In this document: piece by piece, positions 1-64,000 of the stretch
Position numbering within the stretch: the first letter of the stretch is position 1
Layout: every line of letters begins with the position of its first letter
From: an uncultured Burkholderiales bacterium
Lineage (GTDB): Bacteria; Actinomycetota; Acidimicrobiia; IMCC26256; JACPCJ01
Length of the DNA stretch: 64,000 nt
Direction of reading: 5' to 3'
NCBI GenBank assembly: GCA_964438505.1
Contig: CAYTKN010000013.1
Span: 7,626 to 71,625, forward strand
Notes under the pieces: model-generated
The model's database searches: none
Seen by the model: the letters and a program-made list of their open reading frames with translations, nothing else
Told to the model about the DNA's origin: nothing
Position numbers and translations under genes: made by a program

Positions 1-599
1 GTCTGGCGGGCGAGCTCGGCTCCGGGGAGCACGGCGACGGCGAGACCGGGGAGGATCAGGTGACGGAACCAATCGCCGAGCCCGTCGCCGAGCGCCGCGT
101 ATCCGGTGGCGGGGAACCACCGCAGGTTGATGGCGAGCACGGTGACGAGCAGGAGACCGACGACGAACGACGGCACCGACATGGCCACCGACGATGCCGC
201 GGTGAGGAAGCGGTCGAAGAAGCCGTTGCGTCGGAGGGCGGCGAGGATGCCCGCCGGGATGGCGAAGAGGACGGCGAAGAGCGCACCGACGGTGGCGAGC
301 GAGGCGGTCACGGGCGCCCGCTGCTGGATCGCGTCGACGACCGGCTGGCTGCTGAACTGCGAAGTGCCGAGGTCGCCTCGCACCGCCGAGGAGACGAACC
401 TCCCGTAGCGGACGAAGAACGGGTCGTCGAGGCCCTCGCGGGCGCGCACCTCTTCGATCTCCTCGAGCGAGGCGTTCGGCCCGGCGAGGATGTGGGCCGC
501 GTCGCCGGGGGTGAGGTCGAGGAGGAGGAAGCTGATGAGCGAGACGAGGAAGAGGACCGGCACGAGGGCCAGGAGGCGGCGGACGAGCAGGCTCAGCAT
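1..599 (-). CDS. ABC peptide/nickel transporter permease (DppB/OppB-like); only the 5' part is in the window
   Basis: Absent from the ORF track because it runs off the window edge. My translation from ATG 599 reads MLSLLVRRLLALVPVLFLVSLISFLLLDLTPGDAAHILAGPNASLEEIEEVRAREGLDDPFFVRYGRF..., a typical N-terminus for binding-protein-dependent permeases. It lies directly downstream of the SBP gene. Confidence 0.8.
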   Translation of the reverse strand, partial: MLSLLVRRLLALVPVLFLVSLISFLLLDLTPGDAAHILAGPNASLEEIEEVRAREGLDDPFFVRYGRFVSSAVRGDLGTSQFSSQPVVDAIQQRAPVTASLATVGALFAVLFAIPAGILAALRRNGFFDRFLTAASSVAMSVPSFVVGLLLVTVLAINLRWFPATGYAALGDGLGDWFRHLILPGLAVAVLPGAELARQ

Positions 600-680
600 C
601 GTCGGTCCCGCGTCACCCGGAGACGCCTGCCGGCGCCGGGAGCTGCGTGACCGCTCGTCACCCTCGCCGGTGCACGGCGA

Positions 681-2303
681 TCATTCCGCGGTCACCCCGA
701 GGTACCGCACGTCGAAGACGCCGAACTGCGCGTAGGGGATGTCGTCGAGGCCGACGACGTTCGAGCTGGCCACGACGTCCAGCTCCGGCCGGCACAGCAG
801 CACCTCGACGGCGTCCTCCACGATGGCCTGGTTGGTGGCGGCGAAGATCTCTTCCTGCTCGTCGGCGTCGAGCGACTGGTCGAAGAGGCTGTCCTGCGCG
901 GCGGCGGCGACGGCTTCGGTCGGTCCGCCGGGGTTGATCTCGGGGTCGAGGTAGAGGTCGAGCACGAGTCCCGGGTCGGGAGGCGCGGTCCGGTTGGAGA
1001 CGAAGGCGTCGAAGTCGCCGCGCCGCCATGCGCCGGCTGCCTCCTGGAAGCCCAACGCCTCGATGTTCATGGTGACGCCGACTTCCTCGAGCTGCGCCTG
1101 GAGCACCTCGGCGATGGACTGCTGCGGCTCGACGCCGGCGTAGGTGACCGCGGTGAGCTCGAGGGGTTCGTGGTCCTCGAGGATCTCGCGGGCTGCGTCG
1201 GGGTCGTACTCGAAGGTGTCCTCGAGGTCGGGGTCGTAGCCGGGCTCGCCCTCACGCAGCGGTTGCTGGGTGGGGACGCACGTCCCGTCGAGGAACTGCT
1301 CGGTGATCGCCTCGCGGTCGATCGCCATGTTGAGCGCCTCCCGCACCTCGAGGGAGTCGAGGCCGGGGGTGTCGAGGTTGAACTGGAACATGATGGCGCT
1401 GAGGCGCTCGTAGGTGTGCATGTGGAACTCGTCGCTGTCGGCGAGGTCCTCGGCCTGCGAGCGGGTCTGCGACTTGGAGTTGATGACATCGATCTCGCCT
1501 CGCTCCAGGCCGTTGAAGCGGGCGGAGTCGTCGGGGACGCCCTGGAGGGTGAACTCGGCGACCTTCTGGGCCTCGGGGCCGCCCCAGTAGTCGCCGGGGG
1601 CACGGACGTAGGTGGCGGTCTCGCCGGTCTGGAACCGGTCCTGGTCGAGGACGTAGGGGCCGGTGCCGACGGGGTTGAGGTCGAGCTCGGGGTCGTCGAG
1701 GGCGGCCGGACTCACCATCATGCCGACGGGGCCCGCGAGGTCCAGCGGCAGGGAGCGGGCGCTGTCGTTGACGTGGAACCTCACGGTGTGGTCGTCGACG
1801 ATCTCGACCTCTTCGATGACGGAGAGCTGCCCTTCGGCGGTGGAGCCCTCGACGGTCTGGCCGCGCTCGATGTTGGCTCTCACGGCTTCGGCGTCGAAGG
1901 GTGTCCCGTCGTGGAACTCGACGCCTTCGCGCAGCTCCATCTCGAAGACGGAGCCGTCGTCGGTGAAGCCCCACTCGGTGGCGAGCATGGGCGCGAGGGT
2001 CAGGTCGCTCTGGAGGAGGGTGAGGCGGTCGTAGATGGGGTTCATGAAGGGCAGCTCACCGGTCTGGGTGGGCGCGGTGTGCGGGTCGAACACTGTCGGC
2101 CCGACCGTCCACGCGAGGGTGAAGGAGCCGTCGCGGTCGAGCTCCTCCGAATCATCCGACGCTTCGGTGGTCGTGGTGGCGGAGTCGCCGTCGCCGGCCG
2201 CGCTGTCGTCCGCGTCGTCGTCGCCGTCGCAGGCGGCGAGCAGGCCGCCGAGCAGTACGGCTGCCAGAGCGAACACGAGCGCACTCCGCCTGAATCGCCC
2301 CAT
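681..2303 (-). CDS. ABC transporter substrate-binding lipoprotein, family 5 (peptide/nickel type)
   Basis: The track ORF is 681..2336 with a TTG start. An in-frame ATG at 2303 is preceded by GAGGTGG. The protein has a lipoprotein-like signal (LAAVLLGGLLAAC) followed by a family-5 SBP-sized body of about 500 aa. Confidence 0.85.
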   Translation of the reverse strand: MGRFRRSALVFALAAVLLGGLLAACDGDDDADDSAAGDGDSATTTTEASDDSEELDRDGSFTLAWTVGPTVFDPHTAPTQTGELPFMNPIYDRLTLLQSDLTLAPMLATEWGFTDDGSVFEMELREGVEFHDGTPFDAEAVRANIERGQTVEGSTAEGQLSVIEEVEIVDDHTVRFHVNDSARSLPLDLAGPVGMMVSPAALDDPELDLNPVGTGPYVLDQDRFQTGETATYVRAPGDYWGGPEAQKVAEFTLQGVPDDSARFNGLERGEIDVINSKSQTRSQAEDLADSDEFHMHTYERLSAIMFQFNLDTPGLDSLEVREALNMAIDREAITEQFLDGTCVPTQQPLREGEPGYDPDLEDTFEYDPDAAREILEDHEPLELTAVTYAGVEPQQSIAEVLQAQLEEVGVTMNIEALGFQEAAGAWRRGDFDAFVSNRTAPPDPGLVLDLYLDPEINPGGPTEAVAAAAQDSLFDQSLDADEQEEIFAATNQAIVEDAVEVLLCRPELDVVASSNVVGLDDIPYAQFGVFDVRYLGVTAE

Positions 2304-2462
2304 GAGACCCCACCTCTTCGAATTCAGTAGCAGCAAATGTGAACGAGGTCACGCTACCCGACCGCCAAATTGAGTACAAGGGATTTGGCGGAGGGGCGGA
2401 ACGCCGCGGCCGGGCCGCCGCGATCGGGCCGCCGCGATCGGATCAGCGGTCCCCGGAAGGTC

Positions 2463-2507
2463 CTGTGTGTGCATTTGGTGGCGCTATGCGCCACAATGCA
2501 CACACAG
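2463..2507 (-). terminator. Imperfect hairpin downstream of the 2593..3042 gene
   Basis: CTGTGTGTGCATT-TG-GTGGCGC-TAT-GCGCCAC-AATGCACACACAG gives 13 + 7 bp of stem with a 2-nt bulge and a 3-nt loop. It lies 86 nt past the minus-strand stop. No T/U tract follows. Confidence 0.4.
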
Positions 2508-2512
2508 GGGAG

Positions 2513-2566
2513 CGCTGGACGACCCAGGAGGGCTGGACGACTCAGGAGGGCTGGACGGGTCAGGGC
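2513..2566. repeat. 18-bp tandem repeat x3 (GGCTGGACGACTCAGGAG-like)
   Basis: The units are 2513-2530, 2531-2548 and 2549-2566, with 2-4 mismatches each. The array is intergenic, between the stop at 2593 and the hairpin. Confidence 0.7.
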
Positions 2567-2592
2567 CGGGGGTCGGTGCGGCGAGCCGCGGC

Positions 2593-3042
2593 TCAGGAGT
2601 TCTGGCCGCGGTGCTCGCCGGTGTGGCCGGGTGCGTCGCCGCTGCGGCCGGGCCGGCGGAGCTCGTCGTCACCCCCGTCGTCTCCCCCGTCGCCGTCACC
2701 GTGTCCGGGCAGGCAGCCGGTGCAGTCGGTGCTCCCGGCGATGATGAAGCTGCCGGCGTCGAGGGCGCGCGCGGTGATGAGGTCGGCGCTGCCGGGGAGT
2801 CCCCCGTCGCTGATGATCTCGCCGGGTTCGGTGGTGCCGCTGATGCGGGTGACCTCGTCGCCCTCGACGATCACGACCTCGAAGGAGCCCGAGGCGGTGT
2901 AGGCCCCGTCCTCGGTGGGCTCGTACGAGCAGGGCTGGAGCGGGTGGAACGAGGGACACACCTCGGGTCGCGCCTCGGCGCTCGGTAGGGCCACGCCGAG
3001 CAGCGCCGCCGTCGCCGCCACCAGGATCAACGCTCTGGACAT
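2593..3042 (-). CDS. Small secreted Cys-containing protein of unknown function, with an acidic Gly/Asp tail
   Basis: Track ORF. GGAGGA lies about 5 nt upstream of ATG 3042. The signal peptide is MSRALILVAATAALLGVALPSAEA. A CTGC motif is present, and the C-terminal tail reads GDGDGGDDGGDD...SGDAPGHTGEHRGQNS. Confidence 0.6.
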   Translation of the reverse strand: MSRALILVAATAALLGVALPSAEARPEVCPSFHPLQPCSYEPTEDGAYTASGSFEVVIVEGDEVTRISGTTEPGEIISDGGLPGSADLITARALDAGSFIIAGSTDCTGCLPGHGDGDGGDDGGDDELRRPGRSGDAPGHTGEHRGQNS

Positions 3043-3180
3043 GCCGCTCCTCCTCGGGTCGAGAGCTGCTGGGTCATCTCGCGTGCCTTCGCAGTGCCTT
3101 TGCTGCCTTCGTGATGTCTCGATGCCTCCGGTGGGCGGCGCGACGCCTCGCGGCGTTCCCGTCGTCCTCGCCGGGACGCC

Positions 3181-3807
3181 TCAGCTCTGGTGGCCGGGGG
3201 CGTCCTCGCTCTTGCCGAGCTCCTTGTCGGGGTTGCCGCGCTCGCGGTCCTCCTGGCCTGGGGCGTCGCCGCTGTTGCCGGGCGACTCGTCGCCGCCGTC
3301 GCCACCCTCGCCGACCACCTGGATCTCGCCGGTCATGCCGAGGGTCTGGTGGTGGCGGCACACGTACGGGTAGGTGCCGGGCTCGTCGAAGGTGACGGTG
3401 AAGCTGTCGCCGCCGTCGGGCCGGACGAGCTCGGGTTCGAAGCCGAAGTCGCCGCCCCAGGTGGTGAAGCTGTCGGGGCCGCCGGTGCTGGTGACGCTGT
3501 GGCAGTGGTCGCCGACCCACTGCCAGGTGACGGTGTCCCCGACCTCGACGACGGTGGTCGACGAGACGGTCTCGGTGTCGAGGAAGAGGTTGCCGCTGAC
3601 GATCACGGTGGCGTCGCTCTCGGGAGGTGGCTCCTCGAGCTCCTGGCCGCAGTCGCCGAGCGGGTCGCCGGGGAACAGCGGGAAGAAGTGGACGGCGAGG
3701 GCGCCGCCGGGGAGGAGCAGCGCCCAAGCCGCCACGCTCGCGAGCGAGACCGTGAGCTTCCTGCGCGGAGTGCCCGTCCGCTCGCCATGCCGCCGGAGTC
3801 GCCCCAT
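3181..3807 (-). CDS. Cupredoxin (plastocyanin/amicyanin-like type-1 copper protein), probably exported
   Basis: YPYVCRHHQTLGMTGEI matches the type-1 copper pattern C-x2-H-x4-M, with an upstream His in GDHCHSV. The signal contains RR (TPRRKLTVSLASVAAWALLL). ATG 3807 has GGGAGG upstream; the track ORF extends to 3924. Confidence 0.8.
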   Translation of the reverse strand: MGRLRRHGERTGTPRRKLTVSLASVAAWALLLPGGALAVHFFPLFPGDPLGDCGQELEEPPPESDATVIVSGNLFLDTETVSSTTVVEVGDTVTWQWVGDHCHSVTSTGGPDSFTTWGGDFGFEPELVRPDGGDSFTVTFDEPGTYPYVCRHHQTLGMTGEIQVVGEGGDGGDESPGNSGDAPGQEDRERGNPDKELGKSEDAPGHQS

Positions 3808-3942
3808 GACACCCAACCTCCCCATGATGGAAAAGTATCCTCTATTCGGAGCATGAGAGCACGGCGGCACGAAGCTGTCAACCCTCGTGCATCGGGAACG
3901 CAGCGAGCGCGGCCGGTCGACCACGCGTATCGGCCGGCGCGG

Positions 3943-5436
3943 TCAGTCGAAGGGCACTGGCGGCAGGCGCGCCGGGTCGGCGAAGCGGTTCTCGACACAC
4001 TCCGGCCCGTCCTCGGAACCCGTTCCGGGCACCAGGTCGTAGGTGCGCCGCTCGATCTCGAGGTCGCCGCCGATGCCGCGCACCTTGACGTAGTCGACCG
4101 TCCAGAGGCACCCCCGTGCGAACCGCAGGAGCTGCGCCTCGTACGGCTGGTCCTGCTCGATGGTGAAGTCTTCGAGCCCGCTGGCTCCGCTGGTCCCCAC
4201 CGCGAGGCGCAGCGTCCCGTCCCGCTCCTCGCTGCTGCGCTCGTGCCAGTGGCCGTTGAGGATCAGCGGGACCTCGCCGAAGGACTCGGCGGCGAGGGCC
4301 GGGTTGTGCACGGCGAGCACGTCGGGGTCCTGGGCCCGCACCAGGGAGGCCACCTCGTCGGCGTGGTCCTCGACGATGGCGGCGGCGCGCTGCGGCGCAA
4401 GCTCGTTCGAGGCGGTGAAGGTCGGGTCGCGCACCCCCAGGACGTCGACGCCACCCACGGTGACGGTCCGGCCGTCGACGAGCTCCACGTTGTCGGCCCG
4501 GGCGACGGCGCGGGCGTTGAACACGGAGTCGTGGTTGCCGGGCACGAACAGGTAGCGGGTGTCGATCTCGGCGACCTGGTCGGCGATGCGCGCCTCGACG
4601 GGGAGGCCGAACGAGGTGAGGTCGCCGGTGTCGAGGACGGCGTGGACGTCGAAGCTCTCGGCGAGGCGCCCGACGACCTCCACCCCGAGGGGATTGGAGT
4701 GGATGTCGCTCACGTGGAGGATGCGCGTCTCGAACGCTCCGGGCCGCGGGCCGCGGCTGTCGGCGAACGCGGTGGCGTAGAGCTCGGTCACCTGCCGCCC
4801 GAGCGTCTGGATGCGCTCGCGCACCGCACCGAAGCCCTCGACGTGGCGGCGGACGGCTTCGATGACCGCCGGCGCGCGCTCGACCGCCCCGGTGTAGGTG
4901 GGCTGGGCGAAGGCCTGGGTGTCGAAGGTCCGCCAGGTGAGCCCGAGGAGGCCGCCGACGGCCACGAGCCCCCCGACGGCGGCCACGCCGACCTGCTTCC
5001 AGCGCAGGCGCGACACGAGGGCGCCGGCGAGGGCGCCGCCGGCGAGGCCCGCGAGGACCGAGCGGACGGCGAAGCTGCGAACGAGGTCTCCCACGTCCGA
5101 CTCGGCCTGCTCGAACAACTGCCGCGTGGGGCGCTCGGCGGTGAGGAGGTGTTGCAGCTCGTTGATGTCGACCGACTCCACCCTGGCGTCGACGAGGAGC
5201 GGCGTGGCGTGGGTCGAGGCGCCGACCGAGCCGAGCGGTGGCACGCCGACCTCGGTGCGTCCGTCGAGAGCGCCCTCGGCGCGCAGGGCGATCGTGCCGG
5301 GGCCGACGTCGCCTCGGGTCGGGGGGCTGAGTCCCAGCGCGAGGATCCCGCCGACGGCGCCGACCAGCGCCGTCGCGGCCACGAGGAGGAGCGCCCGCCG
5401 CCGTCCGCCGGCGGGCGCCCACCCGGGTGTCCTCAT
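3943..5436 (-). CDS. Membrane-anchored calcineurin-like metallophosphoesterase
   Basis: Phosphoesterase motifs are present: HVSDIHSN, DTGDLT, VPGNHD and NGHWH. The N-terminal half has hydrophobic segments. ATG 5436 overlaps the dprE2 stop (ATGA); the track ORF extends to 5499. Confidence 0.8.
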   Translation of the reverse strand: MRTPGWAPAGGRRRALLLVAATALVGAVGGILALGLSPPTRGDVGPGTIALRAEGALDGRTEVGVPPLGSVGASTHATPLLVDARVESVDINELQHLLTAERPTRQLFEQAESDVGDLVRSFAVRSVLAGLAGGALAGALVSRLRWKQVGVAAVGGLVAVGGLLGLTWRTFDTQAFAQPTYTGAVERAPAVIEAVRRHVEGFGAVRERIQTLGRQVTELYATAFADSRGPRPGAFETRILHVSDIHSNPLGVEVVGRLAESFDVHAVLDTGDLTSFGLPVEARIADQVAEIDTRYLFVPGNHDSVFNARAVARADNVELVDGRTVTVGGVDVLGVRDPTFTASNELAPQRAAAIVEDHADEVASLVRAQDPDVLAVHNPALAAESFGEVPLILNGHWHERSSEERDGTLRLAVGTSGASGLEDFTIEQDQPYEAQLLRFARGCLWTVDYVKVRGIGGDLEIERRTYDLVPGTGSEDGPECVENRFADPARLPPVPFD

Positions 5437-6200
5437 GCCCGTTCGGAGAGGCGCCGCCACAGCGGGCGCGGCAGCACCCGCAGGAGGGGCGCGACCCACC
5501 GCAGCGCCGGTGGGGCGTGGACGACCGACGAACCGCGGTCGAGGCCGCGGAGCACCTGGGCGGCGACGACCTCCTTGGTGGTGGCGAAGGGCGCGGGTGG
5601 CCTGCCGGCGGTCATCCGGGTGTGAACGAAGCCGGGGCGCACGGTGAGGACGTGGACGGCGCTTCGGGCGAGACGGTCGCCGAGGCCCTGCGAGAGGGCG
5701 TCGAGGCCGGCCTTGGCGGACGCGTAGACGTAGTTGTTCCGTCGGGGACGCACCGCGGCGACCGAGGAGAGCACGACGAGGTGGCCGTGCCCCTGCTCCT
5801 CGAGGTGCCGGGCGAGCGGCGTGCAGATCGAGACGGCCCCGAGGTAGTCGACGGCGGCGATCTCCAGGGCGTGGTCGAGGTTCGCCTCGGCCTCCTCCTG
5901 GTCGCCGAGGATCCCGAAGGCGAGGATCGTCACGTCGCGGTCGCCGTGCTCCTTCCAGATCCGTGCGATCAGGTCCTCGTGGGAGTCGGTGTCGGCGGCG
6001 TCGAGGTCGACGGTGTGGACCTCCGCCCCGGCGGCTTCGAGCTGCGCGGCGGCCGCGGGGCGCCGGGGGGTGTCGCGGGCGGCGAGGACCACGTCGCGGG
6101 CGCCGCGCTCGGTGACCAGCTCGGAGGCGACGGCGAGGCCGATCTCGGAGGTGCCGCCGAGCAGCAGGACGCTGCCGACGCGGCCGAGCCCGTCCCTCAC
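5433..6200 (-). CDS. dprE2: Decaprenylphospho-2'-keto-ribose reductase (DprE2-like SDR)
   Basis: This is the last 255 aa of track ORF 5433..7556. It has GGTSEIG and YVYASAKAG (YxxxK). GTG 6200 overlaps the dprE1 stop (GTGA). The longer upstream ORF part is Arg/Pro-rich off-frame noise. Confidence 0.8.
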   Translation of the reverse strand: MRDGLGRVGSVLLLGGTSEIGLAVASELVTERGARDVVLAARDTPRRPAAAAQLEAAGAEVHTVDLDAADTDSHEDLIARIWKEHGDRDVTILAFGILGDQEEAEANLDHALEIAAVDYLGAVSICTPLARHLEEQGHGHLVVLSSVAAVRPRRNNYVYASAKAGLDALSQGLGDRLARSAVHVLTVRPGFVHTRMTAGRPPAPFATTKEVVAAQVLRGLDRGSSVVHAPPALRWVAPLLRVLPRPLWRRLSERA

Positions 6201-7591
6201 GGTGCCGCCCCTCCGCCTCGGTCGCGCGCGACGCCGTCGGCGACGAGGTCGAGGCGGCGGGCGAGGTCGGTGCGGAGCCTCCGGCGCGGGTCGAGGCGGT
6301 CGCGCGTCCGGCGCCACGTCTCGACTCGGGGGTACATGGAGCGGAAGGCGTCGGGGCGGAGGCACGCGTCCTTGGCGAGGTAGACGCGGCCTCCCGCGGC
6401 GGCGACCTGCTCGTCGAAGCCGGCGAGCAGCGGACGCAGGCGGGGGTGGCCGGCGGGGAGATCGAGGGCGAGGGTCCATCCCTCGATGGGGAACGAGAGG
6501 GGTGCGGCGTCGCCGGCGCCGAAGCGCTTGAGGACGGCGAGCCCGCAGGGGACCCGCTCGCGCTCGAGCGCTTCGAGGACGGCGGCGAGCAGGCCGGTGC
6601 AGGTGGGCGGCACCGCGAGCTGGTACTGGACGAACCCGCGGGGCCCGTAGAGGGCGGGCCAGTCGGCGACGCGGTCGAGGGGGTAGAAGAACGTGTCGAG
6701 GGCGGTGAGGCGCGTGGTCGGACGCCGGGGCGCGGCGCGCCAACGCATCTCGTTGAGCATGCGGACCGATGCGCGGTTGACGAGGCCGACCGGGGAGGGC
6801 GGGACGGCTCGGCGGGTGCGGGACGCGAGGTCGAGGGGGTGGTGACGGAGCGCCTCGGGGAGCTCGTCGAGGGTGGCGTGCTCGGCGGTGGAGACGACGC
6901 CGCGGCCCAGCCGGCTGCCGGTCGCCGTGGTGTCGAGCCAGGCGACGGCGTAGCGGTCGGGGGTGGAGGCGAGCGCGTCGAGGGCGGCGTCGAGGTCGGG
7001 CGCGCGTTGCTCGGTGACCCGCATCGTGGCGGTCTCGACGGGTCGCAACGCCAGGGTGGCGCGGGTGACGACGCCGGTGAGGCCCATCCCGCCGACGGTC
7101 ACCCGGAACGTGTCGGGGTCGTGGCGCTCGTCGACGTCCCGCACGCCCTCGGGGGTGACGAGGCGGAAGCTGTCGACGTGGCGGCCGAAGCTGCCGTCGG
7201 CTGGGTGGTTCTTGCCGTGCACGTCGGCGGCGATCGCCCCGCCGACGGTGACGTGCGCGGTGCCGGGGGTGACGGGCACGAACCAGCCTTCGGGGACGAC
7301 CGCTCGGGCGAGCTCGCTGATCGACGTGCCGGCGCCGACGGCGACCCGTCCGGTGGCGGGATCGAGGGCGAGCGGACCCTTCAGGCCGGTGGTGTCGAGC
7401 ACGTGGCCGCCGGCGTTCAGCGCGGCGTCGCCGTAGCTGCGGCCGAGGCCTCGGGGGGCGACCCCCCGCGCGGCGCCGTCGTCGAGCGCGGCGGCGACGT
7501 CGCCGGTGCAGGCGACGGGGACGACGTCGCTCGCCGATCGGAGAGTCCGGCCCCATCCGCTGAGGACGCGGCGCTCGGCGGGCTCGGGCAT
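6197..7591 (-). CDS. dprE1: FAD-dependent decaprenylphosphoryl-beta-D-ribose 2'-oxidase (DprE1-like)
   Basis: 464 aa counted from ATG 7591. GWGRT, RGLGRSYGD, VTVGGAIAADVHGKNH and SFPIEGW are collinear with mycobacterial DprE1 as I recall it. Confidence 0.85.
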   Translation of the reverse strand: MPEPAERRVLSGWGRTLRSASDVVPVACTGDVAAALDDGAARGVAPRGLGRSYGDAALNAGGHVLDTTGLKGPLALDPATGRVAVGAGTSISELARAVVPEGWFVPVTPGTAHVTVGGAIAADVHGKNHPADGSFGRHVDSFRLVTPEGVRDVDERHDPDTFRVTVGGMGLTGVVTRATLALRPVETATMRVTEQRAPDLDAALDALASTPDRYAVAWLDTTATGSRLGRGVVSTAEHATLDELPEALRHHPLDLASRTRRAVPPSPVGLVNRASVRMLNEMRWRAAPRRPTTRLTALDTFFYPLDRVADWPALYGPRGFVQYQLAVPPTCTGLLAAVLEALERERVPCGLAVLKRFGAGDAAPLSFPIEGWTLALDLPAGHPRLRPLLAGFDEQVAAAGGRVYLAKDACLRPDAFRSMYPRVETWRRTRDRLDPRRRLRTDLARRLDLVADGVARDRGGGAAP

Positions 7592-7593
7592 GG

Positions 7594-8739
7594 TCAGCCG
7601 ACGCCGACGGCGGCGAGGAACACGGCCGCCCACGCGCCGCAGACGACCTGGAGGACGCGGTCGCGGAAGACGATCTCCTCGGGTTCCTCGCCGAGCCCTC
7701 GGTCGACGTCCATGGCGTAGCGGTACATGGCGACGACGAACGGGAGCACCGAGAGCTGGAACAGGACGCCGCCGTCGACGGCGTCGGCGCGTCCGAAGGC
7801 CCACAGGGCGTAGGCGACCATCGTCACCGCCGCGGAGGTGAAGCGCATCTCGCGCAGCAGCTCCAGCGAGTAGCTGCCGAGCGCCGGGCGGGAGCGGTCA
7901 GTGCCGGCGGCGACCAACTCGGCGTGACGCTTGCTGACGACGACGTAGAACGCGCCGAACGACACGACGATGAGGAACCACTCGGAGACGGCGATGCCGG
8001 TCGCCGCGGCTCCGGCGCCGGCGCGCAGCACGAACCCGGAGGCGACGGTGAGGACGTCGAGGAGCGGCTCGCGCTTGGCCCACAGGGTGTACACGGCGGT
8101 GGTGGCGACGTACGCGGCGGCGACCAGCGCGAGCGCGGTGGTGCCGACGGTCCCGGCGAGGGAGATCGCGGCGATCAGCGAGAGCACGCCCGCGCCGGTG
8201 GCGAGGCGGACGGGGACGGCGCCGGAGGCGATCGGGCGGTGCCGCTTGTGGGGGTGGAGGGCGTCCGCGTCGCGGTCGGCGACGTCGTTGAGGAGGTAGG
8301 TGCCGGCGGCGGCGAAGGTGAAGACGACGAAGGCGAGGAACGCCTCGTTGAAGATGCCGGGCCGGGCGAGGCTGCCGGCCGCGACGGGAACGGCGAAGAC
8401 GAGGAGGTTCTTGAGCCACTGGCGGGGCCGGGCGGCGACGAGGAGGCCCTTGGCCACCGATCGGAGGCTCGGTGCGGGCGCCTGCTCGGCGCCACCGGGG
8501 GTCGGGCGCGGCGGGGCGAGGACTCCGGCGACACCGGACCTGCCTGCCGTGCCTCTGGTGTCTGCCATCCCTGTGGTGTCTACCATGCCTGCGGTGTCTG
8601 CCGTGCCTGCGGTGTCTGCCGTGCCAGTGGTGCCGGCGTCCCCGGCGTTGCCTGGGTCGCGCCGGGGACGGTGGAGGCCCTGGGGAGCCGCGCGGAGACG
8701 CTCCACCGCACCGGGCCGGTGGTCCCTCGCACGCTCCAT
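7594..8739 (-). CDS. ubiA: Decaprenyl-phosphate phosphoribosyltransferase (UbiA family, Rv3806c-like); start uncertain
   Basis: YLLNDVADRDADALHPHKRHRPIASG (NDxxDxxxD) plus multiple TM helices. Candidate starts are ATG 8739, 8586 and 8568; the last gives about 325 aa, close to the usual size. The track ORF upstream of 8739 looks like noise. Confidence 0.75.
   Translation of the reverse strand: MERARDHRPGAVERLRAAPQGLHRPRRDPGNAGDAGTTGTADTAGTADTAGMVDTTGMADTRGTAGRSGVAGVLAPPRPTPGGAEQAPAPSLRSVAKGLLVAARPRQWLKNLLVFAVPVAAGSLARPGIFNEAFLAFVVFTFAAAGTYLLNDVADRDADALHPHKRHRPIASGAVPVRLATGAGVLSLIAAISLAGTVGTTALALVAAAYVATTAVYTLWAKREPLLDVLTVASGFVLRAGAGAAATGIAVSEWFLIVVSFGAFYVVVSKRHAELVAAGTDRSRPALGSYSLELLREMRFTSAAVTMVAYALWAFGRADAVDGGVLFQLSVLPFVVAMYRYAMDVDRGLGEEPEEIVFRDRVLQVVCGAWAAVFLAAVGVG
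8548..8640. repeat. 18-bp tandem repeat x5 encoding (T/M)(A/V)DT(A/T/R)G hexapeptides
   Basis: The units follow CGTGCCTGCGGTGTCTGC, and two adjacent units are identical. The array lies in the N-terminal extension or 5' region of the ubiA-like gene and contains two of its candidate ATGs. Confidence 0.8.
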
Positions 8740-8782
8740 CAGCGGGTATGAACCTCGTGTCCGATGGGGTATCGCGTACCCC

Positions 8783-10618
8783 GTGCTCGGTGGGCCCAAT
8801 CGCGCGATCGCACCTTCCCTCCCCCGGTCGCGGCGCTCGGTCGCCGACCGTGACCGCTCCGCGGTCGGCTCGACGGCGGCGTGCCTGGGTGGACGCCTGG
8901 GAGCGCGCCTCGGTGGACTCCTGGGCGGGCCCGCCGGCGACCGGACGGTCGCCTGGCTGCTGTTCGCCGCGTTCGTGGTGGTGCGCCTGCCGTTCCGGGC
9001 GGAGATCCTGGTCAACTGGGACGCGGTCAACTACGCCTTCGGGGTGGAGGGCTTCGATCTCCGCCACCACGAGCCGCACCCGCCCGGCTACCTGGGGTAC
9101 GTGCTGGCGGGTCGGATGTTGGCGCCGTTGGTCGGCGGGCCGAACGCGGCGTTGACGCTGCTGAGCGTGCTGGCGGGCGCGGCGGTCCCGGCGGTGCTCT
9201 ACGTGCTCGCCCGGCGGTTCGTCGCGCGCCGCGAGGCACTGGTCGTGGCGGTGCTGCTCGGCACCGCTCCGCTGCTCTGGTACTACAGCGTCGTCGCGTT
9301 GAGCTACCAGGTCGGGGCGGCGCTGGCGTTGGGGGTGGCGTGGGCGTGCCACGTGGCCCGTGTCGAGGTGTCGGAGCGCCACCTGTTGGCCGCCGCGGCG
9401 CTGCTGGCGGCGTTGGGGGCGGTCCGCCAGACGGACCTGGTGTTCCTGCTGCCGCTGTTCGGGTACGCGGCGCTGGCGCACGGGGCGGCGGCCCGTGTCC
9501 GGGCGGCGGCGGCGTTGGGCGGCCTGTGCGTCGTCTGGCTGGTGCCGTTGCTGTGGTTGTCGGGTGGCCCGGCCGCGTATGTGGACCTCTCGTCGGATCT
9601 GGCCGCGCTTGCGGGCAACCGGACGTGGCTGCTCTCGCTCGACTTGGTGGGCACGGCGCAGAACTTCCTGCTGGTCGGTGCGGGGGTGCTGCTCGGCCTC
9701 TTCGCGGCCGTCCCGCTGCTGGTGTGGACGTGGCGGCGAGGCGTGGGGCGCCGGCTGGTCGGCGCGCAGCGGCGGTTCCTGTGGCTGTGGGCGGGCCCGG
9801 CGCTGGCCGCGTTCCTGCTGGTCCACACGGGCCAGCTCGGCTACGTGCTGCTGGTGCTGCCGCCGCTGTACTTGGTGCTCGCCGTGAGGCTGGCGGCCAC
9901 CCGCGAGGGTCTGCCCGCGGGCGAGGCCCGGCCCGCGGGAGGATCCGGGCGCGAGCAGGCTCGTGGCGGTAGACGACGGCGCCTCGCCGGCGCCGCGGCG
10001 AGCCCGGCGCTGGTCGTGTCGGCGGTGGCGCTCCCGGCGGTGAACGTGGCGGGGTTCGTGGCGCTCCCGGAGGCGTCGAGCGCGTACGCGGAGGCGACGG
10101 AGCGACCGCGGGATCCCTCGCGGGCGGCGATCCTGCGGCGGATCCGCGAGTACGACGTCGGGTTGAACGACGCCTACTGGTCGGCGGTGCGTCGGGGGGT
10201 CGAGCGCTTCGACCCGGACACGACGGTGCTGCTGGCCCGACCGAGCAGCGAGGGGAGCTTCCGGCACCTGGCGTTCTACCTGCGCGACTACCGGGTCGAG
10301 GGCGTGGGCCACGACCGCGAGGGCGACCTCGGGGCGCTGTTCAACGCCCGGGACGGGTCGACCGACTACGAGGTCGACGGGCTCTCCGAGGCGGATCCGG
10401 TGTTGCGTCTGCCGGCGGGGGTGCGCCACGTCCTGACGGTGGAGGGGTTGGTGCAGCGCGACTTCGACACCGACGGGCTGGCGTCGGTGAGCTGGGGGCT
10501 GCCCGGCGGCGGTCGGATGTTGCACGTCGTGGTGCCCGAGGGCGCGACCCTGCGCTTCGACGGGGACCGCTCCGACGGATGGATCACCGTCGAGCCTTCC
10601 CGCTGGCGAGAGGCCTGA
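8783..10618 (+). CDS. Polytopic GT-C-type glycosyltransferase (ArnT/PMT-like); candidate arabinosyltransferase
   Basis: This is the real part of track ORF 8300..10618. It has many TM helices, a first-loop motif NWDAVNYAFGVEGFDLRHHEPHPPGY, and a soluble C-terminal domain of about 190 aa. It is divergent from the DPA operon. The GTG 8783 start is a guess. Confidence 0.7.
   Translation: MLGGPNRAIAPSLPRSRRSVADRDRSAVGSTAACLGGRLGARLGGLLGGPAGDRTVAWLLFAAFVVVRLPFRAEILVNWDAVNYAFGVEGFDLRHHEPHPPGYLGYVLAGRMLAPLVGGPNAALTLLSVLAGAAVPAVLYVLARRFVARREALVVAVLLGTAPLLWYYSVVALSYQVGAALALGVAWACHVARVEVSERHLLAAAALLAALGAVRQTDLVFLLPLFGYAALAHGAAARVRAAAALGGLCVVWLVPLLWLSGGPAAYVDLSSDLAALAGNRTWLLSLDLVGTAQNFLLVGAGVLLGLFAAVPLLVWTWRRGVGRRLVGAQRRFLWLWAGPALAAFLLVHTGQLGYVLLVLPPLYLVLAVRLAATREGLPAGEARPAGGSGREQARGGRRRRLAGAAASPALVVSAVALPAVNVAGFVALPEASSAYAEATERPRDPSRAAILRRIREYDVGLNDAYWSAVRRGVERFDPDTTVLLARPSSEGSFRHLAFYLRDYRVEGVGHDREGDLGALFNARDGSTDYEVDGLSEADPVLRLPAGVRHVLTVEGLVQRDFDTDGLASVSWGLPGGGRMLHVVVPEGATLRFDGDRSDGWITVEPSRWREA
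10132..10213 (+). repeat. 82-bp direct repeat, left copy (inside the GT-C gene)
   Basis: CCTGCGGCGGATCCGCGAGTACGACGTCGGGTTGAACGACGCCTACTGGTCGGCGGTGCGTCGGGGGGTCGAGCGCTTCGAC is identical to 11969-12050. Coordinates were anchored on ORF frames. Confidence 0.9.
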
Positions 10619-10644
10619 CCAACGGCGCTGAGCGTCCGTCCTCG

Positions 10645-10757
10645 TGGTCAACGATGGGCAACGCCTGTCGAGTGGCATGCGCCAATGTTTGTGGGCATGT
10701 GCTTGCAATAGTTGGCATTCACCAATTATCATTGGCACTTGGCCATGATATTGGTCA
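10645..10757 (+). repeat. Iteron-like array of eight TGG(N)CA motifs in a locally AT-rich gap
   Basis: Motifs start at 10645, 10655, 10673, 10692, 10713, 10733, 10740 and 10752, mostly 10 or about 20 bp apart. Line 10681-10740 is 43% GC by hand count. The array lies upstream of the NTase gene. Confidence 0.6.
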
Positions 10758-10847
10758 ATCGCCAGTATCTTGAGCCATCACCAACAACGAGGTCATGGCG
10801 CTCGCCGGGCGATCGGCGCGCCCTCACCGTGAGAGGAGCACCGGAGC

Positions 10848-11483
10848 GTGCTGTTGCAACAACCCCTGGCGACGGTGACCCCGACGGTCGACGGTGACGT
10901 GCTCGCTGCGCTCGCTCATGCGGAGCGGGCCTTCAGTTCCCGAGCGCTGCACCGCGTCATCGGTCGATACTCTCCAGAAGGGGTTCGCCGCTCGCTCAAC
11001 CGACTCGTCGCCCAGGGGATCGTCACGGTGGAGGACGCCCCTCCCGCGAAGCTCTACCGCTTGAACCGCTCGCACCTCGCTGCACCCCACGTGATCGGGC
11101 TCGCGTCGATGCGCGACGAGCTCCTGAGGCGGCTCCGTAATCGGCTCGCCACGTGGGCTCCTGCACCCGTCTACGCTGCGTTGTTCGGTTCAGCAGCGCG
11201 TGGGGACATGAGTGAGGACAGCGACATCGATCTCTTCGTGGTGCGACCTCGAGACGTGGTGTTGGACGACCCGGGCTGGACGGAACAGGTGAACGCGCTC
11301 GCCTCCGATGCTTTCGACTGGACGGGCAACGATCTCCGCACGTTCGAGCTCGGCGACGGTGAGGTCGTCGCCGAGATCGATGCCGGGAGCGGCACGGTTC
11401 GGGCGATCCATGCAGAGGGGATCCCCCTCGCCGGAGATCACCGGTATCTCGACCGTCGGATGAGGCTCGCAGATCATGCCTGA
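10848..11483 (+). CDS. wHTH-nucleotidyltransferase fusion (MntA-like putative antitoxin)
   Basis: FGSAARGDMSEDSDIDLFVV matches the Pol-beta NTase motif GS-x9-DxD. The N-terminus looks like a winged helix (VRRSLNRLVAQGIVTVEDAPPAKLYRLN). The GTG start has GAGAGGAG about 10 nt upstream. Confidence 0.75.
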   Translation: MLLQQPLATVTPTVDGDVLAALAHAERAFSSRALHRVIGRYSPEGVRRSLNRLVAQGIVTVEDAPPAKLYRLNRSHLAAPHVIGLASMRDELLRRLRNRLATWAPAPVYAALFGSAARGDMSEDSDIDLFVVRPRDVVLDDPGWTEQVNALASDAFDWTGNDLRTFELGDGEVVAEIDAGSGTVRAIHAEGIPLAGDHRYLDRRMRLADHA

Positions 11484-11871
11484 GCGCACGTGCGACGCAG
11501 CCACTCGACGCGGACGCGCGAGGAAGGCCGACGAGTTTCGGCTCGCAGCAGAGGTGATCGAGGAGTACGCCGGCTCAGACGACGATTTGAACGATGCGTA
11601 CGTCACCCTTTGCGTCCACGCAGGGATCGCGGCAGCCGACGACGTCTGTTGTGCACGTCTCGGGGTGCATCACGAAGGTCAACGGCATCACGACGCGATC
11701 GCCCTCCTCGCCCGCGCGTCGACGTCGCTGACCCGCGACTTGGAGATGCTGCTCAAGTTGAAGACCCGCAGTGGATACAGCGCTGTTCGCGCTTCATCGA
11801 CCGACCGCAAGCAGGCTCGGCGAGCGATGAATCGGCTGGTGGACGCTGCACGAGAGAGCGCCGCCGGCTGA
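11476..11871 (+). CDS. HEPN-like protein (HepT-like putative toxin)
   Basis: It overlaps the NTase gene by 8 nt (ATGCCTGA). It is an all-helical-looking 131 aa protein with ARLGVHHEG (Rx4H). Gene order and size fit MNT-HEPN pairs, but the motif match is only partial. Confidence 0.55.
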   Translation: MPERTCDAATRRGRARKADEFRLAAEVIEEYAGSDDDLNDAYVTLCVHAGIAAADDVCCARLGVHHEGQRHHDAIALLARASTSLTRDLEMLLKLKTRSGYSAVRASSTDRKQARRAMNRLVDAARESAAG

Positions 11872-11968
11872 CCGGTGTACGAATCCGGCAGCCGGCAGCG
11901 CTTCCCGAGTCGACGAAACCTGCCGGGCCGGCACGGGCGGGCCAGGCGGGAACGGTGGGCGGTGCCGC

Positions 11969-12050
11969 CCTGCGGCGGATCCGCGAGTACGACGTCGGGT
12001 TGAACGACGCCTACTGGTCGGCGGTGCGTCGGGGGGTCGAGCGCTTCGAC
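11969..12050 (+). repeat. 82-bp direct repeat, right copy
   Basis: Identical to 10132-10213. Confidence 0.9.
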
Positions 12051-12098
12051 GGGGACCGCTCCGAGGGCCAGATCCGGGTCGACCCACCCGGGCGGTAG
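11969..12098 (+). pseudogene. Remnant 3' end of the GT-C gene (or of a paralogue), with an internal deletion
   Basis: It encodes LRRIREYDVGLNDAYWSAVRRGVERFD|GDRSEGQIRVDPPGR*. It joins the equivalents of 10132-10213 and 10562-10618 at the shared 10-mer GCGCTTCGAC. After 12064 the tail is only about 65% identical to the intact gene. Confidence 0.7.
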
Positions 12099-12145
12099 GC
12101 CCGCGCTGCGAGCCGGCCAGCCCGCCTCCCGGCGTTCGGACACGG

Positions 12146-13999
12146 ATGCGTTTCCCCTCGTGTGTGTCGGGGCATCAGGGGGAGATGAGCCGAGATCAGG
12201 GGTTCCGACGGTTGCTGCCACGGGCTCCCCTCCCCTCGCGGGGGCCGCCCGAGGCAGGCCGCGCACGTCCGGTGACGATCGGGGCGGTGGCCGCGGCGCT
12301 GACGGCCGCGGCGTTGGGCACGGCGGCGACGACCGGGGTGATCGGCGGCACCGACGACGACGGCGGCGGCGGGGACTCCGCGGACTCGGCGATGTCGGAG
12401 GGCTCCGAGCTCGTGGAGTCGGTCGAGGTCACCCGCGACCCCGACCACCCACTCCGAGGGTCGCTGCGGGTGCGCACGACGGCGCCGGCGGCGGTGACGG
12501 TGGAGGTGCGGACACCGGACGGGCACGGCTTCTCGGTGTCGCCGCCCCGGGCGGCCTCCCGCGACCGGACCGTGCCGCTCCTCGGGCTGCGAGCCGACGA
12601 GGAGTACGCGGTGAGCGTGGAGCTGCTGGCCGAGGGCAGCGACGAGGCCGAGACGGTGGAGGCGGGCACGGTGCGCACCGGTTCGCTCCCCGGGGAGCTC
12701 CCGCCGCTGGAGGTGGCGGCGGCCGGGGGCTCCGAGGCGACCCTCACGCTCTTCGACGTCGCCTACCGGGCGCCCGACGGCGAGGAGGAGGCCCGTGACC
12801 ACGGCTACCTGGTGGTCGTCGACGAGGAGGGCGAGGTGGTCTGGTTCCACGGCGAGGAGCAGTCGATCCAGGACGCCCGCCGAACGGCGGACGGCACGTT
12901 CCTGTTCACCACCAACGAGACGGGCGCCCGCGAGGTGTCGCCGACCGGTGAGCTGGTCGACGAGTGGGTGGGCAGGAGCGGCGCGGAGGTCGCGCCCGAG
13001 GACGACTTCGGCCGCCCGGTGGCGGGAGGAGACGCGGTGCGGGTCGCGACCGACCAGATGCACCACGAGATCGGCGAGCTGCCGAATGGCAACCTCGTCA
13101 CCCTCAGCCGGGAGGTCCGCAGCGTCGAGTACCCGGAGTCGCTCTGCGACGACGAGGAGTTCGACGGCAGCGAGGACGTCGGCGGGGACGTGGTGGTGGA
13201 GTTCGATCCCGACACGGGCGAGGTGGTCCGGGAGATCTCGCTGTTCGACGTGATCGATCCGCTGGACAACCTGGAGCGCACCCGGGCCTCGGAGTTCTGT
13301 AGCACGTACCTCGAGGACGTGTACCCGGAGAGCTGGCCGGTGCGCGACTGGACGCACGCCAACGCGGTGGTGCTCGACGAGGGCCGAAACGCGCTGATCG
13401 TCTCGGCGCGCCACACCGATTCGCTGCTGGCGATCCGCGACGCCGACGACGAGGACGGCCCGGCGGGCGAGCTGCTGTGGGAGCTCGGCGAGGGCGGCGA
13501 CTTCGAGCTCGAGGGCGAGGGCGAGTGGTTCCTCCACCAGCACGCCCCGCAGGTGCTGGCGGACGGCTCGATCCTGCTCTACGACAACGGCAACGAGCGC
13601 CCGGGGACCTCGCTGGAGGGCGGCGGCGAGGCTCCGTACACGCGCGCGGTGCGGTACCGCCTCGACGAGGAGGCGAGCACCGCCGAGCAGGTCTGGGAGC
13701 ACCGGGCGCCGCCGGGCGAGGAGCCGGTCTATGCCCCCTACGTGGGCGACGCCGATCTGACGCCGCAGGGGACGGTGCTGCTCGCCCACGGTGGACTGCT
13801 GGAGCCGCCGGCCCACTCCCCCGCGAAGCCGGACGTGGTGCAGTGGGCGAGGATCCTGGAGGTCGACGAGACGACCGGCGAGCCGATCCTCGACGTGCGC
13901 GTCGGCGACCCCGAGGGGGATGCCGGCTGGCGGGCGTACCGGGCCGAGCGGATCCCGACCCTGTACCCGGCGGGCTACGTGGTCGAGCCGCTCGCCTGA
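12146..13999 (+). CDS. Arylsulfotransferase (ASST) family protein, membrane-anchored or secreted
   Basis: Track ORF. It has an N-terminal hydrophobic anchor, then a beta-propeller-like body with HHEIGELPNGN, WTHANAV and FLHQHAPQVL...YDNGN, which resembles PAPS-independent ASST proteins. An alternative start is ATG 12185. Confidence 0.7.
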   Translation: MRFPSCVSGHQGEMSRDQGFRRLLPRAPLPSRGPPEAGRARPVTIGAVAAALTAAALGTAATTGVIGGTDDDGGGGDSADSAMSEGSELVESVEVTRDPDHPLRGSLRVRTTAPAAVTVEVRTPDGHGFSVSPPRAASRDRTVPLLGLRADEEYAVSVELLAEGSDEAETVEAGTVRTGSLPGELPPLEVAAAGGSEATLTLFDVAYRAPDGEEEARDHGYLVVVDEEGEVVWFHGEEQSIQDARRTADGTFLFTTNETGAREVSPTGELVDEWVGRSGAEVAPEDDFGRPVAGGDAVRVATDQMHHEIGELPNGNLVTLSREVRSVEYPESLCDDEEFDGSEDVGGDVVVEFDPDTGEVVREISLFDVIDPLDNLERTRASEFCSTYLEDVYPESWPVRDWTHANAVVLDEGRNALIVSARHTDSLLAIRDADDEDGPAGELLWELGEGGDFELEGEGEWFLHQHAPQVLADGSILLYDNGNERPGTSLEGGGEAPYTRAVRYRLDEEASTAEQVWEHRAPPGEEPVYAPYVGDADLTPQGTVLLAHGGLLEPPAHSPAKPDVVQWARILEVDETTGEPILDVRVGDPEGDAGWRAYRAERIPTLYPAGYVVEPLA

Positions 14000-14020
14000 C
14001 AGACGGTCCCGAGCGGCGCC

Positions 14021-14046
14021 GTGATCGGCACGGTCGTGCCGATCAC
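14021..14046 (+). terminator. Perfect GC-rich hairpin after the ASST gene
   Basis: GTGATCGGCAC-GGTC-GTGCCGATCAC forms an 11-bp stem with a 4-nt loop, 22 nt after the stop. No T tract follows. It could equally be a hipB operator. Confidence 0.45.
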
Positions 14047-14133
14047 ACACGCGTTCCGGACACGCGGTGACATCCGAACGAGAGATCAGAACGATCGTGC
14101 CGCGGACCTCCTCGATGCGGTAGGATCGTACCG

Positions 14134-14403
14134 ATGACGACACCTCGGCAGCACGATCGTTCCGATCTCGGTGTGCTCGGAGATGCGATCCGCCGGCGTC
14201 GGCGCCGGCTCGGGTTGAGCCAGCAGGAGGTCGCGGACCTGGCGGGCTGCTCCGAGCGGACGGTCCGTGCCGTCGAGCACGGCAAGGCGACAGTGCGCCT
14301 CGACGTGTTGCAGCAGGTCATGGCGACGGTCGGTCTCGCGTTCACCCTGGGCCAGGGCAACGGCGAGATCGTGGTGCCCGATGAGCATCGTGGTGTCCGA
14401 TGA
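14134..14403 (+). CDS. hipB: HipB-like XRE-family HTH antitoxin
   Basis: LGDAIRRRRRRLGLSQQEVADLAGCSERTVRAVEHG reads as an XRE-type HTH. The gene overlaps hipA by ATGA. Confidence 0.8.
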   Translation: MTTPRQHDRSDLGVLGDAIRRRRRRLGLSQQEVADLAGCSERTVRAVEHGKATVRLDVLQQVMATVGLAFTLGQGNGEIVVPDEHRGVR

Positions 14404-15647
14404 GCGCTGAGCGTCCACTCCCCCATGGCGGGGCGAACGTCACGGCGGCCGACGTCTACAAGGGCGAGCGCCTCGCCGGACGCCTGACCCGGGCGGGTGG
14501 CAGCGTCGAGTTCTCGTACCTCGACGGCTACCGCCGCGAGGGAGGCCCGCCGGTGGGGTTCCGCCTGCCCGTCACGAGCGAGCCGGTCGTCGCCACCGGC
14601 GGCAGCGTCCCGCCCTTCTTCGCGAACCTGCTCCCCGAGGGAGCTCGGTTGCACGCCCTGGTGGGGCGGGCCAAGACGTCGGCCGACGACATGTTCACCC
14701 TGCTGCTCGCGGTCGGCGCCGACTGCGTCGGCGACGTGCGAGTCGTGCCGACCGGCGCGGAACCCCCACGCCTCGAGCCCTCGCAGGCGGTCACCTCGTG
14801 GTCGGAGGTGGCCTTCGACGACCTGCTCGAGCGGAGCATCTCACCGGCGGTCGACGACCACGACCCGGCCGCGCTACCGGGCGCCCAGGAGAAGGTGTCC
14901 GACAGCATGATCACGTTCCCGGTGGACGGAGGGATCGGGCCGGCGATCCTGAAGCTCAACCCTCCGAGGTTCCCGAGGATCGTGGAGAACGAGCACTTCT
15001 TCCTCCGGATGGCTCGGGCCTGCGGAATCGAGTCGGCCGCGGCCCATCTGGTCCACGACCGCGACGGTCGCTCGGGGCTGCTCGTCGAGCGCTTCGACCG
15101 CTCGGTGCGCCCGGACGGCACCGTCGAGCGCCTGGCACTTGAGGACGGGTGCCAACTCTGCGACGTCTACCCGGCCGACAAGTACCGCCTGCGTACCCTC
15201 GAGCTCGCCCGGGCGATCGCCGAGCTCGCGACCCCGGCCGTGGTCGCCGTCGCGGGCCTCGTCGAGCTCGTGGCGTTCAGCTTCCTGATCGGCAACGAGG
15301 ACCTCCACGCCAAGAACGTCAGCCTGCTGGTGGAGCGCGACGGGCTGGTCAGGTTCTCCCCCGGCTACGACATCCTCACCACGTTGCCGTATCCGGTCGA
15401 CCATCACATGGCGCTGGAGTTCGAGGGCCGGCAGAACAAGCTGGCGCGGGACGACTTCCTGTCGTTCGCGGAGCGCATGGGGGTGGGGCGGCGGGCCGTC
15501 GAACGCTCCCTCGACCGGATCTGCGACGTCGCTCCGGCGTGGCTGGATCGCCTCCACGAGATCGGCTTCGAGGACGCCACGACCGAGCGCCTCGCCGTGG
15601 AGATGCGCGCCCGCCGCGACCGCCTCGGCGTCTCGGGAGGCCCGTGA
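14400..15647 (+). CDS. hipA: HipA-family serine/threonine kinase toxin
   Basis: LPGAQEKVS and the catalytic-loop motif IGNEDLHAKNVSL are present. Its 415 aa length, with HipA N- and C-terminal regions, fits the family. Confidence 0.9.
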   Translation: MSAERPLPHGGANVTAADVYKGERLAGRLTRAGGSVEFSYLDGYRREGGPPVGFRLPVTSEPVVATGGSVPPFFANLLPEGARLHALVGRAKTSADDMFTLLLAVGADCVGDVRVVPTGAEPPRLEPSQAVTSWSEVAFDDLLERSISPAVDDHDPAALPGAQEKVSDSMITFPVDGGIGPAILKLNPPRFPRIVENEHFFLRMARACGIESAAAHLVHDRDGRSGLLVERFDRSVRPDGTVERLALEDGCQLCDVYPADKYRLRTLELARAIAELATPAVVAVAGLVELVAFSFLIGNEDLHAKNVSLLVERDGLVRFSPGYDILTTLPYPVDHHMALEFEGRQNKLARDDFLSFAERMGVGRRAVERSLDRICDVAPAWLDRLHEIGFEDATTERLAVEMRARRDRLGVSGGP

Positions 15648-15698
15648 CCCTCGAGGCAGGGGAACGTCTCCCGCCGCACCGACGACCCGCCGGACTCC

Positions 15699-15747
15699 AA
15701 TGTGTGAGTGTGGTGCAGTCATATTGACTGCACCACACTCACACATT
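15699..15747. repeat. 49-nt perfect palindrome, copy 1
   Basis: AATGTGTGAGTGTGGTGCAGTCA-TAT-TGACTGCACCACACTCACACATT has 23-bp arms. It starts 52 nt after the hipA stop and ends 55 nt before the MFS start. Confidence 0.95.
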
Positions 15748-15801
15748 CGGAAGCTCGGGTGGCGTGCTGCGGGGGCGCCGGGAGCTCCGCCGTAGCCTGA
15801 C

Positions 15802-17133
15802 GTGATGGCCTCGTCACGACCGGCGTCGCGCGCCGCCGGACGCTTCCTGGGTTGGCGGGTCCTCGCCCTGGCCTCGATCACCTCGGCGTTGAGCGGGCCC
15901 GGTCAGACGATCGGGGTGTCGGTGTTCATCGACCACGTGGTCGCCGACCTCGACCTGAGCCGCTCGGTGGTCTCCAGCGGGTACCTGGTCGGCACCCTCG
16001 TCGGCGCGACGGCGTTGCCGGTGGTGGGCCGCCAGATCGACCGTTTCGGTGTCCGCCGGGCGATGGCGGTCATCGCCGCCGCGTTCTCGCTGGCGCTGGT
16101 GGCGATGGCGGGTGTGCAGGGGATCGTGACGTTGACGGCGGGGTTCGTCGGCATCCGGATGCTGGGGCAGGGGTCGCTGTTCCTCACCAGCACCGTCGCG
16201 GTGCAGCTCTGGTTCGAGCGCCGCCGGGGGTTCGCGATCGGAGTCCTCGCCACGGTCTCGAGCGCGCTGATGGCGCTGGTGCCCGTGGGCCTCGACATGG
16301 TGATCGATGCCGCGGGTTGGCGGGTGGCGTGGCTGGTCGCAGCGGCGGTGGTGGCGGGGGTGGTGGTGCCCATCGCGGTCTTCGGGATCGTCGACCGGCC
16401 CGCGGACGTCGGTCAGCTCCCCGACGGCGACGACCCCACCGACGCCGACGAGCCCGCCGACGGCGACGACCCCACCGAGGGCGTCGAGCCCACGAACGGC
16501 AGCGGCGCGGAAGGCGACGGGCGTGCGCGTGCGGGGCCGTCCGTGCCGTCGCTCACCCGGGCGGAGGCGGTGCGGACGGTCCCGTTCTGGGTGCTGGCGA
16601 TCGTGGCTGCGCTGTCCGCGATGTTCGTCACGGCGCTGAACTTCCACCAGATCTCGTTGCTGGGCCAGGCGGGGCTCTCGAGCACGGCGGCCGCCGCCTT
16701 GTTCCTCCCCCAGATGATCGGCTCGACGGTGGTGGCGGTCGGCCTCGGTGCGCTCAGCGACCGGTTCGGCCGGCGCGGGTTGCCGGCGACGGCGATGGTG
16801 CTGCTGGCGTCGACGTTGCTGGTCGGCGCGAACGTGTCGCCGGGGCCAGTGGTGGTGGCCTACGCGATGCTCATCGGCGCGACGACGGGGGCGATGCGGA
16901 CCACCAGCGGCACGTTGATGCCCGCGTGGTTCGGGGTGGCGCACCTGGGTTCGATCCAGGGCTCGTTGACGCTGGTGCTGGTGGTGGGCTCGTCGGTCGG
17001 CCCGGTCGCGCTCGCGCTCGGCGAGCGCTGGTTGGGTGGCTACGACGCCGCGCTGCTCGCCGCCGTGGTGGTGCCGGTGGTGGCCGCGTGGTTCGCCTGG
17101 AGTGGCGCGGCCCGGGCCCCGCGGGGTCGCTGA
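15802..17133 (+). CDS. MFS transporter
   Basis: Track ORF of 443 aa with about 12 TM segments and an acidic central loop containing the repeat DGDDPTDADEPADGDDPTEG. The start is GTG 15802 or ATG 15805. Confidence 0.85.
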   Translation: MMASSRPASRAAGRFLGWRVLALASITSALSGPGQTIGVSVFIDHVVADLDLSRSVVSSGYLVGTLVGATALPVVGRQIDRFGVRRAMAVIAAAFSLALVAMAGVQGIVTLTAGFVGIRMLGQGSLFLTSTVAVQLWFERRRGFAIGVLATVSSALMALVPVGLDMVIDAAGWRVAWLVAAAVVAGVVVPIAVFGIVDRPADVGQLPDGDDPTDADEPADGDDPTEGVEPTNGSGAEGDGRARAGPSVPSLTRAEAVRTVPFWVLAIVAALSAMFVTALNFHQISLLGQAGLSSTAAAALFLPQMIGSTVVAVGLGALSDRFGRRGLPATAMVLLASTLLVGANVSPGPVVVAYAMLIGATTGAMRTTSGTLMPAWFGVAHLGSIQGSLTLVLVVGSSVGPVALALGERWLGGYDAALLAAVVVPVVAAWFAWSGAARAPRGR

Positions 17134-17168
17134 CGCCGGGCGGTTTCCACCTGCGCCGGGCGCACTCC

Positions 17169-17217
17169 AATGTGTGAGTGTGGTGCAGTCAATACGACTG
17201 CACCACACTCACACATT
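17169..17217. repeat. 49-nt perfect palindrome, copy 2
   Basis: AATGTGTGAGTGTGGTGCAGTC-AATAC-GACTGCACCACACTCACACATT starts 36 nt after the MFS stop. Confidence 0.95.
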
Positions 17218-17286
17218 CGGGAGATGGGTCGCCTCGGGTGGGAGCGGGCTCTCGAAGCTGGAGCAGGATCTCTAAGCTGGCGCCCC

Positions 17287-18036
<750 letters not shown>

Positions 18037-18058
18037 GCCCGCGGGCCGGAGGCGAGCG

Positions 18059-20599
18059 GTGCTGAAGATCGCGGTCCGCGGGATCCGGAACCACAAGGCC
18101 CGCTTCGCGGCGACGACGTTCGCGGTGGTCCTGGGCGTCTCGTTCGTGGTGGCGAGCTTCGTCCTGGCCGACACGATCCGCAGCGCGTTCGACGATCTGT
18201 TCTCCGAGATCACCGAGGGTGTGGAGCTGTCGGTGCGCTCGAGCGACGCGATCGGGTCGTCGGGTCCGGAGGGCTCGCAGCGACGTCCGGTCCGTGAGGA
18301 GCTCCTCGAGGTGGTCCACGGCACCGAGGGTGTGGCGGTCGCCTCCGGCCAGGTGGAGGGGTTCGCTCGGGTGGTCACGCCGGATGGTGAGCCTGTGACC
18401 GCGACGGGCGCGCCGCTGATCGGGGTGGGGTGGGGCCCGCACGAGGAGTTGTCACCGATCACCCTCGAGCGGGGGGCGAAGCCGGACGGGCCCGGGGAGG
18501 TCGCCGTCGACCGGGGGACGGCGGAGGACTTCGACCTCGAGGTGGGCGACCGGGTGACCGTCGAGGTGGCGACGGGTGTGGTGCCGGCGGAGCTCGTCGG
18601 GATCTTCACCTTCGGCGAGACCAACAGCCTGCTCGGCGCGCGGCTCACCGCGTTCGAGCCGGAGGCAGCGCAGGCGGCGTTCGACTCGGAGGGGTTCTTC
18701 CAGTCGATCGCCGTCGCGCTCGAGCCGGACGCGGACGTCGGCGCGGTCGCGCAGCGCCTGGAGGGGGTGCTGCCCGACGGGCTCGAGGTGGTGACCGGCC
18801 AGACGGTCGCCGACGAGAACGCCTCCGAGGTCAACGAGTTCGTCGACGTGTTCGGCAACGTGCTGTTGGGGTTCGCGGCGGTGGCGCTGTTCGTGTCGGC
18901 GTTCTACATCCACAACACGTTCACGATCATCCTCGGGCAGCGGACCCGCGAGTTGGGGTTGCTGCGCGCGGTGGGGGCGTCCCCCGGCCAGGTGACGCGC
19001 TCGGTGCTCGCCGAGGCGGTGGTGATCGGGGTGGTCGCATCGGTGGTCGGGGTGGGCTTCGGTCTCCTCACCGCCCTCGGTCTGGAGGCGCTGCTGGGGA
19101 TGGCGGGCCTCGACTTCCCGGCGACGGGTTTGGAGCTGCGGGCGCGGAGCTGGGTGCTGGCGGTCGTGGTGGGGGTGGGTGTCACGCTGCTGTCGTCGCT
19201 GGCGCCGGCGAGGCGGGCGGGACGGGTGTCCCCGGTCGTGGCCATGGGCGGCGCGGCGGCGGCTGTCGGCGCCGGGTCGCGGCGGTCGGTCGTCGGGGTG
19301 GTCCTGGTGGGTGTGGGCGCGGTGCTGATCGCGCTGGGGTTGGCGGTGGCGCAGGGCGCGCCGGCGGTGCTGGGGTCGCTCGGGGTGGGTGCGGTCGCCG
19401 TGTTCGTGGGGATCGCGCGGTTGGGTCCGCTCTTCGCCGGGCCGGTGGCGGCGGTGTTGGGTGCTCCGCTGCGGCGGGTGTTCGGGATGCCGGGCCGGTT
19501 GGCGACGGAGAACGCGTCGCGGAACCCGGAGCGCACGGCGTCGGCTGCGTCCGCGCTGATGATCGGTCTGGCGTTGGTGACGATGGCGGCGGTCGCGGGC
19601 CGCTCGATGACGGCGACGTTCGCGGACGCCGTGGAGGAGAGCGTCGCCGCCGATCTGGTCGTCTCGGCGAGCGGGTTCGGGTCGTTCAGTCCGGCGTTCG
19701 CGGAGGAGATCGCCGAGCTGGAGGAGGTGGGTGCGGTCACGCCGGTGCGGTTCGGATCGTTCCGCTTCGGCGGCGAGGAACGTTCGGCGGTGGGGGTGGA
19801 TCCCCGCGGCGCGCAGGCGCTCTTCGAGCTGGACGCGCTGGCGGGGTCGCTCGGTGACCTGGACGCGTCGTCGCTCGCCGTCCACGAGGACCCGGCGGAG
19901 GATCTGGGTCTGGGCGTCGGCGACGAGGTGGACGTCGAGTTCACCCGCTCGGGGGAGACGACGCTGCGGGTCGCGGCCGTCTACTCGGACGCGACGCTGG
20001 TGGGCAACTACCTGGTGAGCACCGAGGGGTGGGGTGAGCGCTTCAACGTGGCGACCGACTCGCTGGTGCTGGTGGGGGCGGCCGAGGGTGTGGACGTCGA
20101 GGAGCTCGAGGAGGCGACCACTCGGGTGGCGGAGGCGTATCCGGCGCTCGCCGTCGAGAACCGGGCCGAGTTCCGGGAGAGTCAGCAGGACCAGTTCTCG
20201 CAGATCCTCGTGGCGGTGAACGGCATGTTGGGCCTGGCGGTGCTGATCGCCGGGTTGGGGATCGCGAACACGATGGCGTTGTCGGTGTTCGAGCGGACCC
20301 GCGAGCTGGGCCTGCTGCGCGCGGTCGGGATGACGTCGCGCCAGGCGCGGCGGATGATCCGGTGGGAGTCGGTCGTGGTGGCGGTCTTCGGGGGTGTCCT
20401 CGGCGTGGCGGTGGGGCTCCTCTTCGGGGTGGTCGTGGTGGCGGCGTTGCCGTCTTCGGTGGCGGCGCGGTTGGTGGTGCCGACGACGACGGTGGTGCTC
20501 ACGCTGGTCGCTGCGGGCGTGGTCGGCTTGCTGGCGGCGATCTTCCCGGCGCGGCGCGCGGGTCGGCTGCGGGTGCTGAGCGCCATCGCCCACGAGTAG
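18059..20599 (+). CDS. ABC transporter permease with two FtsX domains (MacB-type)
   Basis: Track ORF of 846 aa. The N-terminus is MLKIAVRGIRNHKARFAATTFAVVLGVSFV. The motif ERTRELGLLRAVG occurs twice. GGAGG lies 8 nt upstream of the GTG start. Confidence 0.85.
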   Translation: MLKIAVRGIRNHKARFAATTFAVVLGVSFVVASFVLADTIRSAFDDLFSEITEGVELSVRSSDAIGSSGPEGSQRRPVREELLEVVHGTEGVAVASGQVEGFARVVTPDGEPVTATGAPLIGVGWGPHEELSPITLERGAKPDGPGEVAVDRGTAEDFDLEVGDRVTVEVATGVVPAELVGIFTFGETNSLLGARLTAFEPEAAQAAFDSEGFFQSIAVALEPDADVGAVAQRLEGVLPDGLEVVTGQTVADENASEVNEFVDVFGNVLLGFAAVALFVSAFYIHNTFTIILGQRTRELGLLRAVGASPGQVTRSVLAEAVVIGVVASVVGVGFGLLTALGLEALLGMAGLDFPATGLELRARSWVLAVVVGVGVTLLSSLAPARRAGRVSPVVAMGGAAAAVGAGSRRSVVGVVLVGVGAVLIALGLAVAQGAPAVLGSLGVGAVAVFVGIARLGPLFAGPVAAVLGAPLRRVFGMPGRLATENASRNPERTASAASALMIGLALVTMAAVAGRSMTATFADAVEESVAADLVVSASGFGSFSPAFAEEIAELEEVGAVTPVRFGSFRFGGEERSAVGVDPRGAQALFELDALAGSLGDLDASSLAVHEDPAEDLGLGVGDEVDVEFTRSGETTLRVAAVYSDATLVGNYLVSTEGWGERFNVATDSLVLVGAAEGVDVEELEEATTRVAEAYPALAVENRAEFRESQQDQFSQILVAVNGMLGLAVLIAGLGIANTMALSVFERTRELGLLRAVGMTSRQARRMIRWESVVVAVFGGVLGVAVGLLFGVVVVAALPSSVAARLVVPTTTVVLTLVAAGVVGLLAAIFPARRAGRLRVLSAIAHE

Positions 20600-20640
20600 C
20601 GCCTCGCCGGACCGGTGACGTTCGGGGCCGGACGAGCTCC

Positions 20641-20689
20641 AATGTGTGAGTGTGGTGCAGTCAATACGACTGCACCACACTCACACATT
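20641..20689. repeat. 49-nt perfect palindrome, copy 3
   Basis: Identical to copy 2. It starts 42 nt after the permease stop and ends 17 nt before the stop codon of the minus-strand vapC remnant. Confidence 0.95.
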
Positions 20690-20706
20690 GGGAAGGGGTT
20701 CGGCCG

Positions 20707-20772
20707 CTACCAGATGGTCCGGAGATCGGGGATGCCGGCGAGGCGGCGGTCGCGGGTCACGAGGACGTTCAC
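20707..20772 (-). pseudogene. C-terminal remnant of a PIN-domain (VapC) toxin
   Basis: My translation is VNVLVTRDRRLAGIPDLRTIW*. LVTRDRRLA is the typical VapC C-terminal motif. It begins 11 nt after the phd stop, where a full toxin gene of about 130 aa would be expected. Confidence 0.45.
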
Positions 20773-20783
20773 CCGAAGGCTTC

Positions 20784-21020
20784 TCACTCGGTAGCGACGG
20801 GCTCGAGCAGCTCGTCGTCGTCGACGAGGTAGGTGATGCTGCCTCGGAGGTCGTCTCGTACCGGGGCGCGCAGCTCCTCCGGCGATTCGACGGGCACCAC
20901 CTTGGCCACGGGCCGGCCACGCTTGGTGACGATCAGCTCGTCGCCGCTCCGAGCGATGTCGTCGAGGAGCTTGAGGCAGGTGGCCCTGAACCGGCTGGCA
21001 GAGATCTCGCGGGTGTCCAT
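20784..21020 (-). CDS. Phd/YefM-family antitoxin
   Basis: This is the last 78 aa of track ORF 20784..22202: MDTREISASRFRATCLKLLDDIARSGDELIVTKRGRPVAKVVPVE..., a typical Phd/YefM N-terminal fold sequence. Confidence 0.75.
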   Translation of the reverse strand: MDTREISASRFRATCLKLLDDIARSGDELIVTKRGRPVAKVVPVESPEELRAPVRDDLRGSITYLVDDDELLEPVATE

Positions 21021-21068
21021 GCCGCCACGGTAGTCATCTGACCAGCAGCACCGATGCGGCCTGTGGGT

Positions 21069-21089
21069 GTCCCCCGCGTCGCGGGGGAC
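21069..21089 (-). terminator. GC hairpin after the alpha/beta hydrolase gene
   Basis: GTCCCCCGCG-T-CGCGGGGGAC is a 21-nt palindrome, giving an effective stem of about 8 bp. It lies 18 nt downstream of the minus-strand stop at 21107. Confidence 0.35.
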
Positions 21090-21106
21090 GCCCACCGGGG
21101 GCGCGA

Positions 21107-22003
21107 TCAGGTCGGGTCCATCGCGGCGCGCAGGGCGTCGAGGAACGCGGCGGGCTGGTCGCGCGGCGGGTCGTCGGCGGAGTCGTCGATGACGTGCAGC
21201 GGCCATCCGTGGCGGCTGCTGGCCCTCTCCGCGATCTTGAGGCGCAGCGCCTTGTCGTGGCGGCCCCAGACGAGGGTGGTGGGCGCCTCGATGCGGTCGA
21301 GGTCCCCGGCGGGGATGCGTGGCACGCCGGCGGCGCGGAAGAGGCGTCCGGCGGCTTTCGCCTTCGGCGATCGGGCGAGCGCGAGGTTGTAGGCCTCGAA
21401 GGCGTCCCAGTCGTCGCCCATGTCGTCGCGCAGCGTGTCGAGATCGAAGGCGCACTGCCGCATGAAGCGCTCGTAGGTCGCCTCGTTGGGCCGGGCCTGG
21501 AAGCCGAGGAAGCGCAGCGCGAAGGCCGGTGAGGGGCGGAAGCGCCCCAGGCCGAGCGAGTCGACGAGCACGAGCCGGCGCAGCCGGTCGCTGTGGTCGA
21601 CGGCGTAGCGCGCGGCGATCGCGCCGCCGAGGACGTGACCGACGAGGGTGGGTGGCGTCTCGCAGGTCCGCTCGAGGAGCTCGCCGAGCCAGGCGACGAC
21701 GCCTGCGGGGTCGAGGGGGGTGTCGCCGGTGTCGGAGGAGCCGTGCGCGGGGAGGTCGGGGGCGACGACGCGGTGGTCCTCGACGAGGTCGGGGATCACC
21801 CACCGCCAGTTCACCGCGGATTCGCCGGGGCCGTGGAGGAGGACGATCGGGTGTCCGGATCCGCCGGTCAGCACGGCGGTGGGGACGCCGGCGAGGGTGT
21901 GGTGCTCCTCGGTGACGGGGACGCCGTCGAGCAGCCGTCGCCGCTCTCGCTGCCCCACGGGGGCGTCTTCGGCGGCGGTGTGGGTGTCGTCTCGGGTGGA
22001 CAT
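21107..22003 (-). CDS. Alpha/beta-fold hydrolase
   Basis: 298 aa counted from ATG 22003, with AGGAGG upstream. Motifs are HPIVLLHGPG, the nucleophile-elbow-like VGHVLGG, and a late His in SRHGWPLHVID. Confidence 0.8.
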   Translation of the reverse strand: MSTRDDTHTAAEDAPVGQRERRRLLDGVPVTEEHHTLAGVPTAVLTGGSGHPIVLLHGPGESAVNWRWVIPDLVEDHRVVAPDLPAHGSSDTGDTPLDPAGVVAWLGELLERTCETPPTLVGHVLGGAIAARYAVDHSDRLRRLVLVDSLGLGRFRPSPAFALRFLGFQARPNEATYERFMRQCAFDLDTLRDDMGDDWDAFEAYNLALARSPKAKAAGRLFRAAGVPRIPAGDLDRIEAPTTLVWGRHDKALRLKIAERASSRHGWPLHVIDDSADDPPRDQPAAFLDALRAAMDPT

Positions 22004-22205
22004 CGGCGACCTCCTGGGGTGCGTCCGTACTGGCGTCGTGTGTCCACCGCAGTGTGCGGGAGGTGCGTCGAGGCGGCATCGCCCGAATCCGCCAATCTTC
22101 GGATCGGGGCGCGTGGTGCGAATGGCCCACGCGTCCCCGGCTGCCCACCCGTGCTCCCACGACACCCGTGGCCGGGTTGACCGGAACCCTTGGTCGGTCC
22201 ACCGG

Positions 22206-22343
22206 CTATGAGGATTCGGGGTGGCGCGCCTCCAACATCGCCGTGAGCAGCTCCCTGAGGGCCGCGAACGCCTCGAGCTCAAAGTGTCTCACCCGTCCGC
22301 GAAGCTCGAACGCGCATGTCGCGAGTGCTGGGGCGAGACGAGG
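22206..22343 (-). pseudogene. C-terminal fragment of a paralogue of the 23498..24049 HTH protein
   Basis: APALATCAFELRGRVRHFELEAFAALRELLTAM aligns with ARVIGAVNAALELRGAREALDPDAFAAVRELLTAT. The DNA core GTGAGCAGCTCCCTGA.GGCCGCGAA is shared between 22244-22283 and 23532-23571. Confidence 0.4.
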
Positions 22344-22392
22344 CCGTGACCACGTCTCTCTGCTGTCGATAGTCAACGGAGACCGATGCGAT

Positions 22393-23211
22393 GTGAAGAG
22401 TGCTCTGAACTTCATCGCTCGTCACGCAGGAAGCGTGTTGCTCGCCTTGACGGGCGTCACCCTTGTCGTGTTCTCGATCGTGACGTATTCAATCGACCGC
22501 GACGGTGCGATTCTCGGCTTCACGTTCCTCGGAGTCGCCGCCGTCGCCCTCGGCGCGTTGCTGCCACGTCTCGTCGAAGGGGAGCTTGCGCCACAGCGCG
22601 TGAGTTTCAAACTCGCCCACGAGCGACGGACATCGGTACGACTCGCGCAGACGCCACGTGTGCGACCGGACCAACTCGACGAGCCAAGCGAGCTGGTGGT
22701 GGGAAGTCGCCATGCGCTCGCGAGTGAAGCTTTGGCCCACATCCTGCAGACCGCGGACCAGGAATCAGTCCTCGCGGGCTGCCACCTGCGCTTGTACCTG
22801 TACGACGAGGATCGCGGACGGCTCGTGCCGGTGCTGCTCCCAGACGAAAGCCGAGATGATGTAGCCGACATCGAGGAATGGGAGGTGGGGACAGGTGCCA
22901 CGGGTACCGCCTACCAGCGAGGGGAGTTCGTCCTCGCTGAGGGCTCGGCGGTCTGGGATACCACCCACGGACTCACGGAAGAGCAGAGCACGAGGTTCCG
23001 GCATCTCACAGCCGTCGCATCGATGCCAGTGACGAACGCCGCTTCGGAGGTACTCGCTGTGATGACGGCTGCTACGTCGGAGCCCGATGGGGGGCACCTC
23101 GGCACCGACGAGGCCTACGACGTCTTGATCGCTCGCTCCCTACTCGTGGCTCGCATCCTGGTGGACCTTCTCGGATGGTTTCCCGACCGCTATGGTGAGA
23201 GCGATGAGTAG
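22393..23211 (+). CDS. Two-TM protein with a C-terminal GAF-like domain, unknown function
   Basis: This is the real part of track ORF 22054..23211, with a GTG start at 22393. Two hydrophobic helices (SVLLALTGVTLVVFSIV and ILGFTFLGVAAVALGALL) are followed by a GAF-like pattern (CHLRLYLYDEDRGRLVPV...GTGATGTAYQRGEFV...AVASMPV...VLAVMTAATSE). GC3 is lower than in neighbouring genes. Confidence 0.6.
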   Translation: MKSALNFIARHAGSVLLALTGVTLVVFSIVTYSIDRDGAILGFTFLGVAAVALGALLPRLVEGELAPQRVSFKLAHERRTSVRLAQTPRVRPDQLDEPSELVVGSRHALASEALAHILQTADQESVLAGCHLRLYLYDEDRGRLVPVLLPDESRDDVADIEEWEVGTGATGTAYQRGEFVLAEGSAVWDTTHGLTEEQSTRFRHLTAVASMPVTNAASEVLAVMTAATSEPDGGHLGTDEAYDVLIARSLLVARILVDLLGWFPDRYGESDE

Positions 23212-23497
23212 CGGCAATGGCTACACGGTTCGCAAGGTGTCGGACGCAGAGCGTTCTCGCGCGCTCACAGGCGCTTTCGCTGGCGGAAGACGGATCCTGA
23301 TCTCCCCAGGTCAGGGAAAGGCGATCCTCCGGGGGGTACACCCTCGTGCTCGGCCTCGACAGCGTCGAGGGAGCACACGAGCGGGCCGAGCGCGCGGTGG
23401 CCGGTCGCGAGCGCGGGCTGGATCGCCTCCGGTGAGTCGTCTCCCCTCGTGAGCTCATCCGACGCCTGAGCTCGTCACGCGCGCCCCATCCGAGCTG

Positions 23498-24049
23498 TCA
23501 GGTTCTCGACGGCCGACCTTCCGGGGTTGCGGTGAGCAGCTCCCTGACGGCCGCGAAGGCGTCGGGGTCGAGGGCTTCTCGGGCGCCGCGCAACTCCAAG
23601 GCGGCATTGACCGCCCCGATCACGCGTGCGTCGGCTGCGGCGTCTTCGTCACCGAGCCAGGCGGCGACGTCGGCCCACCGCCACAGCTTCGATCGCGCCT
23701 CCGCCCGCAACGCCGGTGGCGGGAACCCCTCGCGGATGATCCCCTCGGACCACTGACGGACGGTCTCGCGGGTGCGGCCCGTGCGTTCGGCGATCTCGGC
23801 CAGGGTCACGAGCTGGTCGTCCTCGACCCGGGTCACACGGAGACCGTTGACCGACTCGACCTGCCGGATGGCGGTCAGCACCGCGTCGAGGATGTCGGGG
23901 GCCTCGCGGTCGACGGTGGCCACGGCGACGCCGTGCACCCATCCGACGAGAGCGTCGTCGAGCCCTGCCTCGTAGAGCTGGTCGACGGTGTCGAGGTCGT
24001 CGCGGTCGAGCCCCGCGATGACCAGCTCGAAGGTGTGCTCCGTCGACAT
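23498..24049 (-). CDS. HTH DNA-binding protein (excisionase/MerR-like HTH) with an unknown N-terminal domain
   Basis: Track ORF of 183 aa. LVTLAEIAERTGRTRETVRQW...RLWRWADVAAWL resembles an HTH_17-type motif. Confidence 0.65.
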   Translation of the reverse strand: MSTEHTFELVIAGLDRDDLDTVDQLYEAGLDDALVGWVHGVAVATVDREAPDILDAVLTAIRQVESVNGLRVTRVEDDQLVTLAEIAERTGRTRETVRQWSEGIIREGFPPPALRAEARSKLWRWADVAAWLGDEDAAADARVIGAVNAALELRGAREALDPDAFAAVRELLTATPEGRPSRT

Positions 24050-24095
24050 CGTTTCTCTACCGCCCCACCGCTACCCGGCTTCCCCAGCACTTGAC

Positions 24096-24124
24096 ATTCT
24101 GCAAGTACCCTTGGTCTTTGTCAA
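24096..24124 (-). promoter_or_regulatory. Sigma70-like promoter TTGACA-N17-CAGAAT overlapping an inverted repeat
   Basis: The minus strand reads gcTTGACAaagaccaagggtacttgCAGAATgtcaagtgc. The inverted repeat CTTGACA (24090-24096) / TGTCAAG (24119-24125) brackets it. It lies about 45-75 nt upstream of ATG 24049. Confidence 0.4.
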
Positions 24125-24344
24125 GCACAGGGCTCGGAGCTGGTCGGAGATCTGGCCGCCGTGCAGGATCGCGGTCTTGCTCGAGGATTCGGTCACCCGC
24201 AGATCCTGGCGGGCACATGTGACAGGAATCCCTTCATCGTCGACCGCATCGGCCCTCCCCCATGATCAGCTGCGCCCCACCACGGGCGCGACGAGCAACG
24301 CTGATCCGTCGACGCTGGTGCCCGTGTCGACGGCCCTGGGCTGT

Positions 24345-24755
24345 TCAGGGCGCGGGCGGGGTCAGCTCCACGGCTGTGTGGGCCCGTACTGCCCGTGCGA
24401 GGCGCTCGTCGGCGGTGAGGAGTGTTCCGCCGGTGAGCTCCGCGAGCGCGACATAGCTGGCGTCATAGGGCGAGAAGTTGGAGCGGAGCTCGAACAGCCG
24501 AGCGAGCAACGACTGGTGGCCGTGTCTGGTCACCGGAAGATCCAGGTAGTCCTGGAGCGCTTCGGTCGCGCGACGACTGGACATGAGGTCGCGGCGTAGC
24601 CCACGTCGCAGGCCGGCGGCGATCTCGACGTCGCAGAGCGCCGGGACGTGGACGTCGACATCCGGGTTCCGGAGCACCTCGCGGGCCGGCGGGGCTGCTT
24701 CGGTGCCGAGGAGGTACTCGAGGACCGCCGACGCGTCGGCAACGACGAGCTTCAG
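24345..24755 (-). CDS. vapC: PIN-domain toxin VapC, apparently with a non-canonical CTG start
   Basis: The frame is open upstream of the track start at GTG 24677. It encodes LKLVVADASAVLEYLLG..., which carries the conserved first Asp. CTG 24755 overlaps the antitoxin stop as CTGA. The C-terminus is LLTADERLARA. Confidence 0.75.
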   Translation of the reverse strand: MKLVVADASAVLEYLLGTEAAPPAREVLRNPDVDVHVPALCDVEIAAGLRRGLRRDLMSSRRATEALQDYLDLPVTRHGHQSLLARLFELRSNFSPYDASYVALAELTGGTLLTADERLARAVRAHTAVELTPPAP

Positions 24756-24991
24756 GACGCGTCCCTTTCTCTGCGCTCCTCGGCGATGAGGTCGGCGGCT
24801 CCGCCTCCGAGCGACACGGGGTCTCTGCCCTCGATGCGGTCGAGCACCTCGGACGCTGGAGGTCGGGCAAGCTCTCGTTCGAGCAGACTCTGGATGTAGT
24901 CGGTGAGGGACTGGCCGCGCGCGTTCGCACGCCTCGTGAGCTCGCGGTGCACCTGGTCCGGGACGTTGCGCACCTGGATCATCTTGGACAT
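24752..24991 (-). CDS. vapB: Ribbon-helix-helix antitoxin (VapB/FitA-like)
   Basis: 79 aa counted from ATG 24991: MSKMIQVRNVPDQVHRELTRRANARGQSLTDYIQSLLEREL, a typical RHH antitoxin sequence. Confidence 0.8.
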   Translation of the reverse strand: MSKMIQVRNVPDQVHRELTRRANARGQSLTDYIQSLLERELARPPASEVLDRIEGRDPVSLGGGAADLIAEERRERDAS

Positions 24992-25003
24992 GCGATCAGC
25001 GTG

Positions 25004-25022
25004 CCACATGTGGATCACATGT
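25004..25022 (-). promoter_or_regulatory. Candidate RHH operator
   Basis: The 10-bp perfect palindrome CCACATGTGG (25004-25013) is followed by a second CACATGT (25016-25022). The site lies 13-31 nt upstream of the antitoxin ATG. Confidence 0.3.
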
Positions 25023-25115
25023 TCAACGAGGGTTCGCTGTGTGCCGCTCCCCCATGGCGACTCCGGGGCATCGGACTGGAGTTCCGGTCCAGTGCGGTCC
25101 CGCGCGGTCCGGCGC

Positions 25116-25517
25116 TCAGGCCGGCGGTGGTTCGACGCGCTCGACGGTGTCGACCCGGTCGAGGGATCGGTCGAAGGAGGCGACGGTGCCGACGCCGGTG
25201 CTCTCAGCGCACGCCACGAGGTAGGAGTCGGCGAAGTCGATCCGGTCGGTCTCGTACACCTCGACGGCGCGGAGCAACAGCGCGGGGTCGACGCAGGTGA
25301 TCGGCTCGAAGGCAACGATCGAGCGGAGGGCTTCGGCGACGTCTTCGCGGGCCGCTTCGTAGAACGACTCGAGGACGGACACGGTCTCGGCGGCGACGAG
25401 GTCGGTGAGCAACAGGTCGGGTCCGGCGGCGAGGTACGCGGTCGCGCGTGCGGCGGTCTCCGGCGGGTCGCCGGTGAGGTGCCGGACCAGGATGTTCGTG
25501 TCGACGAACGCGCTCAT
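25116..25517 (-). CDS. vapC: PIN-domain toxin VapC
   Basis: MSAFVDTNILVRHLTGD...DFADSYLVACAE...VASFDRSL over 133 aa. ATG 25517 overlaps the antitoxin stop (ATGA). Confidence 0.85.
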   Translation of the reverse strand: MSAFVDTNILVRHLTGDPPETAARATAYLAAGPDLLLTDLVAAETVSVLESFYEAAREDVAEALRSIVAFEPITCVDPALLLRAVEVYETDRIDFADSYLVACAESTGVGTVASFDRSLDRVDTVERVEPPPA

Positions 25518-25762
25518 CGACGCCGCGCGCCCCGCTCGGCTCGACTGCGCCGGAGGACCTCGTCCCACGCGGCGTTGCGCTTCGCTGCCGGCACGCGGAT
25601 CGTTCCGGCGAGGTCGAGGAGGTCGGGGGTGCGCGCGAGCACGGCCCGGTCGCCTTCGACGCGGAAGACGACGGCGTCGCCCTCTTCGATGCCGAGCGCG
25701 TCGCGAACGGCCTTGGGGACGGTCACCTGCCCCTTCGAGGTCATCTTCGCGGCAGCATCCAT
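25514..25762 (-). CDS. AbrB/MazE/SpoVT-family antitoxin
   Basis: MDAAAKMTSKGQVTVPKAVRDALGIEEGDAVVFRVEGDRAVL is a looped-hinge-helix type sequence. AAGGAG lies 7 nt upstream of the start. The inverted repeat TCCTTAC/GTAAGGA (25770-25795) overlaps the RBS. Confidence 0.8.
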   Translation of the reverse strand: MDAAAKMTSKGQVTVPKAVRDALGIEEGDAVVFRVEGDRAVLARTPDLLDLAGTIRVPAAKRNAAWDEVLRRSRAERGARRR

Positions 25763-26155
25763 CACAATCTCCTTACGAATAATGTCAAGTAAGGATACCC
25801 GGCCTCGACCGCGCTCGCAGCCCCTCACAGCACACATGGTGGCCCCGGGGTCCGACAGGAACCCCTCATCACGAACGAGGGGTGGGAGACCCCACCAATC
25901 GACGGGCCACCTGGTTCCACCACACCACAGGACGCCGACTCCACCACCTCACGGGACGCCGACGTGGCGCCGCTACGACGCGGACGTGGTCGACGCGTGC
26001 CTCCGGGTGGTGCCCGAGATGACCGTCTGAGATGCCTCGGGGTCGGACGGCGCCGATGACCCACGAGCCGTCCGGCGGGACAGACGCAGCGAGGGGCCGG
26101 CGTGCCCGATGTGCACGTCGCCGACCACGACGACGGCCGGGCAGACCAACACGTC

Positions 26156-27655
26156 TCAGCGTTCGCGACCCTGCGCGGGCGGGAACCAGATCCTCGTGGG
26201 ACCTCGGGCTCGCTGTGGGATCAGCACCGGCTCGGTGTTCCAGTCCTCGAGGCACGAGTAGCGGATCGGAGTATCACGCCGGTCGGACTGGGCGGGGGCG
26301 GTGACGAAGATGAGCTGCGGGTCGTCCGTGCAGATCCGCTCATTGAGCTGTTCGGACTTCAGGTCGAGCACCTTGCGGTCCAGGTAGTACCGGAGCTCGT
26401 AGGGGAACGGGTCGTCGGTGATGACCTCGGTGTCGGCGTCTCGCGCTTCGATCGCCGCGGCCGTCTCCTTGAAGGCTTCGCGCGGTTCTCGGACGTGCGC
26501 GAGGACGTGGTCCACGAAGCTGGTCGAGACGCTGACGAGCAGCGCGGCGAGCGCGGCGGCGCCGAGCGCCCGCGTCCAACGCGGGCGTGCCAGCGCGACC
26601 CCGACGCGCGCGAGGCCGATGCCGAAGAGGGTGAGGGTGGGCACGAGGACGGGGCTCGTGTACCGGGCGTACACCGGGATCTCCCGCACGGCGAGGACGG
26701 CGAAGAAGCCGACGATCGGCACCGCCAGGAGTGCCAGCAGCCACCGGTCGTTCCTCGCGAGCCACACGGCTCCGTACACGACCACCGCGCCTCCGACGAC
26801 GACGCCGAGCGCGCCCGCGAGGCTCGGGTGCACGAACTGGAGGACGGGGGTGACGAAGCGTTCGAGCGGTCCCGTGACGACGCCGTGTGGCGGGACGACG
26901 GCGCCGCCGCGGCGTTCGGTGACCGAGCCGCTGACGTCGACAAGCTCTCCGAGGAGTGGCCAGTAGAGGCCGATGGAGGCGACGCCTGCTGCGGCCGTGG
27001 CGACCACTGCTCCAAGGCGCGCCCGGTGGTTCAGCAGGAGCACGCCGGTGTGGAGGAGGAAGGGGACGGCCATGACCGGCAGCGCCCAGATCCCGACCGC
27101 GCCGCTCGCTGCGAGCACCGCGACCCACCGCTTCGGTCCCCCGTCGGACAGCCGGGTGGAGGCCACGATCCACAGCGCTGCCGCGAGGAACGCCAGGCCG
27201 TAGCCGCGGGCGAGTCGCGACTGCACGAAGTGCATGGGGGACACGAGGAACACCGCGGCGATGACGACGGCGGTCCACGGCGTCAGGCGCCTCCAGAGCC
27301 ACGTGCCCAGCACCGCGACGGCCGCGATCGCCGGCAGGGTGCTGCCGAGGCGGTACAGCACCTCGGAGCCACCGACGAGTGATCCGGCGGCCCATGTGAG
27401 CACGCTGTATGCCACGTGGTTGTTGATCTTGTAGATGCTCGGGTCGTAGATGCTGCCGAGGCCGGGGTCGACGTAGTTGACGACCGTCCAGAGCTCGTCT
27501 TCCCAGAAGCTCTGGCCGAGGCCGGGAAGGCGGCTGGCGAGGAACGCGATCGCGAGGGCGATCCCGGCGGCGAGGGCGATCCACCACGACGTGGTGCGCG
27601 ACGGCGCCACGAGGCGGGACCGGCCCGAGCTCAGCAGCTTGGCGACGGTCGCCAT
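26156..27655 (-). CDS. GT-C-type membrane glycosyltransferase (ArnT/PMT_2-like)
   Basis: 499 aa counted from ATG 27655. The first loop reads GQSFWEDELWTVVNY (acidic DE motif). About 11 TM helices precede a soluble C-terminal domain. Confidence 0.75.
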   Translation of the reverse strand: MATVAKLLSSGRSRLVAPSRTTSWWIALAAGIALAIAFLASRLPGLGQSFWEDELWTVVNYVDPGLGSIYDPSIYKINNHVAYSVLTWAAGSLVGGSEVLYRLGSTLPAIAAVAVLGTWLWRRLTPWTAVVIAAVFLVSPMHFVQSRLARGYGLAFLAAALWIVASTRLSDGGPKRWVAVLAASGAVGIWALPVMAVPFLLHTGVLLLNHRARLGAVVATAAAGVASIGLYWPLLGELVDVSGSVTERRGGAVVPPHGVVTGPLERFVTPVLQFVHPSLAGALGVVVGGAVVVYGAVWLARNDRWLLALLAVPIVGFFAVLAVREIPVYARYTSPVLVPTLTLFGIGLARVGVALARPRWTRALGAAALAALLVSVSTSFVDHVLAHVREPREAFKETAAAIEARDADTEVITDDPFPYELRYYLDRKVLDLKSEQLNERICTDDPQLIFVTAPAQSDRRDTPIRYSCLEDWNTEPVLIPQRARGPTRIWFPPAQGRER

Positions 27656-27662
27656 GCGGTTC

Positions 27663-28628
27663 TCAGTACCCGTACCGCCGCCGCAGCGGGGCGGTGAGCA
27701 TCGAGAGGGCGAGGTCGCTGCCGCGGGGTCGCGTCCGGCCGTCTCCCTCGGTGTCGGGCGTGTCGGGCGTCTCGGTGTGGTCGGCACCGATGGTGATGCG
27801 ACCCGATCCGGTTCGGCCGGGGTTGCCTCCGACCATGTGGGTGGCGGCCACCTCCACGGTTCGGTCGTCGACGAAGGGTGTCACCGCGTCGCGCTCCGCG
27901 ACCATCTCGAGGACTCGCGCCACCGATCCCCTGGGTCGTACCGAGAGGTCCTCGTAGCGGAGCAGCATCGATCGTTCGTTGGTGAGGCGCCGCCGGGCGA
28001 TCTCGGCGACGGCGTTGCGAGCCGTCCACGACAGGGCAGTGTGCAGGGAGCCGTAGCGCGGCATCGTGTCCTGGTCCTCGCGGTCGGTCCACGCCTTGGG
28101 CCGCGCCCACGAGCGGGCGACGGCGCGGGGGTCGCGCACGAGTTGGACGGCGTAGGGCGCGACTTCGGGGACGAGGCCGAGCGCGGCGGGGTGGAGGGCG
28201 AGCTTGGACGAGTCGACGACGACGTTCGCTCCCGCCTCCAGAGCGATCGCCCGGTAGAGGCGCCCGGCGATGTCGGTCCACTCGTCGAGGGCGCGCCATC
28301 GTCGTGGTGGCGTCGGTGGCTGGCGGAGCAGCCGGGGTGCGAGGTGCCACCGGATCACTCGCTGCTGGAGCGCGTGGAGTCGCCGGCCTTCGGCGGCGGT
28401 CGGTTCGATCCCGGCGTCGGCGAGGACGTTCCGCCAGAACGGGCACGTGGGGACGGGTTCGCCGCAGGCGCAGCGGTACCCGCGGGCGAGGCCCCAGTCC
28501 CACAGGTAGACGAGCTCGCCGACGCTGGCGAACCCGTCGGTGGCACCGAGGACGTTGTCGAGGAGGGTGCTGCCGCTGCGCCCCTTGCCGACGATGAACA
28601 GGGTCTTGACGGGGTGCTCCACGCTCAT
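27663..28628 (-). CDS. Sulfotransferase-family protein (PAPS-type P-loop)
   Basis: 321 aa counted from ATG 28628. FIVGKGRSGSTLL is a 5'-PSB-like loop. RDPRAVARSW and a CxCGExVxxCPFW motif are present. Confidence 0.8.
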   Translation of the reverse strand: MSVEHPVKTLFIVGKGRSGSTLLDNVLGATDGFASVGELVYLWDWGLARGYRCACGEPVPTCPFWRNVLADAGIEPTAAEGRRLHALQQRVIRWHLAPRLLRQPPTPPRRWRALDEWTDIAGRLYRAIALEAGANVVVDSSKLALHPAALGLVPEVAPYAVQLVRDPRAVARSWARPKAWTDREDQDTMPRYGSLHTALSWTARNAVAEIARRRLTNERSMLLRYEDLSVRPRGSVARVLEMVAERDAVTPFVDDRTVEVAATHMVGGNPGRTGSGRITIGADHTETPDTPDTEGDGRTRPRGSDLALSMLTAPLRRRYGY

Positions 28629-29596
28629 GTGCTCGGGGGATACCTCTCGGTGGTCGTTCGCAGCGGGTAGCCGTAGCGTGCGAGGAGCGGCGCTGCGAGG
28701 GCGGTGGAGACGAGCGCGTCGCGGCGTGGGAGCGAGGCGCGCCATTCGGTGTCCTCGCGGATGGTCACCGAGCGGCGGCCGACGCGGTCGGGGTTGCCGC
28801 CGACGGTGTGGTTCTCGGCGATCTCGAAGTCGGGGCCGGTGGGTGCGAGGTCGGGGTCGAGGTCGACGAGCTCGAGGATCCGGCGCATGGCGCCGGTCGG
28901 GTCGGCGGCGAAGTCCTCGTAGCGCAGCAGCAGGGAGGGGGCGGTGCTGGTCCTGCGGAGGAGCTCGACGACGAGGTTGCGGACCGTCCAGCTCATCGTG
29001 CTGTACGCGGCGCCGTAGGTGGGCATCATGGCCCCGGAGTCCCGGTCGGTGAAGGCCTTCTCCCGCTTCCAGGAGTGGACGACGGCGCGGGGGTCGCGCA
29101 CGAGCTGGAGGAGGCGGGGTCGGATCCCGGGCACGTAGCCGAGCATGGCGGGTTCGAGGGGGATCTTCGAGGCGTCGACGATCACGTCGCTGCCGGTGAC
29201 GTCGCGCACGGCCCGGTAGAGCTGGGCCTTCAGCTCCGACCACTCGCGCAGCGCGCGCCATCGCCGTCGGGTGAGGTCGCGGCTGGCGAGGTGGAGGCGG
29301 GGGGCGTGGTGCCAGCGGATGACGCGGCGTTGGAGCGCGAGGACCTCCTCGTGGCCCCGCGCCGGGGCGCCGGGGAGCCGGGCGAGCACCTCCGACCAGA
29401 TCGGGCAGCGGGCGACGTGCTCGCCGCAGCCACATCGGACGCCCTGCTCGAACCCCCAGTCCCAGAGGTGGACGAGCTCGCCGGCGGTGAACACCCCGTC
29501 GATCTGGCCGAGCAGGTTGTCGAGGATGGTGCTGCCGCTTCGTCCCTTGCCGAGGATGAACAGCACCGTGACGTCGCTGGTGGTGGTGTCGCTCAC
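28625..29596 (-). CDS. Sulfotransferase-family protein, paralogue of 27663..28628
   Basis: 323 aa counted from GTG 29596. FILGKGRSGSTIL, RDPRAVVHSW and CGCGEHVARCPIW are present. Both ends overlap neighbours by 4 nt: its GTG start with the upstream stop (GTGA) and its stop with the downstream ATG (ATGA). Confidence 0.8.
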   Translation of the reverse strand: MSDTTTSDVTVLFILGKGRSGSTILDNLLGQIDGVFTAGELVHLWDWGFEQGVRCGCGEHVARCPIWSEVLARLPGAPARGHEEVLALQRRVIRWHHAPRLHLASRDLTRRRWRALREWSELKAQLYRAVRDVTGSDVIVDASKIPLEPAMLGYVPGIRPRLLQLVRDPRAVVHSWKREKAFTDRDSGAMMPTYGAAYSTMSWTVRNLVVELLRRTSTAPSLLLRYEDFAADPTGAMRRILELVDLDPDLAPTGPDFEIAENHTVGGNPDRVGRRSVTIREDTEWRASLPRRDALVSTALAAPLLARYGYPLRTTTERYPPST

Positions 29597-30591
29597 GGGT
29601 CGGTGGGACCTCCGTCGGTCGTGGAGACGCTGAGGTCGTCCCGGTCGATGTCGGGGGCCGCTTCGTCGGCGACGGCTCCGACACTCCGGGAGGGGCCGCG
29701 CACGGCGAGGCCGAGCGCGACGCTGCCGAGCACGGCGAAGGAGGCGAGGCGGTGGACGACGGTGGCCATGAGTCCGACGGCGACGGGGAGGCCGACGAGG
29801 GGGCTGATGCCCGCGGCGATGGCTTCTCGGAGGCCGAGGCCTCCGGGGAAGATGCCGACGGCGGCCGCCGCGGCGCCGGCGACGGTGAGGGCGACGGCCT
29901 GGGTGGCGTCGACGTCGAAGCCGAGGCCTTCGATGATGAGGAAGAGCCGGAGCCCGTTGACGACCACGAAGGCCACCTCGATGAGGGCGACGCGCACCGC
30001 GAGCGCCGGCGCCCGTTCGGCGCCGACCCGTCGGCTCATCCACGCGTAGGCGATCACGAGGCCCACGAGCGCGACCGCGGTCCAGGCGGCGCCGAGCGCG
30101 GGCGATCCGAGCGCGAGTTGGGCGACGCCGGCGATGAGCACGGTGATGGCCACCCACCCGGCTCCGATGAGGGCGGTGGCGGAGACGGCTTCGCGGTAGC
30201 CGGGGCCGAGCTGGCGGAGGGCCTGGACGCGCACGAGCGCGGCGCCGGGGAGGGGCAGGAGGTTGGCGGCGTTGGCGATGACGGTGACCCGCAGCGCGCG
30301 CGAGGCGGGGACGCGGTGGCCGACCATCAGCGCGGAGGTGTGGAACTCCATGCCGTTGAGGAAGACGGTGGGTGGGACCCCGCCGACGGAGCCGAGCAGC
30401 AGCGGCCACCACTCGAGGCCGCCTTCCACGTCGGGGAAGCGTTGGAAGGCGAAGTATCCGGCGCCGAGGAACACGAGAGCCGAGAGCACGAGCAGCGCGC
30501 GCTCGACTCGCGGCGAGCGTTGCTCGGCGCGGCGGCGGAGCAGGCCGCCGACGGCTGCGCTCCATCGGGCGAGCTGGGGCCGTGAGGCCAC
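29593..30591 (-). CDS. Polytopic membrane protein, flippase-like (LPG-synthase-TM / UPF0104-like)
   Basis: Track ORF of 332 aa with about 8 TM helices. The motif GIFPGGLGLREA is typical of that family as I recall it. Confidence 0.55.
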   Translation of the reverse strand: MASRPQLARWSAAVGGLLRRRAEQRSPRVERALLVLSALVFLGAGYFAFQRFPDVEGGLEWWPLLLGSVGGVPPTVFLNGMEFHTSALMVGHRVPASRALRVTVIANAANLLPLPGAALVRVQALRQLGPGYREAVSATALIGAGWVAITVLIAGVAQLALGSPALGAAWTAVALVGLVIAYAWMSRRVGAERAPALAVRVALIEVAFVVVNGLRLFLIIEGLGFDVDATQAVALTVAGAAAAAVGIFPGGLGLREAIAAGISPLVGLPVAVGLMATVVHRLASFAVLGSVALGLAVRGPSRSVGAVADEAAPDIDRDDLSVSTTDGGPTDP

Positions 30592-30595
30592 GCCG

Positions 30596-31705
30596 TCACT
30601 CCCCTTCGACGAGTCCGAGCACGGCGACGAGCTCGTCGCTGTAGCGCTCGGGTGACGAGCGTGCGGCCGTCTCGGCTTGGAAGCGGGCGGCGATCTCGAG
30701 GCGGTGGTCGCTGTCCGCGCGCAGCTCGAGGATGCGGTCCACGAACTGGTCGGCGGCTTCGGGGTCGCAGAGGTAGCCGGTGGCGCCGTCGGTCATGGCG
30801 TCCTCGATGCCTTCGAGGCGGGAGGCGACGACGGCGGTGCCGGCGACGGCGGCTTCGATGGCGGCGAGGCCGAACCCTTCCATGTCGTCGCGCACGGCGA
30901 TGTTGGGCATGACGAAGCAGTCGGCACCGAGGAGCACGGTGTCGCGGAGGTGGTCGTCGACGTTGCCGAGCAGGTGGACCCGGTGGTCGAGGCCGCCGCT
31001 GTCGACGGCGGCGACGATGGCGTCGGCGTCGTCGCCGGTGCCGGCGACGACGAGGTGCACGTCGTCGGGGAGCTTCGGGAGCACGTCGGTGACGAACCAG
31101 CGCACGCCCTTGCGTCGCACGAGCCGGCCGACGCTGGCGACGACGAAGGTGTCGTCGTCGAGGTCGAGGAGCCGGCGCAGCTCGCGGGCGCGTGCAGCGC
31201 GCTCACCGGTGGGTGGGGGTGCGAGGTCGGTGGCGGGGTTGACGACGTCGGTGCACCCCGCGGGGATCCCCGACGTGTGGGCGACCTGCGCGGTGGCGCT
31301 GCTGTTGGCCACGACGCGGTCAACGCGGCGCAGCACGCGGCTCACGGCGGCGCGGTAGCCGGGGAACGGGAAGGTGAGGTCGAGGCCGTGCACCATCACG
31401 ACGACGCGCACGCCGGGGAGGAGCCGCAGCGGCGACATGACGGCCCCGGTGATGGCGTCGCCGCAGAGGACGATCCGGGAGCGGCGGGTGAGCACGAGCG
31501 CGGCGACGCGCACGAGGGCGACGGGCAGGAACCACACGAGGTGGCGTTGCGAGCGGCCGAGGGCGACGAGCCGTGAGGGCCCGTGGCGGCGGAGCGCTTC
31601 GTGGACCTGCCGGGCGAGGGTCTGCATGCCGCCGACGGTGGGCGGGAACTTGCGGGTGACGAACACGACCTGCTCGGTGGTCGCTGCGTGAGGCGAGGGA
31701 GTCAT
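30596..31705 (-). CDS. GT4-family glycosyltransferase
   Basis: VVFVTRKFPPTVGGMQT is followed by a GT-B C-terminal half with EGFGLAAIEAAVAGTAVV (E-x7-E region). The alternative start GTG 31738 is the track start. Confidence 0.8.
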   Translation of the reverse strand: MTPSPHAATTEQVVFVTRKFPPTVGGMQTLARQVHEALRRHGPSRLVALGRSQRHLVWFLPVALVRVAALVLTRRSRIVLCGDAITGAVMSPLRLLPGVRVVVMVHGLDLTFPFPGYRAAVSRVLRRVDRVVANSSATAQVAHTSGIPAGCTDVVNPATDLAPPPTGERAARARELRRLLDLDDDTFVVASVGRLVRRKGVRWFVTDVLPKLPDDVHLVVAGTGDDADAIVAAVDSGGLDHRVHLLGNVDDHLRDTVLLGADCFVMPNIAVRDDMEGFGLAAIEAAVAGTAVVASRLEGIEDAMTDGATGYLCDPEAADQFVDRILELRADSDHRLEIAARFQAETAARSSPERYSDELVAVLGLVEGE

Positions 31706-31747
31706 GGGGTCGGAGGGGATCGGAGCGCGGGACGGCACGTCCCGAGG

Positions 31748-32641
31748 TCACATCGACGCGGGGTCGACCTGGTCGGACGGTCGGGTGACGCGCACGACCA
31801 GGTCGGCGAGCAGGCCGATCGCGAAGACCTGGAAGGCGGCGAAGAGGATGAGCAGGGTGTTGGTGGCGACGCGGAACTCCTTGTCGAAGGCGTCGAATCC
31901 GAGCTTGCCGAGGCCGATGGCGGTGAGGAGGAAGCCGATGGGCAGGAAGACGCGCAACGGGTTGTAGGAGAGGATCATCCGGATGACCTGGGTGACGTAC
32001 TTCTTGGTGTCGGTCCAGGGGTGGAACTTCGACTCGCCGGCTCGGGCCTTGTAGTCGATCGGCGTGTACTTGATGGAGTAGCCGCCGGAGAGGAACGCCA
32101 TCGTCATGGTGGTGACGCACGAGAACCCGGGCGGCAGGTGGTGGAGGTACTGGGCGGCGACGGCGCGGCGGAAGGCCCGGAACCCGGAGTTGAGGTCGGG
32201 GATCTCGGTCTGGGTGAGGTACTGGGCGAGCTTGCGGATCGTCCACTTGGCGGGCACCCGGAAGAACTTCTTGGTGCCCTGCTCGGAGCTGCGCGCCCCG
32301 ACGACCTGGTCGTGGCCTTCGAGCTCCTTGACGAGCCGGGGGATCTCGTCGTTCGGGTAGGTCATGTCGACGTCGGTCCAGACGACCACCTCGCCGCGCG
32401 CCGCGTGGGTGCCGACGCGGCGCGCGGAGCCCGATCCGCGGTTCCGGCTGAACCGGAAGAGGCGGATGCCGTCGATCTCGCGCAGCTCGTCGGCGGAGCC
32501 GTCGGTGCTGCCGTCGTCGACGACGACGATCTCGAAGCTGTAGGGGGAGGCGTCGAGCGCCGCGCGGATGCGGTCGATCTCCTCGCGGAGGTGTCCGGCC
32601 TCGTTGTAGACGGGTAGGACGACGGAGACGTCGACTCTCAT
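31748..32641 (-). CDS. GT2 polyprenol-phosphate glycosyltransferase (DPM1/GtrB-like) with C-terminal TM helices
   Basis: VSVVLPVYNEAGHL, VVVDDGSTDGS and VWTDVDMTY (DxD) are present, followed by two C-terminal TM helices. Confidence 0.85.
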   Translation of the reverse strand: MRVDVSVVLPVYNEAGHLREEIDRIRAALDASPYSFEIVVVDDGSTDGSADELREIDGIRLFRFSRNRGSGSARRVGTHAARGEVVVWTDVDMTYPNDEIPRLVKELEGHDQVVGARSSEQGTKKFFRVPAKWTIRKLAQYLTQTEIPDLNSGFRAFRRAVAAQYLHHLPPGFSCVTTMTMAFLSGGYSIKYTPIDYKARAGESKFHPWTDTKKYVTQVIRMILSYNPLRVFLPIGFLLTAIGLGKLGFDAFDKEFRVATNTLLILFAAFQVFAIGLLADLVVRVTRPSDQVDPASM

Positions 32642-32726
32642 CGGGAGCTCCTCGTGGACGACACCGTGGGGGCCACCTCCGTGGCTCGGTCACCGAGCCG
32701 CGCGGCGCCACCGCACATCTCCAAGC

Positions 32727-34283
32727 CTACGCACGCTCCGGCGTGGTGAGTCGCTTCAAGGTCTCGCCACGGACGAGGCCGTAGTGGCCCTCGCGGGCGA
32801 CGAGGTGGTCGGTGATCTCCGGATCCACGAAGCCGGGTAGGCGGTCGAGGCGGACGAGGACGAGGTGCTCGTCCCCCACGTCCGGGACTCGTTCCGGATC
32901 CGCCGTCCTCGCCGGGCGGTCCCAGTACCAGGACAGCCACCGCGGTGTCGAGATCCCCCCGGTGAACCAGGCCACGCCTTGCGAGGCCGGTGGGTCGTGT
33001 GCCTCGACGAGCGAGCCGGCGTCGGCCGGGTCGGTGTAGTAGCGGGCCTGTGTGTCGCTCGTCGTGATGCCGACGAATCCGACGCCGGCGATCGCGCCGA
33101 CACCGGCGATGGCCGCGACGGCCGGCAGGCGGGGGGCGTGGGTTCGGAGCAGGTCGAGGAGCGCGGCCGTGCCGACGGCGGCGGGCGCGAGGAGCCAGAA
33201 GTTCCAGTAGTCGTGGATGAAGGCGCCGTTGGGGAGTCCCACGCCCCAGCCCACGGTCACGGCGGTGAGGACGAGCACGGCGATCCGGGTCCGCCGGTGC
33301 CACAGCCCGGCGAGGATCGCGGGGCCGAGCAGCACGAGGTACCAGGACGGGAGGAGGTCGCGCGCGAAGCGGAGTTGGCGCCGCACGAACTCCTCGGTCG
33401 TGAAGCCGCCTCCGGTGGTGCGGAACTCCGCTTGGTTGACCATCGATCCGAGCCCGGAGATGCCGACCACCCACGCGACGCTCAGGAGGAAGCCGAGCAG
33501 CATCCCGGCGCCGACGAGGAGCGTCGGTCGGTCGAAGCGCCTGGCGGCGAAGAGCCAGAGCCCGAGACCGGCCGCGGCGAAGGCGCCCTGCCAGGACCAC
33601 GCGGCGGTGAGCGCGCCGGTCAGCGCCGTGCCCCACACGAGCCAGCGCGGCGGGTCGGGGTGTTCGCGGAGGTAGGCGATCGCGGCGACGAGGAGCAGCA
33701 CCGGTGTGAAGCCCCGCAGGACTCGGGCGTACACCCAGAAGAGGTCGGTGGCGATCATCAGCGCGAGCGCCACCAGGATCGGGGCCCACCGGAGCTTCAG
33801 GCTCCGCATGGCCATCGCGGCGAAGGGGATGGTCGCGAGGCCCGAGAGGTACGGGAAGAGCCGCATCTGCTCCTCGCCTTGGCCGACGACTCCGGTGACC
33901 GCGACGTACGCGAAGTTCGGCAGTGGCGGGTGGTGGGCGTAGTTGCCCATGTAGGGGCCGGTGTCGGCCACCCACGACGACCCGAGGAGGCCGAGCTCCC
34001 AGAAGTTGCGGACCCTGAGCGCCTGGGCGCCGAGCAGGGTGCCGTCGCGGCTGTCACCGAAGGGCAACCAGAACGTCGGCCACCACGTCGCGGCGACCAC
34101 CGCGACCATGAGCGCGACCACGATCCAGGGAAGCCAGGTGCCGGCGGTGCCGCCCCACGGGCGGTCGAGCGGCCACCGGCGCTGCGGGCCCGCCGAGTCG
34201 GCGTGCCGCCGCTCGTCCGAGCCGGTGGAGCCGGTGGGGTCGGGGTCTGCTGGGTGCTCGTGCGTTGCCGAGGGCATCGTCAC
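32727..34283 (-). CDS. GT-C-type membrane glycosyltransferase
   Basis: Track ORF of 518 aa. The first-loop region reads WLPFGDSRDGTLLG...YAHHPPLPNFAY. It has more than 10 TM helices and a soluble tail. An alternative start is ATG 34277. Confidence 0.7.
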   Translation of the reverse strand: MTMPSATHEHPADPDPTGSTGSDERRHADSAGPQRRWPLDRPWGGTAGTWLPWIVVALMVAVVAATWWPTFWLPFGDSRDGTLLGAQALRVRNFWELGLLGSSWVADTGPYMGNYAHHPPLPNFAYVAVTGVVGQGEEQMRLFPYLSGLATIPFAAMAMRSLKLRWAPILVALALMIATDLFWVYARVLRGFTPVLLLVAAIAYLREHPDPPRWLVWGTALTGALTAAWSWQGAFAAAGLGLWLFAARRFDRPTLLVGAGMLLGFLLSVAWVVGISGLGSMVNQAEFRTTGGGFTTEEFVRRQLRFARDLLPSWYLVLLGPAILAGLWHRRTRIAVLVLTAVTVGWGVGLPNGAFIHDYWNFWLLAPAAVGTAALLDLLRTHAPRLPAVAAIAGVGAIAGVGFVGITTSDTQARYYTDPADAGSLVEAHDPPASQGVAWFTGGISTPRWLSWYWDRPARTADPERVPDVGDEHLVLVRLDRLPGFVDPEITDHLVAREGHYGLVRGETLKRLTTPERA

Positions 34284-35213
34284 CTACGACCCGCGACGCA
34301 GGAGGCGCAGGCATCGGCGGGCCACGGCCCGCGGGAGCTTGACCGCCGCGTCGGCGACGCTTCGGCGTGGTGCCGACACGTCGGCCAGCTCGGCTTCGAG
34401 GCGCTCGATGCGCTTCCTCGCGTCGTGGAGCGCTCGTTCGTCCTGGCCGATCCGCTGGGCGCTCCCGGGTGGGAGGTGGAGTCCTCGGCGGTCCAGGTCT
34501 CGCAGGACCGTCTGTCGCGCCAGCGCCCAGCTCTCGGGGTCGACGGCGTCGACGGCGGCCTCTCCGGAGCGCCACCGGTGGTAGACGCCGACCACCTCGC
34601 CGGTGTCGTGGACACCCGCCCGTGTGGCTGCGGCGAGGAGGAACGCCCAGTCCTCGAGGACGGGGACGTCCTCACGGAACCGCAGTCCTTCATCGACGAG
34701 CGATCGCGGGACGGCGTAGGTGAAGAGCGGTGACTGGTTGAGGCCGAGGTGCTCGACGAGGTCGAACCGGGGCGAGTAGGGATGCTCGCGCGCTCCGATG
34801 CGCCGGTGGCCGCCGTCGGGCGTGCGCTCCACCCATTCGACGGCGGCGAGGCCGCGCACGACGGCGCCCGGCGCTGCTCGGGCGCCGTCGGCGAAGGTCG
34901 AGAGCCAGTGCGGGAACGCGACGTCGTCGTCGTCGAGGAAGCACACGTAGTCGGCGTCGAGGCGTTGGAGGGCGGCGTTGAGGGGACGAGCGCGCGAGCC
35001 GGGCTCGACGGTGAACACGTCGAGGCGCGACCGGGTCGGGTCGTCGAGCTCGCGGACGAGTCGGCACACACCTTCGACGGCGGTCTCGTCGTCGGTGTGG
35101 ACGGCGAGCCGTACGGCAGCGGGCGCGTGGGCCTGGGAAGCCACGCTGTCGAGCGCCTCACGGAGGTTCGGGGGCCTGAGGCCCTGGGTCCGCATGACGA
35201 CTTCGAGTTCCAC
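34284..35213 (-). CDS. GT2-like glycosyltransferase
   Basis: VVMRTQGLRPPNLREALDSVASQ and YVCFLDDDDVAFPHW (DxD region) are present. The C-terminus looks coiled-coil-like. Confidence 0.6.
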   Translation of the reverse strand: MELEVVMRTQGLRPPNLREALDSVASQAHAPAAVRLAVHTDDETAVEGVCRLVRELDDPTRSRLDVFTVEPGSRARPLNAALQRLDADYVCFLDDDDVAFPHWLSTFADGARAAPGAVVRGLAAVEWVERTPDGGHRRIGAREHPYSPRFDLVEHLGLNQSPLFTYAVPRSLVDEGLRFREDVPVLEDWAFLLAAATRAGVHDTGEVVGVYHRWRSGEAAVDAVDPESWALARQTVLRDLDRRGLHLPPGSAQRIGQDERALHDARKRIERLEAELADVSAPRRSVADAAVKLPRAVARRCLRLLRRGS

Positions 35214-35260
35214 GCCCTGCTCTCCTCCGCCTCGGCGAGAAGGTAGCAGCCGCGTAACGT

Positions 35261-37279
35261 GTGGCTCGCGCGATGTCGGGACGGGACGGACGGATGGATG
35301 ACGGGGGCGCGCGTGAGCCGGCGTTGTGCCCTGGAGACGACGGCTGGCTCGAGGCGCTGGCGTCCGCTGATGCGTCCCGGCCGGCCGCGCTCGTCCTCCG
35401 GGGCCCGGCCCGTGCCACCTTCGACGAGGTCCGCGGCGCCGTCGGGGACCTGCTCGTTCGGGGCTTCACGGTCGCCGGGGCCGAGCCGGGAGGCGTCACG
35501 TTCCGGCCGGGCCGCCACGAGTTGCTCTACCTCGGACCGTGGGTCAAGCGGGGAGGCTCCGACCGGGGAACGCTCGACTGGCTGCGCACGATCGACCGGG
35601 AGCGGTTCGGCCGCGCGCTGGTGACGACCCAGCCGAGCGACAACCCGTGGTTCGGGGAGGCGGAGCGGCTGGCGGATGCCGCCTGGCACCTCCCCGACCG
35701 GGTGCGGGGCCGTGAGATGCCCGGGTTCGTCGCGAGGGTGGTGCGCGACCGGGGCGTCGCGGCCGTGCACGTCATGAACTCGAAGCTGGGTTTCGACCTG
35801 CTGCCCGATCTCGAGCGCGCCTTCCCGCACGTCGGGGTGGTGGTGCAGTTGCACAACCTCGAGGTCGACGGGCGGGGCCGACCGTGGGGCTACGTCCCCT
35901 ATGTGATCTCGCGCTTCGACCGTCACGTCGACGCCTACTCGGTGATCAGCCGTGACGTCCTCGAGGCGATGGTGGAACGGGGTGTCCCGCGCGAGAAGCT
36001 CCACCTCGTCCCGTTGGGGGTGGACGTCGACGACGAGTTCCGCCCTCGGGCGCCTGGCGCGGGCGGGCGCCGTGAGGGTACCGGCGAGACGTTCCGGGTC
36101 CTGTTCCCGGCGCGCCTCACCGAGCAGAAGGATCCGTTGTTGCTCGTGGAGATCGCCGCGGGCCTGGCGGCACGCGGGTCGGGAGCCGTGGTCGACGTGG
36201 TGGGGGAGGGAGCGTTGGGAGCGGAGTTGGAGCGAGCCGTCTCGCGCCGTGGCCTGGGTGATCGCTTCGTGTTCCACGGAGCCCACGACGACATGGCGGC
36301 CTGGTACGAGCGCTCGGACGTCACCGTGCTGACGAGCCGCTACGAGGGGCTCCCGATGACGGTCCAGGAGAGCCTGGCCTGCGAGGTCCCGGTGGTGGCG
36401 GCGGCGGTCGGCGCGATCCCGGAGCTGGTCGATGCGTCCTGCGGGGTGCTGGTGGAGCCCCGCGACGACGTGGATGCCTACGTGGAGGCGTTGGTGGCGC
36501 TCGAGCGGGATCCCGAGCGTCGGCGCCGCTTGGGGATCGCCGGTCGCGAGCGGTTGCTGCGCGCGGGTTTCACGACCGGGGCGATGGCCCGCGCGCACGA
36601 GGACCTGTACGTGGAGGTCGTCGCCGCGCGTGTGGCTCGGCTGCTCGGCGGCGAGCCGGAGGGACGGCGTGACGGCGAGAGCCGGGCGGTCGGGTTCGAG
36701 GGGTGGACGCCCCCGGGCACGGTCCCGTGCGGGGTGCGCACGTCGAGCGGCGCTGCCGACCTGGTGGTCTCCGAGGAGGTCGTCAAGCCGCTCGCACGGC
36801 TCTACCGGGAGCCGTTCGAGGACACCGCTCCGCTGGTGCGTGTCGACGCCGGCCGCTTCCGTGTGGGTGGTGGGGATCGGCTCGGGCACCCGGACGCGCC
36901 GGGGCGCCCGGACGGGGAGGTCGTCGGTCACGTGCTCCGGCACCACCTGCCGGGTCTCGTCGACCTCTCCCGCGCGGTGAGCGATGCGCTGCGGGAGGCC
37001 GGCTGCGACGCCGACGCGATCGTGGTGGAGGGTCTCGAGGGTTCGGTGGAGGGTCTCGAGGGTTCGGTGGAGGCGGGTGGCACCGACGCCGGTGCCGACA
37101 CGCGGGTGTGGGTGGAGCCGGTCGAGCCTCCCTCCGGCCGGCCGGGAAGCTCTCGTCCGGGCGCGCCGCGCGCGGGGTCCGCCGGGAGCCGGGCGCTGGC
37201 GCGGCTCCGTCCGCGTCGGCTCCGCCGTCTCGTCACCCGCCTGATCGGCCGAGGAGGGAGCCGGGCTCGGGGAGCGTGA
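35261..37279 (+). CDS. GT4-family glycosyltransferase with N- and C-terminal extensions
   Basis: Track ORF of 672 aa. LTSRYEGLPMTVQESLACEVPVV is the GT4 E-x7-E region. About 230 aa of extra C-terminal sequence follow. Confidence 0.75.
   Translation: MARAMSGRDGRMDDGGAREPALCPGDDGWLEALASADASRPAALVLRGPARATFDEVRGAVGDLLVRGFTVAGAEPGGVTFRPGRHELLYLGPWVKRGGSDRGTLDWLRTIDRERFGRALVTTQPSDNPWFGEAERLADAAWHLPDRVRGREMPGFVARVVRDRGVAAVHVMNSKLGFDLLPDLERAFPHVGVVVQLHNLEVDGRGRPWGYVPYVISRFDRHVDAYSVISRDVLEAMVERGVPREKLHLVPLGVDVDDEFRPRAPGAGGRREGTGETFRVLFPARLTEQKDPLLLVEIAAGLAARGSGAVVDVVGEGALGAELERAVSRRGLGDRFVFHGAHDDMAAWYERSDVTVLTSRYEGLPMTVQESLACEVPVVAAAVGAIPELVDASCGVLVEPRDDVDAYVEALVALERDPERRRRLGIAGRERLLRAGFTTGAMARAHEDLYVEVVAARVARLLGGEPEGRRDGESRAVGFEGWTPPGTVPCGVRTSSGAADLVVSEEVVKPLARLYREPFEDTAPLVRVDAGRFRVGGGDRLGHPDAPGRPDGEVVGHVLRHHLPGLVDLSRAVSDALREAGCDADAIVVEGLEGSVEGLEGSVEAGGTDAGADTRVWVEPVEPPSGRPGSSRPGAPRAGSAGSRALARLRPRRLRRLVTRLIGRGGSRARGA
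37025..37066 (+). repeat. 21-bp perfect tandem duplication (VEGLEGS x2) inside the GT4 gene
   Basis: GTGGAGGGTCTCGAGGGTTCG occurs twice; coordinates are anchored on the ORF frame. Confidence 0.85.
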
Positions 37280-39641
37280 GCGGTTCGGGCAGCAACGGTG
37301 CGACGAGGTCGCGGAACCGTGCGGCGCGGACGTCGAACGAGTGGTGCCGGCGCACCAGGTCGGCCGCGTTCGCGGATCGCTCGCGTCGCTCGTCGGGGTG
37401 TTCGAGGTACCGCTCGAGGATGGTCGCGAGCTCGTCCGGGCTCTCGTAGGTGGCCACCGCGTCGCCGAAGAGCTCGGGGATCTCGGGCAGGTGGTCGGAG
37501 ACGACGAGGCTGCCGCAGGCGAGCGCGTCGAAGATCCTGTTGGCGACGAATCCGTGGGTGCGCATGTCGTCCCAGTGGTCGTTGAGCACGATGTCCGCCG
37601 AGCGGTACAGGCGGGGAAGCTCGTGGTTGGGGACGTGGCCTCCCCGGAGCACGGGGGGGTCCACGAAGAGCGTCCAGCCCTCGCCCCACAGGTCGACGTG
37701 CACGCCGGCGTCGAGCGCCCAACGGACGGCGCGGCGGAAGCGGCCGCGGGAGTTGCCGACGAAGAGCACGGCGCTCCTGCCGGTCGGGTCGGGGTCGCCG
37801 GGGGCGAAGAGGCGGGTGTCGGCGGCTTGGAGGAGCACCTCGACGGGCGCGTCGTCCCGGTCGCGGAGCTCGCCGGCGAAGCGCTCGGACGCGACGAGCA
37901 CGAGGTCGTGCTGGTCGCACTCGTCGGGGGTCACGTCGTCGGGGTGGCTCACGATCCAGAGCACGTTGAGGGCACCGGGGACGGGCTCGCTCCGTTCGAG
38001 CCCTCGGAGGTGCACGGCCACGTCGGCGTCGTGGAGGTCGGGGGCGTCCCACCGCTCACCGAGGGCGACCGCCGGCGCGAACCCGTGCCGGTCGAGTGCC
38101 CGGGCGAAGGCGAGGGCGAAGTGTGTGTCTCCCCAGCGCTCGGCCACCGTCGGGGAGGGCGCAGCGATCCTGATGGCGACCCGGGGGCGTCCGAGCCGCT
38201 CCCGGGCGATGTCGAGGAGCTGGTCGAGCGCGGGGTTCGCCGCGTCGGGCGGCTGCTCGTCGAGGCGAGCGATCTCGGAGCGGGGGTCGACGTCGCCGAT
38301 CTCGACGGGGGCGCGGGCCCACACGCGCGCGTCCACGGCCGTCGCGCTGACGAGCGCGTCGTGCTCGCCGAGCCACCCGCCGGTCCACGTGTCGGCGTCG
38401 CGGATCACGCCGACGGTGGGGGCGGGCCGCGGCGGCGGCGCCGGTTCGAGGGCCACGCGGAGGTCGACCGCTCCCCCGGGTCCGTTGCCCCCTTGTCGGT
38501 GGCGAGCTCGGGATCCGCGCTCGGCTGCTTCGTCGGCGGCGGGGGGCGTGTCGGAGGGGTGCATCTCGATGCGGACCGGCGAGGGATGCGACCACGCCGG
38601 GTCGGCGCGGAGGCGTGCGAGTCGGAGCGAGCGAACGAGCCGTGCCCGCGAGCCGGGCACCTCGAGTGGTCGCGCGCGTCCGGGGGTCTCGTGTGCGTCG
38701 GCTGCTCCCACGACGGCGTCTCCGACGGCGACGGTCTCGAGGCCCGCCTCGCGCAGCCACAGCGACAGGCCGGTGCCGAGCGAGGAGCCGTCGACCTGCG
38801 CGAGCTCTTCGAGGGTGGCGGGCTCTGCTCGACGGATCGCGTCGAGCGCTGGGCGGCTCAGGAGCACGCACCGGCTGTCCGCTGCGGCGACCGGGTTCGG
38901 TGCCCGCTCGACGGCCTCGGGGTCGGTCCCGGCGCAGAGGGGCACGGCGACGAGGTGCTCGCCGTGGAGCGCGAGCCCCCAGCCGGCGGCTCCGGTCGTC
39001 GCGTGGTCGAGGTCGAGCACGTGCGGGGTCGCGGCACCGACCGCGGGGTGTGCGGCGACGGCGCGGGCGAGCGCGACGACGAGTCCGGGCGCGCCGAGCT
39101 CGACGACGGGGTCCACCAGGAGGAGGTGGTCGCCGGGAGGGTCGTCGCGGCGGCCGTCGGTGGCGTCGCGGCCGGCGAGAACGGCCGCGAGCCGCTCGGG
39201 GGCGACGGTCTCGGCACGGTCGACGCCGGGCTCGGCTTCCAACGCGCGGGCGAGGCGCTCGGCGCGCTCGCCGGTGCCGACGACCCACGCCGAGGTGGAG
39301 GTGCGCGAGGCGGTCGAGGTGTCGTGGCGCTCGCCGGTGATGCGCGCGAGGCGGGATCGTGCTCGGCGTCGCCGAAGGAGCGCGAGGGCGCGCCCGCCAC
39401 CGCGTGTGACGTTGCTGCCGATCCTGCGGGGGTCGAGGCGGCGCAGGCGCGCCAGTCGCGCTTCGGCCAGGCGTTGGCGGGCGCGGGCGTCCTCGAGCTG
39501 TTCGGTCAGGTCCGCGATGCGGGTTCTGGCTTCGCGGAGCCGCTGCTCCGCGTGGTCGCGCTCGAGGCGTGCGGCTCGGCTGTCGCTGCTCGGGTCTCCG
39601 CCGTCTGCTCCGAGCTCGCCGCGCCCTTCGTCGGCCGCCAT
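37233..39641 (-). CDS. Multidomain protein: N-terminal coiled coil, GT-A-like middle, CgeB/GT1-like C-terminus
   Basis: Track ORF of 802 aa. The N-terminus is LERDHAEQRLREARTRIADLTEQLEDARARQRLAEARLARL. The C-terminal 250 aa (VLFVGNSRGRFRR...NHELPRLYRSADIVLNDHW...NRIFDALACGSLVVSD) resemble DUF3880/Glyco_trans_1_2. Confidence 0.6.
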   Translation of the reverse strand: MAADEGRGELGADGGDPSSDSRAARLERDHAEQRLREARTRIADLTEQLEDARARQRLAEARLARLRRLDPRRIGSNVTRGGGRALALLRRRRARSRLARITGERHDTSTASRTSTSAWVVGTGERAERLARALEAEPGVDRAETVAPERLAAVLAGRDATDGRRDDPPGDHLLLVDPVVELGAPGLVVALARAVAAHPAVGAATPHVLDLDHATTGAAGWGLALHGEHLVAVPLCAGTDPEAVERAPNPVAAADSRCVLLSRPALDAIRRAEPATLEELAQVDGSSLGTGLSLWLREAGLETVAVGDAVVGAADAHETPGRARPLEVPGSRARLVRSLRLARLRADPAWSHPSPVRIEMHPSDTPPAADEAAERGSRARHRQGGNGPGGAVDLRVALEPAPPPRPAPTVGVIRDADTWTGGWLGEHDALVSATAVDARVWARAPVEIGDVDPRSEIARLDEQPPDAANPALDQLLDIARERLGRPRVAIRIAAPSPTVAERWGDTHFALAFARALDRHGFAPAVALGERWDAPDLHDADVAVHLRGLERSEPVPGALNVLWIVSHPDDVTPDECDQHDLVLVASERFAGELRDRDDAPVEVLLQAADTRLFAPGDPDPTGRSAVLFVGNSRGRFRRAVRWALDAGVHVDLWGEGWTLFVDPPVLRGGHVPNHELPRLYRSADIVLNDHWDDMRTHGFVANRIFDALACGSLVVSDHLPEIPELFGDAVATYESPDELATILERYLEHPDERRERSANAADLVRRHHSFDVRAARFRDLVAPLLPEPLTLPEPGSLLGRSGG

Positions 39642-39650
39642 GGCACGCGG

Positions 39651-40469
39651 CTACCCGGTGGCCCGCTCGGCCCGGCCGGCCTCGTCGTCCTGGTCGTGCT
39701 CGCGGGGCCGGTCCTGCTCGTCTGCCTGCTCGGCCTGGTCGTGGACGGCGTCGCGGTATTGGTCGACGACCTCGGCGGAGGGGCCGATCGCGCGCACGCG
39801 TCCGTGGTCGAGCCACAACGCTCGGTCGCAGAAGTCGACGACCTGCTCGAGCGAGTGGGTGACGAACACGATGGTGCCGGAGCGCTCGAGCAGCCGGGTC
39901 ATGGAGGCCATGCTCTTGTCGCGGAACTCCTCGTCGCCGACGGCGAGGACCTCGTCGACGAGGAGGATGTCGGGGTCGATGTGGATGCTGATCGAGAAGG
40001 CGAGGCGGGCGAACATCCCCGACGAGTACGTCTTGATGGGTCGGTGGATGGCGTCCTCGAGGCCCGCGTACTCGACGATGGCGTCGACGCGCTCGTCGAT
40101 CTGGCGTTTGGTGAGGCCGGCGGCGAGGCCTCCGAGGTAGGTGTTCCGGTGCCCAGAGAGCTCGGGGTTGAAGCCGACGCCGAGTTGGAGGAGCGTCGAG
40201 ACGTGGCCACGGATCTCGATGACGCCGGCGTCGGGTTGGAGCGTCCCGGCGATCACCCGGAGGAGCGTGCTCTTGCCGGCGCCGTTCGGCCCGATGACGC
40301 CGAACGCCTCCCCGCGGTGGATCTCGAAGTCGACGTGGTCGAGCGCGACGACCTGTTCGCGTTCCCGGTGGCGGAGCCGCGAGAGGGAGCGGCGGAGGGT
40401 GGGGCTCCGGTCGAGGTACGGACGGAACCACACCCCGAGGTCGCGGGCGGCGATCGACGGCTCGGTCAC
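39651..40469 (-). CDS. Polysaccharide/teichoic-acid-type ABC exporter ATP-binding protein (Wzt/TagH-like)
   Basis: 272 aa counted from GTG 40469. GPNGAGKSTLL, YSSGMFARLAFS and ILLVDEVLAVGD are present. The C-terminus is a short acidic tail with no carbohydrate-binding domain. Confidence 0.85.
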   Translation of the reverse strand: MTEPSIAARDLGVWFRPYLDRSPTLRRSLSRLRHREREQVVALDHVDFEIHRGEAFGVIGPNGAGKSTLLRVIAGTLQPDAGVIEIRGHVSTLLQLGVGFNPELSGHRNTYLGGLAAGLTKRQIDERVDAIVEYAGLEDAIHRPIKTYSSGMFARLAFSISIHIDPDILLVDEVLAVGDEEFRDKSMASMTRLLERSGTIVFVTHSLEQVVDFCDRALWLDHGRVRAIGPSAEVVDQYRDAVHDQAEQADEQDRPREHDQDDEAGRAERATG

Positions 40470-41293
40470 AGGTACCGCACCATCCTGCCTTCGGAGCGCA
40501 CGAACGACACGATCCCGAGGGCTCCGATGCCGAACGCCCAGGCGACGGCCTGGAGCACCGAGCCGGTGGCGAGGGGGGTGTCGAGGAGCGCGGCCCGGTA
40601 GAGCTCGAGGAAGGGCACGAGCGGGTTGATGCGGAGGAAGTCGCGGAGGTGTTCGGGGACCTGCTGGACGGTGTAGACGACCGGCGAGAGGTACAGCCAC
40701 AGCCGCGTGAGGTAGGGGAAGAGGTTGTTGACGTCGCGGAAGGGGATGGCCATGCGCGCCGCGACGGTCGAGAGGCCGAGGTTGAAGAGCGTGTGGAGGA
40801 TGACGGCGGGGAGGAGCCAGAGGATGGCGAGCTGCGGGTACACGCCGTCGATGGTCGCTGCGAGGATGAAGAACGGCACGAGCGAGGCGACGAAGCCGAC
40901 GGCGGCTTCGATCATGCCGGCGATGGGGAGGATCATCCGGGGGAAGCTGAGGTTGGCGAGCAGCTTGGAGTTCCCGAGGATGATGTTGGCTCCCTCGAGC
41001 AGGGACCGCTGCGTGTAGTAGAAGGCGAAGATCCCCGCGAGCAGGTACGACATGTAGTGCTCGACGCTGGCTCGGCTGGCGAAGATCACCCCGAAGACGA
41101 GGAAGTACACCATCGCCAGCAGCAGGGGGTTGAGCACGAACCAGAACAGCCCCATGGTGGTGGAGGCGTTCTGGGATTTGATCTTGCCCGTGGCGAGGTA
41201 GAGCGCGAACTCGCGTCGGTCCCACAGGTCGCGCAGGTACGAGGGGCGGTCGTGCTCGATGCGGGCGGGCGCGGCGCGGGCGGGTGCAGCCAT
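40466..41293 (-). CDS. ABC-2 type polysaccharide exporter permease (Wzm/TagG-like)
   Basis: 275 aa counted from ATG 41293, with 6 TM segments. Sequence runs LWDRREFALYLATGKIKSQNASTTMGLFWFVLNPLL. Its stop overlaps the downstream ATPase GTG start (GTGA). Confidence 0.85.
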   Translation of the reverse strand: MAAPARAAPARIEHDRPSYLRDLWDRREFALYLATGKIKSQNASTTMGLFWFVLNPLLLAMVYFLVFGVIFASRASVEHYMSYLLAGIFAFYYTQRSLLEGANIILGNSKLLANLSFPRMILPIAGMIEAAVGFVASLVPFFILAATIDGVYPQLAILWLLPAVILHTLFNLGLSTVAARMAIPFRDVNNLFPYLTRLWLYLSPVVYTVQQVPEHLRDFLRINPLVPFLELYRAALLDTPLATGSVLQAVAWAFGIGALGIVSFVRSEGRMVRYL

Positions 41294-41306
41294 CGGCGCG
41301 CCGAGC

Positions 41307-44300
41307 CTACTGTCGATCCTCGTCGGGGCCGCGATGGTCGGTGTCGTGTCCGGCCACGCCGGCGAAGGCGAGGTCGAGGCCGTGTCGCCGGGTCTCCGCC
41401 TGGTCGAGGAAGTAGCGGGGCCCCGGCTCCCAGGTGTGGCCGTGGCCGTGGCGGTGGAGGACGTAGCCGAAGCCGTGGGTCCGGTAGGTGGTGCCGCCTG
41501 CGGCGAGGACGTCCTCGATGAGCGCCTGGTCGAGGCGGCGTCGGACGTGCCGCCAGCCACCGAGCGAGCGCAGCGTCTCGCGGCGGAGGGCCAGCGTGCC
41601 TCCGGCGAACGTGCGGCTGCCGAACGACTCGCCGCCTCCGACGAAGCGGCGGAGCGTGACGCCCTCGTCGGCGAGGTAGACGAGCTCGGCGGCTTTGCCG
41701 ACGAGCTCGGCGCCGCTGTACTGGAGCGCGAGGACGACGTCCCAGAGGTGCTCGGCGTCGTACCAGTCGTCGTCGTCGAACTTCGTGACCACGTCACCCG
41801 AGGCGACCTGCGAGCCGAGGTCGGCGGCTTCGCCGAAGGGGCGGTCGGGGGCGACCCGCACCACGGTGGCCGGGCAGCCGGCTTGCCGTTTGATCCGCCG
41901 TCGGGCGCCGTCGTCGAAGGCGTCGCCGTGGAGGACGGCCACGAGCTCTGTGCGGGGGTACGCCTGGTTGGCGATTTGGCGGAGCGCGTGGTCGAGCTGT
42001 TCGGGTCGGTTGGTGGTGAGGAGGATCGAGACGCACGGTGGTGGGGGGAGCGCGAGCGTGACGACGTCGGCGACGCGCCGCCACCACGCCGCGGTGGAGT
42101 GGCCCCGCAGGGCTTCGCGGCGCAGGCGCACGCTGAGGAGCTCGCGAGCGTCGACCTCGTGGGGGACGTCGTCGACGCGTTGCGGCACGAGCGCGTCGAG
42201 ACGTGGCGAGAGGATCGATCGGAGCGGGTCGCCGGTGTCGAGGACGGGGACCGCGCCGGCGGCGGTGAGGCTGGTGAGCCACGCGCCCCGCGCGGTGGCG
42301 TCGGGGTAGTGCTCGGGGGGGAGGGTGACGGCGCGGTGGCTCCGTGCCTGCTCGAGGGCGGGGCGGCACCGCCGGTCGGGCAGCGCGCCGGGCAGGTGGA
42401 GGCCGGAGGTCGCGGGGTTCGTGACGGTGGCCTCGATCGCTCGTGGGTCGACGACGGCGGGGGCGCCGATGGGGTTGGCGGTCGCGGGGTCTGCGGGGAT
42501 CGGGGATCGCACGTCGACCTCGCGCGTGCTCGCGGCGGCGCCCGTCGGTGCGGGTTCGAAGGCGACGCGGGCGTCGGGGGTGATCCCGTCGGTCGGGTCG
42601 GTGGAGCCGACGACCACGATGCGTGCGCCGCGCTGCGCCGCGCGCTGGACGGTGCGCGCCTGCGACGAGCCGCCTGCGACGAGGACGTCGAGGTGCTCGA
42701 GCTGGTCGGCGCTGCTGTCGTCGGCGGCGTCGTCGTCGACGACCCGGACGGCCTGGCCGACCCATTCGGCGGCGGGTGTGGCGGTGAACGCCACCCAGAG
42801 GTTGAGTCGCTCCGCGGGGCTCGGGCGGTGCTGGGCCGGCGGTGGGGGCCGTCGGGTGGGCGATCCACCTCGACGGGTCGACAGCGCGGCCCGTCGGCCG
42901 AGGCGTTGGCGAGTCGAGCGGGTGAGCCATCGGAGCGCACGCAGGGCGTCGCGGGGGCTGCGGACGCTGCGGAGCCGTCGCCACAGCGTCGCCATCGGGG
43001 ACGTGGAGGTGAGGCCGACCCGTGCGCGGGCGACGGCGGTGTCGTGGACGGCGGTCATGCCGAGGAGCCGGTGGTGGAGGGTGTGCTCGCCGAAGAGGCG
43101 TGGCGCTTCGAGCTCGACGTCGTCGGGTCGGGTGGCTGTTCGCTGCGCTCGACGCCGTGCTCTCGTGGTGACGGCCCGCAGGGTGGCTCTGCCTGCTCGC
43201 CTGGGCCCCCGGCAGGTGAGCGTGCCGGCGCCCCGGTCGAGTCGGTCGACGACGCGAGCGAGGGCCTTGGGACCGAGGCGGAGCGTGGGTGGGAGCTCGA
43301 CGGTGGCGGCGGCGAAGCGGAGTCGGTCGGGTGTGTCGGCCCGGTCGCTTGCGACGACGACGCGGGGGTCGTCGCCGAGCTGACGGGAGATCCACGTGGC
43401 TTCGGGGTGCGTGGGGGGCACGCGCAGGACCACGACGAGGTCGTCGAAGCGGCCGGCGAGGACCGCCTCGACGCTCTCGAGCACCCCGGCACCGGAGGCT
43501 GCTTCGCTGTCGACTCGCACGACGAGCGAGGGCACGTGGTAGGAGCGGCCGGGCAGGCGGCGCCGGAAGCTACGTTCGGCGACGAGGTGCGAGATCTTGG
43601 CTCGCTGCTCTTCGAGGGAGCGTTGCTCGTCGGGGTCGGGCACGTTGCCGAGCCCCTGGTGCCAGCAGGCGGCCCGGCGCTCGGGGACGAGGAGGGCACC
43701 GTCGGTGAAGAGCCGGTATCCGAGCTCGATGTCCTCGGCACCCCATTGGATGAACGTCTCGTCGTAGCGGCCGGCGCGTTCGAAGGTGTCGGCTCGCAGC
43801 GCCAGGTTGCCGCCGGTGACGACCCGGAAGAGGTCGGGGTCGTTCGAGGTGAGCGCGGCGGTCCGTTCCATGTGCCACTCGATCCACTCGGGCCGTTCCT
43901 GCCGGCGGTTCGAGAAGAGCGGTGCGAGCGAGCCGCGCGCGGCGGCGGTGGCGATGTCGTCGGGGTCGATGCCGTCGAAGTCGACGTGGCGGCGGAACCC
44001 GAGGGTGACGGCGTCGTCCACGAGGTGGTGCCAGCGGGCGTGGGCTTCGAGCCACTCGGGTTCGGGCACCATGTCGCAGTCGAGGAAGGCGAGGATCTCG
44101 CCCTCGGCGGCGGCGGCTCCGGTGTTGCGTGCCCGGGCGAGGCCGAAGCCCCGCCGTTCCTGGGTGACGACGCGGACGTACATCGGGAGCTGGTCGGGCA
44201 CGTCGGGGGGTCGGGTGGAGCCGTCGTCGGCGACGACGACCTCGAAGAGCTCGGCCGGGTAGGTCTGGTGGGCGAGCGCGGCGAGGGTGGTGGCGAGAGA

Positions 44301-44456
44301 GCGTTCGGCCTCGTAGTGGGGGATCACGACGCTCACGGAGCGGTTCGGGCTCCACGAGCCCGGTTCGGGCGCTTCGAGGTCGGTCCAGCGATTGCCGGGA
44401 ACCCGCGCGGGTGGTGGAGGCGGGAGCGGTTCGTGCGGTGCCACGGAGCTTCTCAC
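41307..44456 (-). CDS. Large dual GT2 glycosyltransferase (two GT-A domains; candidate polymerising enzyme)
   Basis: 1049 aa counted from GTG 44456. Domain 1 has VSVVIPHYEAERSL, VVVADDGSTRP and AFLDCDMVP. Domain 2 has VSILLTTNRPEQL and KFDDDDWYD. Confidence 0.75.
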   Translation of the reverse strand: MRSSVAPHEPLPPPPPARVPGNRWTDLEAPEPGSWSPNRSVSVVIPHYEAERSLATTLAALAHQTYPAELFEVVVADDGSTRPPDVPDQLPMYVRVVTQERRGFGLARARNTGAAAAEGEILAFLDCDMVPEPEWLEAHARWHHLVDDAVTLGFRRHVDFDGIDPDDIATAAARGSLAPLFSNRRQERPEWIEWHMERTAALTSNDPDLFRVVTGGNLALRADTFERAGRYDETFIQWGAEDIELGYRLFTDGALLVPERRAACWHQGLGNVPDPDEQRSLEEQRAKISHLVAERSFRRRLPGRSYHVPSLVVRVDSEAASGAGVLESVEAVLAGRFDDLVVVLRVPPTHPEATWISRQLGDDPRVVVASDRADTPDRLRFAAATVELPPTLRLGPKALARVVDRLDRGAGTLTCRGPRRAGRATLRAVTTRARRRAQRTATRPDDVELEAPRLFGEHTLHHRLLGMTAVHDTAVARARVGLTSTSPMATLWRRLRSVRSPRDALRALRWLTRSTRQRLGRRAALSTRRGGSPTRRPPPPAQHRPSPAERLNLWVAFTATPAAEWVGQAVRVVDDDAADDSSADQLEHLDVLVAGGSSQARTVQRAAQRGARIVVVGSTDPTDGITPDARVAFEPAPTGAAASTREVDVRSPIPADPATANPIGAPAVVDPRAIEATVTNPATSGLHLPGALPDRRCRPALEQARSHRAVTLPPEHYPDATARGAWLTSLTAAGAVPVLDTGDPLRSILSPRLDALVPQRVDDVPHEVDARELLSVRLRREALRGHSTAAWWRRVADVVTLALPPPPCVSILLTTNRPEQLDHALRQIANQAYPRTELVAVLHGDAFDDGARRRIKRQAGCPATVVRVAPDRPFGEAADLGSQVASGDVVTKFDDDDWYDAEHLWDVVLALQYSGAELVGKAAELVYLADEGVTLRRFVGGGESFGSRTFAGGTLALRRETLRSLGGWRHVRRRLDQALIEDVLAAGGTTYRTHGFGYVLHRHGHGHTWEPGPRYFLDQAETRRHGLDLAFAGVAGHDTDHRGPDEDRQ

Positions 44457-45589
44457 CCTACGGCGGTCAGTTTCTGGACGCCTGCTTCGAGGCTGAGGAC
44501 GTAGATCTCGCCGTCGGGCGCTTCGGCGAACGCGGAGAGAGCGTCGGTCTGGACGCCGAGTGGGGCGACCTCGACGCCGTCGTCGGTCTGGCGGAGCGCC
44601 GCGAGCTCGCCGGTGCAGAAGTCGCCGAAGAGGTAGCTGCCGTGGAGCGAGGTGATGGAGGACGATCGGTCGACGTACCCGCCGATGACGGCGCAGCGGC
44701 CGTCTTCGTGCGCGTACTCGTGGACGGGTGGGAGGTGGCCGGGTGGGGGCTCCCCTTCCCATTCGTGCGTGCCTTCGACGAGGTTCCAGCCGAGGTTCGC
44801 GCCGCCCTGCCCGGCCGGGACGCGGTTGATCTCCTCCCACTGGTTCTCTCCGACGTCGGCGACCCACAGGTCGCCGGTCTCGGCGTCGAACGAGAAGCGC
44901 CACGGGTGGCGGAGCCCGTAGAGCCAGATCTCGGGGCGGGCCCCGCCGTCGCCGACGAAGGGGTTGTCGTCGGGGACGGTGTAGGGGAGGTCGCCGTCGG
45001 GGGCGGGGTCGATCCTCAGGATCGATCCGAGCAGGTCGCCGCGGTCTTGTGCGCGGTCGTCGGGGTCTCCTCCGCCTCCGCCGTCGCCGACGCCGACGTA
45101 GAGGTGGCCGTCGGGGCCGAAGAGGAGGTGCCCGCCGTTGTGGTGGACGAAGGGCTGTTCGAGGGTGAGCAGCTCGCGCCCGTCGCTCGGGTCGATCGGG
45201 TCGCCGTCGAAGGGGTACTCGACGACGTGGGTGTCGCCGTCGGGGTCGGTGTAGTCGACGTAGAGGCGGTCGCCGTCCGGGTGGAAGGTGAGGCCGAGGA
45301 GTCCCTGTTCGACGTCGTTCGACACGGCGACTTCGAGCACGGGCGGCCCGTCGATCTCCCCGTCGACGACGGCGTGGATCTCCCCACGCGCCCGGTCGGC
45401 GACGTAGAGCGCGGGATCGCCGTCCCGGTGGGCGAGCGCCACCGCACGTGGGACGTCGGCGACGGGTTCGAGCTCGAGCTGCGGAGGCCACTGGGTCGTG
45501 GGCGTGGAGGCGTCGTCGTCCGACCCCGACTCGGCGCTGCACGCCGTCGCGACGAGGAGGACGGTGAGGAGGGTCAGGAGCGAACGCAT
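44453..45589 (-). CDS. PQQ-dependent sugar dehydrogenase-like (sGDH family) lipoprotein
   Basis: 378 aa counted from ATG 45589. The lipobox is LLVATAC. QGLLGLTFHPD, HNGGHLLFGPDGHLYVGVGDGG and RHPWRFSFD are beta-propeller motifs of that family. Confidence 0.75.
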   Translation of the reverse strand: MRSLLTLLTVLLVATACSAESGSDDDASTPTTQWPPQLELEPVADVPRAVALAHRDGDPALYVADRARGEIHAVVDGEIDGPPVLEVAVSNDVEQGLLGLTFHPDGDRLYVDYTDPDGDTHVVEYPFDGDPIDPSDGRELLTLEQPFVHHNGGHLLFGPDGHLYVGVGDGGGGGDPDDRAQDRGDLLGSILRIDPAPDGDLPYTVPDDNPFVGDGGARPEIWLYGLRHPWRFSFDAETGDLWVADVGENQWEEINRVPAGQGGANLGWNLVEGTHEWEGEPPPGHLPPVHEYAHEDGRCAVIGGYVDRSSSITSLHGSYLFGDFCTGELAALRQTDDGVEVAPLGVQTDALSAFAEAPDGEIYVLSLEAGVQKLTAVG

Positions 45590-45616
45590 CGTGACAGGGT
45601 AGGAAGCCACGTCGGT

Positions 45617-45648
45617 GTCCCGCAGGACAGGACGGGTCCCGCAGGACA
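45617..45648. promoter_or_regulatory. Two 13-bp direct repeats in the divergent promoter region
   Basis: GTCCCGCAGGACA occurs at 45617-45629 and 45636-45648, 19 bp apart, between the divergent starts at 45589 (minus) and 45713 (plus). Confidence 0.3.
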
Positions 45649-45712
45649 TCCAGGATGGGGTCGCCGGCGTGGATCGGTCCGCGCGAGCGCGAATACGCGA
45701 GGATGATGGGCC

Positions 45713-46708
45713 ATGACGCTCGGACTCGACCTCGGAGATCTCGACCTCGACGGTTCCACCATCCTGCTGACGGGTGGCACGGGCTCGTTCGGGAACGCGT
45801 TCGTCTCGTTCGTCTCGAAGCAGTGGCCGGACGCGGTGGTCCGCGTGTTGTCGCGCGACGAGTGGAAGCAGTCGGAGATGAGCGCTCGTCTCGACTTGCC
45901 GCAGGTCCGTTACATGATCGGCGACGTGCGGGACCGTGACCGGCTGGTCCGGGCCGCGCAGGGCGCGGACTTCATCATCCACGCGGCGGCGATGAAGCAG
46001 GTGCCGGCGTGCGAGTACAACCCGTCGGAGGCGATCCGCACGAACGTGAACGGTGCGATGAACGTGGTCGACGCGGCGATCGACACGGGGGTGGAGAAGG
46101 TGGTGGCGCTCTCCACGGACAAGGCGGTGAACCCGGTCAACCTGTACGGGGCCACGAAGCTCTGCGCGGAGAAGACGATCGTCCAGGGGAACGCGTACGC
46201 CGCGGCCCGTGAGACGCGTCTCGCCTGCGTTCGTTACGGCAACGTGGTGGGTTCCCGGGGTTCGGTGGTCCCGCTCTTTCGTGAGCAGGCGAAGCAGGGC
46301 AAGCTCACGATCACCGACGAGCGCATGACCCGGTTCTGGATCACGCTCGATCAGGGCGTCGAGCTCGTGCTGTTCGCGCTGGCGCACCTCGCGGGCGGTG
46401 AGATCTTCGTGCCGCGGATCCCGTCGATGCAGGTGACCGATCTGGCGGACGTCATGGCTCCCGAGGCGGAGCGGGAGGTGATCGGCATCCGACCGGGCGA
46501 GAAGCTCCACGAGCTGCTCGTCACCAGCGACGAGGCGCGCCACACGGTGGTGTTCGACGACGTGTTCGTGATCCAGCCCGATCACCCGTGGTGGAAGCCA
46601 CATCCGCGCTGGATCGAGGGCAAGCCCATCGAGGACGGGTTCGCGTTCACGAGCGACACGAACGATTGGTGGCTGACGCGGGAAGAGTTGGCCGAGATGT
46701 TGCGGTGA
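45713..46708 (+). CDS. pseB: UDP-GlcNAc 4,6-dehydratase (inverting), PseB
   Basis: LLTGGTGSFGNAF and YGATKLCAEK are present in a 331 aa protein. The gene sits alongside pseC, I, G, H and F. Confidence 0.85.
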   Translation: MTLGLDLGDLDLDGSTILLTGGTGSFGNAFVSFVSKQWPDAVVRVLSRDEWKQSEMSARLDLPQVRYMIGDVRDRDRLVRAAQGADFIIHAAAMKQVPACEYNPSEAIRTNVNGAMNVVDAAIDTGVEKVVALSTDKAVNPVNLYGATKLCAEKTIVQGNAYAAARETRLACVRYGNVVGSRGSVVPLFREQAKQGKLTITDERMTRFWITLDQGVELVLFALAHLAGGEIFVPRIPSMQVTDLADVMAPEAEREVIGIRPGEKLHELLVTSDEARHTVVFDDVFVIQPDHPWWKPHPRWIEGKPIEDGFAFTSDTNDWWLTREELAEMLR

Positions 46709-47775
46709 TCCCGTACGGCCGCCAGTCGATCGACGACGACGACATCGCCGCGGTCGTCGAGGTCTTGAAGGGCGACTGGCTGACCCAGGGACCGCACGTC
46801 GAGGAGTTCGAGGCGGCGCTCGCCGCGAGGGTCGAGGCTCGCCACGCGGTGGCGTTCACGAACGGGACCGCGGCGCTGCACGCTGCGGTCGCGGCCGCTG
46901 GTGTCGGCCCCGGTGACGTCGGAGCGACCTCGGATCTCACGTTCGCGGCGAGCGCGAACTGCCTGCTCTACGTCGGCGCGGAGCTGCGCGCGGTCGACGT
47001 CGACCCGACCACGTTGAACCTCGATCCTGCCCGGGTGCCGGACGACGTCGACGTGCTCGTGGCCGTCCACTACGCGGGTCTGCCCTTGGACCTCCGCCGA
47101 CTCCGCACGCGTCCTCGGGTCGTCATCGAGGACGCCGCGCACGCGCTGGGAGCCACGACACCGGACGGCCCGGTCGGCAACTGCGCCCGATCGGATCTGT
47201 GCACCTTCTCGTTCCACCCGGTCAAGCACGTCACGACGGCGGAGGGCGGCGCGGTGACGACGAACTCGGACGAGCTGGCGGAGGCGCTGCGCCGGTTCCG
47301 CAACCACGGGATGGTGCGGATACCCGAAGAGGGAGGCTGGTACTACGAGATCGCGTCGGAGGGCTTCAACTACCGCATCACCGACATCCAGTCGGCGTTG
47401 GGGACGAGCCAGCTCGCGAAGCTCGACGGCTTCGTGGCCCGCCGGCGAGAGCTCGCGGCCCGCTACCGGAGGCTGCTCGCAGACACCGACGTGGTGCTCC
47501 CCCCTGAGGAGCAACCGGGTTTCACCCACGCCTACCACCTCTTCCCCGTGCGGGTGCCGGGCCGTCGCGCCGTGTTCGACCGGATGCGAGCGAAGGGCAT
47601 CGGGGTGCAGGTGCACTACGTCCCTCTCCACCGCCACCCGCGCTTCCGCTTGCCGGGCGACGCCTTTCCGGCGACCGGGGCCGCCTACGAAGAGCTCCTG
47701 TCGATCCCGCTGTTTCCCGACCTGACCGAAGCGGCCCAGGATCAGGTCGTGGAGACCCTCGTCTCGACGGCGTAG
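46705..47775 (+). CDS. pseC: DegT/DnrJ/EryC1-family aminotransferase, PseC
   Basis: GTG 46705 overlaps the pseB stop (GTGA). IPYGRQSIDDDDIAAVVEVLKGDWLTQGP and FSFHPVKHVTTAEGG (PLP lysine) are present. Confidence 0.85.
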   Translation: MIPYGRQSIDDDDIAAVVEVLKGDWLTQGPHVEEFEAALAARVEARHAVAFTNGTAALHAAVAAAGVGPGDVGATSDLTFAASANCLLYVGAELRAVDVDPTTLNLDPARVPDDVDVLVAVHYAGLPLDLRRLRTRPRVVIEDAAHALGATTPDGPVGNCARSDLCTFSFHPVKHVTTAEGGAVTTNSDELAEALRRFRNHGMVRIPEEGGWYYEIASEGFNYRITDIQSALGTSQLAKLDGFVARRRELAARYRRLLADTDVVLPPEEQPGFTHAYHLFPVRVPGRRAVFDRMRAKGIGVQVHYVPLHRHPRFRLPGDAFPATGAAYEELLSIPLFPDLTEAAQDQVVETLVSTA

Positions 47776-47784
47776 GCGAGTGGC

Positions 47785-48846
47785 TCAGCCCCCGACGAGC
47801 TCCCAGCTCAGAGGGGTACCAGCCGGGATCGTGTGCGTGGCTGTTCTGCCGAGAACGTGATCGAGGTAGCGAGGGCCAAGGCCGTCCGCTGGCCGCAAGG
47901 CTCGCACGTTCTCGGTGGTGAACTGCTCGCCCGCCGCCATGTCCTGCACGATCCAGAGGGACCGGCGGAATCGGAGGCTGGGTTGTTCCGCTTGGGAGGG
48001 GCCGAAGCGTACCTCTCCGCGTGAGGCGTGCGCGTCGCGCACGGAGCGGACGAGACCCTCGAACTCGTCGGGTTCGACGGAGAACGTGGAGTCGGGACCG
48101 GCGTGGTCGCGGGAGAGCGTGATGTGCTTCTCGAGGATGGACGCACCGAGGGTCACCGCGACCGTCGCCGCGGTGTGACCCAGCGTGTGATCGGAGAATC
48201 CGACGGGCGCGTGCCAGTTCTCGGCCATCACCGGGATCGCATTGAGGTCGAGCTCTGCGAACGGCGCGGGGTACGCGCTGTTGCAGCGCAGCAGGGCGAC
48301 CCCTCCGGCGCCGTGCTCTCGCGCCACCCGCACCGCATCGTCGATCTCGACGAGTGAGCCCATCCCCGTGGAGATGATGACGGGCTTGCCGGTCTCGGCG
48401 ACCCTGCGGATGAGTGGTAGGTCGACGAGCTCGAACGACGCGATCTTGTACACGGGCGGATCGAGCTTCTCGAGGAACTCCACGGCCGTCTCGTCGAAGG
48501 GCGTCGACAGCCAGTGGATGCCGGACGCGTCCGCGGTCTCCGCGAGCTCTTCGTGCCACTCCCAGGGCGTGAACGCCTCCTGGTACAGGTCGTAGAGCCT
48601 CCGTCCCTCCCACACGGTGCCGGTGGCGACTTGGAAGGGCTCGGCGTCGCTGTCGAGGGTCATGGTGTCGGGGGTGTAGGTCTGGAGCTTGATCGCGTCC
48701 GCCCCCGCGTCGGCTGCGGCCTCGACGATCGCTTTGGCCCGGCCGAGGTCGTGCCCGTGGTTGGCGGACATCTCGGCGACGACGTAGACGGGCTCCTCAC
48801 GAGCGACGCGTCGGTCCGCGATCTCCAACTCCGGATCCGGAGCCAT
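47785..48846 (-). CDS. pseI: Pseudaminic acid synthase (NeuB family), PseI
   Basis: VVAEMSANHGHDL, KLQTY, KIASFEL, FSDHTLG and a C-terminal SAF-like domain are present. The protein is 353 aa counted from ATG 48846; an alternative start is ATG 48864. Confidence 0.85.
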   Translation of the reverse strand: MAPDPELEIADRRVAREEPVYVVAEMSANHGHDLGRAKAIVEAAADAGADAIKLQTYTPDTMTLDSDAEPFQVATGTVWEGRRLYDLYQEAFTPWEWHEELAETADASGIHWLSTPFDETAVEFLEKLDPPVYKIASFELVDLPLIRRVAETGKPVIISTGMGSLVEIDDAVRVAREHGAGGVALLRCNSAYPAPFAELDLNAIPVMAENWHAPVGFSDHTLGHTAATVAVTLGASILEKHITLSRDHAGPDSTFSVEPDEFEGLVRSVRDAHASRGEVRFGPSQAEQPSLRFRRSLWIVQDMAAGEQFTTENVRALRPADGLGPRYLDHVLGRTATHTIPAGTPLSWELVGG

Positions 48847-48851
48847 CCTTC

Positions 48852-50276
48852 TCACATCCTCCATCGAAATCGGAGCGCGTCCACACCGGCCCTCTCCTCG
48901 GGGCCGAGCTCCTCGAGCCCTGCCGTGCGGAAGCTTCGCAACGACGCCTCGTTCGAAACCTTGACGACGGCGTCCACGTGCTCCACAGCGAGCTCTTCGA
49001 TCACCCGAGACGAACCTGCCCGAACGATCGCCACACCGTACCCGTGACCGCGCCACTCGCCGGCCACCGAGATGCTGAGCTCCACTGCGCCCGGATCGTC
49101 GGTCGGTTCGAACCGGATCTGCCCGACGGGGTTCCCGAGATCGTCCTCCGCGATGTAGATGCGACAGTTCGGGTCGGAGAGGCGCCGACGAAACCACTCG
49201 ACGTGCGATTCCCAGGGAATCGGCTCCGGCGTGAAGGAGGCCGCGCGGGTCTCCGGGTCGTTGGCCCACCGCCACACGAGCTCCATGTCCTCCGGTGTGG
49301 CGCCACGGAGACGGATCCGCGAAGCCTGGAGCGCGCGGACGACGCGCGCTGCGCCTCGCCCGTCAACCAACGCCCGCGCGGCGTGGCTCATCTTCGAGCG
49401 CGCTGCGTCGTCGCCAAGCAGTCGACTCACCGCGTCGGCAACTGAGGTGGGATCCAGGTCCTCGTACCATCCGAGGTCGACCGCGGCGCCGGCATCCTGC
49501 ACCTGACGAGCCACTGGCTGCTGGTTGTCGGCGATCGACATCAGGACCGTCGGAACACCCAGGGCGCACAGCTCCCACACCGTGGTCCCGGCAGCGGACA
49601 GGACGACGTCGGCATCACGCATGCGCCTGACCACGTCGTGATCGGAGCCTGTGAGGGCATCGACGTGAACTCCCCGCCGCTCGAGCAGCTCGACGACGGC
49701 ATCACGGAGGTCCCGGGCCTCTGCGGGCGGGGCACCACCGAGCGTCACCAGCACCCGGGATGCGGGGCCCACGACCCCTGGTGAGCTGCGGTCACGGAAC
49801 TCGCTGCGCAGGAGGGCGTAGCGCGGCCCGAGCATCAGCCCGGCCCCGGGAGCGTCTTCCCGATATCGCTGCGCCCGCGCTTCTGCCCCGACGTTCTGGT
49901 CGATGATCCACGCAGCTTCGCACCGACCGACCCGGTTGTGGTCGTCGACCACCACGAGCCGCTCAGCGGGGAGTCTCTGCTGATGCTTGAGGGTGAAGCG
50001 ATAGTCGTCGACCACCACCCACTCGGCGTCCTCGACGACCGGCATCGACGCGAAGCGATCGTCATCCGTGTCGCGAGCAGGAAGTCTCCGGACCTCGACA
50101 CCCCGCTGCTTCGCCTCCCGCTCCAACCAGTCCGGCAGCGAGGCGACAACGAGCACACAATCGCCCCCGGTGGCGCACCATGTCTCACCCAGAGCGATGA
50201 CGCGCATCGCGTGACCCGCCCCGATCTCCGGACTGGCGTCAGCGCGCACCACGAGGAGGCCTTCCATTCGACTCAA
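48852..50276 (-). CDS. pseG: Fused PseG (UDP-sugar hydrolase) and PseH (GNAT N-acetyltransferase)
   Basis: The N-terminus LLVVRADASPEIGAGHAMRVIAL is PseG-like. The C-terminal 170 aa (LVWRWANDPETR...GHGYG) are GNAT-like. Confidence 0.8.
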   Translation of the reverse strand: MSRMEGLLVVRADASPEIGAGHAMRVIALGETWCATGGDCVLVVASLPDWLEREAKQRGVEVRRLPARDTDDDRFASMPVVEDAEWVVVDDYRFTLKHQQRLPAERLVVVDDHNRVGRCEAAWIIDQNVGAEARAQRYREDAPGAGLMLGPRYALLRSEFRDRSSPGVVGPASRVLVTLGGAPPAEARDLRDAVVELLERRGVHVDALTGSDHDVVRRMRDADVVLSAAGTTVWELCALGVPTVLMSIADNQQPVARQVQDAGAAVDLGWYEDLDPTSVADAVSRLLGDDAARSKMSHAARALVDGRGAARVVRALQASRIRLRGATPEDMELVWRWANDPETRAASFTPEPIPWESHVEWFRRRLSDPNCRIYIAEDDLGNPVGQIRFEPTDDPGAVELSISVAGEWRGHGYGVAIVRAGSSRVIEELAVEHVDAVVKVSNEASLRSFRTAGLEELGPEERAGVDALRFRWRM

Positions 50277-51016
50277 CCCTCCTCGAACGTTCTCTGACGC
50301 ACGTCAGCGTTGAGGGCGACCAGGTCTGGACGCGATCGGAGCAGTGCTACGACCTCTCGCCACGACGGTGGCCGATCGCCCAGCTCTGCGACGAGCGCGT
50401 CGAGCAGGGCGGCGTCCTCTTCCGTATCCATCGTGACTCTGAGGTCGTCGGCCGGAGGTTGGTACACCAACGATCCGAGACGAAACTCCGAAGGGAGACG
50501 GTAGAGCGTCGCTGTCACGTGCTCCCGCTCTCGCGACGACGCCAGAGCTGATGCGCGCCGCAAGGCGTCCGCCGAGACGACCTCGACACCAACTCCAGTG
50601 GGGAGGGAGGACGGATGAGTGGAGCTGAGGAGATCGAAGTCGCCGGAGCCGAACGCGCGGGCCGTTGCCACGAGGACCGCGGGGTCGACCAACGGGTTGT
50701 CGGCCGTCAACCGGACCACACCGTCTGCGGGATGTTGCGTCAGCACGCGAAGGAAGCGATCAAGGACATCGTCCTGGGAACCACGCACGCAGGAAACGCC
50801 CTCCGCGACACAAAACCCCTCGATCTGGTCGTCGGCCTCGTCCTCCGTCGTCGCCACGACCACGTCGGAGAGCGCAGCGCTCTCGCGTGCGGCGCGCACC
50901 ACCCATTCCACGACTGGCCGCTCGCCGAGCGAGCGAAGGACCTTGCCGGGGAAGCGACTGGACCCCATGCGGGCCTGGACGACCCCGAGGAGAGATGGGC
51001 CTTCGATCGGGCTCAT
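50273..51016 (-). CDS. pseF: Cytidylyltransferase, CMP-pseudaminic acid synthetase-like (PseF)
   Basis: GVVQARMGSSRFPGKVL and RLTADNPLVD are present in a 247 aa protein. Its stop overlaps the downstream pseG/H ATG start (ATGA). Confidence 0.8.
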   Translation of the reverse strand: MSPIEGPSLLGVVQARMGSSRFPGKVLRSLGERPVVEWVVRAARESAALSDVVVATTEDEADDQIEGFCVAEGVSCVRGSQDDVLDRFLRVLTQHPADGVVRLTADNPLVDPAVLVATARAFGSGDFDLLSSTHPSSLPTGVGVEVVSADALRRASALASSREREHVTATLYRLPSEFRLGSLVYQPPADDLRVTMDTEEDAALLDALVAELGDRPPSWREVVALLRSRPDLVALNADVRQRTFEEG

Positions 51017-51025
51017 CCACTCGGC

Positions 51026-51931
51026 TCAAGTCGGCCAGCGCCAGGGATCGAGAACCTCGTCCTCGAGCGTGGGCAGAGATTCGAGTAGGCCATCGACTGC
51101 GTCTTCGTCCAGCGTCGTCGCGTGCCCCCATCCCTCCAGGAGACGGCGAACCTGGTCGCGTGACTCACATCCGACGACCACGTTCACGGGCAGCGACTGG
51201 CGAGCAACCGCCAAACAGGCATCGTATCGATCGATCCCCCGGTCGGCACTCCAGCGATCGACTCGGTCGAGGACGGCACCGAGCGGCGCGAGGTGTGGCG
51301 GCAGACGCGTGGCGGGCAGGAGCAACGCTCCCTGGAGGAAGACACTCCGCAGGAAGACCTCCTTGCCCGCCTCCGCTGCAACGGTGAAGAAACCGCGGTC
51401 GGCGAGCCTACGGTCGGCAAGGCTACCCGGAACCTGCAGAACGTCGATCGTTGGATCGTCGAGGAACCGTTCGGCGTTCACGACGTCTCGCACCGAGACA
51501 CCGATCCTCCCGACGCGGCCACTGTCCTTCTCGGCTCGCAACTGGTTCCAGACCTCGCCTCCCGCCACCTCGCGATGCTCCTCGCGATGGAGCAACACCG
51601 CATCGAGGAAGTCCCGGCGCAGGGCGGATCGGCTCTCCGCCAAGCTCTTCCGAGCGCTCGCACCTGTGTGCGAACCCGCTGCTCGGCCAAGATCCGGCGA
51701 CAACTTCGTCACCACCCGCCAGCGATCGTCGTCGCCCAGGATCGATCCGATCCTCGCTTCACTCCCCGCGTAGCCGCGCGCGGTGTCGATCGTCGAGATT
51801 CCAACGGCGAACGCGTCGTCGAGGATGCCCAGCAGCTCTTCGTCGTCGGGGGGCCCAGTCGTGTTCGCGACTCCATAGCGGGCCGACCATTGCGCGCTCC
51901 CGAGCGCCAGCCGATGAGCCTCCGCTACCAA
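51026..51931 (-). CDS. Aldo/keto reductase family oxidoreductase
   Basis: LGSAQWSARYG...GISTIDTARGYAGSE is the AKR N-terminal signature. The protein is 301 aa. Confidence 0.75.
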   Translation of the reverse strand: MVAEAHRLALGSAQWSARYGVANTTGPPDDEELLGILDDAFAVGISTIDTARGYAGSEARIGSILGDDDRWRVVTKLSPDLGRAAGSHTGASARKSLAESRSALRRDFLDAVLLHREEHREVAGGEVWNQLRAEKDSGRVGRIGVSVRDVVNAERFLDDPTIDVLQVPGSLADRRLADRGFFTVAAEAGKEVFLRSVFLQGALLLPATRLPPHLAPLGAVLDRVDRWSADRGIDRYDACLAVARQSLPVNVVVGCESRDQVRRLLEGWGHATTLDEDAVDGLLESLPTLEDEVLDPWRWPT

Positions 51932-52707
51932 GCCGTCCAGCCGCCGTCGACGACGAGGTTGTGGCCGGTCACGTAACTGGCCGCGTCGCTGGCGAGGAAC
52001 ACGACCGCCCCTGCGACCTCTTCGGCCTCGCCGACCCGACCCAACGGAACACGGGCTGCCAACCGGTCTACGAACTCCCGCTCGCCTCTCACCTTGTCAC
52101 CGGGAAAGGGCCCCGGAGAGACGGCGTTGACCCGAATCCCATGAGGGGCGAGCGTGCAGGCCGCGATCCGAGTGAAATGGATGACCCCTCCCTTGGCGGC
52201 ACCGTAGGCAGGGTGGCTCTGGAACTGCTCGAACCCCTCGTAGACGGAGGGCACCGGTGACACCATGCCGTACATGGACGCGATGTTGACGATCGCGCCC
52301 CTCTCCCGTTCCGTCATCCGTCGCGCTGCGGCCTGCGTCGAAACCACCACATCGGCAAGACCAGCCTGCACGACGGCAGCAACGTCGTCGGCACTCGTTT
52401 CCATCAGCTCACCAGTCGGGCCGGAGTACGCGTTGTTCACGACGACATCGACCGGGCCCTCCGTTTCCTCGACCTCATCGAGGATCTGCTCGATGTCACT
52501 GCCGACGTCTCCCTCGATCACCGATACGCGCGCTTCAACGCCGGAAGTCTTCGCTCGGCGCTCGAGCGATCGCAGCGGCTCTTCGGATCGTCCGCAGCCC
52601 ACCACCTGTGCGCCTGCCTGGGCCAGGGCGATCACCATCGACTGGCCGAGATGCCCGCCACCCCCCGTCACCACAGCGGTCTGACCGTGCAGATCGAACA
52701 TCTTCAC
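51925..52707 (-). CDS. Short-chain dehydrogenase/reductase (FabG-like)
   Basis: TAVVTGGGGHLGQ, NNAY and YGAAKGG are present in a 260 aa protein. Confidence 0.85.
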   Translation of the reverse strand: MKMFDLHGQTAVVTGGGGHLGQSMVIALAQAGAQVVGCGRSEEPLRSLERRAKTSGVEARVSVIEGDVGSDIEQILDEVEETEGPVDVVVNNAYSGPTGELMETSADDVAAVVQAGLADVVVSTQAAARRMTERERGAIVNIASMYGMVSPVPSVYEGFEQFQSHPAYGAAKGGVIHFTRIAACTLAPHGIRVNAVSPGPFPGDKVRGEREFVDRLAARVPLGRVGEAEEVAGAVVFLASDAASYVTGHNLVVDGGWTAW

Positions 52708-54254
52708 CTCTCCGGATCCGAATCCGACTGGAGCGCATCCGACACCGCCGTCGCGATCCAGTCAACTGCCTCTGGGTGCGCGAGCAAGTCGTCGTATCTC
52801 GAGAACATCTCCTCGTTCGAGGGGTTCACGCACCCTGGAATGCCACATTCGCGCACGAGATCCACCAGAAAGTCACGCACCTGCTTCGCACCATGGTCCG
52901 CAGGTTTGAGGCTCTCCAAGATCGAATCCGCGCCCGAATACGAAGTGACTCCTGGGCATCCTTCGAACCACGGATGCCCGAAGATGACCGCACGCTGACC
53001 GAGGACGGCAGCTTCGAGCGCGATCGTTCCACCGACCGTCGCGACCAGGCTGCTGCCACGTACCAGCGTGATGGGATCGATCTCGTGCGACACCAGCCGC
53101 GTGTTCGGAAGGCCGTCGATGAACTCGTAGAACCCTGGGCTTCGCCCACGATGGCCTTTCATCGATTTCGAGAACTGCGACGGATGCTCACGGACCCAGA
53201 GCTCCATCGAATCCGGAAGCGCCGACCGCAACTCCAGCGCGACATCGTATTGGTTCCAGAAGCGCCCGCCCTCAGGATTCGTCGTCCGCTCCGGCTCATA
53301 GTGCAACGGAAACAACACGTACTCTCCAGATGCATGGGCACTTTCGACGCACCGTCTGTAGGCCGTTTCGAGTGCTCGCGCCGTCCTACGGCGATATGCC
53401 TGCTGTGACAACCAGCTCGCTACCAATGCTCCACTCGACCGCGCACGTTCCGTCATCGCCCACCGTTTCGGACCTTCCGGGGACTGTCCACCCCTGATCG
53501 CCCCAGGCTCACGCCATCCTCGACGCGCCAAGCCCGCACCCATCCTGATCTCCCGTTTGACACGGGACCCCACACCGCCCCCAACGTCAGCGACCGCCTG
53601 GCGCGTCATGTATCGGGGTTTCGCCGCCGCGTAATCACCTTGCTCGAATCCCTCAACGAGCTCGTCGATGTCCGATTCGAAGCGAGCATCTTCGAGCGCC
53701 GGATGGACAGCACCCCGGCACACCGCTCTCCCGTCGATCTCTCGTTTCGGGAAGAGCACCGGCAGGAAATTCGCACTCACGAAGTGGATCCTCGGCAATC
53801 CTGCAGATCTCATGAGCTCATAGATGATGAGCTGTGGCGGCGAGTGCGGCGCCTCCGCAGCTACGAGCACCTCCGGCATTCTTGCACCCAGAACTCCACT
53901 GAAGTACGAGTAGAGTTGGTAGAAGGTCGCCTCTCGCTCGAGGAGTCGCAGGTCACCCTGCAAATCCCGGCGGTCCATCATCTTCAACGCACGCAGCTTC
54001 AGACCCGCCAGGTCTGCTTCCCCGAGCTGGAACGGGCTTCGCGCCGGAGCGGCTGACGATCCGTCAGAGACGCTCACGCCCTCGTTCGAGGCGGCGAAGC
54101 CATACACCGCGCAGTCCGAAAAGCGTTCGCGCGCCCAATCCTGATGTCGGTCATCGCCAAGCCAGATCGTCGGCACCCAGCCGAACCGGTGCTCGAGCAC
54201 AGCCGGCAGCTCTCGCCACAGCTCTCGACCCGTCGGAAAATAGACGTATCTCAT
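52704..54254 (-). CDS. Capsule-biosynthesis (KpsS/KpsC/LpsZ-like) family protein; candidate nonulosonic-acid transferase
   Basis: YVLFPLHYEPERTTNPEGG, LWVREHPSQ and ATVGGTIALEAAVLGQRAVIFGHPWF follow the Capsule_synth-like pattern. This is the first gene of the low-GC block. Confidence 0.55.
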   Translation of the reverse strand: MRYVYFPTGRELWRELPAVLEHRFGWVPTIWLGDDRHQDWARERFSDCAVYGFAASNEGVSVSDGSSAAPARSPFQLGEADLAGLKLRALKMMDRRDLQGDLRLLEREATFYQLYSYFSGVLGARMPEVLVAAEAPHSPPQLIIYELMRSAGLPRIHFVSANFLPVLFPKREIDGRAVCRGAVHPALEDARFESDIDELVEGFEQGDYAAAKPRYMTRQAVADVGGGVGSRVKREIRMGAGLARRGWREPGAIRGGQSPEGPKRWAMTERARSSGALVASWLSQQAYRRRTARALETAYRRCVESAHASGEYVLFPLHYEPERTTNPEGGRFWNQYDVALELRSALPDSMELWVREHPSQFSKSMKGHRGRSPGFYEFIDGLPNTRLVSHEIDPITLVRGSSLVATVGGTIALEAAVLGQRAVIFGHPWFEGCPGVTSYSGADSILESLKPADHGAKQVRDFLVDLVRECGIPGCVNPSNEEMFSRYDDLLAHPEAVDWIATAVSDALQSDSDPER

Positions 54255-54257
54255 CGT

Positions 54258-56123
54258 CTATCCATTTTGCGAAAGCGCTCGAAACCCCGCGCTCTCAGCT
54301 CTCAACTGCTCGAACGTCCCGACTCCCTGGACGCGGCCTCCTTCGAGATAGACGATCTTGTCGCAATCTCTCACCGTCGACAATCGGTGAGCCACCAACA
54401 GTATCGTGTGCTCCCCACGCAGCCTTTCGATCGAACCGATCAGGATCGACTCCGTTACCGAGTCAAGTGCCGAGGTCCCCTCGTCAAAGATCAACACCTC
54501 CGGATGACGGTACAACGCTCGAGCGATCGCAACTCGCTGCCGCTGTCCACCAGACACCCGAACGCCCCGCTCCCCCACCTGCGTCTCCAAGCCGGCTGGC
54601 AACGAAGCGACGAACTCATCAAGTTGCGCGAGGCGCACCGCCTCCCGCACCGCCAGCTCATCGATCGCGTCGTCTGGAACACCAAGCGCGATGTTCCGAC
54701 GGAGTGTGTCATCGATGAGGAAAACCATCTGCGGCACGACTCCAAGTTTCTCGTACCAACGAGGAAGCCTCGTGTGAATGTCGACGCCGTCTACCGTCAC
54801 CTCGCCGTCGGTCGGGGGCAGAATCCCCGTGATGAGGTCCGTGAGAGTCGTCTTGCCGCCCCCAGTGGGGCCGCAAATTCCAACAACTTCTCCCCGTCGG
54901 ATCTCGAGATCGACGTCGGCCACCGCAGGATGGTCCGTTTCGTCATATACGTAGCCAACCCCTGCCAATCGTATTGCCTGCTGAAAACCGAGCGGCTCGA
55001 TATCTCGCTCCAAGCCCTCGACTCGCTCCACCAGCAGCAGATCTTCGTAGACCTGCTCGACAGCCGGCGCTGAGAAACGGATGTTGTTCAGACCTGTCAC
55101 GACCTTCTGAAGCGATGGCATCACGCGAAGACCGACATACGCGAAGAGACCGAGCTTCGAGAGCAGTTCGTCATTACCCACTTCTGTGATCACGCTGAAG
55201 CCGAACAGAAGTAGGATGAACCCCACCAACGCCGTCTCGATCACCAACCGCGGCATCTCAGAGACGACGCCTCGGAAGTAGAGCGATCGAGCAAGTCGAC
55301 GCCGATCCGCATGATACCGGTCACCGAAGTACTTCTCGACGCCCAGTACTTTGACGTCGCGTATTCCATGCAGCGATTGTTGCAAGGTGCCAAGCGTTTG
55401 CTTGCGCATCTCTTGCGCTTCTGCTCCCAACCGTCGTAACCGCGGCTGAACGACCTTGAGGAGCAAGAGTGCGGCGCCACCGACCACTACGATGGCCAGT
55501 GCCGTACCTACCGGAGCGATTCCCAACATGAGTGCCAAGAGACCCAGGACGATGAGTGCCTCTGCCAGAACGTGAATTGTGGGAAGGAAGCTCTGCCCGG
55601 CGAGCATCTCGAGGGTCTGGTGAGCATTCCGTACCAGCTCGGCTGAGCTGCGTCTCAGATGGAATGCATACGGAAGTCTGAGATAGCCCTCCGCGAGGCG
55701 CGAGGATATTCGAGCGGCGGCGTTGTGAGCCATCCGGTGCTTGATATACGCCAGTCCGATTTGCACGATGACTCGAGCGAGGAAGAATGCCCCGAGCACC
55801 GCAGCGACCGTCAAGAGAAACGTCGTCTCATCGACGCCGGTGAAGCGCTCCCGAAGATTCCCGAGAAGCGGTACGTCCAACTCACTTTCACGGTCGGTAA
55901 TGAGCGCCAGCAACAGGAAGACCAGGAGCGCGCCAAGCATCTCGAATCCCGTCGCGACGGCAGCACCGAGAATCACAGCCACCCATCGGCCAGGCTTGTC
56001 ACGACCCACGAGATGGAAGATCTTCCGAAAAGTCTCGACCACAGTTCCCCCGCTGGCTGCGCGCAGCGACTCGTTCGTCAGGAGACGACCACCATACCGG
56101 TGGGTCGGCGACCCGGTTGACAC
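54258..56123 (-). CDS. Type-I ABC exporter, fused TMD-NBD (MsbA/PglK-like)
   Basis: Six N-terminal TM segments precede GPTGGGKTTL, LSGGQRQRVAIARAL and ILIFDEGTSALD. Confidence 0.85.
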   Translation of the reverse strand: MSTGSPTHRYGGRLLTNESLRAASGGTVVETFRKIFHLVGRDKPGRWVAVILGAAVATGFEMLGALLVFLLLALITDRESELDVPLLGNLRERFTGVDETTFLLTVAAVLGAFFLARVIVQIGLAYIKHRMAHNAAARISSRLAEGYLRLPYAFHLRRSSAELVRNAHQTLEMLAGQSFLPTIHVLAEALIVLGLLALMLGIAPVGTALAIVVVGGAALLLLKVVQPRLRRLGAEAQEMRKQTLGTLQQSLHGIRDVKVLGVEKYFGDRYHADRRRLARSLYFRGVVSEMPRLVIETALVGFILLLFGFSVITEVGNDELLSKLGLFAYVGLRVMPSLQKVVTGLNNIRFSAPAVEQVYEDLLLVERVEGLERDIEPLGFQQAIRLAGVGYVYDETDHPAVADVDLEIRRGEVVGICGPTGGGKTTLTDLITGILPPTDGEVTVDGVDIHTRLPRWYEKLGVVPQMVFLIDDTLRRNIALGVPDDAIDELAVREAVRLAQLDEFVASLPAGLETQVGERGVRVSGGQRQRVAIARALYRHPEVLIFDEGTSALDSVTESILIGSIERLRGEHTILLVAHRLSTVRDCDKIVYLEGGRVQGVGTFEQLRAESAGFRALSQNG

Positions 56124-56142
56124 GGGGCGACTCCGCCATATG

Positions 56143-57678
56143 TCATCTCGACCGTTGTCCGTCCCTACGAGCGTCCACCAGTGCCAGCAGGATCTCGAGC
56201 ACTCCCTCCGAGCTGACGCTCCTCGCGGGCTTCCTCGCGCGGCCTTCGTTCATCAGTTCACCGAGCGCTTCGCGAGCCTGCTCCGAATCACGCGCAGCCC
56301 GAACCCAGCCCGAGCGCGTGTACTCCTGGTAACGTCTCGCTGCATTGGTTCCGTACACCACCGACGGTACACCGAACTCGGCTGCCTCCATCACCACGGT
56401 CGAGCTCAGCGTCACGTGCACGTCAACGTGTGGCAAGATCCCATACAAGGGAAGGTCCGCCACCCCACCGATCTCCGCGTTCGCAAGCTTCCCAAACCCT
56501 TCTCGCACGCGATCGATCTCCACCCGTTCCATCATCGGGTGGTTCCGCACGAGCCACCGCCAGTCACCGGTCGCGGCGATCAGATGCCGGAACTGCCGAA
56601 TGACCTCGCTGTCACACATTCCGCGCTGGAGTGTGAGCAAAACTATTTTTCCATCCCAACCTCGGAGACCTTCCCGAACCGCTTCCTCGTACTGTCCGGC
56701 CAACGAGGGTGAGCGCCGCCACTTCTCGAGCCACTGGTTTCCAGCCACCCACGCTTCATGCCTGCCTCCGACACGACCCGCCCAGCGCCGGATCGTCGCG
56801 GCCTCCTGTTCACTCCACACCAGGTAGTCCGATGGCAAGAGCGCATACCCCGAATCGGGAACCTCGCTCCAACGCGCGTACACAGGGTGGAGATCTCCCT
56901 GTACGCCATGTTGGATATCCGCCGAGCGCATGCCGAGTTCGGCGCACGCCAGATTGAAGGCGAGCTCCGCGATTCCGTAACCCACGACCAAGCCAAGGCT
57001 GGCCTCCGCCTGATCGCACTCCCTTTTGAAGAACTCAGCAACCGAGCGCACCAACCTCGCTTGCCGCTGGATCTGTTTGTAGTCCAAGATCCGGAGTGGA
57101 ATTCCGGTTTTTGCGACTTCACGCACCACCTGCTCGTGGCTCGGAAGCGACGGCTCGATGCTGCGGCTCCACGGAGCGCGACTGCGCAGGCGAGCACGAT
57201 CGAGAACAGGTTGAATTCGAATCGACGGTCGGCTTCTCGGCTCCGGACACGCGTCACCCGATTCCAACTGCTTCCACGAGCTACCCACAGATTCAAGCGT
57301 CTCAAGAAATGGCTCGATCACGCGGTCATACCACACGCCTTCTAGCTCGACCCGATATTTGCTGTTGCTCAAGGCGACCACGTCTGCGGGTCGGCCTCGC
57401 GTGCGCCCCCCGCCGCTCCGAGCCAAAGATCGAGAGATTGCTCGGATGCGCGCGGGCAACTGGGCACGAGAAGCTGACCCTACCCTCCCTTGATTCTTCT
57501 TCGCTTCCATCCAGAGGCGAGACCTGATCAAGGGCCAGATCAGAAAGCCGCCGGCCTGCCACTCTTGAACTCTGTATCTGGACTCGAGATCGTTGACGAA
57601 CTCGAGGAATCTTTCGGCATCGAATGATGCCCCAGCGCCAAACACTGACGTGCCCTCCGACAGGCTTGAGTCATCCAT
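56143..57678 (-). CDS. Hypothetical GT-B-like protein (distant KpsS/CDP-glycerol-transferase-like C-terminal half)
   Basis: 511 aa counted from ATG 57678. The C-terminus (KIVLLTLQ...VRNHP...VHVTLSSTVVMEAAEFGVPSVVYG) follows a GT-B pattern. The family assignment is uncertain. Confidence 0.45.
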   Translation of the reverse strand: MDDSSLSEGTSVFGAGASFDAERFLEFVNDLESRYRVQEWQAGGFLIWPLIRSRLWMEAKKNQGRVGSASRAQLPARIRAISRSLARSGGGRTRGRPADVVALSNSKYRVELEGVWYDRVIEPFLETLESVGSSWKQLESGDACPEPRSRPSIRIQPVLDRARLRSRAPWSRSIEPSLPSHEQVVREVAKTGIPLRILDYKQIQRQARLVRSVAEFFKRECDQAEASLGLVVGYGIAELAFNLACAELGMRSADIQHGVQGDLHPVYARWSEVPDSGYALLPSDYLVWSEQEAATIRRWAGRVGGRHEAWVAGNQWLEKWRRSPSLAGQYEEAVREGLRGWDGKIVLLTLQRGMCDSEVIRQFRHLIAATGDWRWLVRNHPMMERVEIDRVREGFGKLANAEIGGVADLPLYGILPHVDVHVTLSSTVVMEAAEFGVPSVVYGTNAARRYQEYTRSGWVRAARDSEQAREALGELMNEGRARKPARSVSSEGVLEILLALVDARRDGQRSR

Positions 57679-58771
57679 CGGACGACGCCAGCGTTTTGTA
57701 CTCCTCCAGCAGACGCCGTCCCCACACATCCGTCGAGAACTGGTGCTCGATTGTCGAACGCGCCGCCCGCGAGAGCTGTTGCCACGCACTCTCGTCGAAG
57801 TTCACGGCGCGCTTCACGCCGTCGAGCCATCCTTCGCGATCGAGGCTGGTGAGGACGCCGTTGACGCCGTCCTGCACGATCTGATCGGATGCGCCATCAA
57901 AGGTGACGATCGGCACCACGCCATAAGACATCGCCTCGAGCAGACCGAAGTTTGCGAAGACCACCTCTGAAGGCAGAAGGAAAAAGCGGGCCCGCTCATA
58001 GTAGGGGCGTGGGTCTGTGTAGTCGCGGCAGTGAACACCTGGAATTCGTGACAGTTTCACGCGCACTCGATCTTCGAGACGAGGATCAGTCCCCGTCGAG
58101 ACGCCGCCTACGGAAAACCCCAGGATCTCGCACCGCAGCGAGCGCTCCTTCGAGAGATCTCGGAGGAGGTCAACCAACCACTCTGGATGGTACTCGGGGA
58201 TGAGTCTGTTGGCCCAAAGTAGGTCGATATCGCGACCCTGGAGAGGGCCCGGCTCCTGATCGGGCACGGGTACAGCGTTAGGGAGAAGAAAGGTCTTCTG
58301 CCCGAGCCCCCACTCATCGAACGCGGACTGCATGTACGGCGCTCGACACCAGATGCGGTCGGCAAGCTGATAACACAGACGCATCGAGAACCTTGTCGAC
58401 CAGTCGTAGGTTCGCTTCTGATATTGCAGCAAGGCGCCGCGCTCGACGACGAGGATCGGGATCTTGAACCAGCGCGACATGAGCGCGTAGACCGCAGCGA
58501 ACCGTCCGGCTGGATAGATCTCGACATGGTTGAGCGTCCTTCGGTTCAAACGCAGGAAGCGCCAAACCTGCCGAACCCTTGCCCAAGGTGAAGATTCCAA
58601 CTGGTGAATCGCAGCACTCGGGTCGGAGACAACCGAGTAGGACTGCCGATGGTTTGTCAGGACGTACACGCTGAACCCGCGTTCGGCCAGCCACCGCGTC
58701 TGCGTCAACGTCTTGTGGCGGACGCTCTCGATTCCGAGGATTGCGATGGAGCGACGGTCCAGCACTGTCAT
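57671..58771 (-). CDS. GT4-family glycosyltransferase
   Basis: Track ORF of 366 aa. FLLPSEVVFANFGLLEAMSYGVVPIV is the E-x7-E-like region. Confidence 0.7.
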   Translation of the reverse strand: MTVLDRRSIAILGIESVRHKTLTQTRWLAERGFSVYVLTNHRQSYSVVSDPSAAIHQLESSPWARVRQVWRFLRLNRRTLNHVEIYPAGRFAAVYALMSRWFKIPILVVERGALLQYQKRTYDWSTRFSMRLCYQLADRIWCRAPYMQSAFDEWGLGQKTFLLPNAVPVPDQEPGPLQGRDIDLLWANRLIPEYHPEWLVDLLRDLSKERSLRCEILGFSVGGVSTGTDPRLEDRVRVKLSRIPGVHCRDYTDPRPYYERARFFLLPSEVVFANFGLLEAMSYGVVPIVTFDGASDQIVQDGVNGVLTSLDREGWLDGVKRAVNFDESAWQQLSRAARSTIEHQFSTDVWGRRLLEEYKTLASSDG

Positions 58772-58934
58772 CCTCTACGGCGCGGGATCACCGTGCATCA
58801 GAAACACCAAGGCTTGATGGTCTTGGTCTACTCGGCGCACCAGCGATCTCGACCCAACGTCTATGCGTGAACAGGTTGGACTCTCGGATAGAATCGTGAC
58901 GGTCCATGGCCTTGCTCCTTGAGGGAAGCTACGA

Positions 58935-60119
58935 GTGCAACCCGGCCGACCGCTGAAGATCACCCACGTCATCACCGACCTCAAGGCCGGAGGGGCGGAA
59001 CTGATGCTCGCGCGGTTGCTCGAGCACTGGGATCGTCAACGGTTCACAGGTACGGTCATCTCGCTCGGCAGTGCCGGCCACGTCGGTGAGCGCATCGCCG
59101 GGTCGGGCATCCGGACCATCGGGCTCGGGTTGTCGAGAGCCTTTCCCAACCCGGTTGGGCTTGCTCGACTCGTGCGCCTGTTGCGACAGGAACAACCAGA
59201 CGTGGTCCAGACCTGGATGTACCATGCCGACGTCGTCGGAGGGATCGCCGCGCGCCTCGCAGGCGTCCCCGCCGTGGCATGGAACATCCGACACAGCGAC
59301 CTCGATCCACACGCGATTCGGCGACGCACCATCTGGATCGCGCGTGCCGCCGCCCGTCTCTCCACACGAATCCCCGACATCATCGTCTGCTGCTCGCGTC
59401 GAGCGATGACGACGCACGCTGGCCTCGGCTACGACGCAGCACGCATGCGCTACATCCCGAACGGGTTCGACACACGAGCTTTTCAGCCTGATCCGGGCGC
59501 GCGGGAGGAGGTGCGAAAAGAGCTGAACATCCACCCGAGCGCCCCCATCGTCGGCCTTGTTGGCCGCTTCGCACCGATGAAGGATCACGCGACCTTCTTC
59601 GCTGCAGCGGGGTCGCTCCAAAGGGAGCTCCCGGACACCCACTTCGTCCTCTGCGGAGGCGAGATCACAGCCGACAACGCCCGTCTCGTGGAGCTCGCAC
59701 GCGGTTCTGGGGTCATCGATCAGTGCCGCTTCCTGGGGGTGCGAGAGGACATGTCGCGTGTCACCAACGCCTTTGACGTCGCGGTCTCGGCCTCGTCGTC
59801 AGGCGAGGGGTTCTCGAACGTGCTCGGTGAGGCAATGGCCTCAGGGGTCCCTTGTGTGACAACTGACGTAGGGGACTCGGCCTCGATCGTTGCCAACACC
59901 GGGATCGTCGTACCTCCTGGCGATCCCACTGCCCTGGCCACGGGCATGGCTGACATCTTGAGTGCTGAGCCACCGCGCCGACACTCGCTCGGCCAAGCCG
60001 CTCGAGCACGGATCATCGACCAATTCGGCCTCGAGGCGACGACCGGTCGCTACGAAGCATTGTACGCGGCGCTCGGTACCCGGGCATCCGACCACTCCGC
60101 CGACGCTGAGCCCTCCTGA
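58935..60119 (+). CDS. GT4-family glycosyltransferase
   Basis: KITHVITDLKAGGAELML and SSSGEGFSNVLGEAMASGVPCV are present in a 394 aa protein with a GTG start. Confidence 0.85.
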   Translation: MQPGRPLKITHVITDLKAGGAELMLARLLEHWDRQRFTGTVISLGSAGHVGERIAGSGIRTIGLGLSRAFPNPVGLARLVRLLRQEQPDVVQTWMYHADVVGGIAARLAGVPAVAWNIRHSDLDPHAIRRRTIWIARAAARLSTRIPDIIVCCSRRAMTTHAGLGYDAARMRYIPNGFDTRAFQPDPGAREEVRKELNIHPSAPIVGLVGRFAPMKDHATFFAAAGSLQRELPDTHFVLCGGEITADNARLVELARGSGVIDQCRFLGVREDMSRVTNAFDVAVSASSSGEGFSNVLGEAMASGVPCVTTDVGDSASIVANTGIVVPPGDPTALATGMADILSAEPPRRHSLGQAARARIIDQFGLEATTGRYEALYAALGTRASDHSADAEPS

Positions 60120-61540
60120 GCGTCCTCACGGGCCGACCCGGGAATCGATCTCGACCGCCTGGCCTGATACCAACGCCACACCGTCCTCGCGCCGAGCGCA
60201 GCCAGCAACGCGACCACGTAGACGAACTCACCTCGGTGCCGGAACGCGGTTCCGAAGTTGCCCTCAGCCAGCGCGAACCCGAGGAGCAGACCTGCACCAG
60301 CGATCACCGGGAACGCCAAGACCGCGATACGACGACGCAACGCCTCGAAGAGACCCACTCCGGCAAGCGCGAGCACCGGATACCAGATGATGGTCTCCAG
60401 CTGGGCGACACCGACATATCTCCCCTCGAACTCCGTCCACGGCAATGGCTCGAGCAACATGACGCGCAATCCGGTGGGGATGTACCCCAAGTCCGAAAGC
60501 GAGAGCAACGGAGTGTCGTCGGTCGGATCCCCTTCGAGATCAGAACCGCTTCTCGATGCGGAGGCCCCTGCCGAGACGGAGTTATCTGCCGAGACGGAGT
60601 CACCTGCTGTGGCATCGGCGGCGCCGCCCCCCTCACCATCCTCGAGCTCGGCTGACTCGTAGATCGCGGTCGCTCCACGAGCTTCAGCGGCCCGAGACTC
60701 GGAAGGAATCTCACGCGGAGGAACATCGCGTCCGAAGAATCCGGCGCCTGTCAGCATCGGAATCAGAGCTGCGATCGCGATCGCCCCAGCGATCCGGAAC
60801 CAGTAACCGGGACGTCGGGCCACGAACATGGCGATTACCAGTGCCCACATCACCACGACCATGGAGGGATCCCGCAGGTTCCCGAGATACACACCCGTCA
60901 GCGCAACCCCCAACCCCAGCGTCAGCAGCCGGAGGCCACGGGCACCGAACGACAACGCCACGAGGAGAGCCATGACGGAGGTACCAGCCCACACCGGAGC
61001 ATCCCTGAGCGCTACCGACGACCAGAGGATCTGTGAGGGCAGGAGCGCCACCAACGTGCCGGCGAGCACCGCCCAGCCCCGCTCCAGGAACCGCAGACCG
61101 ATGGCACACACCGCGGTCGCCGCGACGGCACCAGCCAACGCAGCGAAGAGCTGTCCGAAGACCGCATGAGTCCCGAACACCCTGAACAGCCACGTGAGTG
61201 GCACGACGAACGCTGCGAAGCGGGAATAGCGGGAGTGTTCTCGCACCTCCCACTCCCCGGTGTCGCCCGTCGCTTTCTCGGCAGCGAGACGAATGTACGT
61301 TGCCGCATCCGGCGCGACCTCGTGCATCAAACCGGCGAGCGCGATCAACGCGGCGATCGCGACCCGAACGAAGAGCGCAACCAGGAACACCGACAAGAGC
61401 GGGTGGTGGTTCACCAATCCACCGAGTCGACCAGTCTTCGAGAACCAGCCCCCTGGGAGCCGTGTTCTCCGACTGGCCTTGCTCACACGACCTCCCGTCT
61501 GCGATGAGGCGGGCCGCGCATCGGCATCGAACAACGTCAT
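60050..61540 (-). CDS. Polytopic membrane protein (GT-C-like / polymerase- or ligase-like)
   Basis: Track ORF of 496 aa with more than 10 TM segments. It has a first-loop motif APDAATYIRLA and a large Ser/Asp/Gly-rich loop. Confidence 0.55.
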   Translation of the reverse strand: MTLFDADARPASSQTGGRVSKASRRTRLPGGWFSKTGRLGGLVNHHPLLSVFLVALFVRVAIAALIALAGLMHEVAPDAATYIRLAAEKATGDTGEWEVREHSRYSRFAAFVVPLTWLFRVFGTHAVFGQLFAALAGAVAATAVCAIGLRFLERGWAVLAGTLVALLPSQILWSSVALRDAPVWAGTSVMALLVALSFGARGLRLLTLGLGVALTGVYLGNLRDPSMVVVMWALVIAMFVARRPGYWFRIAGAIAIAALIPMLTGAGFFGRDVPPREIPSESRAAEARGATAIYESAELEDGEGGGAADATAGDSVSADNSVSAGASASRSGSDLEGDPTDDTPLLSLSDLGYIPTGLRVMLLEPLPWTEFEGRYVGVAQLETIIWYPVLALAGVGLFEALRRRIAVLAFPVIAGAGLLLGFALAEGNFGTAFRHRGEFVYVVALLAALGARTVWRWYQARRSRSIPGSAREDAQEGSASAEWSDARVPSAAYNAS

Positions 61541-62655
61541 CGGTCGACTCTCTGGGCAAAGAGCGCTCCGACCTCTGCCTGTCGGTTCCGCTCAGGCACC
61601 TCGGGCCGCGAGGTCTCGGCGGCAACGCCCTCGACCCGGTAGACGGGCACCCGAGCGAGCAACACGGCGAGGAACAACGCCGCTCCCACCACGAGACCGG
61701 CCAGCATGTAGGCCGACGCCTGGTCGATCCGGCTGACGACGAGACCGAGGACGCCGAGGCCCACCGCGGCGCCGTAGAGCAGCGAGACCGCCGCGCGTAC
61801 GGGGATGCCGATGAACACGAGTCGGTGGCTCGGGTGATCGAGGCCACCCTTGAAGGGGCTTCGCCCCACCAACAGCCGGCAGACCGTGACGAGGGTCGTG
61901 TCGAAGATGGCGACGCCGAGGACGAGGATCGGCACGAGGAACGTCACCTCGGTGGGGCCGTCGAAGCGCAGTTTGACGCCGAGGTAGGCGAGCACGAAAC
62001 CCAGGAAGAGACTGCCGGAGTCGCCCATGTAGATCCGCGCCGGATGGAAGTTGTGGCGGAGGAACCCCACGGCGCATCCCGCGAGCGCCACGGCCAGAGC
62101 AGCGACGAGGAACTGCCCGTTCACCCCGGCGATCACGAAGAACCAACCGGCGGCGATCGCCGCCACCCCTGCCGAGAGGCCGTCCATGTTGTCGAGGAGG
62201 TTGAAGGCGTTCGTGATGCCCACCACCCAGAGGACGGTGACGATCGCGTTCGGGAGATCTGCCGAGAACATGTGCACACCGACGCCGAGCTGCCAGACCG
62301 CGACGCCCGCGCCGACCTCGACGGCGAGCCGCACGAGCGGTCGCAGGCTCTTCAGGTCGTCGAACAAGCCCACGATGCTGAGCCCGACCGCGACGAGCAT
62401 CACGAGCTGGATCTCCCGAAGGCCCGAGTTCGGAGGTCGCAGCGTCGCCGCGAGGACCACCACGGCGGAGAACGCGAGGACGATCGCGAGCCCACCGAGG
62501 TAGGGGACGGGTGAGCCGTGGGACTTGTCCTCGCCCGGCTGGTCGAGAATCTGCACGCGCACGGCGAGGCGCAGGGCGAGCGGCGTCAGGACGAGCGACA
62601 GGAAGGCCGTCCCAGCGAAGATCGCACCGTAGTGCCAGCCGCTGAGGTCACTCAT
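61537..62655 (-). CDS. wecA: Polyprenyl-phosphate HexNAc-1-phosphate transferase (WecA/MraY family)
   Basis: GLFDDLKSL, NAFNLLDNMDGLS and MGDSGSLFLGF are present. ATG 62655 is the likely start; the track start is 62694. Confidence 0.8.
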   Translation of the reverse strand: MSDLSGWHYGAIFAGTAFLSLVLTPLALRLAVRVQILDQPGEDKSHGSPVPYLGGLAIVLAFSAVVVLAATLRPPNSGLREIQLVMLVAVGLSIVGLFDDLKSLRPLVRLAVEVGAGVAVWQLGVGVHMFSADLPNAIVTVLWVVGITNAFNLLDNMDGLSAGVAAIAAGWFFVIAGVNGQFLVAALAVALAGCAVGFLRHNFHPARIYMGDSGSLFLGFVLAYLGVKLRFDGPTEVTFLVPILVLGVAIFDTTLVTVCRLLVGRSPFKGGLDHPSHRLVFIGIPVRAAVSLLYGAAVGLGVLGLVVSRIDQASAYMLAGLVVGAALFLAVLLARVPVYRVEGVAAETSRPEVPERNRQAEVGALFAQRVDR

Positions 62656-62922
62656 CGCTCGACCGATCCCGGGCGACGATACCCGCCCGCGCACCCCATG
62701 CTCGTCAGGTGCGCGCGACGAGCTGGCCCGTGACCGGGTTCGCGTTGGAGCGTCGACGTCAAGCGGATGCGGAAGGAGAACATGTGCGGATCCTGTCTCT
62801 CTGTCGAGGATTTCGACCCGCCCGACCCCCGAAGAGTCGAATCGCCCCGATCACTGCAAGGGTAACCAACCGGGGTCGCACGGGGGAGAACCCCCACGCT
62901 CAGAAGACGCCGAGCCCCGGCA

Positions 62923-64000
62923 TCACAGGCGCTCCCGCTGGGAGGCCGGCAGACCCGCCAGCGCGTCGACCGGATCGAACACGGGCACTCCGGCCGCAGC
63001 GATCTCGTCGACCGGCCAGTCCGGGTGCTTGACGAGAGCCACGACGAGGTCGAACGAGCCCCACTCCACGGCGTCGAGGGGGAGCACCTTGCGCTCCCCC
63101 GAGGTGAGGGTGATCTGCGACACGTGGGTGTCGACGAAGTCGACGACCGCGCCCGCGCTCTCGAGCAGCTCCATCACGTGGACGGCACGGGAGTTGCGGG
63201 TGTCGCTCACACCGGCCTTGAACGAAGCGCCGAGGCAGAGCACCCGGGAGCCCTTGAGCACCTGTCCCCGGTCGTTCATGAACGCCAGGATGCGGCTCAC
63301 CACATACGGCGCCATGCGGAGGTTCGTGTCGGCTGCCAGCTCGATGAACTTGGTCTGGAAGTCGAACTCGCGGGCCTTCCACGAGAGGTAGTAGGGATCG
63401 ACGGGGATGCAGTGCCCACCCGGCCCGATGCCCGGATAGAAGGCTTCGAAACCGAACGGCTTGGTGGCCGCGGCGTCGATGACCTCCCAGATGTCGATGC
63501 CCATCTCGTGGGCGAGGATCGCCAGCTCGTTCACCAGAGCGATGTTGACCGCCCGGTAGGTGTTCTCGAGCAGCTTGCACATCTCGGCCGCCTCGGGGGT
63601 GGAGACGACCTCGACGAGCCCCGGCCCGGCCATCACCGCCTCGAGGATCGCCTCGGCGTGCGCGGCGCCCTCGTCGCTCAGGCCACCCACCACCTTCGGG
63701 GTGTTGTGCACCGTCCAGGTGGTGTTGCCGGGGTCGACGCGCTCCGGTGAGAAGGCGAGGTGGAAGTCCTCGCCCGCACGCAGGCCGCTCTCCTCGAGGA
63801 TCGGCTGCACCACCTCCACCGTGGTGCCCGGATAGGTGGTCGACTGGAGGATGACCAGCATGCCCGGGCGCAGCACTCCGGCGACCGTACGGCACGCCTC
63901 GTGCACGAACGAGAGGTCGGGCACCTTCGCCGGGTCGAACGGCGTGGGCACGCAGATGAACACCACGTCGGTGGCACCGATCTCCTCGGCGTCTGCGGTC
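62923..64000 (-). CDS. Nucleotide-sugar dehydrogenase (UDP-glucose/GDP-mannose dehydrogenase family); N-terminus lies outside the window
   Basis: VFICVPTP, NTYRAVNIALVNE and the catalytic-Cys motif GPGGHCIPVDP are present. The frame stays open to position 64000. Confidence 0.85.
   Translation of the reverse strand, partial: TADAEEIGATDVVFICVPTPFDPAKVPDLSFVHEACRTVAGVLRPGMLVILQSTTYPGTTVEVVQPILEESGLRAGEDFHLAFSPERVDPGNTTWTVHNTPKVVGGLSDEGAAHAEAILEAVMAGPGLVEVVSTPEAAEMCKLLENTYRAVNIALVNELAILAHEMGIDIWEVIDAAATKPFGFEAFYPGIGPGGHCIPVDPYYLSWKAREFDFQTKFIELAADTNLRMAPYVVSRILAFMNDRGQVLKGSRVLCLGASFKAGVSDTRNSRAVHVMELLESAGAVVDFVDTHVSQITLTSGERKVLPLDAVEWGSFDLVVALVKHPDWPVDEIAAAGVPVFDPVDALAGLPASQRERL

Follow-up and report, generated by a model that had tools for sequence, protein, structure and literature searches.

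The toxFtsL(D9) protein of Gelidibacter mesophilus combines a transmembrane (TM) segment with a helical region and a GAF domain. As a type II toxin it has been validated: it causes divisome failure and delayed lysis, and the separately encoded partner PanA neutralises it (Ernits et al. 2023, PMC10440598). The holin T of phage T4 is also membrane-anchored and carries a globular alpha/beta domain; the small antiholin RI binds this domain and blocks self-association (PMC11413866). PDC-M06, a two-gene module in the PADLOC collection, is a computational candidate only, and our literature search gave no publication on its function. Here we compare these systems, together with the TM effectors of CBASS and Pycsar, with a locus in a 64-kb stretch of DNA, referred to below as the window.

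By described architecture, toxFtsL:PanA is the closest validated analogue of a pair of genes at this locus, one for a protein with two TM helices and a GAF domain (2TM-GAF) and one for a small basic protein (Table 1). As with toxFtsL (~280 aa), the window pair is a two-gene operon whose larger product is membrane-anchored and has a GAF domain as its globular part. In contrast to toxFtsL:PanA, the partner is a 50-75-aa basic protein that does not match Panacea/DUF4065, the membrane anchor is a two-helix hairpin rather than a segment followed by a long FtsL-like helix, and the hosts of the family are Actinobacteria rather than Bacteroidota. The combination of N-terminal TM helices with a C-terminal domain that binds small molecules or nucleotides, in a defence-island context, also recalls the CBASS and Pycsar effectors PycTM and 2TM-SAVED. 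However, the sensor here is a GAF domain and not a cNMP-binding or SAVED domain, the linked gene encodes a tiny basic protein, and no cyclase or other signal-generating enzyme is linked to the pair in the loci examined.

Table 1. Features of the locus, in window coordinates (strand: +, -, or. where none applies)
Feature	Position	Strand	Basis or remark
Decayed duplicate of the HTH gene 3' end	22206-22343	-	homologous core 22224-22319
Direct repeat, left copy, 41 nt, imperfect	22240-22280	.	85% identical to right copy 23529-23569
Inserted low-GC3 segment with two-gene cassette, ~1.2 kb	22320-23512	.	GC, GC3; borders approximate
2TM-GAF gene, 272 aa	22393-23211	+	ORF listing and independent gene call
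TM1 of 2TM-GAF gene	~22426-22494	+	hydropathy and AF2 model
TM2 of 2TM-GAF gene	~22504-22569	+	hydropathy and AF2 model
GAF domain	~22684-23169	+	predicted cytoplasmic, acidic
Small basic partner gene	23192-23452	+	alignments; HMM match directly 3' of GAF gene
Conserved core of small partner	23219-23371	+	alignments
C-terminal tail of small partner, Arg-rich, non-homologous extension	23372-23452	+	alignments
HTH protein gene, 183 aa, PDC-M06B / phrog_2620 type	23498-24049	-	PADLOC and PHROGs profiles
Tandem 16-bp palindromes CTTG-N8-CAAG, putative HTH operator	24090-24105, 24110-24125	.	20-bp pitch
Sigma-70-like promoter TTGACA-N17-CAGAAT of HTH gene	24096-24124	-	promoter scan score 10/12

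The 2TM-GAF gene and its small partner

The 2TM-GAF protein was called independently, with an identical 272-aa sequence, on the public contig L027, which is identical to the window. Both hydropathy and the AF2 model (pLDDT 82.9) place a pair of TM helices near the N-terminus, at residues ~12-34 and ~38-59. Positive charges at the N-terminus and behind TM2 predict a cytoplasmic GAF domain, with the TM helices forming an N-in/C-in hairpin. In the model, no long helix separates TM2 from the GAF domain. Together with the Foldseek comparison, the model displays the central antiparallel sheet and flanking helices of the GAF fold: all top matches in the PDB include GAF domains (E 1e-6 to 1e-4), and among the top 50 are those of PDE5A, PtsP, fRMsr and CyaB2, with TMt up to 0.77.

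Profile support for the GAF domain comes through the family profile and through homologues, not from the window protein alone. The family profile matched the tandem GAF domains of CyaB2 (1ykd) at E 4.3e-6, distant family members lie at the borderline of Pfam GAF_2 (PF13185; 28.4-28.8 bits against a cut-off of 28.6), and PF13185 is precomputed on three homologues. In direct scans the window protein itself gave no match to Pfam (E <= 1), NCBIfam, PADLOC or PHROGs. The initial annotation had proposed two TM helices and a GAF-like domain for this gene from the letters of the sequence, and both assignments are borne out.

Directly downstream, and overlooked in that annotation, lies the small gene. 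In the window it overlaps the end of the GAF gene, stop codon included, by 20 nt on the same strand, which suggests translational coupling; in short-form loci (defined below) the overlap is 4-20 nt. We examined 31 GAF-family loci that span about 30-60% protein divergence and two architectural subfamilies, a short and a long form. All 31 have the arrangement of toxFtsL:PanA, with two adjacent co-directional genes of which one encodes TM helices and a GAF domain, and in every one the GAF gene is followed by a gene for a 50-75-aa basic protein, identified as an HMM match directly downstream. The GAF and small gene pair is therefore the conserved functional unit of the family. An exhaustive HMM search retrieved 575 representatives of the 2TM-GAF family, corresponding to at least 575 clusters at 50% identity. 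A scan of a genome collection found only two species genomes, which is an undercount relative to that search because the scan depends on exact peptide patterns.

The two products carry opposite charges. Across the family the GAF protein has a median net charge of -17 (pI 4.6) and the small partner one of +6 (pI 11.3); the soluble part of the window 2TM-GAF protein reaches -19, and the window small protein, with its odd 27-aa Arg-rich tail, has a pI of ~12. The small-protein family consists of 59 database proteins, every one of them annotated as hypothetical. The AF2 model of the small protein has two helices and is of moderate confidence (pLDDT 71.8, pTM 0.35), and Foldseek returned no matches for it. 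Pfam scans at E <= 1 of the window protein and four homologues gave no match to Panacea/DUF4065 or to any other family, except for two chance-level matches in one homologue (E 0.17-0.23), and the window protein matched nothing in PADLOC, NCBIfam or PHROGs. From the Pfam scans, the model and Foldseek, no antitoxin or DNA-binding fold is recognisable in the small protein.

Base composition sets the cassette apart from its surroundings. The GC content of the inserted segment is 0.64 compared to 0.70-0.75 in the flanks, and at third codon positions (GC3) the GAF gene has 0.74, the small ORF 0.62 and the duplicated HTH fragment to the left of the cassette 0.76, compared to 0.82-0.94 for flanking genes, in agreement with the AT-richer third positions noted earlier for the GAF gene. 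A repeat search and DNA alignment showed that the two copies of a 41-nt direct repeat, 1289 nt apart, bracket the GAF and small-ORF cassette. We conclude that the cassette of ~1.2 kb, which carries the two-gene operon, was acquired horizontally. No integrase or other mobility gene was found beside it. ARAGORN called a tRNA-Ser at 25040-25136, a candidate integration site, which we treated as a false positive because Rfam did not confirm it at the gathering threshold.

The adjoining HTH gene is an orphan PDC-M06B

The gene to the right of the cassette encodes an N-terminal domain followed by an AlpA/MerR-like helix-turn-helix (HTH), for which the AlpA-like PDB match is weak. It matches the PADLOC profile PDC-M06B (PDLC04388; E 1.7e-19, residues 6-154 of 183, which amounts to a match over the whole length of B) and phrog_2620 (E 1.8e-24). 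A PADLOC check, which the initial annotation had proposed for the region, thus classifies the HTH protein and leaves the 2TM-GAF and small proteins unmatched.

In relatives of the HTH gene, the A component of PDC-M06 lies upstream of B: this is the order in L028, L029 and L030 as well as in SSU5 and Cyrano, and homologues with A before B are common on SSU5-like phage-plasmids. Relatives with A directly upstream include an 82%-identical orthologue that has the same promoter and operator. Neither tblastn nor an HMM derived from three A-like proteins revealed an A component (~75-100 aa) in 24050-24345 or elsewhere in the window. Unlike a complete PDC-M06, the window keeps only B and the operator, and the HTH gene is the orphan B half of a PDC-M06-type two-gene module. 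The annotation of phage Cyrano suggests a HicAB identity for such pairs; we rejected it, as the A-like and B-like proteins of the window, L028, L029, L030, Cyrano and SSU5 gave no match to Pfam HicA_toxin or HicB at E <= 1-5.

The promoter described previously for the HTH gene is present. It reads from 24124 to 24096, is the one site in the region compared to 0.2 expected, and its sequence is kept in L030. The inverted repeat in which it was said to be embedded is better described as two tandem palindromes; in the 64 kb, CTTG-N8-CAAG occurs only as this pair, compared to 0.25 expected occurrences. The orthologous locus L030/L031 has the same palindrome pair, upstream of the A-B operon. In the window, the HTH start codon follows the operator by 41 nt, at the place where L030 has the A ORF. 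Because the HTH gene lies this close downstream of a conserved operator and promoter, it is probably still autoregulated; the earlier suggestion of autoregulation gains in strength since the conserved tandem operator overlaps both the -35 and the -10 elements.

To the left of the cassette, a fragment had been read as a 45-codon remnant of an HTH paralogue. The homology is real (17/32 identities with HTH residues 148-179, E 2e-7 by BLASTP, with tblastn in agreement) and covers ~32 codons rather than 45. This decayed duplicate of the HTH 3' end lies across the cassette from the HTH gene, so that the cassette sits between two copies of that 3' end. We also considered a model in which the element integrated into the HTH gene, bringing a replacement end and displacing the original one. 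We do not favour it: the intact C-terminus resembles the orthologue P0018 (74%), but the remnant finds its match in the local gene only. Compared within the HTH family, the remnant is closest to the adjacent HTH gene and not to P0018.

The initial annotation had joined the HTH and 2TM-GAF proteins in one module, a sensor-effector or abortive-infection system in which an autoregulated HTH protein would be the regulator. Such a module would agree with the adjacency of the genes in the window, with the strong HTH promoter and its operator-like tandem palindrome, and with the HTH-derived sequence on either side of the GAF cassette. Nevertheless, we regard it as very improbable. With an HMM for the HTH family we found a homologue in none of the 31 GAF loci, searching flanks of up to 8 kb, and so the two genes did not co-occur in any of these loci, an outcome that the annotation itself had named as grounds for abandoning the pairing. 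Furthermore, the two genes are convergent and hence not co-transcribed, the GC3 of the HTH gene is 0.89 compared to 0.74 for the GAF gene, and the HTH family has its own partner, PDC-M06A, with its own operator upstream of A-B in the orthologue. The PDC-M06B gene is unrelated to the GAF cassette, and the two modules simply lie side by side.

Neighbourhoods and mode of action of the pair

The surroundings of the window cassette are dense in toxin-antitoxin (TA) genes, as had been stated (PhD-like, FitA-RHH+PIN and MazE+PIN genes). Elsewhere, short-form cassettes have tRNA-Ile on one side and an integrase on the other in L001, L002, L006 and L008 and adjoin an integrase fragment in L007; other short-form neighbours are HsdR/Mrr_cat/DUF4268, Mrr_cat and NERD with IS1595, and a ParE/antitoxin pair. 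The GC3 of the short form is 0.65-0.78 within hosts whose core genes reach 0.95. Short-form cassettes are thus foreign and mobile. Assigning the GAF gene to a pool of conflict and mobile genes fits these contexts, even though the module proposed there with the HTH gene is not supported. Among the Pfam-annotated called neighbours in the loci examined we found no nucleotide cyclase or CD-NTase, and the small basic protein was the sole constant neighbour.

The long form occurs in a different setting. Its gene order is NlpC/P60, GT4 glycosyltransferase, the pair, acyl-CoA ligase, metallophosphoesterase, SRPBCC and ArsA, and this core neighbourhood is conserved in several diverged contigs. It looks vertically inherited and housekeeping in nature, an uncommon setting for a TA or defence module. 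In long-form relatives a helical coiled-coil linker joins the TM helices to the GAF domain; it gives a weak DivIC/FtsL-type Pfam match (E 0.25) and may be a counterpart of the helical region of toxFtsL.

Taking these features together, the GAF and small pair is most likely mobile, a two-gene module with the design of a toxin-antitoxin or holin-antiholin pair. Functional precedents are toxFtsL with PanA and T4 holin T with its antiholin, and T4-type holins and phage TM+GAF proteins are among the viral fold matches described below. The GAF protein would be an effector acting on the membrane or envelope, and the small basic partner would bind the acidic GAF domain and restrain it in the manner of an antitoxin or antiholin; we infer direct binding of the two proteins from gene linkage and charge, and an invariant C-terminal helix, RVLVDLLGW, is a candidate site for the interface. 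Either a ligand entering the GAF pocket or the loss of a labile partner could release the effector, which might then arrest growth or division or lyse the cell. In this way the pair would stabilise the mobile element or bring about abortive infection. The full account, in which this effector/antagonist cassette and the orphan PDC-M06B are two unrelated modules adjoining in a TA-rich islet and the cassette works as proposed, is tentative, and we rate it slightly below an even chance. A single candidate fusion of the GAF and small genes, P0219, which would support an interaction, was rejected since it appears to be a frameshift artefact.

It is also conceivable, although we consider it rather unlikely, that the pair is a non-toxic signalling device. 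Here the membrane-tethered GAF protein would sense a cytoplasmic or envelope-derived metabolite and sequester a small, basic, nucleic-acid-binding regulator at the membrane, in a partner switch of the anti-sigma type; the ligand would release the regulator and alter the expression of genes, probably those that serve the cell envelope or division. Sensing small molecules is a classical role of GAF domains, the very acidic GAF domain faces a partner whose pI of ~11.3 is compatible with DNA or RNA binding, the long form is fixed in a cell-envelope neighbourhood (NlpC/P60, GT4, acyl-CoA ligase) in several diverged contigs, and no defence or toxin model matched the pair. However, the small protein lacks a recognisable DNA-binding fold, and it is not obvious what regulon would await a regulator that enters a new genome on a 1.2-kb cassette. 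In addition, the short form is patchy, compositionally foreign, and found beside integrases, restriction and TA genes and IS elements, and for this reason selfish or defensive cargo fits better than a host regulator.

A third reading is that the pair is the remnant of a lysis-control cassette of the holin/antiholin kind, left by a decayed prophage or integrative element and with no current role in the host. A fold search against viral models returned, among the best matches of the window protein, predicted structures of class III (T4 T-type) holins, along with TM+GAF proteins of phages and a membrane protein from a Gordonia phage, but the TM-scores to the holins are modest (0.39-0.64) and there is no sequence similarity to T. 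In T a single TM helix carries a periplasmic domain, bound by a secreted RI; the window protein has two TM helices, N-in/C-in, with a predicted cytoplasmic domain and a likewise cytoplasmic basic partner. The class III combination of one TM helix, a periplasmic C-terminal domain and a lysis cassette is thus not seen here. An integrase adjoins the pair in several loci, and genes for the cell-wall hydrolases VanY and transglycosylase lie just upstream of it in L001 and L003, yet in L001 VanY does not belong to the element, from which the tRNA separates it, and no endolysin gene is linked in most loci. In the window, the promoter scan gave no convincing promoter for the 2TM-GAF gene and the tail of the small ORF is aberrant, features that might indicate decay; nevertheless, both genes are intact over their full length relative to homologues. 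Finally, tblastn searches of 50,697 phage records and 72,556 plasmid records gave no GAF relative, and there was none in IMG/VR contigs. These searches did not demonstrate an origin from a phage or plasmid. We judge a lysis remnant to be improbable.

The preferred reading, a restrained effector on a mobile cassette, can be extended to both forms of the family. In this bolder version, which we put forward as speculation and think unlikely to hold in every part, the at least 575 clusters at 50% identity would represent an undescribed actinobacterial two-component module in which a tiny basic partner restrains an acidic membrane-tethered GAF sensor. The mobile short form would be a new TA or abortive-infection system at the att-proximal end of integrative elements, and the long form, with its GT4 glycosyltransferase and acyl-CoA ligase, a domesticated regulator of envelope growth or division. 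If the proposed restraint is correct, a sizeable and wholly unannotated family of two-gene modules exists in high-GC Gram-positive bacteria; membrane-anchored GAF toxins, for which toxFtsL is the single validated example, would gain a new type of partner and a new phylum; and the family would form a bridge from mobile conflict modules to a conserved envelope or division locus.

Two observations bear on the annotation of such loci. A PADLOC-type match on one gene, as for PDC-M06B, can mark a remnant rather than a system. On the public contig L027 the 50-75-aa partner was missed by gene callers, so neighbourhood analyses based on gene calls can assign the GAF gene the wrong neighbour.

A conserved pair of genes

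The window has a GC content of 70% overall and an actinobacterial look, and all the sequence features named in the initial annotation were found in it. The 2TM-GAF gene is an ORF of 272 aa, and the identical protein was given by an independent gene call on L027, a public contig identical to the window. Its third codon positions are AT-richer than those of its neighbours (GC3 0.74 vs 0.82-0.94). Both hydropathy and an AlphaFold2 model (16 homologues as input, mean pLDDT 82.9) place two TM helices at the N-terminus, at residues ~12-34 and ~38-59, with a globular alpha/beta domain C-terminal to both. By itself, the protein had zero matches in Pfam, NCBIfam, and PADLOC. The GAF domains of PDE5A, PtsP, fRMsr, and CyaB2 are among the top 50 Foldseek PDB matches to the model (E 1e-6 to 1e-4; TM-score on target up to 0.77), the family profile matches the tandem GAF domains of CyaB2 (E 4e-6), and distant family members score at the Pfam GAF_2 threshold, supporting the GAF-like domain that had been proposed. 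We consider the GAF assignment sound; the predicted structure shows a membrane hairpin and a GAF fold.

A small ORF, absent from the initial annotation, alters the interpretation of the locus. An ORF of 50-75 aa is present at the same position in every related locus fetched, either overlapping the GAF stop or within about 90 nt of it. HMM searches of six-frame translations placed it immediately after the GAF gene in all 31 loci scanned, including loci without any gene call there, and on contigs reached via the small protein, the 2TM-GAF gene always precedes it. A profile search found 59 small proteins in public data, all labelled "hypothetical" and none with a Pfam domain. Their conserved core is ..KV(T/S)...R..A......R(V/L).(I/L)T.GQ.(K/R).I. 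The small-protein model consists of two short helices and extended segments (pLDDT 71.8), and a fold search with it gave zero matches. The two proteins carry complementary charge, with median net charges of -17 for the GAF proteins (pI 4.6) vs +6 for the small partners (pI 11.3). From the way charges are distributed around the TM hairpin, the predicted topology is N-in/C-in, which would place both the GAF domain and the small partner in the cytoplasm. The GAF protein and the small protein are a conserved unit, encoded by a conserved two-gene operon. Both are absent from Pfam, NCBIfam, PADLOC, and PHROGs, and no literature describes the family; the pair is an uncharacterised, well-supported, and easily testable module.

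Features of the window and of related loci
Feature	Sequence	Position	Strand	Remark
PhD/YefM-type antitoxin gene	Window	20784-21020	-	PF02604 on L027 call
Cassette	Window	~22320-23512		Between intact HTH 3' end and decayed copy of same
2TM-GAF gene	Window	22393-23211	+	
Small partner ORF	Window	23192-23452	+	Start 20 nt ahead of GAF stop codon
HTH gene	Window	23498-24049	-	183 aa
Tandem 16-bp palindromes, CTTG-N8-CAAG	Window	24090-24105 and 24110-24125		HTH promoter region
VapC/PIN gene	Window	24345-24752	-	Called as 110 aa
tRNA-Ser(GGA) call	Window	25040-25136	+	97 nt; ARAGORN
Cell-surface gene cluster	Window	~26100-32500		L027 1-6372
Tad/VanY hydrolase gene	L001	2130-2747		
Transglycosylase/VanY hydrolase gene	L003	2896-3945		
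Split GAF-family gene	L013	102-853		Two frames; HMM positions 10-201 and 198-267
Example of long-form pair	L033	4926-6165		
PDC-M06 A+B pair	L037 (phage Cyrano)	1207-2055		
PDC-M06 A+B pair	L038 (phage SSU5)	1203-2070		

Short and long forms of the family

An exhaustive search returned 575 cluster representatives at E <= 1e-3, 157 of them reaching E <= 1e-30. Every member examined has a pair of TM helices at its N-terminus and a GAF domain at its C-terminus; the final helix of this domain, R(V/I)L(V/I)D(L/V)L.W, is invariant. The short form, which includes the window copy, is about 250-290 aa, with a GC3 of 0.65-0.78 even where host gyrase genes reach 0.95-0.98. Its surroundings are accessory, mobile, and defence-island-like: it lies between tRNA-Ile and a tyrosine integrase in four related loci (L001, L002, L006, and L008), adjoins an integrase fragment in L007, and is also found next to HsdR, Mrr_cat and DUF4268; next to Mrr_cat and NERD; next to IS1595 and a PRTase; or next to ParE and its antitoxin. 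Cell-wall hydrolase genes occur closely upstream of short-form cassettes in independent loci (L001 and L003). In L001, tRNA-Ile separates the hydrolase gene from the cassette, so this gene probably belongs to the host and not to the element.

The long form (about 330-420 aa) has a coiled-coil linker and a GC3 of ~0.9, matching the host. In several diverged contigs its neighbourhood is NlpC/P60 - unknown - GT4 glycosyltransferase - pair - acyl-CoA ligase - metallophosphoesterase - SRPBCC - ArsA. Because this synteny with envelope genes is conserved, we take seriously the main rival to a toxic function, that the pair is a non-toxic sensor-regulator in signalling, while regarding it as rather unlikely. 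The core neighbourhood is fixed in L020, L021, L022, L016, L025, L032, L033, and L035; the acyl-CoA ligase gene is convergent, and a ROK kinase follows ArsA. We take the genes flanking the long-form pair to resemble the mycobacterial ripC-pimB-fadD15 region.

In L013 the GAF-family gene is split, either as a frameshifted pseudogene or by an assembly error, with the small ORF still downstream. In database protein P0219 (353 aa), residues 9-232 align with the GAF profile and residues 310-346 with that of the small protein; it looks like the product of frameshift read-through of the overlapping pair, not like a natural fusion.

The HTH gene and the insertion of the cassette

The initial annotation had joined the GAF protein and the HTH protein in one sensor-effector module. 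In an HMM scan of six-frame translations, none of the 31 GAF-family loci had an HTH homologue; since co-occurrence was that annotation's own criterion, the pairing is refuted. The system as drawn up there does not exist, and we give a single HTH-GAF module hardly any credence.

The HTH protein is instead matched over its whole length by PDC-M06B (E 1.7e-19), the B gene of a PADLOC candidate defence module. A second match is to phrog_2620 (E 1.8e-24), labelled "excisionase and transcriptional regulator", and the HTH in the centre of the protein resembles those of AlpA and MerR. Homologues are carried by 347 plasmids, mostly SSU5-like phage-plasmids, as well as by phages SSU5 and Cyrano. On these elements, a gene of 74-78 aa that matches PDC-M06A immediately precedes the B homologue, and an A-like ORF is likewise found ahead of the actinobacterial HTH relatives in L028, L029, and L030. 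No PDC-M06A-like gene is present anywhere in the window.

The promoter TTGACA-N17-CAGAAT is the sole sigma-70-like site in the region. The inverted repeat in which it was said to be embedded does overlap it, making autoregulation probable; rather than one repeat, this putative operator is two tandem palindromes, which overlap the -10 and -35 elements and are the only two occurrences of their motif in 64 kb (0.25 expected). The 82%-identical orthologous locus, L030/L031, has this pair too, with a conserved core, and in that locus it precedes the A ORF. In the window, 41 nt separate operator and B start codon; compared with L030, the window lacks roughly 285 bp, A included. Because A is absent from the window and the operator kept, the HTH gene is an orphan PDC-M06B that retains a probable autoregulatory operator, a clear case of a candidate defence module reduced to a remnant. 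Literature describing PDC-M06 was not found. Its genes are annotated as HicA/HicB in Cyrano and as excisionase/regulator in SSU5; Pfam backs neither label, and we did not adopt the HicA/HicB identity.

The HTH remnant left of the GAF gene is real but shorter than first stated: it spans 32 residues, which share 53% identity with HTH residues 148-179 (E 2e-7), and its 41-nt DNA core is 85% identical to the HTH gene. Within the HTH family its closest match is the adjacent gene (57% over 30 aa) rather than the orthologue; the intact C-terminus matches the orthologue at 74%. Together these comparisons favour a local partial duplication accompanying insertion, or insertion between tandem copies; they speak against the remnant being the original 3' end in displaced form. 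Neither an integrase nor a transposase is encoded less than about 10 kb from the cassette.

A tRNA was called between an RHH gene and a second PIN gene. Rfam at gathering threshold found no tRNA in 20000-27000; the call is probably a false positive, and a tRNA integration site would thus be absent there. For the VapC/PIN gene, downstream of a FitA-like RHH gene, Pfam covers just PIN profile positions 30-117. The absent N-terminal stretch, VLKLVVADASAVLEYLLG, which holds the first catalytic Asp, lies in frame upstream, where there is no ATG, GTG, or TTG; the RHH stop codon/PIN junction reads tcCTGAag. Either the start codon would have been lost, or CTG may be a rare start. The PhD/YefM gene appears to be an orphan antitoxin, since the ~185 bp to the end of the ABC-permease gene is too small for a toxin gene downstream. 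Right of the TA islet, the cell-surface cluster encodes a polytopic membrane protein of 499 aa, two Sulfotransfer_3 proteins, LPG_synthase_TM, and a GT4 glycosyltransferase. In actinobacterial envelope loci, sulfotransferases are uncommon.

Possible action of the pair

The small protein may bind the GAF protein and restrain it; ligand binding or loss of the partner would then free the membrane protein, which could halt growth or division, or cause lysis. Restraint and release of this kind are supported by two precedents. The toxFtsL protein of Gelidibacter mesophilus has a GAF domain as well as a TM segment and a helical region; this validated type II toxin is neutralised by a separate partner and blocks divisome assembly, with delayed lysis without depolarisation (PMC10440598). 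It is the single validated analogue of the architecture, although its partner and phylum differ. T4 holin T is inactive while a small antiholin binds its globular domain (PMC11413866). Among viral models, T-type holins also give some of the best fold matches to the GAF model. The TA-like reading of the pair, together with the two-module anatomy of the locus, is tentative, with somewhat less than even chances of being right; that the pair is a prophage lysis remnant seems to us improbable.

In BFVD, T4-type class III holin predictions from Proteus phage Stubb, phiP4-3, and Serratia phage PS2 match the TM+GAF model with a Foldseek probability of 1.0, which points to a GAF-like soluble domain in holin T. 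Other BFVD matches were a membrane protein of Gordonia phage Finkle, along with several phage proteins labelled "GAF domain-containing".

Follow-up and report, generated by a model that had tools for sequence, protein, structure and literature searches.

A candidate operon for a sulfated, lipid-linked envelope glycan in an uncultured actinobacterium

Organization of the locus

A GC3 frame plot combined with start-codon inspection revealed eight co-directional minus-strand genes (g1 to g8, running from 35213 to 26156) in the window, i.e., the whole 64-kb stretch of DNA that was analysed (Table 1). GC3 was 0.87-0.97 across all eight genes. The junctions from g1 to g8 measured 0, 85, 9, 4, -4, -4, and 7 nt; g6 therefore overlaps both g5 and g7 by 4 nt. 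An independent gene caller was applied to another assembly of this DNA; it gave identical calls for g5 to g8 and a slightly shorter g4 (369 aa), whose start is at 31738 or ~31705. The likely start of g8 is the ATG at 27655; the longest ORF, starting at 27787, was rejected because it would overlap g7. Gene calls, Pfam/PDB searches, and structure models agreed with the gene order, spacing, and identities that had originally been predicted.

The only sizeable gap of the operon lies between g2 and g3. A scan for promoter or terminator consensus in this gap, which is uninformative at 72% GC, found none. The divergent region upstream of g1 is presumed, by position alone, to be a promoter region; sigma-70 consensus was not found there.

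Table 1. Genes and intergenic regions of the operon and its neighborhood
Feature	Positions	Strand	Length	Assignment
g1	34284-35213	-	309 aa	Soluble GT-A/GT2-like glycosyltransferase, DDDD motif
g2	32727-34283	-	518 aa	GT-C fold membrane glycosyltransferase, small C-terminal extracytoplasmic domain
g3	31748-32641	-	297 aa	GT2-type polyprenyl-phosphate glycosyltransferase, two TM helices at the C-terminus
g4	30596-31738	-	380 aa	Cytoplasmic GT4 (GT-B) glycosyltransferase
g5	29593-30591	-	332 aa	MprF-flippase-domain (PplT/UPF0104) membrane protein, ~7-8 TM helices
g6	28625-29596	-	323 aa	PAPS-type sulfotransferase; Pfam Sulfotransfer_3, 51.7 bits (cut-off 27)
g7	27663-28628	-	321 aa	Second PAPS-type sulfotransferase; Pfam Sulfotransfer_3, 51.8 bits (cut-off 27)
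g8	26156-27655	-	499 aa	Second GT-C fold membrane protein, remote homologue of g2
Intergenic gap	32642-32726		85 nt	Between g2 and g3
Divergent intergenic region	35214-35323		110 nt	Between g1 and plus-strand GT4
Polymer and exporter genes	35324-44336	GT4 +; others -		GT4; 802-aa GT-like protein; TagH/Wzt-type ABC ATPase; Wzm-type permease; 1009-aa double-GT2 (Pfam + NCBIfam)
Pseudaminic acid pathway	45713-51016			PseB, PseC, PseI, PseG-PseH fusion, cytidylyltransferase (NCBIfam + Pfam)

The exporter pair beyond the divergent region matched the TagH/Wzt and Wzm models of NCBIfam. In the pseudaminic acid pathway, PseB (468.7 vs. 407.75 bits) and PseI (447 vs. 340 bits) exceeded their NCBIfam cut-offs, and PseC fell just below (416.8 vs. 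423.5 bits).

Glycosyltransferases of the operon

The match of g1 to Pfam Glycos_transf_2 was weak, yet above the cut-off (28.9 vs. 23.3 bits), and a weak AglG-like match was found in NCBIfam (E 9e-4). No TM segment was predicted in g1, and no homologue was found among 80 related genome loci. g3 matched Glycos_transf_2 at E 5e-31; its best NCBIfam match, aligned over the full length, was AglJ (E 2e-28, below cut-off). The predicted TM segments of g3 begin at approximately residues 229 and 257. Its closest PDB sequences were ArnC, GtrB (sll0501), and Pyrococcus DPMS, in agreement with the polyprenol-phosphate GT2 of the original prediction. Orthologues of g3 (E<1e-100) adjoin sulfotransferase or flippase genes in other genomes. 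g4 matched Pfam Glycos_transf_1 and Glyco_trans_1_4 (E ~1e-29), and its orthologues (E 1e-75 to 1e-101) lie beside a sulfotransferase gene in L002/L082, L008, and L019.

No match was found for g2 in Pfam or by PDB sequence search, or for g8 in Pfam. AlphaFold2 models had pLDDT 90.3 for g2 and 69 (moderate confidence) for g8. When these models were searched against PDB with Foldseek, all significant matches were GT-C structures. They made up the best 28 matches of g2, including ArnT (E 2e-6), ALG12, STT3, PglB, AftB, and Pmt4, and the best 26 of g8; ArnT was the top match for both (E 2e-7 for g8). The models and searches thus bear out the earlier assignment of two GT-C proteins. Comparison of g8 with the g2 family by hhalign gave 97.5% probability (E 8e-12). 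The YAHHPPL motif is invariant in the g2 family; in loop 1, g2 keeps D77 but differs from the rest of the family at two positions that hardly vary (H79 to R, R82 to T). The g8 family comprises 285 cluster representatives at E<1e-30 and has no Pfam model; loop-1 D53-E54 and the C442/C468 pair are invariant in it. Against the Agl23 model TIGR03663, g8 scored just 18.5 bits (cut-off 126).

Two PAPS-type sulfotransferases

g6 and g7 are paralogues with 49% identity over 316 residues. The 5'-PSB loop (GKGRSGST) and 3'-PB element (VRDPRA...S) of PAPS-dependent enzymes are present in both. The PAPS-binding residues, on which the original prediction of sulfation had been made to depend, were intact in both proteins on alignment, which therefore does not refute that prediction. 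No TM segment was predicted in either protein, indicating that they are cytoplasmic. R19, E40, the VRDPRA motif, S175, and H263 of g6 are invariant in their family. Searched against PDB, the family profile matched PAPS sulfotransferases only, with OLS ST (1e-12) and CurM ST (2e-10) ahead of weak matches to TPST, Teg, and StaL, which are tyrosylprotein and natural-product sulfotransferases. Tandem or multiple sulfotransferase copies were found elsewhere in P0002/P0016, L007, L008, and L028. The PAPS-synthesis genes cysC and cysDN were absent from the 64-kb window.

The weak matches could mean that the substrate of g6 and g7 is not a glycan but a peptide, protein tyrosine, or small molecule, or that the two proteins are inactive, in which case the operon would direct ordinary, unsulfated glycosylation. 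The histidine of the CurM ST 'ELHL' motif points the same way: the aligned position is not conserved in the family and is Tyr in g7. However, no member of the family departs from the PAPS motifs or E40, g6 and g7 show clear coding constraint and translational coupling to glycan genes, and the sulfotransferase lay in a glycan or lipid context at every locus examined. We consider this explanation very improbable.

Recurrence of the gene set in other genomes

Sulfotransferase, flippase-like, GT4, and polyprenyl-phosphate GT2 genes were found together again in uncultured Acidimicrobiia, Nitriliruptorales, and Euzebyales. The flippase gene adjoined the sulfotransferase gene in 15 of 80 genome loci, in either order, and the flippase-adjacent sulfotransferases, g6 and g7 among them, formed one clade. 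Of 19 well-flanked metagenome loci, six carried a sulfotransferase gene, and all six also had GT4 and polyprenyl-phosphate GT2 genes. The polyprenyl-phosphate GT2 gene directly adjoined the flippase gene even without a sulfotransferase (L115, L147, L148). In Solwaraspora, the g3 orthologue overlaps the g2 orthologue, with a set of methyltransferase, GT4, and flippase genes next to them, indicating that the modifying enzyme occupies an exchangeable slot.

GT-C-like proteins were present near the module in L001, L003, and L009. None of the 80 genome loci with related sulfotransferases carried a homologue of g2 or g8, indicating that the GT-C step is not conserved at the sequence level; a g8-like ORF near a flippase gene was found in one metagenome locus only (L108). 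The proposed co-occurrence held for the sulfotransferase, flippase-like, GT4, and polyprenyl-phosphate GT2 genes, but largely not for the GT-C proteins. Linkage of the sulfotransferases is tightest with the flippase, GT4, and polyprenyl-phosphate GT2, and this co-occurrence supports a functional link among genes of the operon.

The operon adjoins a Wzm/Wzt-type exporter and large polymerising glycosyltransferases, and Wzt/Wzm homologues were also found near the module in L010, L019, L027, and L083. Two independent systems might share one transcript: g6 and g7 would sulfate the neighboring polymer in the cytoplasm before ABC export, as a decoration or chain-end cap, while the GT2, flippase, and GT-C genes would serve separately to attach side-chain sugars without sulfate outside the membrane. 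A related sulfotransferase gene in L083 adjoins a Wzt gene encoding a Wzt_C cap-binding domain; several loci have ABC ATPase homologues close to the sulfotransferase; and ~65 of the 80 loci of the wider sulfotransferase family have no flippase neighbor, the gene lying amid other sugar genes. However, no Wzt_C domain was found by Pfam in the Wzt-like ATPase of the window. g6 and g7 belong to the flippase-adjacent subclade, in which reading frames often overlap or nearly overlap, and the sulfotransferase co-occurs with GT4 and polyprenyl-phosphate GT2 also at loci that have no ABC exporter within range. Two such systems are improbable.

The flippase-like protein and a glycolipid alternative

g5 exceeded the cut-off of Pfam LPG_synthase_TM (PF03706; 45 vs. 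33.4 bits) and fell below that of TIGR00374 (32.7 vs. 43.2 bits); alignment revealed invariant residues in its family. The original prediction had recognised the classical three-part module of polyprenol-phosphate GT2, flippase-like protein, and GT-C. All three parts are present; however, the flippase of the classical module is of GtrA/Wzx type, whereas g5 is an MprF/PplT-type lipid flippase domain. The studied partners of stand-alone members of its family (GpgSDF/HexSDF) make glycerolipid glycolipids, not polyprenyl sugars (PMC12713373, PMC10128005).

A sulfated glycolipid or lipoglycan, favoured by this homology, is a strong rival product, although we judge it somewhat unlikely. g4 as synthase, g6/g7 as modifiers, and g5 as flippase would make up a unit resembling GpgSDF/HexSDF/MprF, in which g4 glycosylates a glycerolipid (diacylglycerol, PG, or PI), g6 and g7 sulfate the head group, and g5 flips the sulfoglycolipid outward. 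g3 would supply a separate polyprenyl-phosphate-sugar donor, and the GT-C enzymes would extend the flipped glycolipid outside, as in the conversion of PIM to lipomannan. In two characterised three-gene operons for glycolipid synthesis, a UPF0104 flippase accompanies a cytoplasmic glycosyltransferase (a GT4 in the case of GpgS) and an enzyme that modifies the head group (PMC12713373, PMC10128005), and fusions of GT-B and PplT domains occur in Actinobacteria (bioRxiv 10.1101/2022.03.11.483950). In Euzebyales L082, GT4, sulfotransferase, and flippase genes form an overlapping three-gene operon, with no polyprenyl-phosphate GT2 gene within 10 kb. The top PDB matches of g4 were PimB' and PimA, and a weak GlcNAc-PG synthase match was also seen. 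PimB' and PimA act on membrane glycolipids. However, the likeness of g4 to them (E 1e-12) is generic among GT4, and g4 is not a GpgS orthologue, because it scored 46 bits against a cut-off of 480. The glycolipid route would moreover need two flipping events (glycolipid and polyprenyl-phosphate donor) with one flippase-like gene, and the polyprenyl-phosphate GT2 gene that accompanied the sulfotransferase in the six metagenome loci was often directly beside the flippase gene.

Proposed pathway

The eight-gene operon of this uncultured high-GC actinobacterium probably directs the assembly of a sugar on a membrane lipid, followed by sulfation inside the cell, flipping to the outer face, and attachment to the envelope. 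This reading, in which a sulfated, lipid-linked envelope glycan is the predicted product, is tentative, and we put it at a little below an even chance. We infer the carrier lipid, order of steps, acceptor, and existence of the sulfated product as follows. g3 would transfer a hexose onto polyprenyl phosphate at the cytoplasmic face, and g4, perhaps together with g1, would lengthen the lipid-linked sugar. GT4 extension of a polyprenyl-monophosphate sugar is, to our knowledge, known from archaea and not from bacteria. g6 and g7 would then each use PAPS to sulfate a different position. PAPS is confined to the cytoplasm; sulfation would therefore have to precede flipping, which would explain why the sulfotransferase genes lie beside the flippase gene. 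g5 would flip this sulfated glycan, still on its lipid, to the outer leaflet, and g2 and g8 would transfer the glycan to extracytoplasmic acceptors. The most likely acceptor would be the polymer encoded next door, with its ABC exporter and pseudaminic-acid genes; this possible link is drawn from adjacency. Envelope proteins are another possible acceptor.

Several points count against the lipid-linked glycan pathway: the H79R/R82T departures of g2, the pLDDT of g8, the near-absence of g2 and g8 homologues from related loci, the L082 trio without polyprenyl-phosphate GT2, the glycerolipid partners of the g5 family, the archaeal precedent for GT4 extension with no bacterial one known, and the lack of cysC/cysDN in the window.

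The gene combination had originally not been recognised from characterised loci. This holds for bacteria, in which we know of no characterised pathway of this kind; however, partial precedents exist in archaea. The closest functional analogue is the assembly of sulfated N-glycan in haloarchaea, in which two enzymes, not homologous to g6 and g7, sulfate a dolichyl-phosphate tetrasaccharide before it is flipped and transferred (PMC11980604, PMC12624080). Genes for UPF0104, an AglD-like GT2, and a PMT/STT3-like protein form a conserved neighborhood in archaea (PMC5898192).

Operon structure and genomic context

The window has a G+C content of ~72%, and its raw ORF lists were full of spurious frames. 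Genes were called from a third-position GC plot combined with a simple GC3-based gene finder and inspection of start codons, one frame being accepted per segment. Eight genes (g1 to g8, numbered from 35213 downward) form a unit on the minus strand, with successive junctions of 0, 85, 9, 4, -4, -4 and 7 nt. Independent calls on another assembly of this DNA (Logan SRR9010616) were identical for g5 to g8 and slightly shorter for g4. The eight-gene operon originally predicted was thus borne out in order and spacing by the GC3 plot and start inspection, and for g5 to g8 also by the second assembly. A promoter and terminator scan of 25700-35500 revealed nothing interpretable at 72% GC.

The operon is one unit of a very large envelope-glycan region. 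The polymer exported by the neighbouring ABC system is the obvious candidate acceptor for the operon product. The pseudaminic acid pathway farther upstream looks complete: PseB and PseI exceeded their NCBIfam equivalog cut-offs, and PseC fell just short of its own. From 51000 to 61500 the G+C content is 60-63%, as against ~72% elsewhere, and this block looks horizontally acquired. G+C is also slightly lower at 22-26 kb, beside dense toxin-antitoxin genes, a pattern typical of island borders. At 5433-8457, three minus-strand genes (DprE2-like, DprE1-like and UbiA) resemble the decaprenyl-phospho-arabinose pathway and would represent a second lipid-carrier sugar system in the window.

Features of the operon and its surroundings (window positions)
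Feature	Coordinates	Strand or orientation	Assignment or remark
g1	34284-35213	minus	GT2, weak but above threshold
g2	32727-34283	minus	GT-C by predicted fold
g3	31748-32641	minus	GT2 with two C-terminal TM helices
g4	30596-31738	minus	GT4
g5	29593-30591	minus	LPG_synthase_TM (PF03706), 332 aa
g6	28625-29596	minus	Sulfotransfer_3 (PF13469)
g7	27663-28628	minus	Sulfotransfer_3 (PF13469)
g8	26156-27655	minus	GT-C by predicted fold
GT4	35324-37279	divergent to g1	immediately upstream of operon
Upstream polymer unit		minus	802-aa GT-like protein, TagH/Wzt-type ATPase, Wzm-type permease, 1009-aa double GT2
Pseudaminic acid pathway	45713-51016	both	PseB, PseC, PseI, PseG-PseH fusion (434 aa), cytidylyltransferase
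Low-G+C block	51000-61500	minus	aldo-keto reductase, SDR, Capsule_synth-like protein, MsbA-type ABC exporter, GT4, three proteins without family match
WecA-like Glycos_transf_4	61537-62694		with UDP-glucose dehydrogenase, end of low-G+C block
MazE/PIN	25116-25744		toxin-antitoxin, downstream of g8
FitA-like/PIN	24345-25018		toxin-antitoxin, downstream of g8
Phd	20784-21095		antitoxin, downstream of g8
HipA	14400-15647		kinase toxin; within 14215-15647
Arylsulfate sulfotransferase (ASST)	12272-13999	plus	Pfam E 3e-46
Membrane protein	8975-10618	divergent to DprE2/DprE1/UbiA-like trio	weak PMT_2 match
UbiA	7594-8457	minus	prenyl/phosphoribosyl transferase
DprE1-like	6197-7591	minus	FAD-binding oxidase
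DprE2-like	5433-6200	minus	short-chain dehydrogenase

g6 and g7 retain the PAPS-binding elements

g6 and g7 are paralogues (49% identical) and lack predicted TM segments. Both scored above the curated Sulfotransfer_3 threshold (51.7 and 51.8 bits, respectively; cut-off 27), and the PDB matches of their family profile were exclusively PAPS-dependent sulfotransferases. The sequence GKGRSGST near the N-terminus of both proteins is the 5'-phosphosulfate-binding loop and aligns with the SSPRSGST loop of the CurM and olefin-synthase (OLS) sulfotransferase (ST) domains. Across 24 aligned family members R19 and G21 do not vary, and at least 90% of the sequences keep S20 and T23. The 3'-phosphate-binding element, V166-R-D-P-R-A171 with S175, is invariant in the same 24 proteins and aligns with LVRHPYxVIES of CurM and OLS ST. 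Loss of PAPS-binding residues, which would have counted against the original prediction, was not seen in either protein: both keep the 5'- and the 3'-element. E40, also invariant, corresponds to Glu in the 'PPELHL' motif of CurM ST; the His of this motif is present in g6, replaced by Tyr in g7 and variable across the family. The Glu and His of the CurM motif are candidates for the catalytic base near the acceptor site. No PAPS-synthesis genes (cysDN/cysC) were found within the 64-kb window.

Three cysteines of an invariant C-x-C-G-x6-C cluster (g6 residues 55, 57 and 64) and His263 in an invariant THTVGGNP motif characterise the sulfotransferase subfamily (alignment A1 of the sulfotransferases; these residues lie at ~28808-29434 of the window). 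CurM and OLS ST have neither the cluster nor this His. Cys55/57/64 and His263 may form a Cys3His metal site.

About 12 kb separate the ASST gene from the operon. Enzymes of this type work independently of PAPS, and the gene adds an unrelated, second kind of sulfotransferase to the window. Homology of g6 and g7 to the haloarchaeal proteins Agl30 and Agl31 was considered and rejected, as the latter have a sulfatase fold (PMC11980604).

g5 belongs to the MprF flippase-domain family

g5 matched LPG_synthase_TM, the flippase domain of MprF, with 45 bits (cut-off 33.4) over profile positions 3-298 of 302, and a crude hydropathy count gave ~7 TM segments. Its score for TIGR00374 was 32.7 bits (cut-off 43.2), and a PDB sequence search with g5 returned no match. 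No GtrA or Wzx family match occurred among the scanned window proteins; g5 is the sole flippase candidate in the operon. Lipid translocation by g5 is predicted by analogy with MprF. For the related proteins GpgF and HexF, translocation is likewise putative and lacks a direct assay (PMC12713373, PMC10128005). The operon had been described as carrying the classical three-part module for extracytoplasmic glycosyl transfer. A polyprenyl-P GT2, a flippase-like protein and GT-C proteins are all present; however, the flippase is of MprF/PplT type, not GtrA or Wzx.

Cytoplasmic-side glycosyltransferases

g3 matched Glycos_transf_2 with a Pfam E value of 5e-31, and its TM segments begin at about residues 229 and 257. 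Its top PDB relatives are ArnC, GtrB (sll0501) and the Pyrococcus dolichyl-phosphate mannose synthase (DPMS). The best NCBIfam match was haloarchaeal AglJ (full length, 99.8 bits against a cut-off of 325), and scores for all named-enzyme equivalogs (AglJ, ArnC, PgfS, PpgS) were far under cut-off. These findings identify g3 as a predicted polyprenyl-phosphate glycosyltransferase of the GtrB/DPMS/ArnC type; because no equivalog cut-off was reached, its sugar is not assignable from sequence. The nearest solved relatives of g4 are PimB' and PimA. g4 scored 46 bits for the GpgS family NF053787 (cut-off 480) and is not a GpgS/HexS orthologue. g1 has no TM helix.

g2 and g8 are predicted GT-C proteins

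Pfam, NCBIfam and PDB sequence searches gave no match for g2 or g8 apart from a sub-threshold match of g8 to Agl23. Because the PDB sequence searches were empty, fold prediction was needed; homologues of each protein were collected and aligned, and the predicted structures were searched against the PDB with Foldseek. The best 28 matches of the g2 model (pLDDT 90.3) were GT-C enzymes without exception, with ArnT first, and the best 26 matches of the g8 model (pLDDT 69) were GT-C throughout. The models thus place both proteins in the GT-C fold, with a multi-TM core and a C-terminal domain predicted to be extracytoplasmic. ArnT was the best structural match of both, and neither had a family-level hit to STT3. 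Comparison by hhalign shows the g2 and g8 families to be remotely homologous (97.5%, E 8e-12). Assignment of g8 as an orthologue of Agl23 (TIGR03663) was rejected, the match reaching 18.5 bits against 126.25 (E 8e-4) over residues 91-221 only. The C-terminal motifs SWYWDRP in g2 and RYYLDRK in g8 have a slight likeness to the WWDYG motif of oligosaccharyltransferases; this likeness is not claimed as homologous function, as the Asp varies in the g8 family.

In the g8 family, D53-E54 of the predicted first loop (7/7) and two cysteines of the C-terminal domain do not vary. This family is unannotated and not rare; a full profile search revealed 285 cluster representatives at E<1e-30. In the g2 family a YAHHPPL motif is invariant. 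The window copy of g2 keeps D77 of predicted loop 1 (28/34 of the family) and has D80 in place of the usual E. It departs from the loop-1 motif G-D-N-H-E-G-R at two further positions: H79 is replaced by R (His in 32/34) and R82 by T (Arg in 30/34). These two substitutions suggest altered specificity or reduced activity of this copy.

The sulfotransferase-flippase gene set recurs in uncultured Actinomycetota

Relatives of the sulfotransferases occur in >559 species genomes, including those of cultured Actinoplanes, Micromonospora, Rubrobacter and Myxococcus. Best hits, on which the taxonomic placement is based, belong to Euzebyales, Nitriliruptorales, Acidimicrobiia and Micromonosporaceae. The best 80 sulfotransferase genome loci were searched with profiles built from the window proteins. 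A g5-type flippase-domain gene adjoins the sulfotransferase gene in 15 of these 80 loci, in either order and often with overlapping frames, and the 27 closest relatives include all 15. Neighbour-joining places the flippase-linked sulfotransferases in a single clade that contains g6 and g7. All 15 loci are from uncultured Actinomycetota (Euzebyales, Nitriliruptorales, Acidimicrobiia, Microthrixaceae and Iamiaceae). Six of them contain strong g3 orthologues (E<1e-100) and nine contain GT4 genes, three of which are strong g4 orthologues (E 1e-84 to 1e-101).

Metagenome contigs were scanned starting from the flippase-domain protein (alignment A4), which yielded 80 loci, 19 of them with at least 3 kb on each side. 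Among these 19, 6 have GT4, polyprenyl-P GT2 and sulfotransferase genes, 3 have both glycosyltransferases and no sulfotransferase, 1 has GT4 alone, and 9 have none of the three. Every well-flanked metagenome locus that bears a sulfotransferase therefore has both glycosyltransferases. The polyprenyl-P GT2 gene lies immediately beside the flippase gene in several sulfotransferase-free loci, and in another related locus (L082) the GT4, sulfotransferase and flippase genes form an overlapping operon. In Solwaraspora (L084; CP114908.1, 9126-14493), a g3 orthologue (55% identical) overlaps a g2 orthologue (42%) by 4 nt, and the neighbouring divergent unit encodes a methyltransferase, a GT4 and a flippase domain. 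This variant has a methyltransferase in the place of the sulfotransferase, and the predicted basal module of polyprenyl-P GT2, GT4, flippase domain and GT-C-like protein evidently lacks a fixed modifier. The exchange of sulfotransferase for methyltransferase suggests a variable 'modify before flipping' slot.

The GT-C partners are not conserved at the sequence level. The profile search of the best 80 sulfotransferase genome loci revealed no homologue of g2 or g8, and the 80 flippase-anchored metagenome loci contained one g8-like ORF, which has a flippase-domain gene and two GT4 genes in its vicinity (L108). Other GT-C-like proteins near the module were found in L001 (hhalign 96.7% to the g8 family), L003 (PMT_2 E 6e-5) and L009 (PMT_2 E 0.007).

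A conserved ~730-aa protein with 12-13 TM segments is a constant neighbour of the Microthrixaceae-type module, which comprises GT2, GT4, sulfotransferase and flippase-domain genes (alignment A5; L009 14149-16614, L015, L018, L097, L103, L104, L109, L113 and L120). The protein has a sub-threshold PMT_2 match and no hhalign link to g2 or g8. In an Acidimicrobiia MAG (L083, 6154-12472), a flippase-domain gene and a sulfotransferase gene are followed by a different sulfotransferase (matching Sulfotransfer_1 and Sulfotransfer_3), a GT4 and a Wzt ATPase with the glycan-cap-binding domain Wzt_C. In some relatives, sulfate may possibly act as a signal at the chain end.

Proposed pathway and alternatives

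PAPS is cytoplasmic; therefore, any externally displayed sulfate has to be added before export. A lipid-linked substrate is suggested by the tight, recurrent linkage of the sulfotransferase to a lipid-flippase-domain protein and to two glycosyltransferases associated with the membrane. In the pathway we propose, g3 would form polyprenyl-P-hexose, which g4, perhaps together with g1, would lengthen. g6 and g7 would sulfate the lipid-linked glycan at the inner face, g5 would flip the sulfated product, and g2 and g8 would hand the glycan to envelope acceptors. A single flippase suffices for this scheme, which also explains the adjacency of polyprenyl-P GT2 and flippase genes. The original prediction of a sulfated envelope glycan or glycolipid annotated all genes correctly, and the mechanistic reading is plausible but unproven; its three-part-module framing is qualified by the flippase type.

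In the main alternative, the product of g4, g6/g7 and g5 would be a sulfated glycerolipid glycolipid, which they would also flip and which g3, g2 and g8 would then extend outside, in the manner of conversion of PIM to lipomannan. The characterised stand-alone partners of the flippase family of g5 are in fact glycolipid operons, GpgSDF of P. aeruginosa (PMC12713373) and HexSDF of C. difficile (PMC10128005), and GT-B domains fused to PplT domains occur in Actinobacteria (bioRxiv 10.1101/2022.03.11.483950). In each of these operons, a UPF0104/PplT protein accompanies a glycosyltransferase of the cytoplasm, which in GpgS is a GT4, and an enzyme that modifies the head group; this enzyme is predicted to be cytoplasmic for GpgSDF and has been proposed to be extracellular for HexSDF (PMC12713373, PMC10128005). 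Similarly, g4, g6/g7 and g5 form a contiguous, translationally coupled set of glycosyltransferase, modifier and UPF0104 protein. However, GpgSDF and HexSDF have no polyprenyl-P GT2 or GT-C, g4 is far under the GpgS cut-off, and their modifier is a deacetylase (an aminoacyl transferase in MprF) instead of a sulfotransferase. Sequence alone cannot separate a lipid-linked glycan from a glycerolipid glycolipid. A weaker alternative, in which g6 and g7 decorate the neighbouring polymer ahead of its ABC export, is at odds with the specific linkage of sulfotransferase and flippase genes.

Extended to the related loci, the lipid-linked glycan reading becomes a pathway conserved among uncultured Acidimicrobiia, Nitriliruptorales, Euzebyales and related Actinomycetota, in which a sulfated oligosaccharide would be built on polyprenyl monophosphate and then exported. 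Its parts would be a polyprenyl-P GT2, a GT4, at least one PAPS sulfotransferase, a flippase of MprF type and a GT-C protein. We hold this generalisation tentatively and consider it less likely than not. If true, it would give bacteria an equivalent of the sulfated dolichyl-phosphate glycosylation of haloarchaea, would imply anionic envelope polymers or glycoproteins based on sulfate instead of phosphate, and would give the PplT/UPF0104 family a role as polyprenyl-glycan flippase.

Comparison with known systems

Bacterial multi-component transmembrane glycosylation systems include GtrA/GtrB/GtrV, CsbB/GtcA/YfhO, GacI/J/K/L and PpgS/Rv3632/Rv3779 (background in part from PMC13390465). The operon resembles them in encoding a membrane-anchored GT2 predicted to make a polyprenyl-P-sugar, a putative flippase, and predicted GT-C enzymes that would transfer the sugar to an outer envelope polymer; as in GAC/SCC side-chain addition, it adjoins a polymer cluster with an ABC exporter. 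It differs in its flippase, which is MprF/PplT type and neither GtrA nor Wzx, in having two GT-C enzymes, and in carrying a GT4, an additional GT2 and two PAPS sulfotransferases, which would act after donor synthesis and before flipping. To our knowledge, no characterised Gtr-type member sulfates its own lipid-linked donor.

The sulfolipid-1 pathway of Mycobacterium tuberculosis comprises Stf0, PapA1/2, Pks2 and MmpL8. It resembles the scheme envisaged here in yielding an actinobacterial sulfated envelope glycolipid through a cytoplasmic PAPS sulfotransferase and subsequent dedicated membrane export; unlike the operon, it uses free trehalose and MmpL export, has no lipid-carrier GT2 or GT-C, and employs in Stf0 a sulfotransferase of a different family from g6 and g7.

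The sulfated dolichyl-phosphate tetrasaccharide pathway of Halobacterium salinarum is the closest match in logic and is the one characterised pathway of such logic. Its N-glycosylation set comprises Agl28/25/26/27, the sulfotransferases Agl30 and Agl31, the flippase-related Agl29 and AglB (PMC11980604, PMC12624080). In both cases a glycan on a lipid monophosphate (dolichyl in H. salinarum), two cytoplasmic-face sulfation enzymes, flipping and GT-C transfer are involved or predicted (PMC11980604, PMC12624080). The haloarchaeal system is archaeal, however, and Agl30/Agl31 have a sulfatase/alkaline-phosphatase fold, whereas g6 and g7 are PAPS P-loop enzymes (PMC11980604). The transferase AglB is an STT3-type oligosaccharyltransferase, whereas g2 and g8 are nearest to ArnT. 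A further archaeal neighbourhood, UPF0104 (arCOG00899) with an AglD-like GT2 and a PMT/STT3-like protein, was predicted in 2015 to act in glycosylation (PMC5898192). Its protein types match g5, g3 and g2/g8; unlike the operon, it is archaeal, known by prediction only, and lacks a sulfotransferase and GT4.

PAPS-type sulfotransferases also occur among the surface-glycan genes of cyanobacterial synechan (xss) and the putative wps-1 cluster of Actinoplanes missouriensis, the latter resembling the operon in having two sulfotransferases and an actinomycete host (PMC13390465). Unlike the operon, both are Wzx/Wzy-dependent repeat-unit pathways on undecaprenyl diphosphate, without polyprenyl-P GT2, PplT flippase or GT-C. 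Sulfated surface glycans are considered rare in bacteria. The wps-1 product is only putatively sulfated, and a 2026 study still treated sulfated polysaccharide in actinomycetes as unverified (PMC13390465).

The superfamily of each protein is already known, as is the scheme of lipid-carrier glycosylation followed by extracytoplasmic transfer. Three features are not described in the literature searched: PAPS-type sulfotransferases built into a lipid-carrier glycosylation module, an MprF-type flippase domain replacing GtrA/Wzx in such a module, and the conserved gene set across uncultured Actinomycetota. Our literature search found no characterised bacterial locus joining a PAPS sulfotransferase, polyprenyl-P GT2, flippase and GT-C, in agreement with the earlier remark that the combination was not recognisable from characterised loci. 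In this compact gene set, which occurs in several lineages, PAPS sulfotransferases stand between lipid-carrier glycosylation and a flippase of MprF type. Sulfated lipid-linked intermediates are predicted from it, and these would be a specific class of substrates for the PplT/UPF0104 flippase-domain family, which is largely uncharacterised. Sulfate could replace phosphate as the anionic charge of the envelope, which would be relevant to phosphate-poor or saline habitats and to lineages such as Microthrixaceae. Solwaraspora is a cultured genus in which the methyltransferase version of the module is open to genetics.
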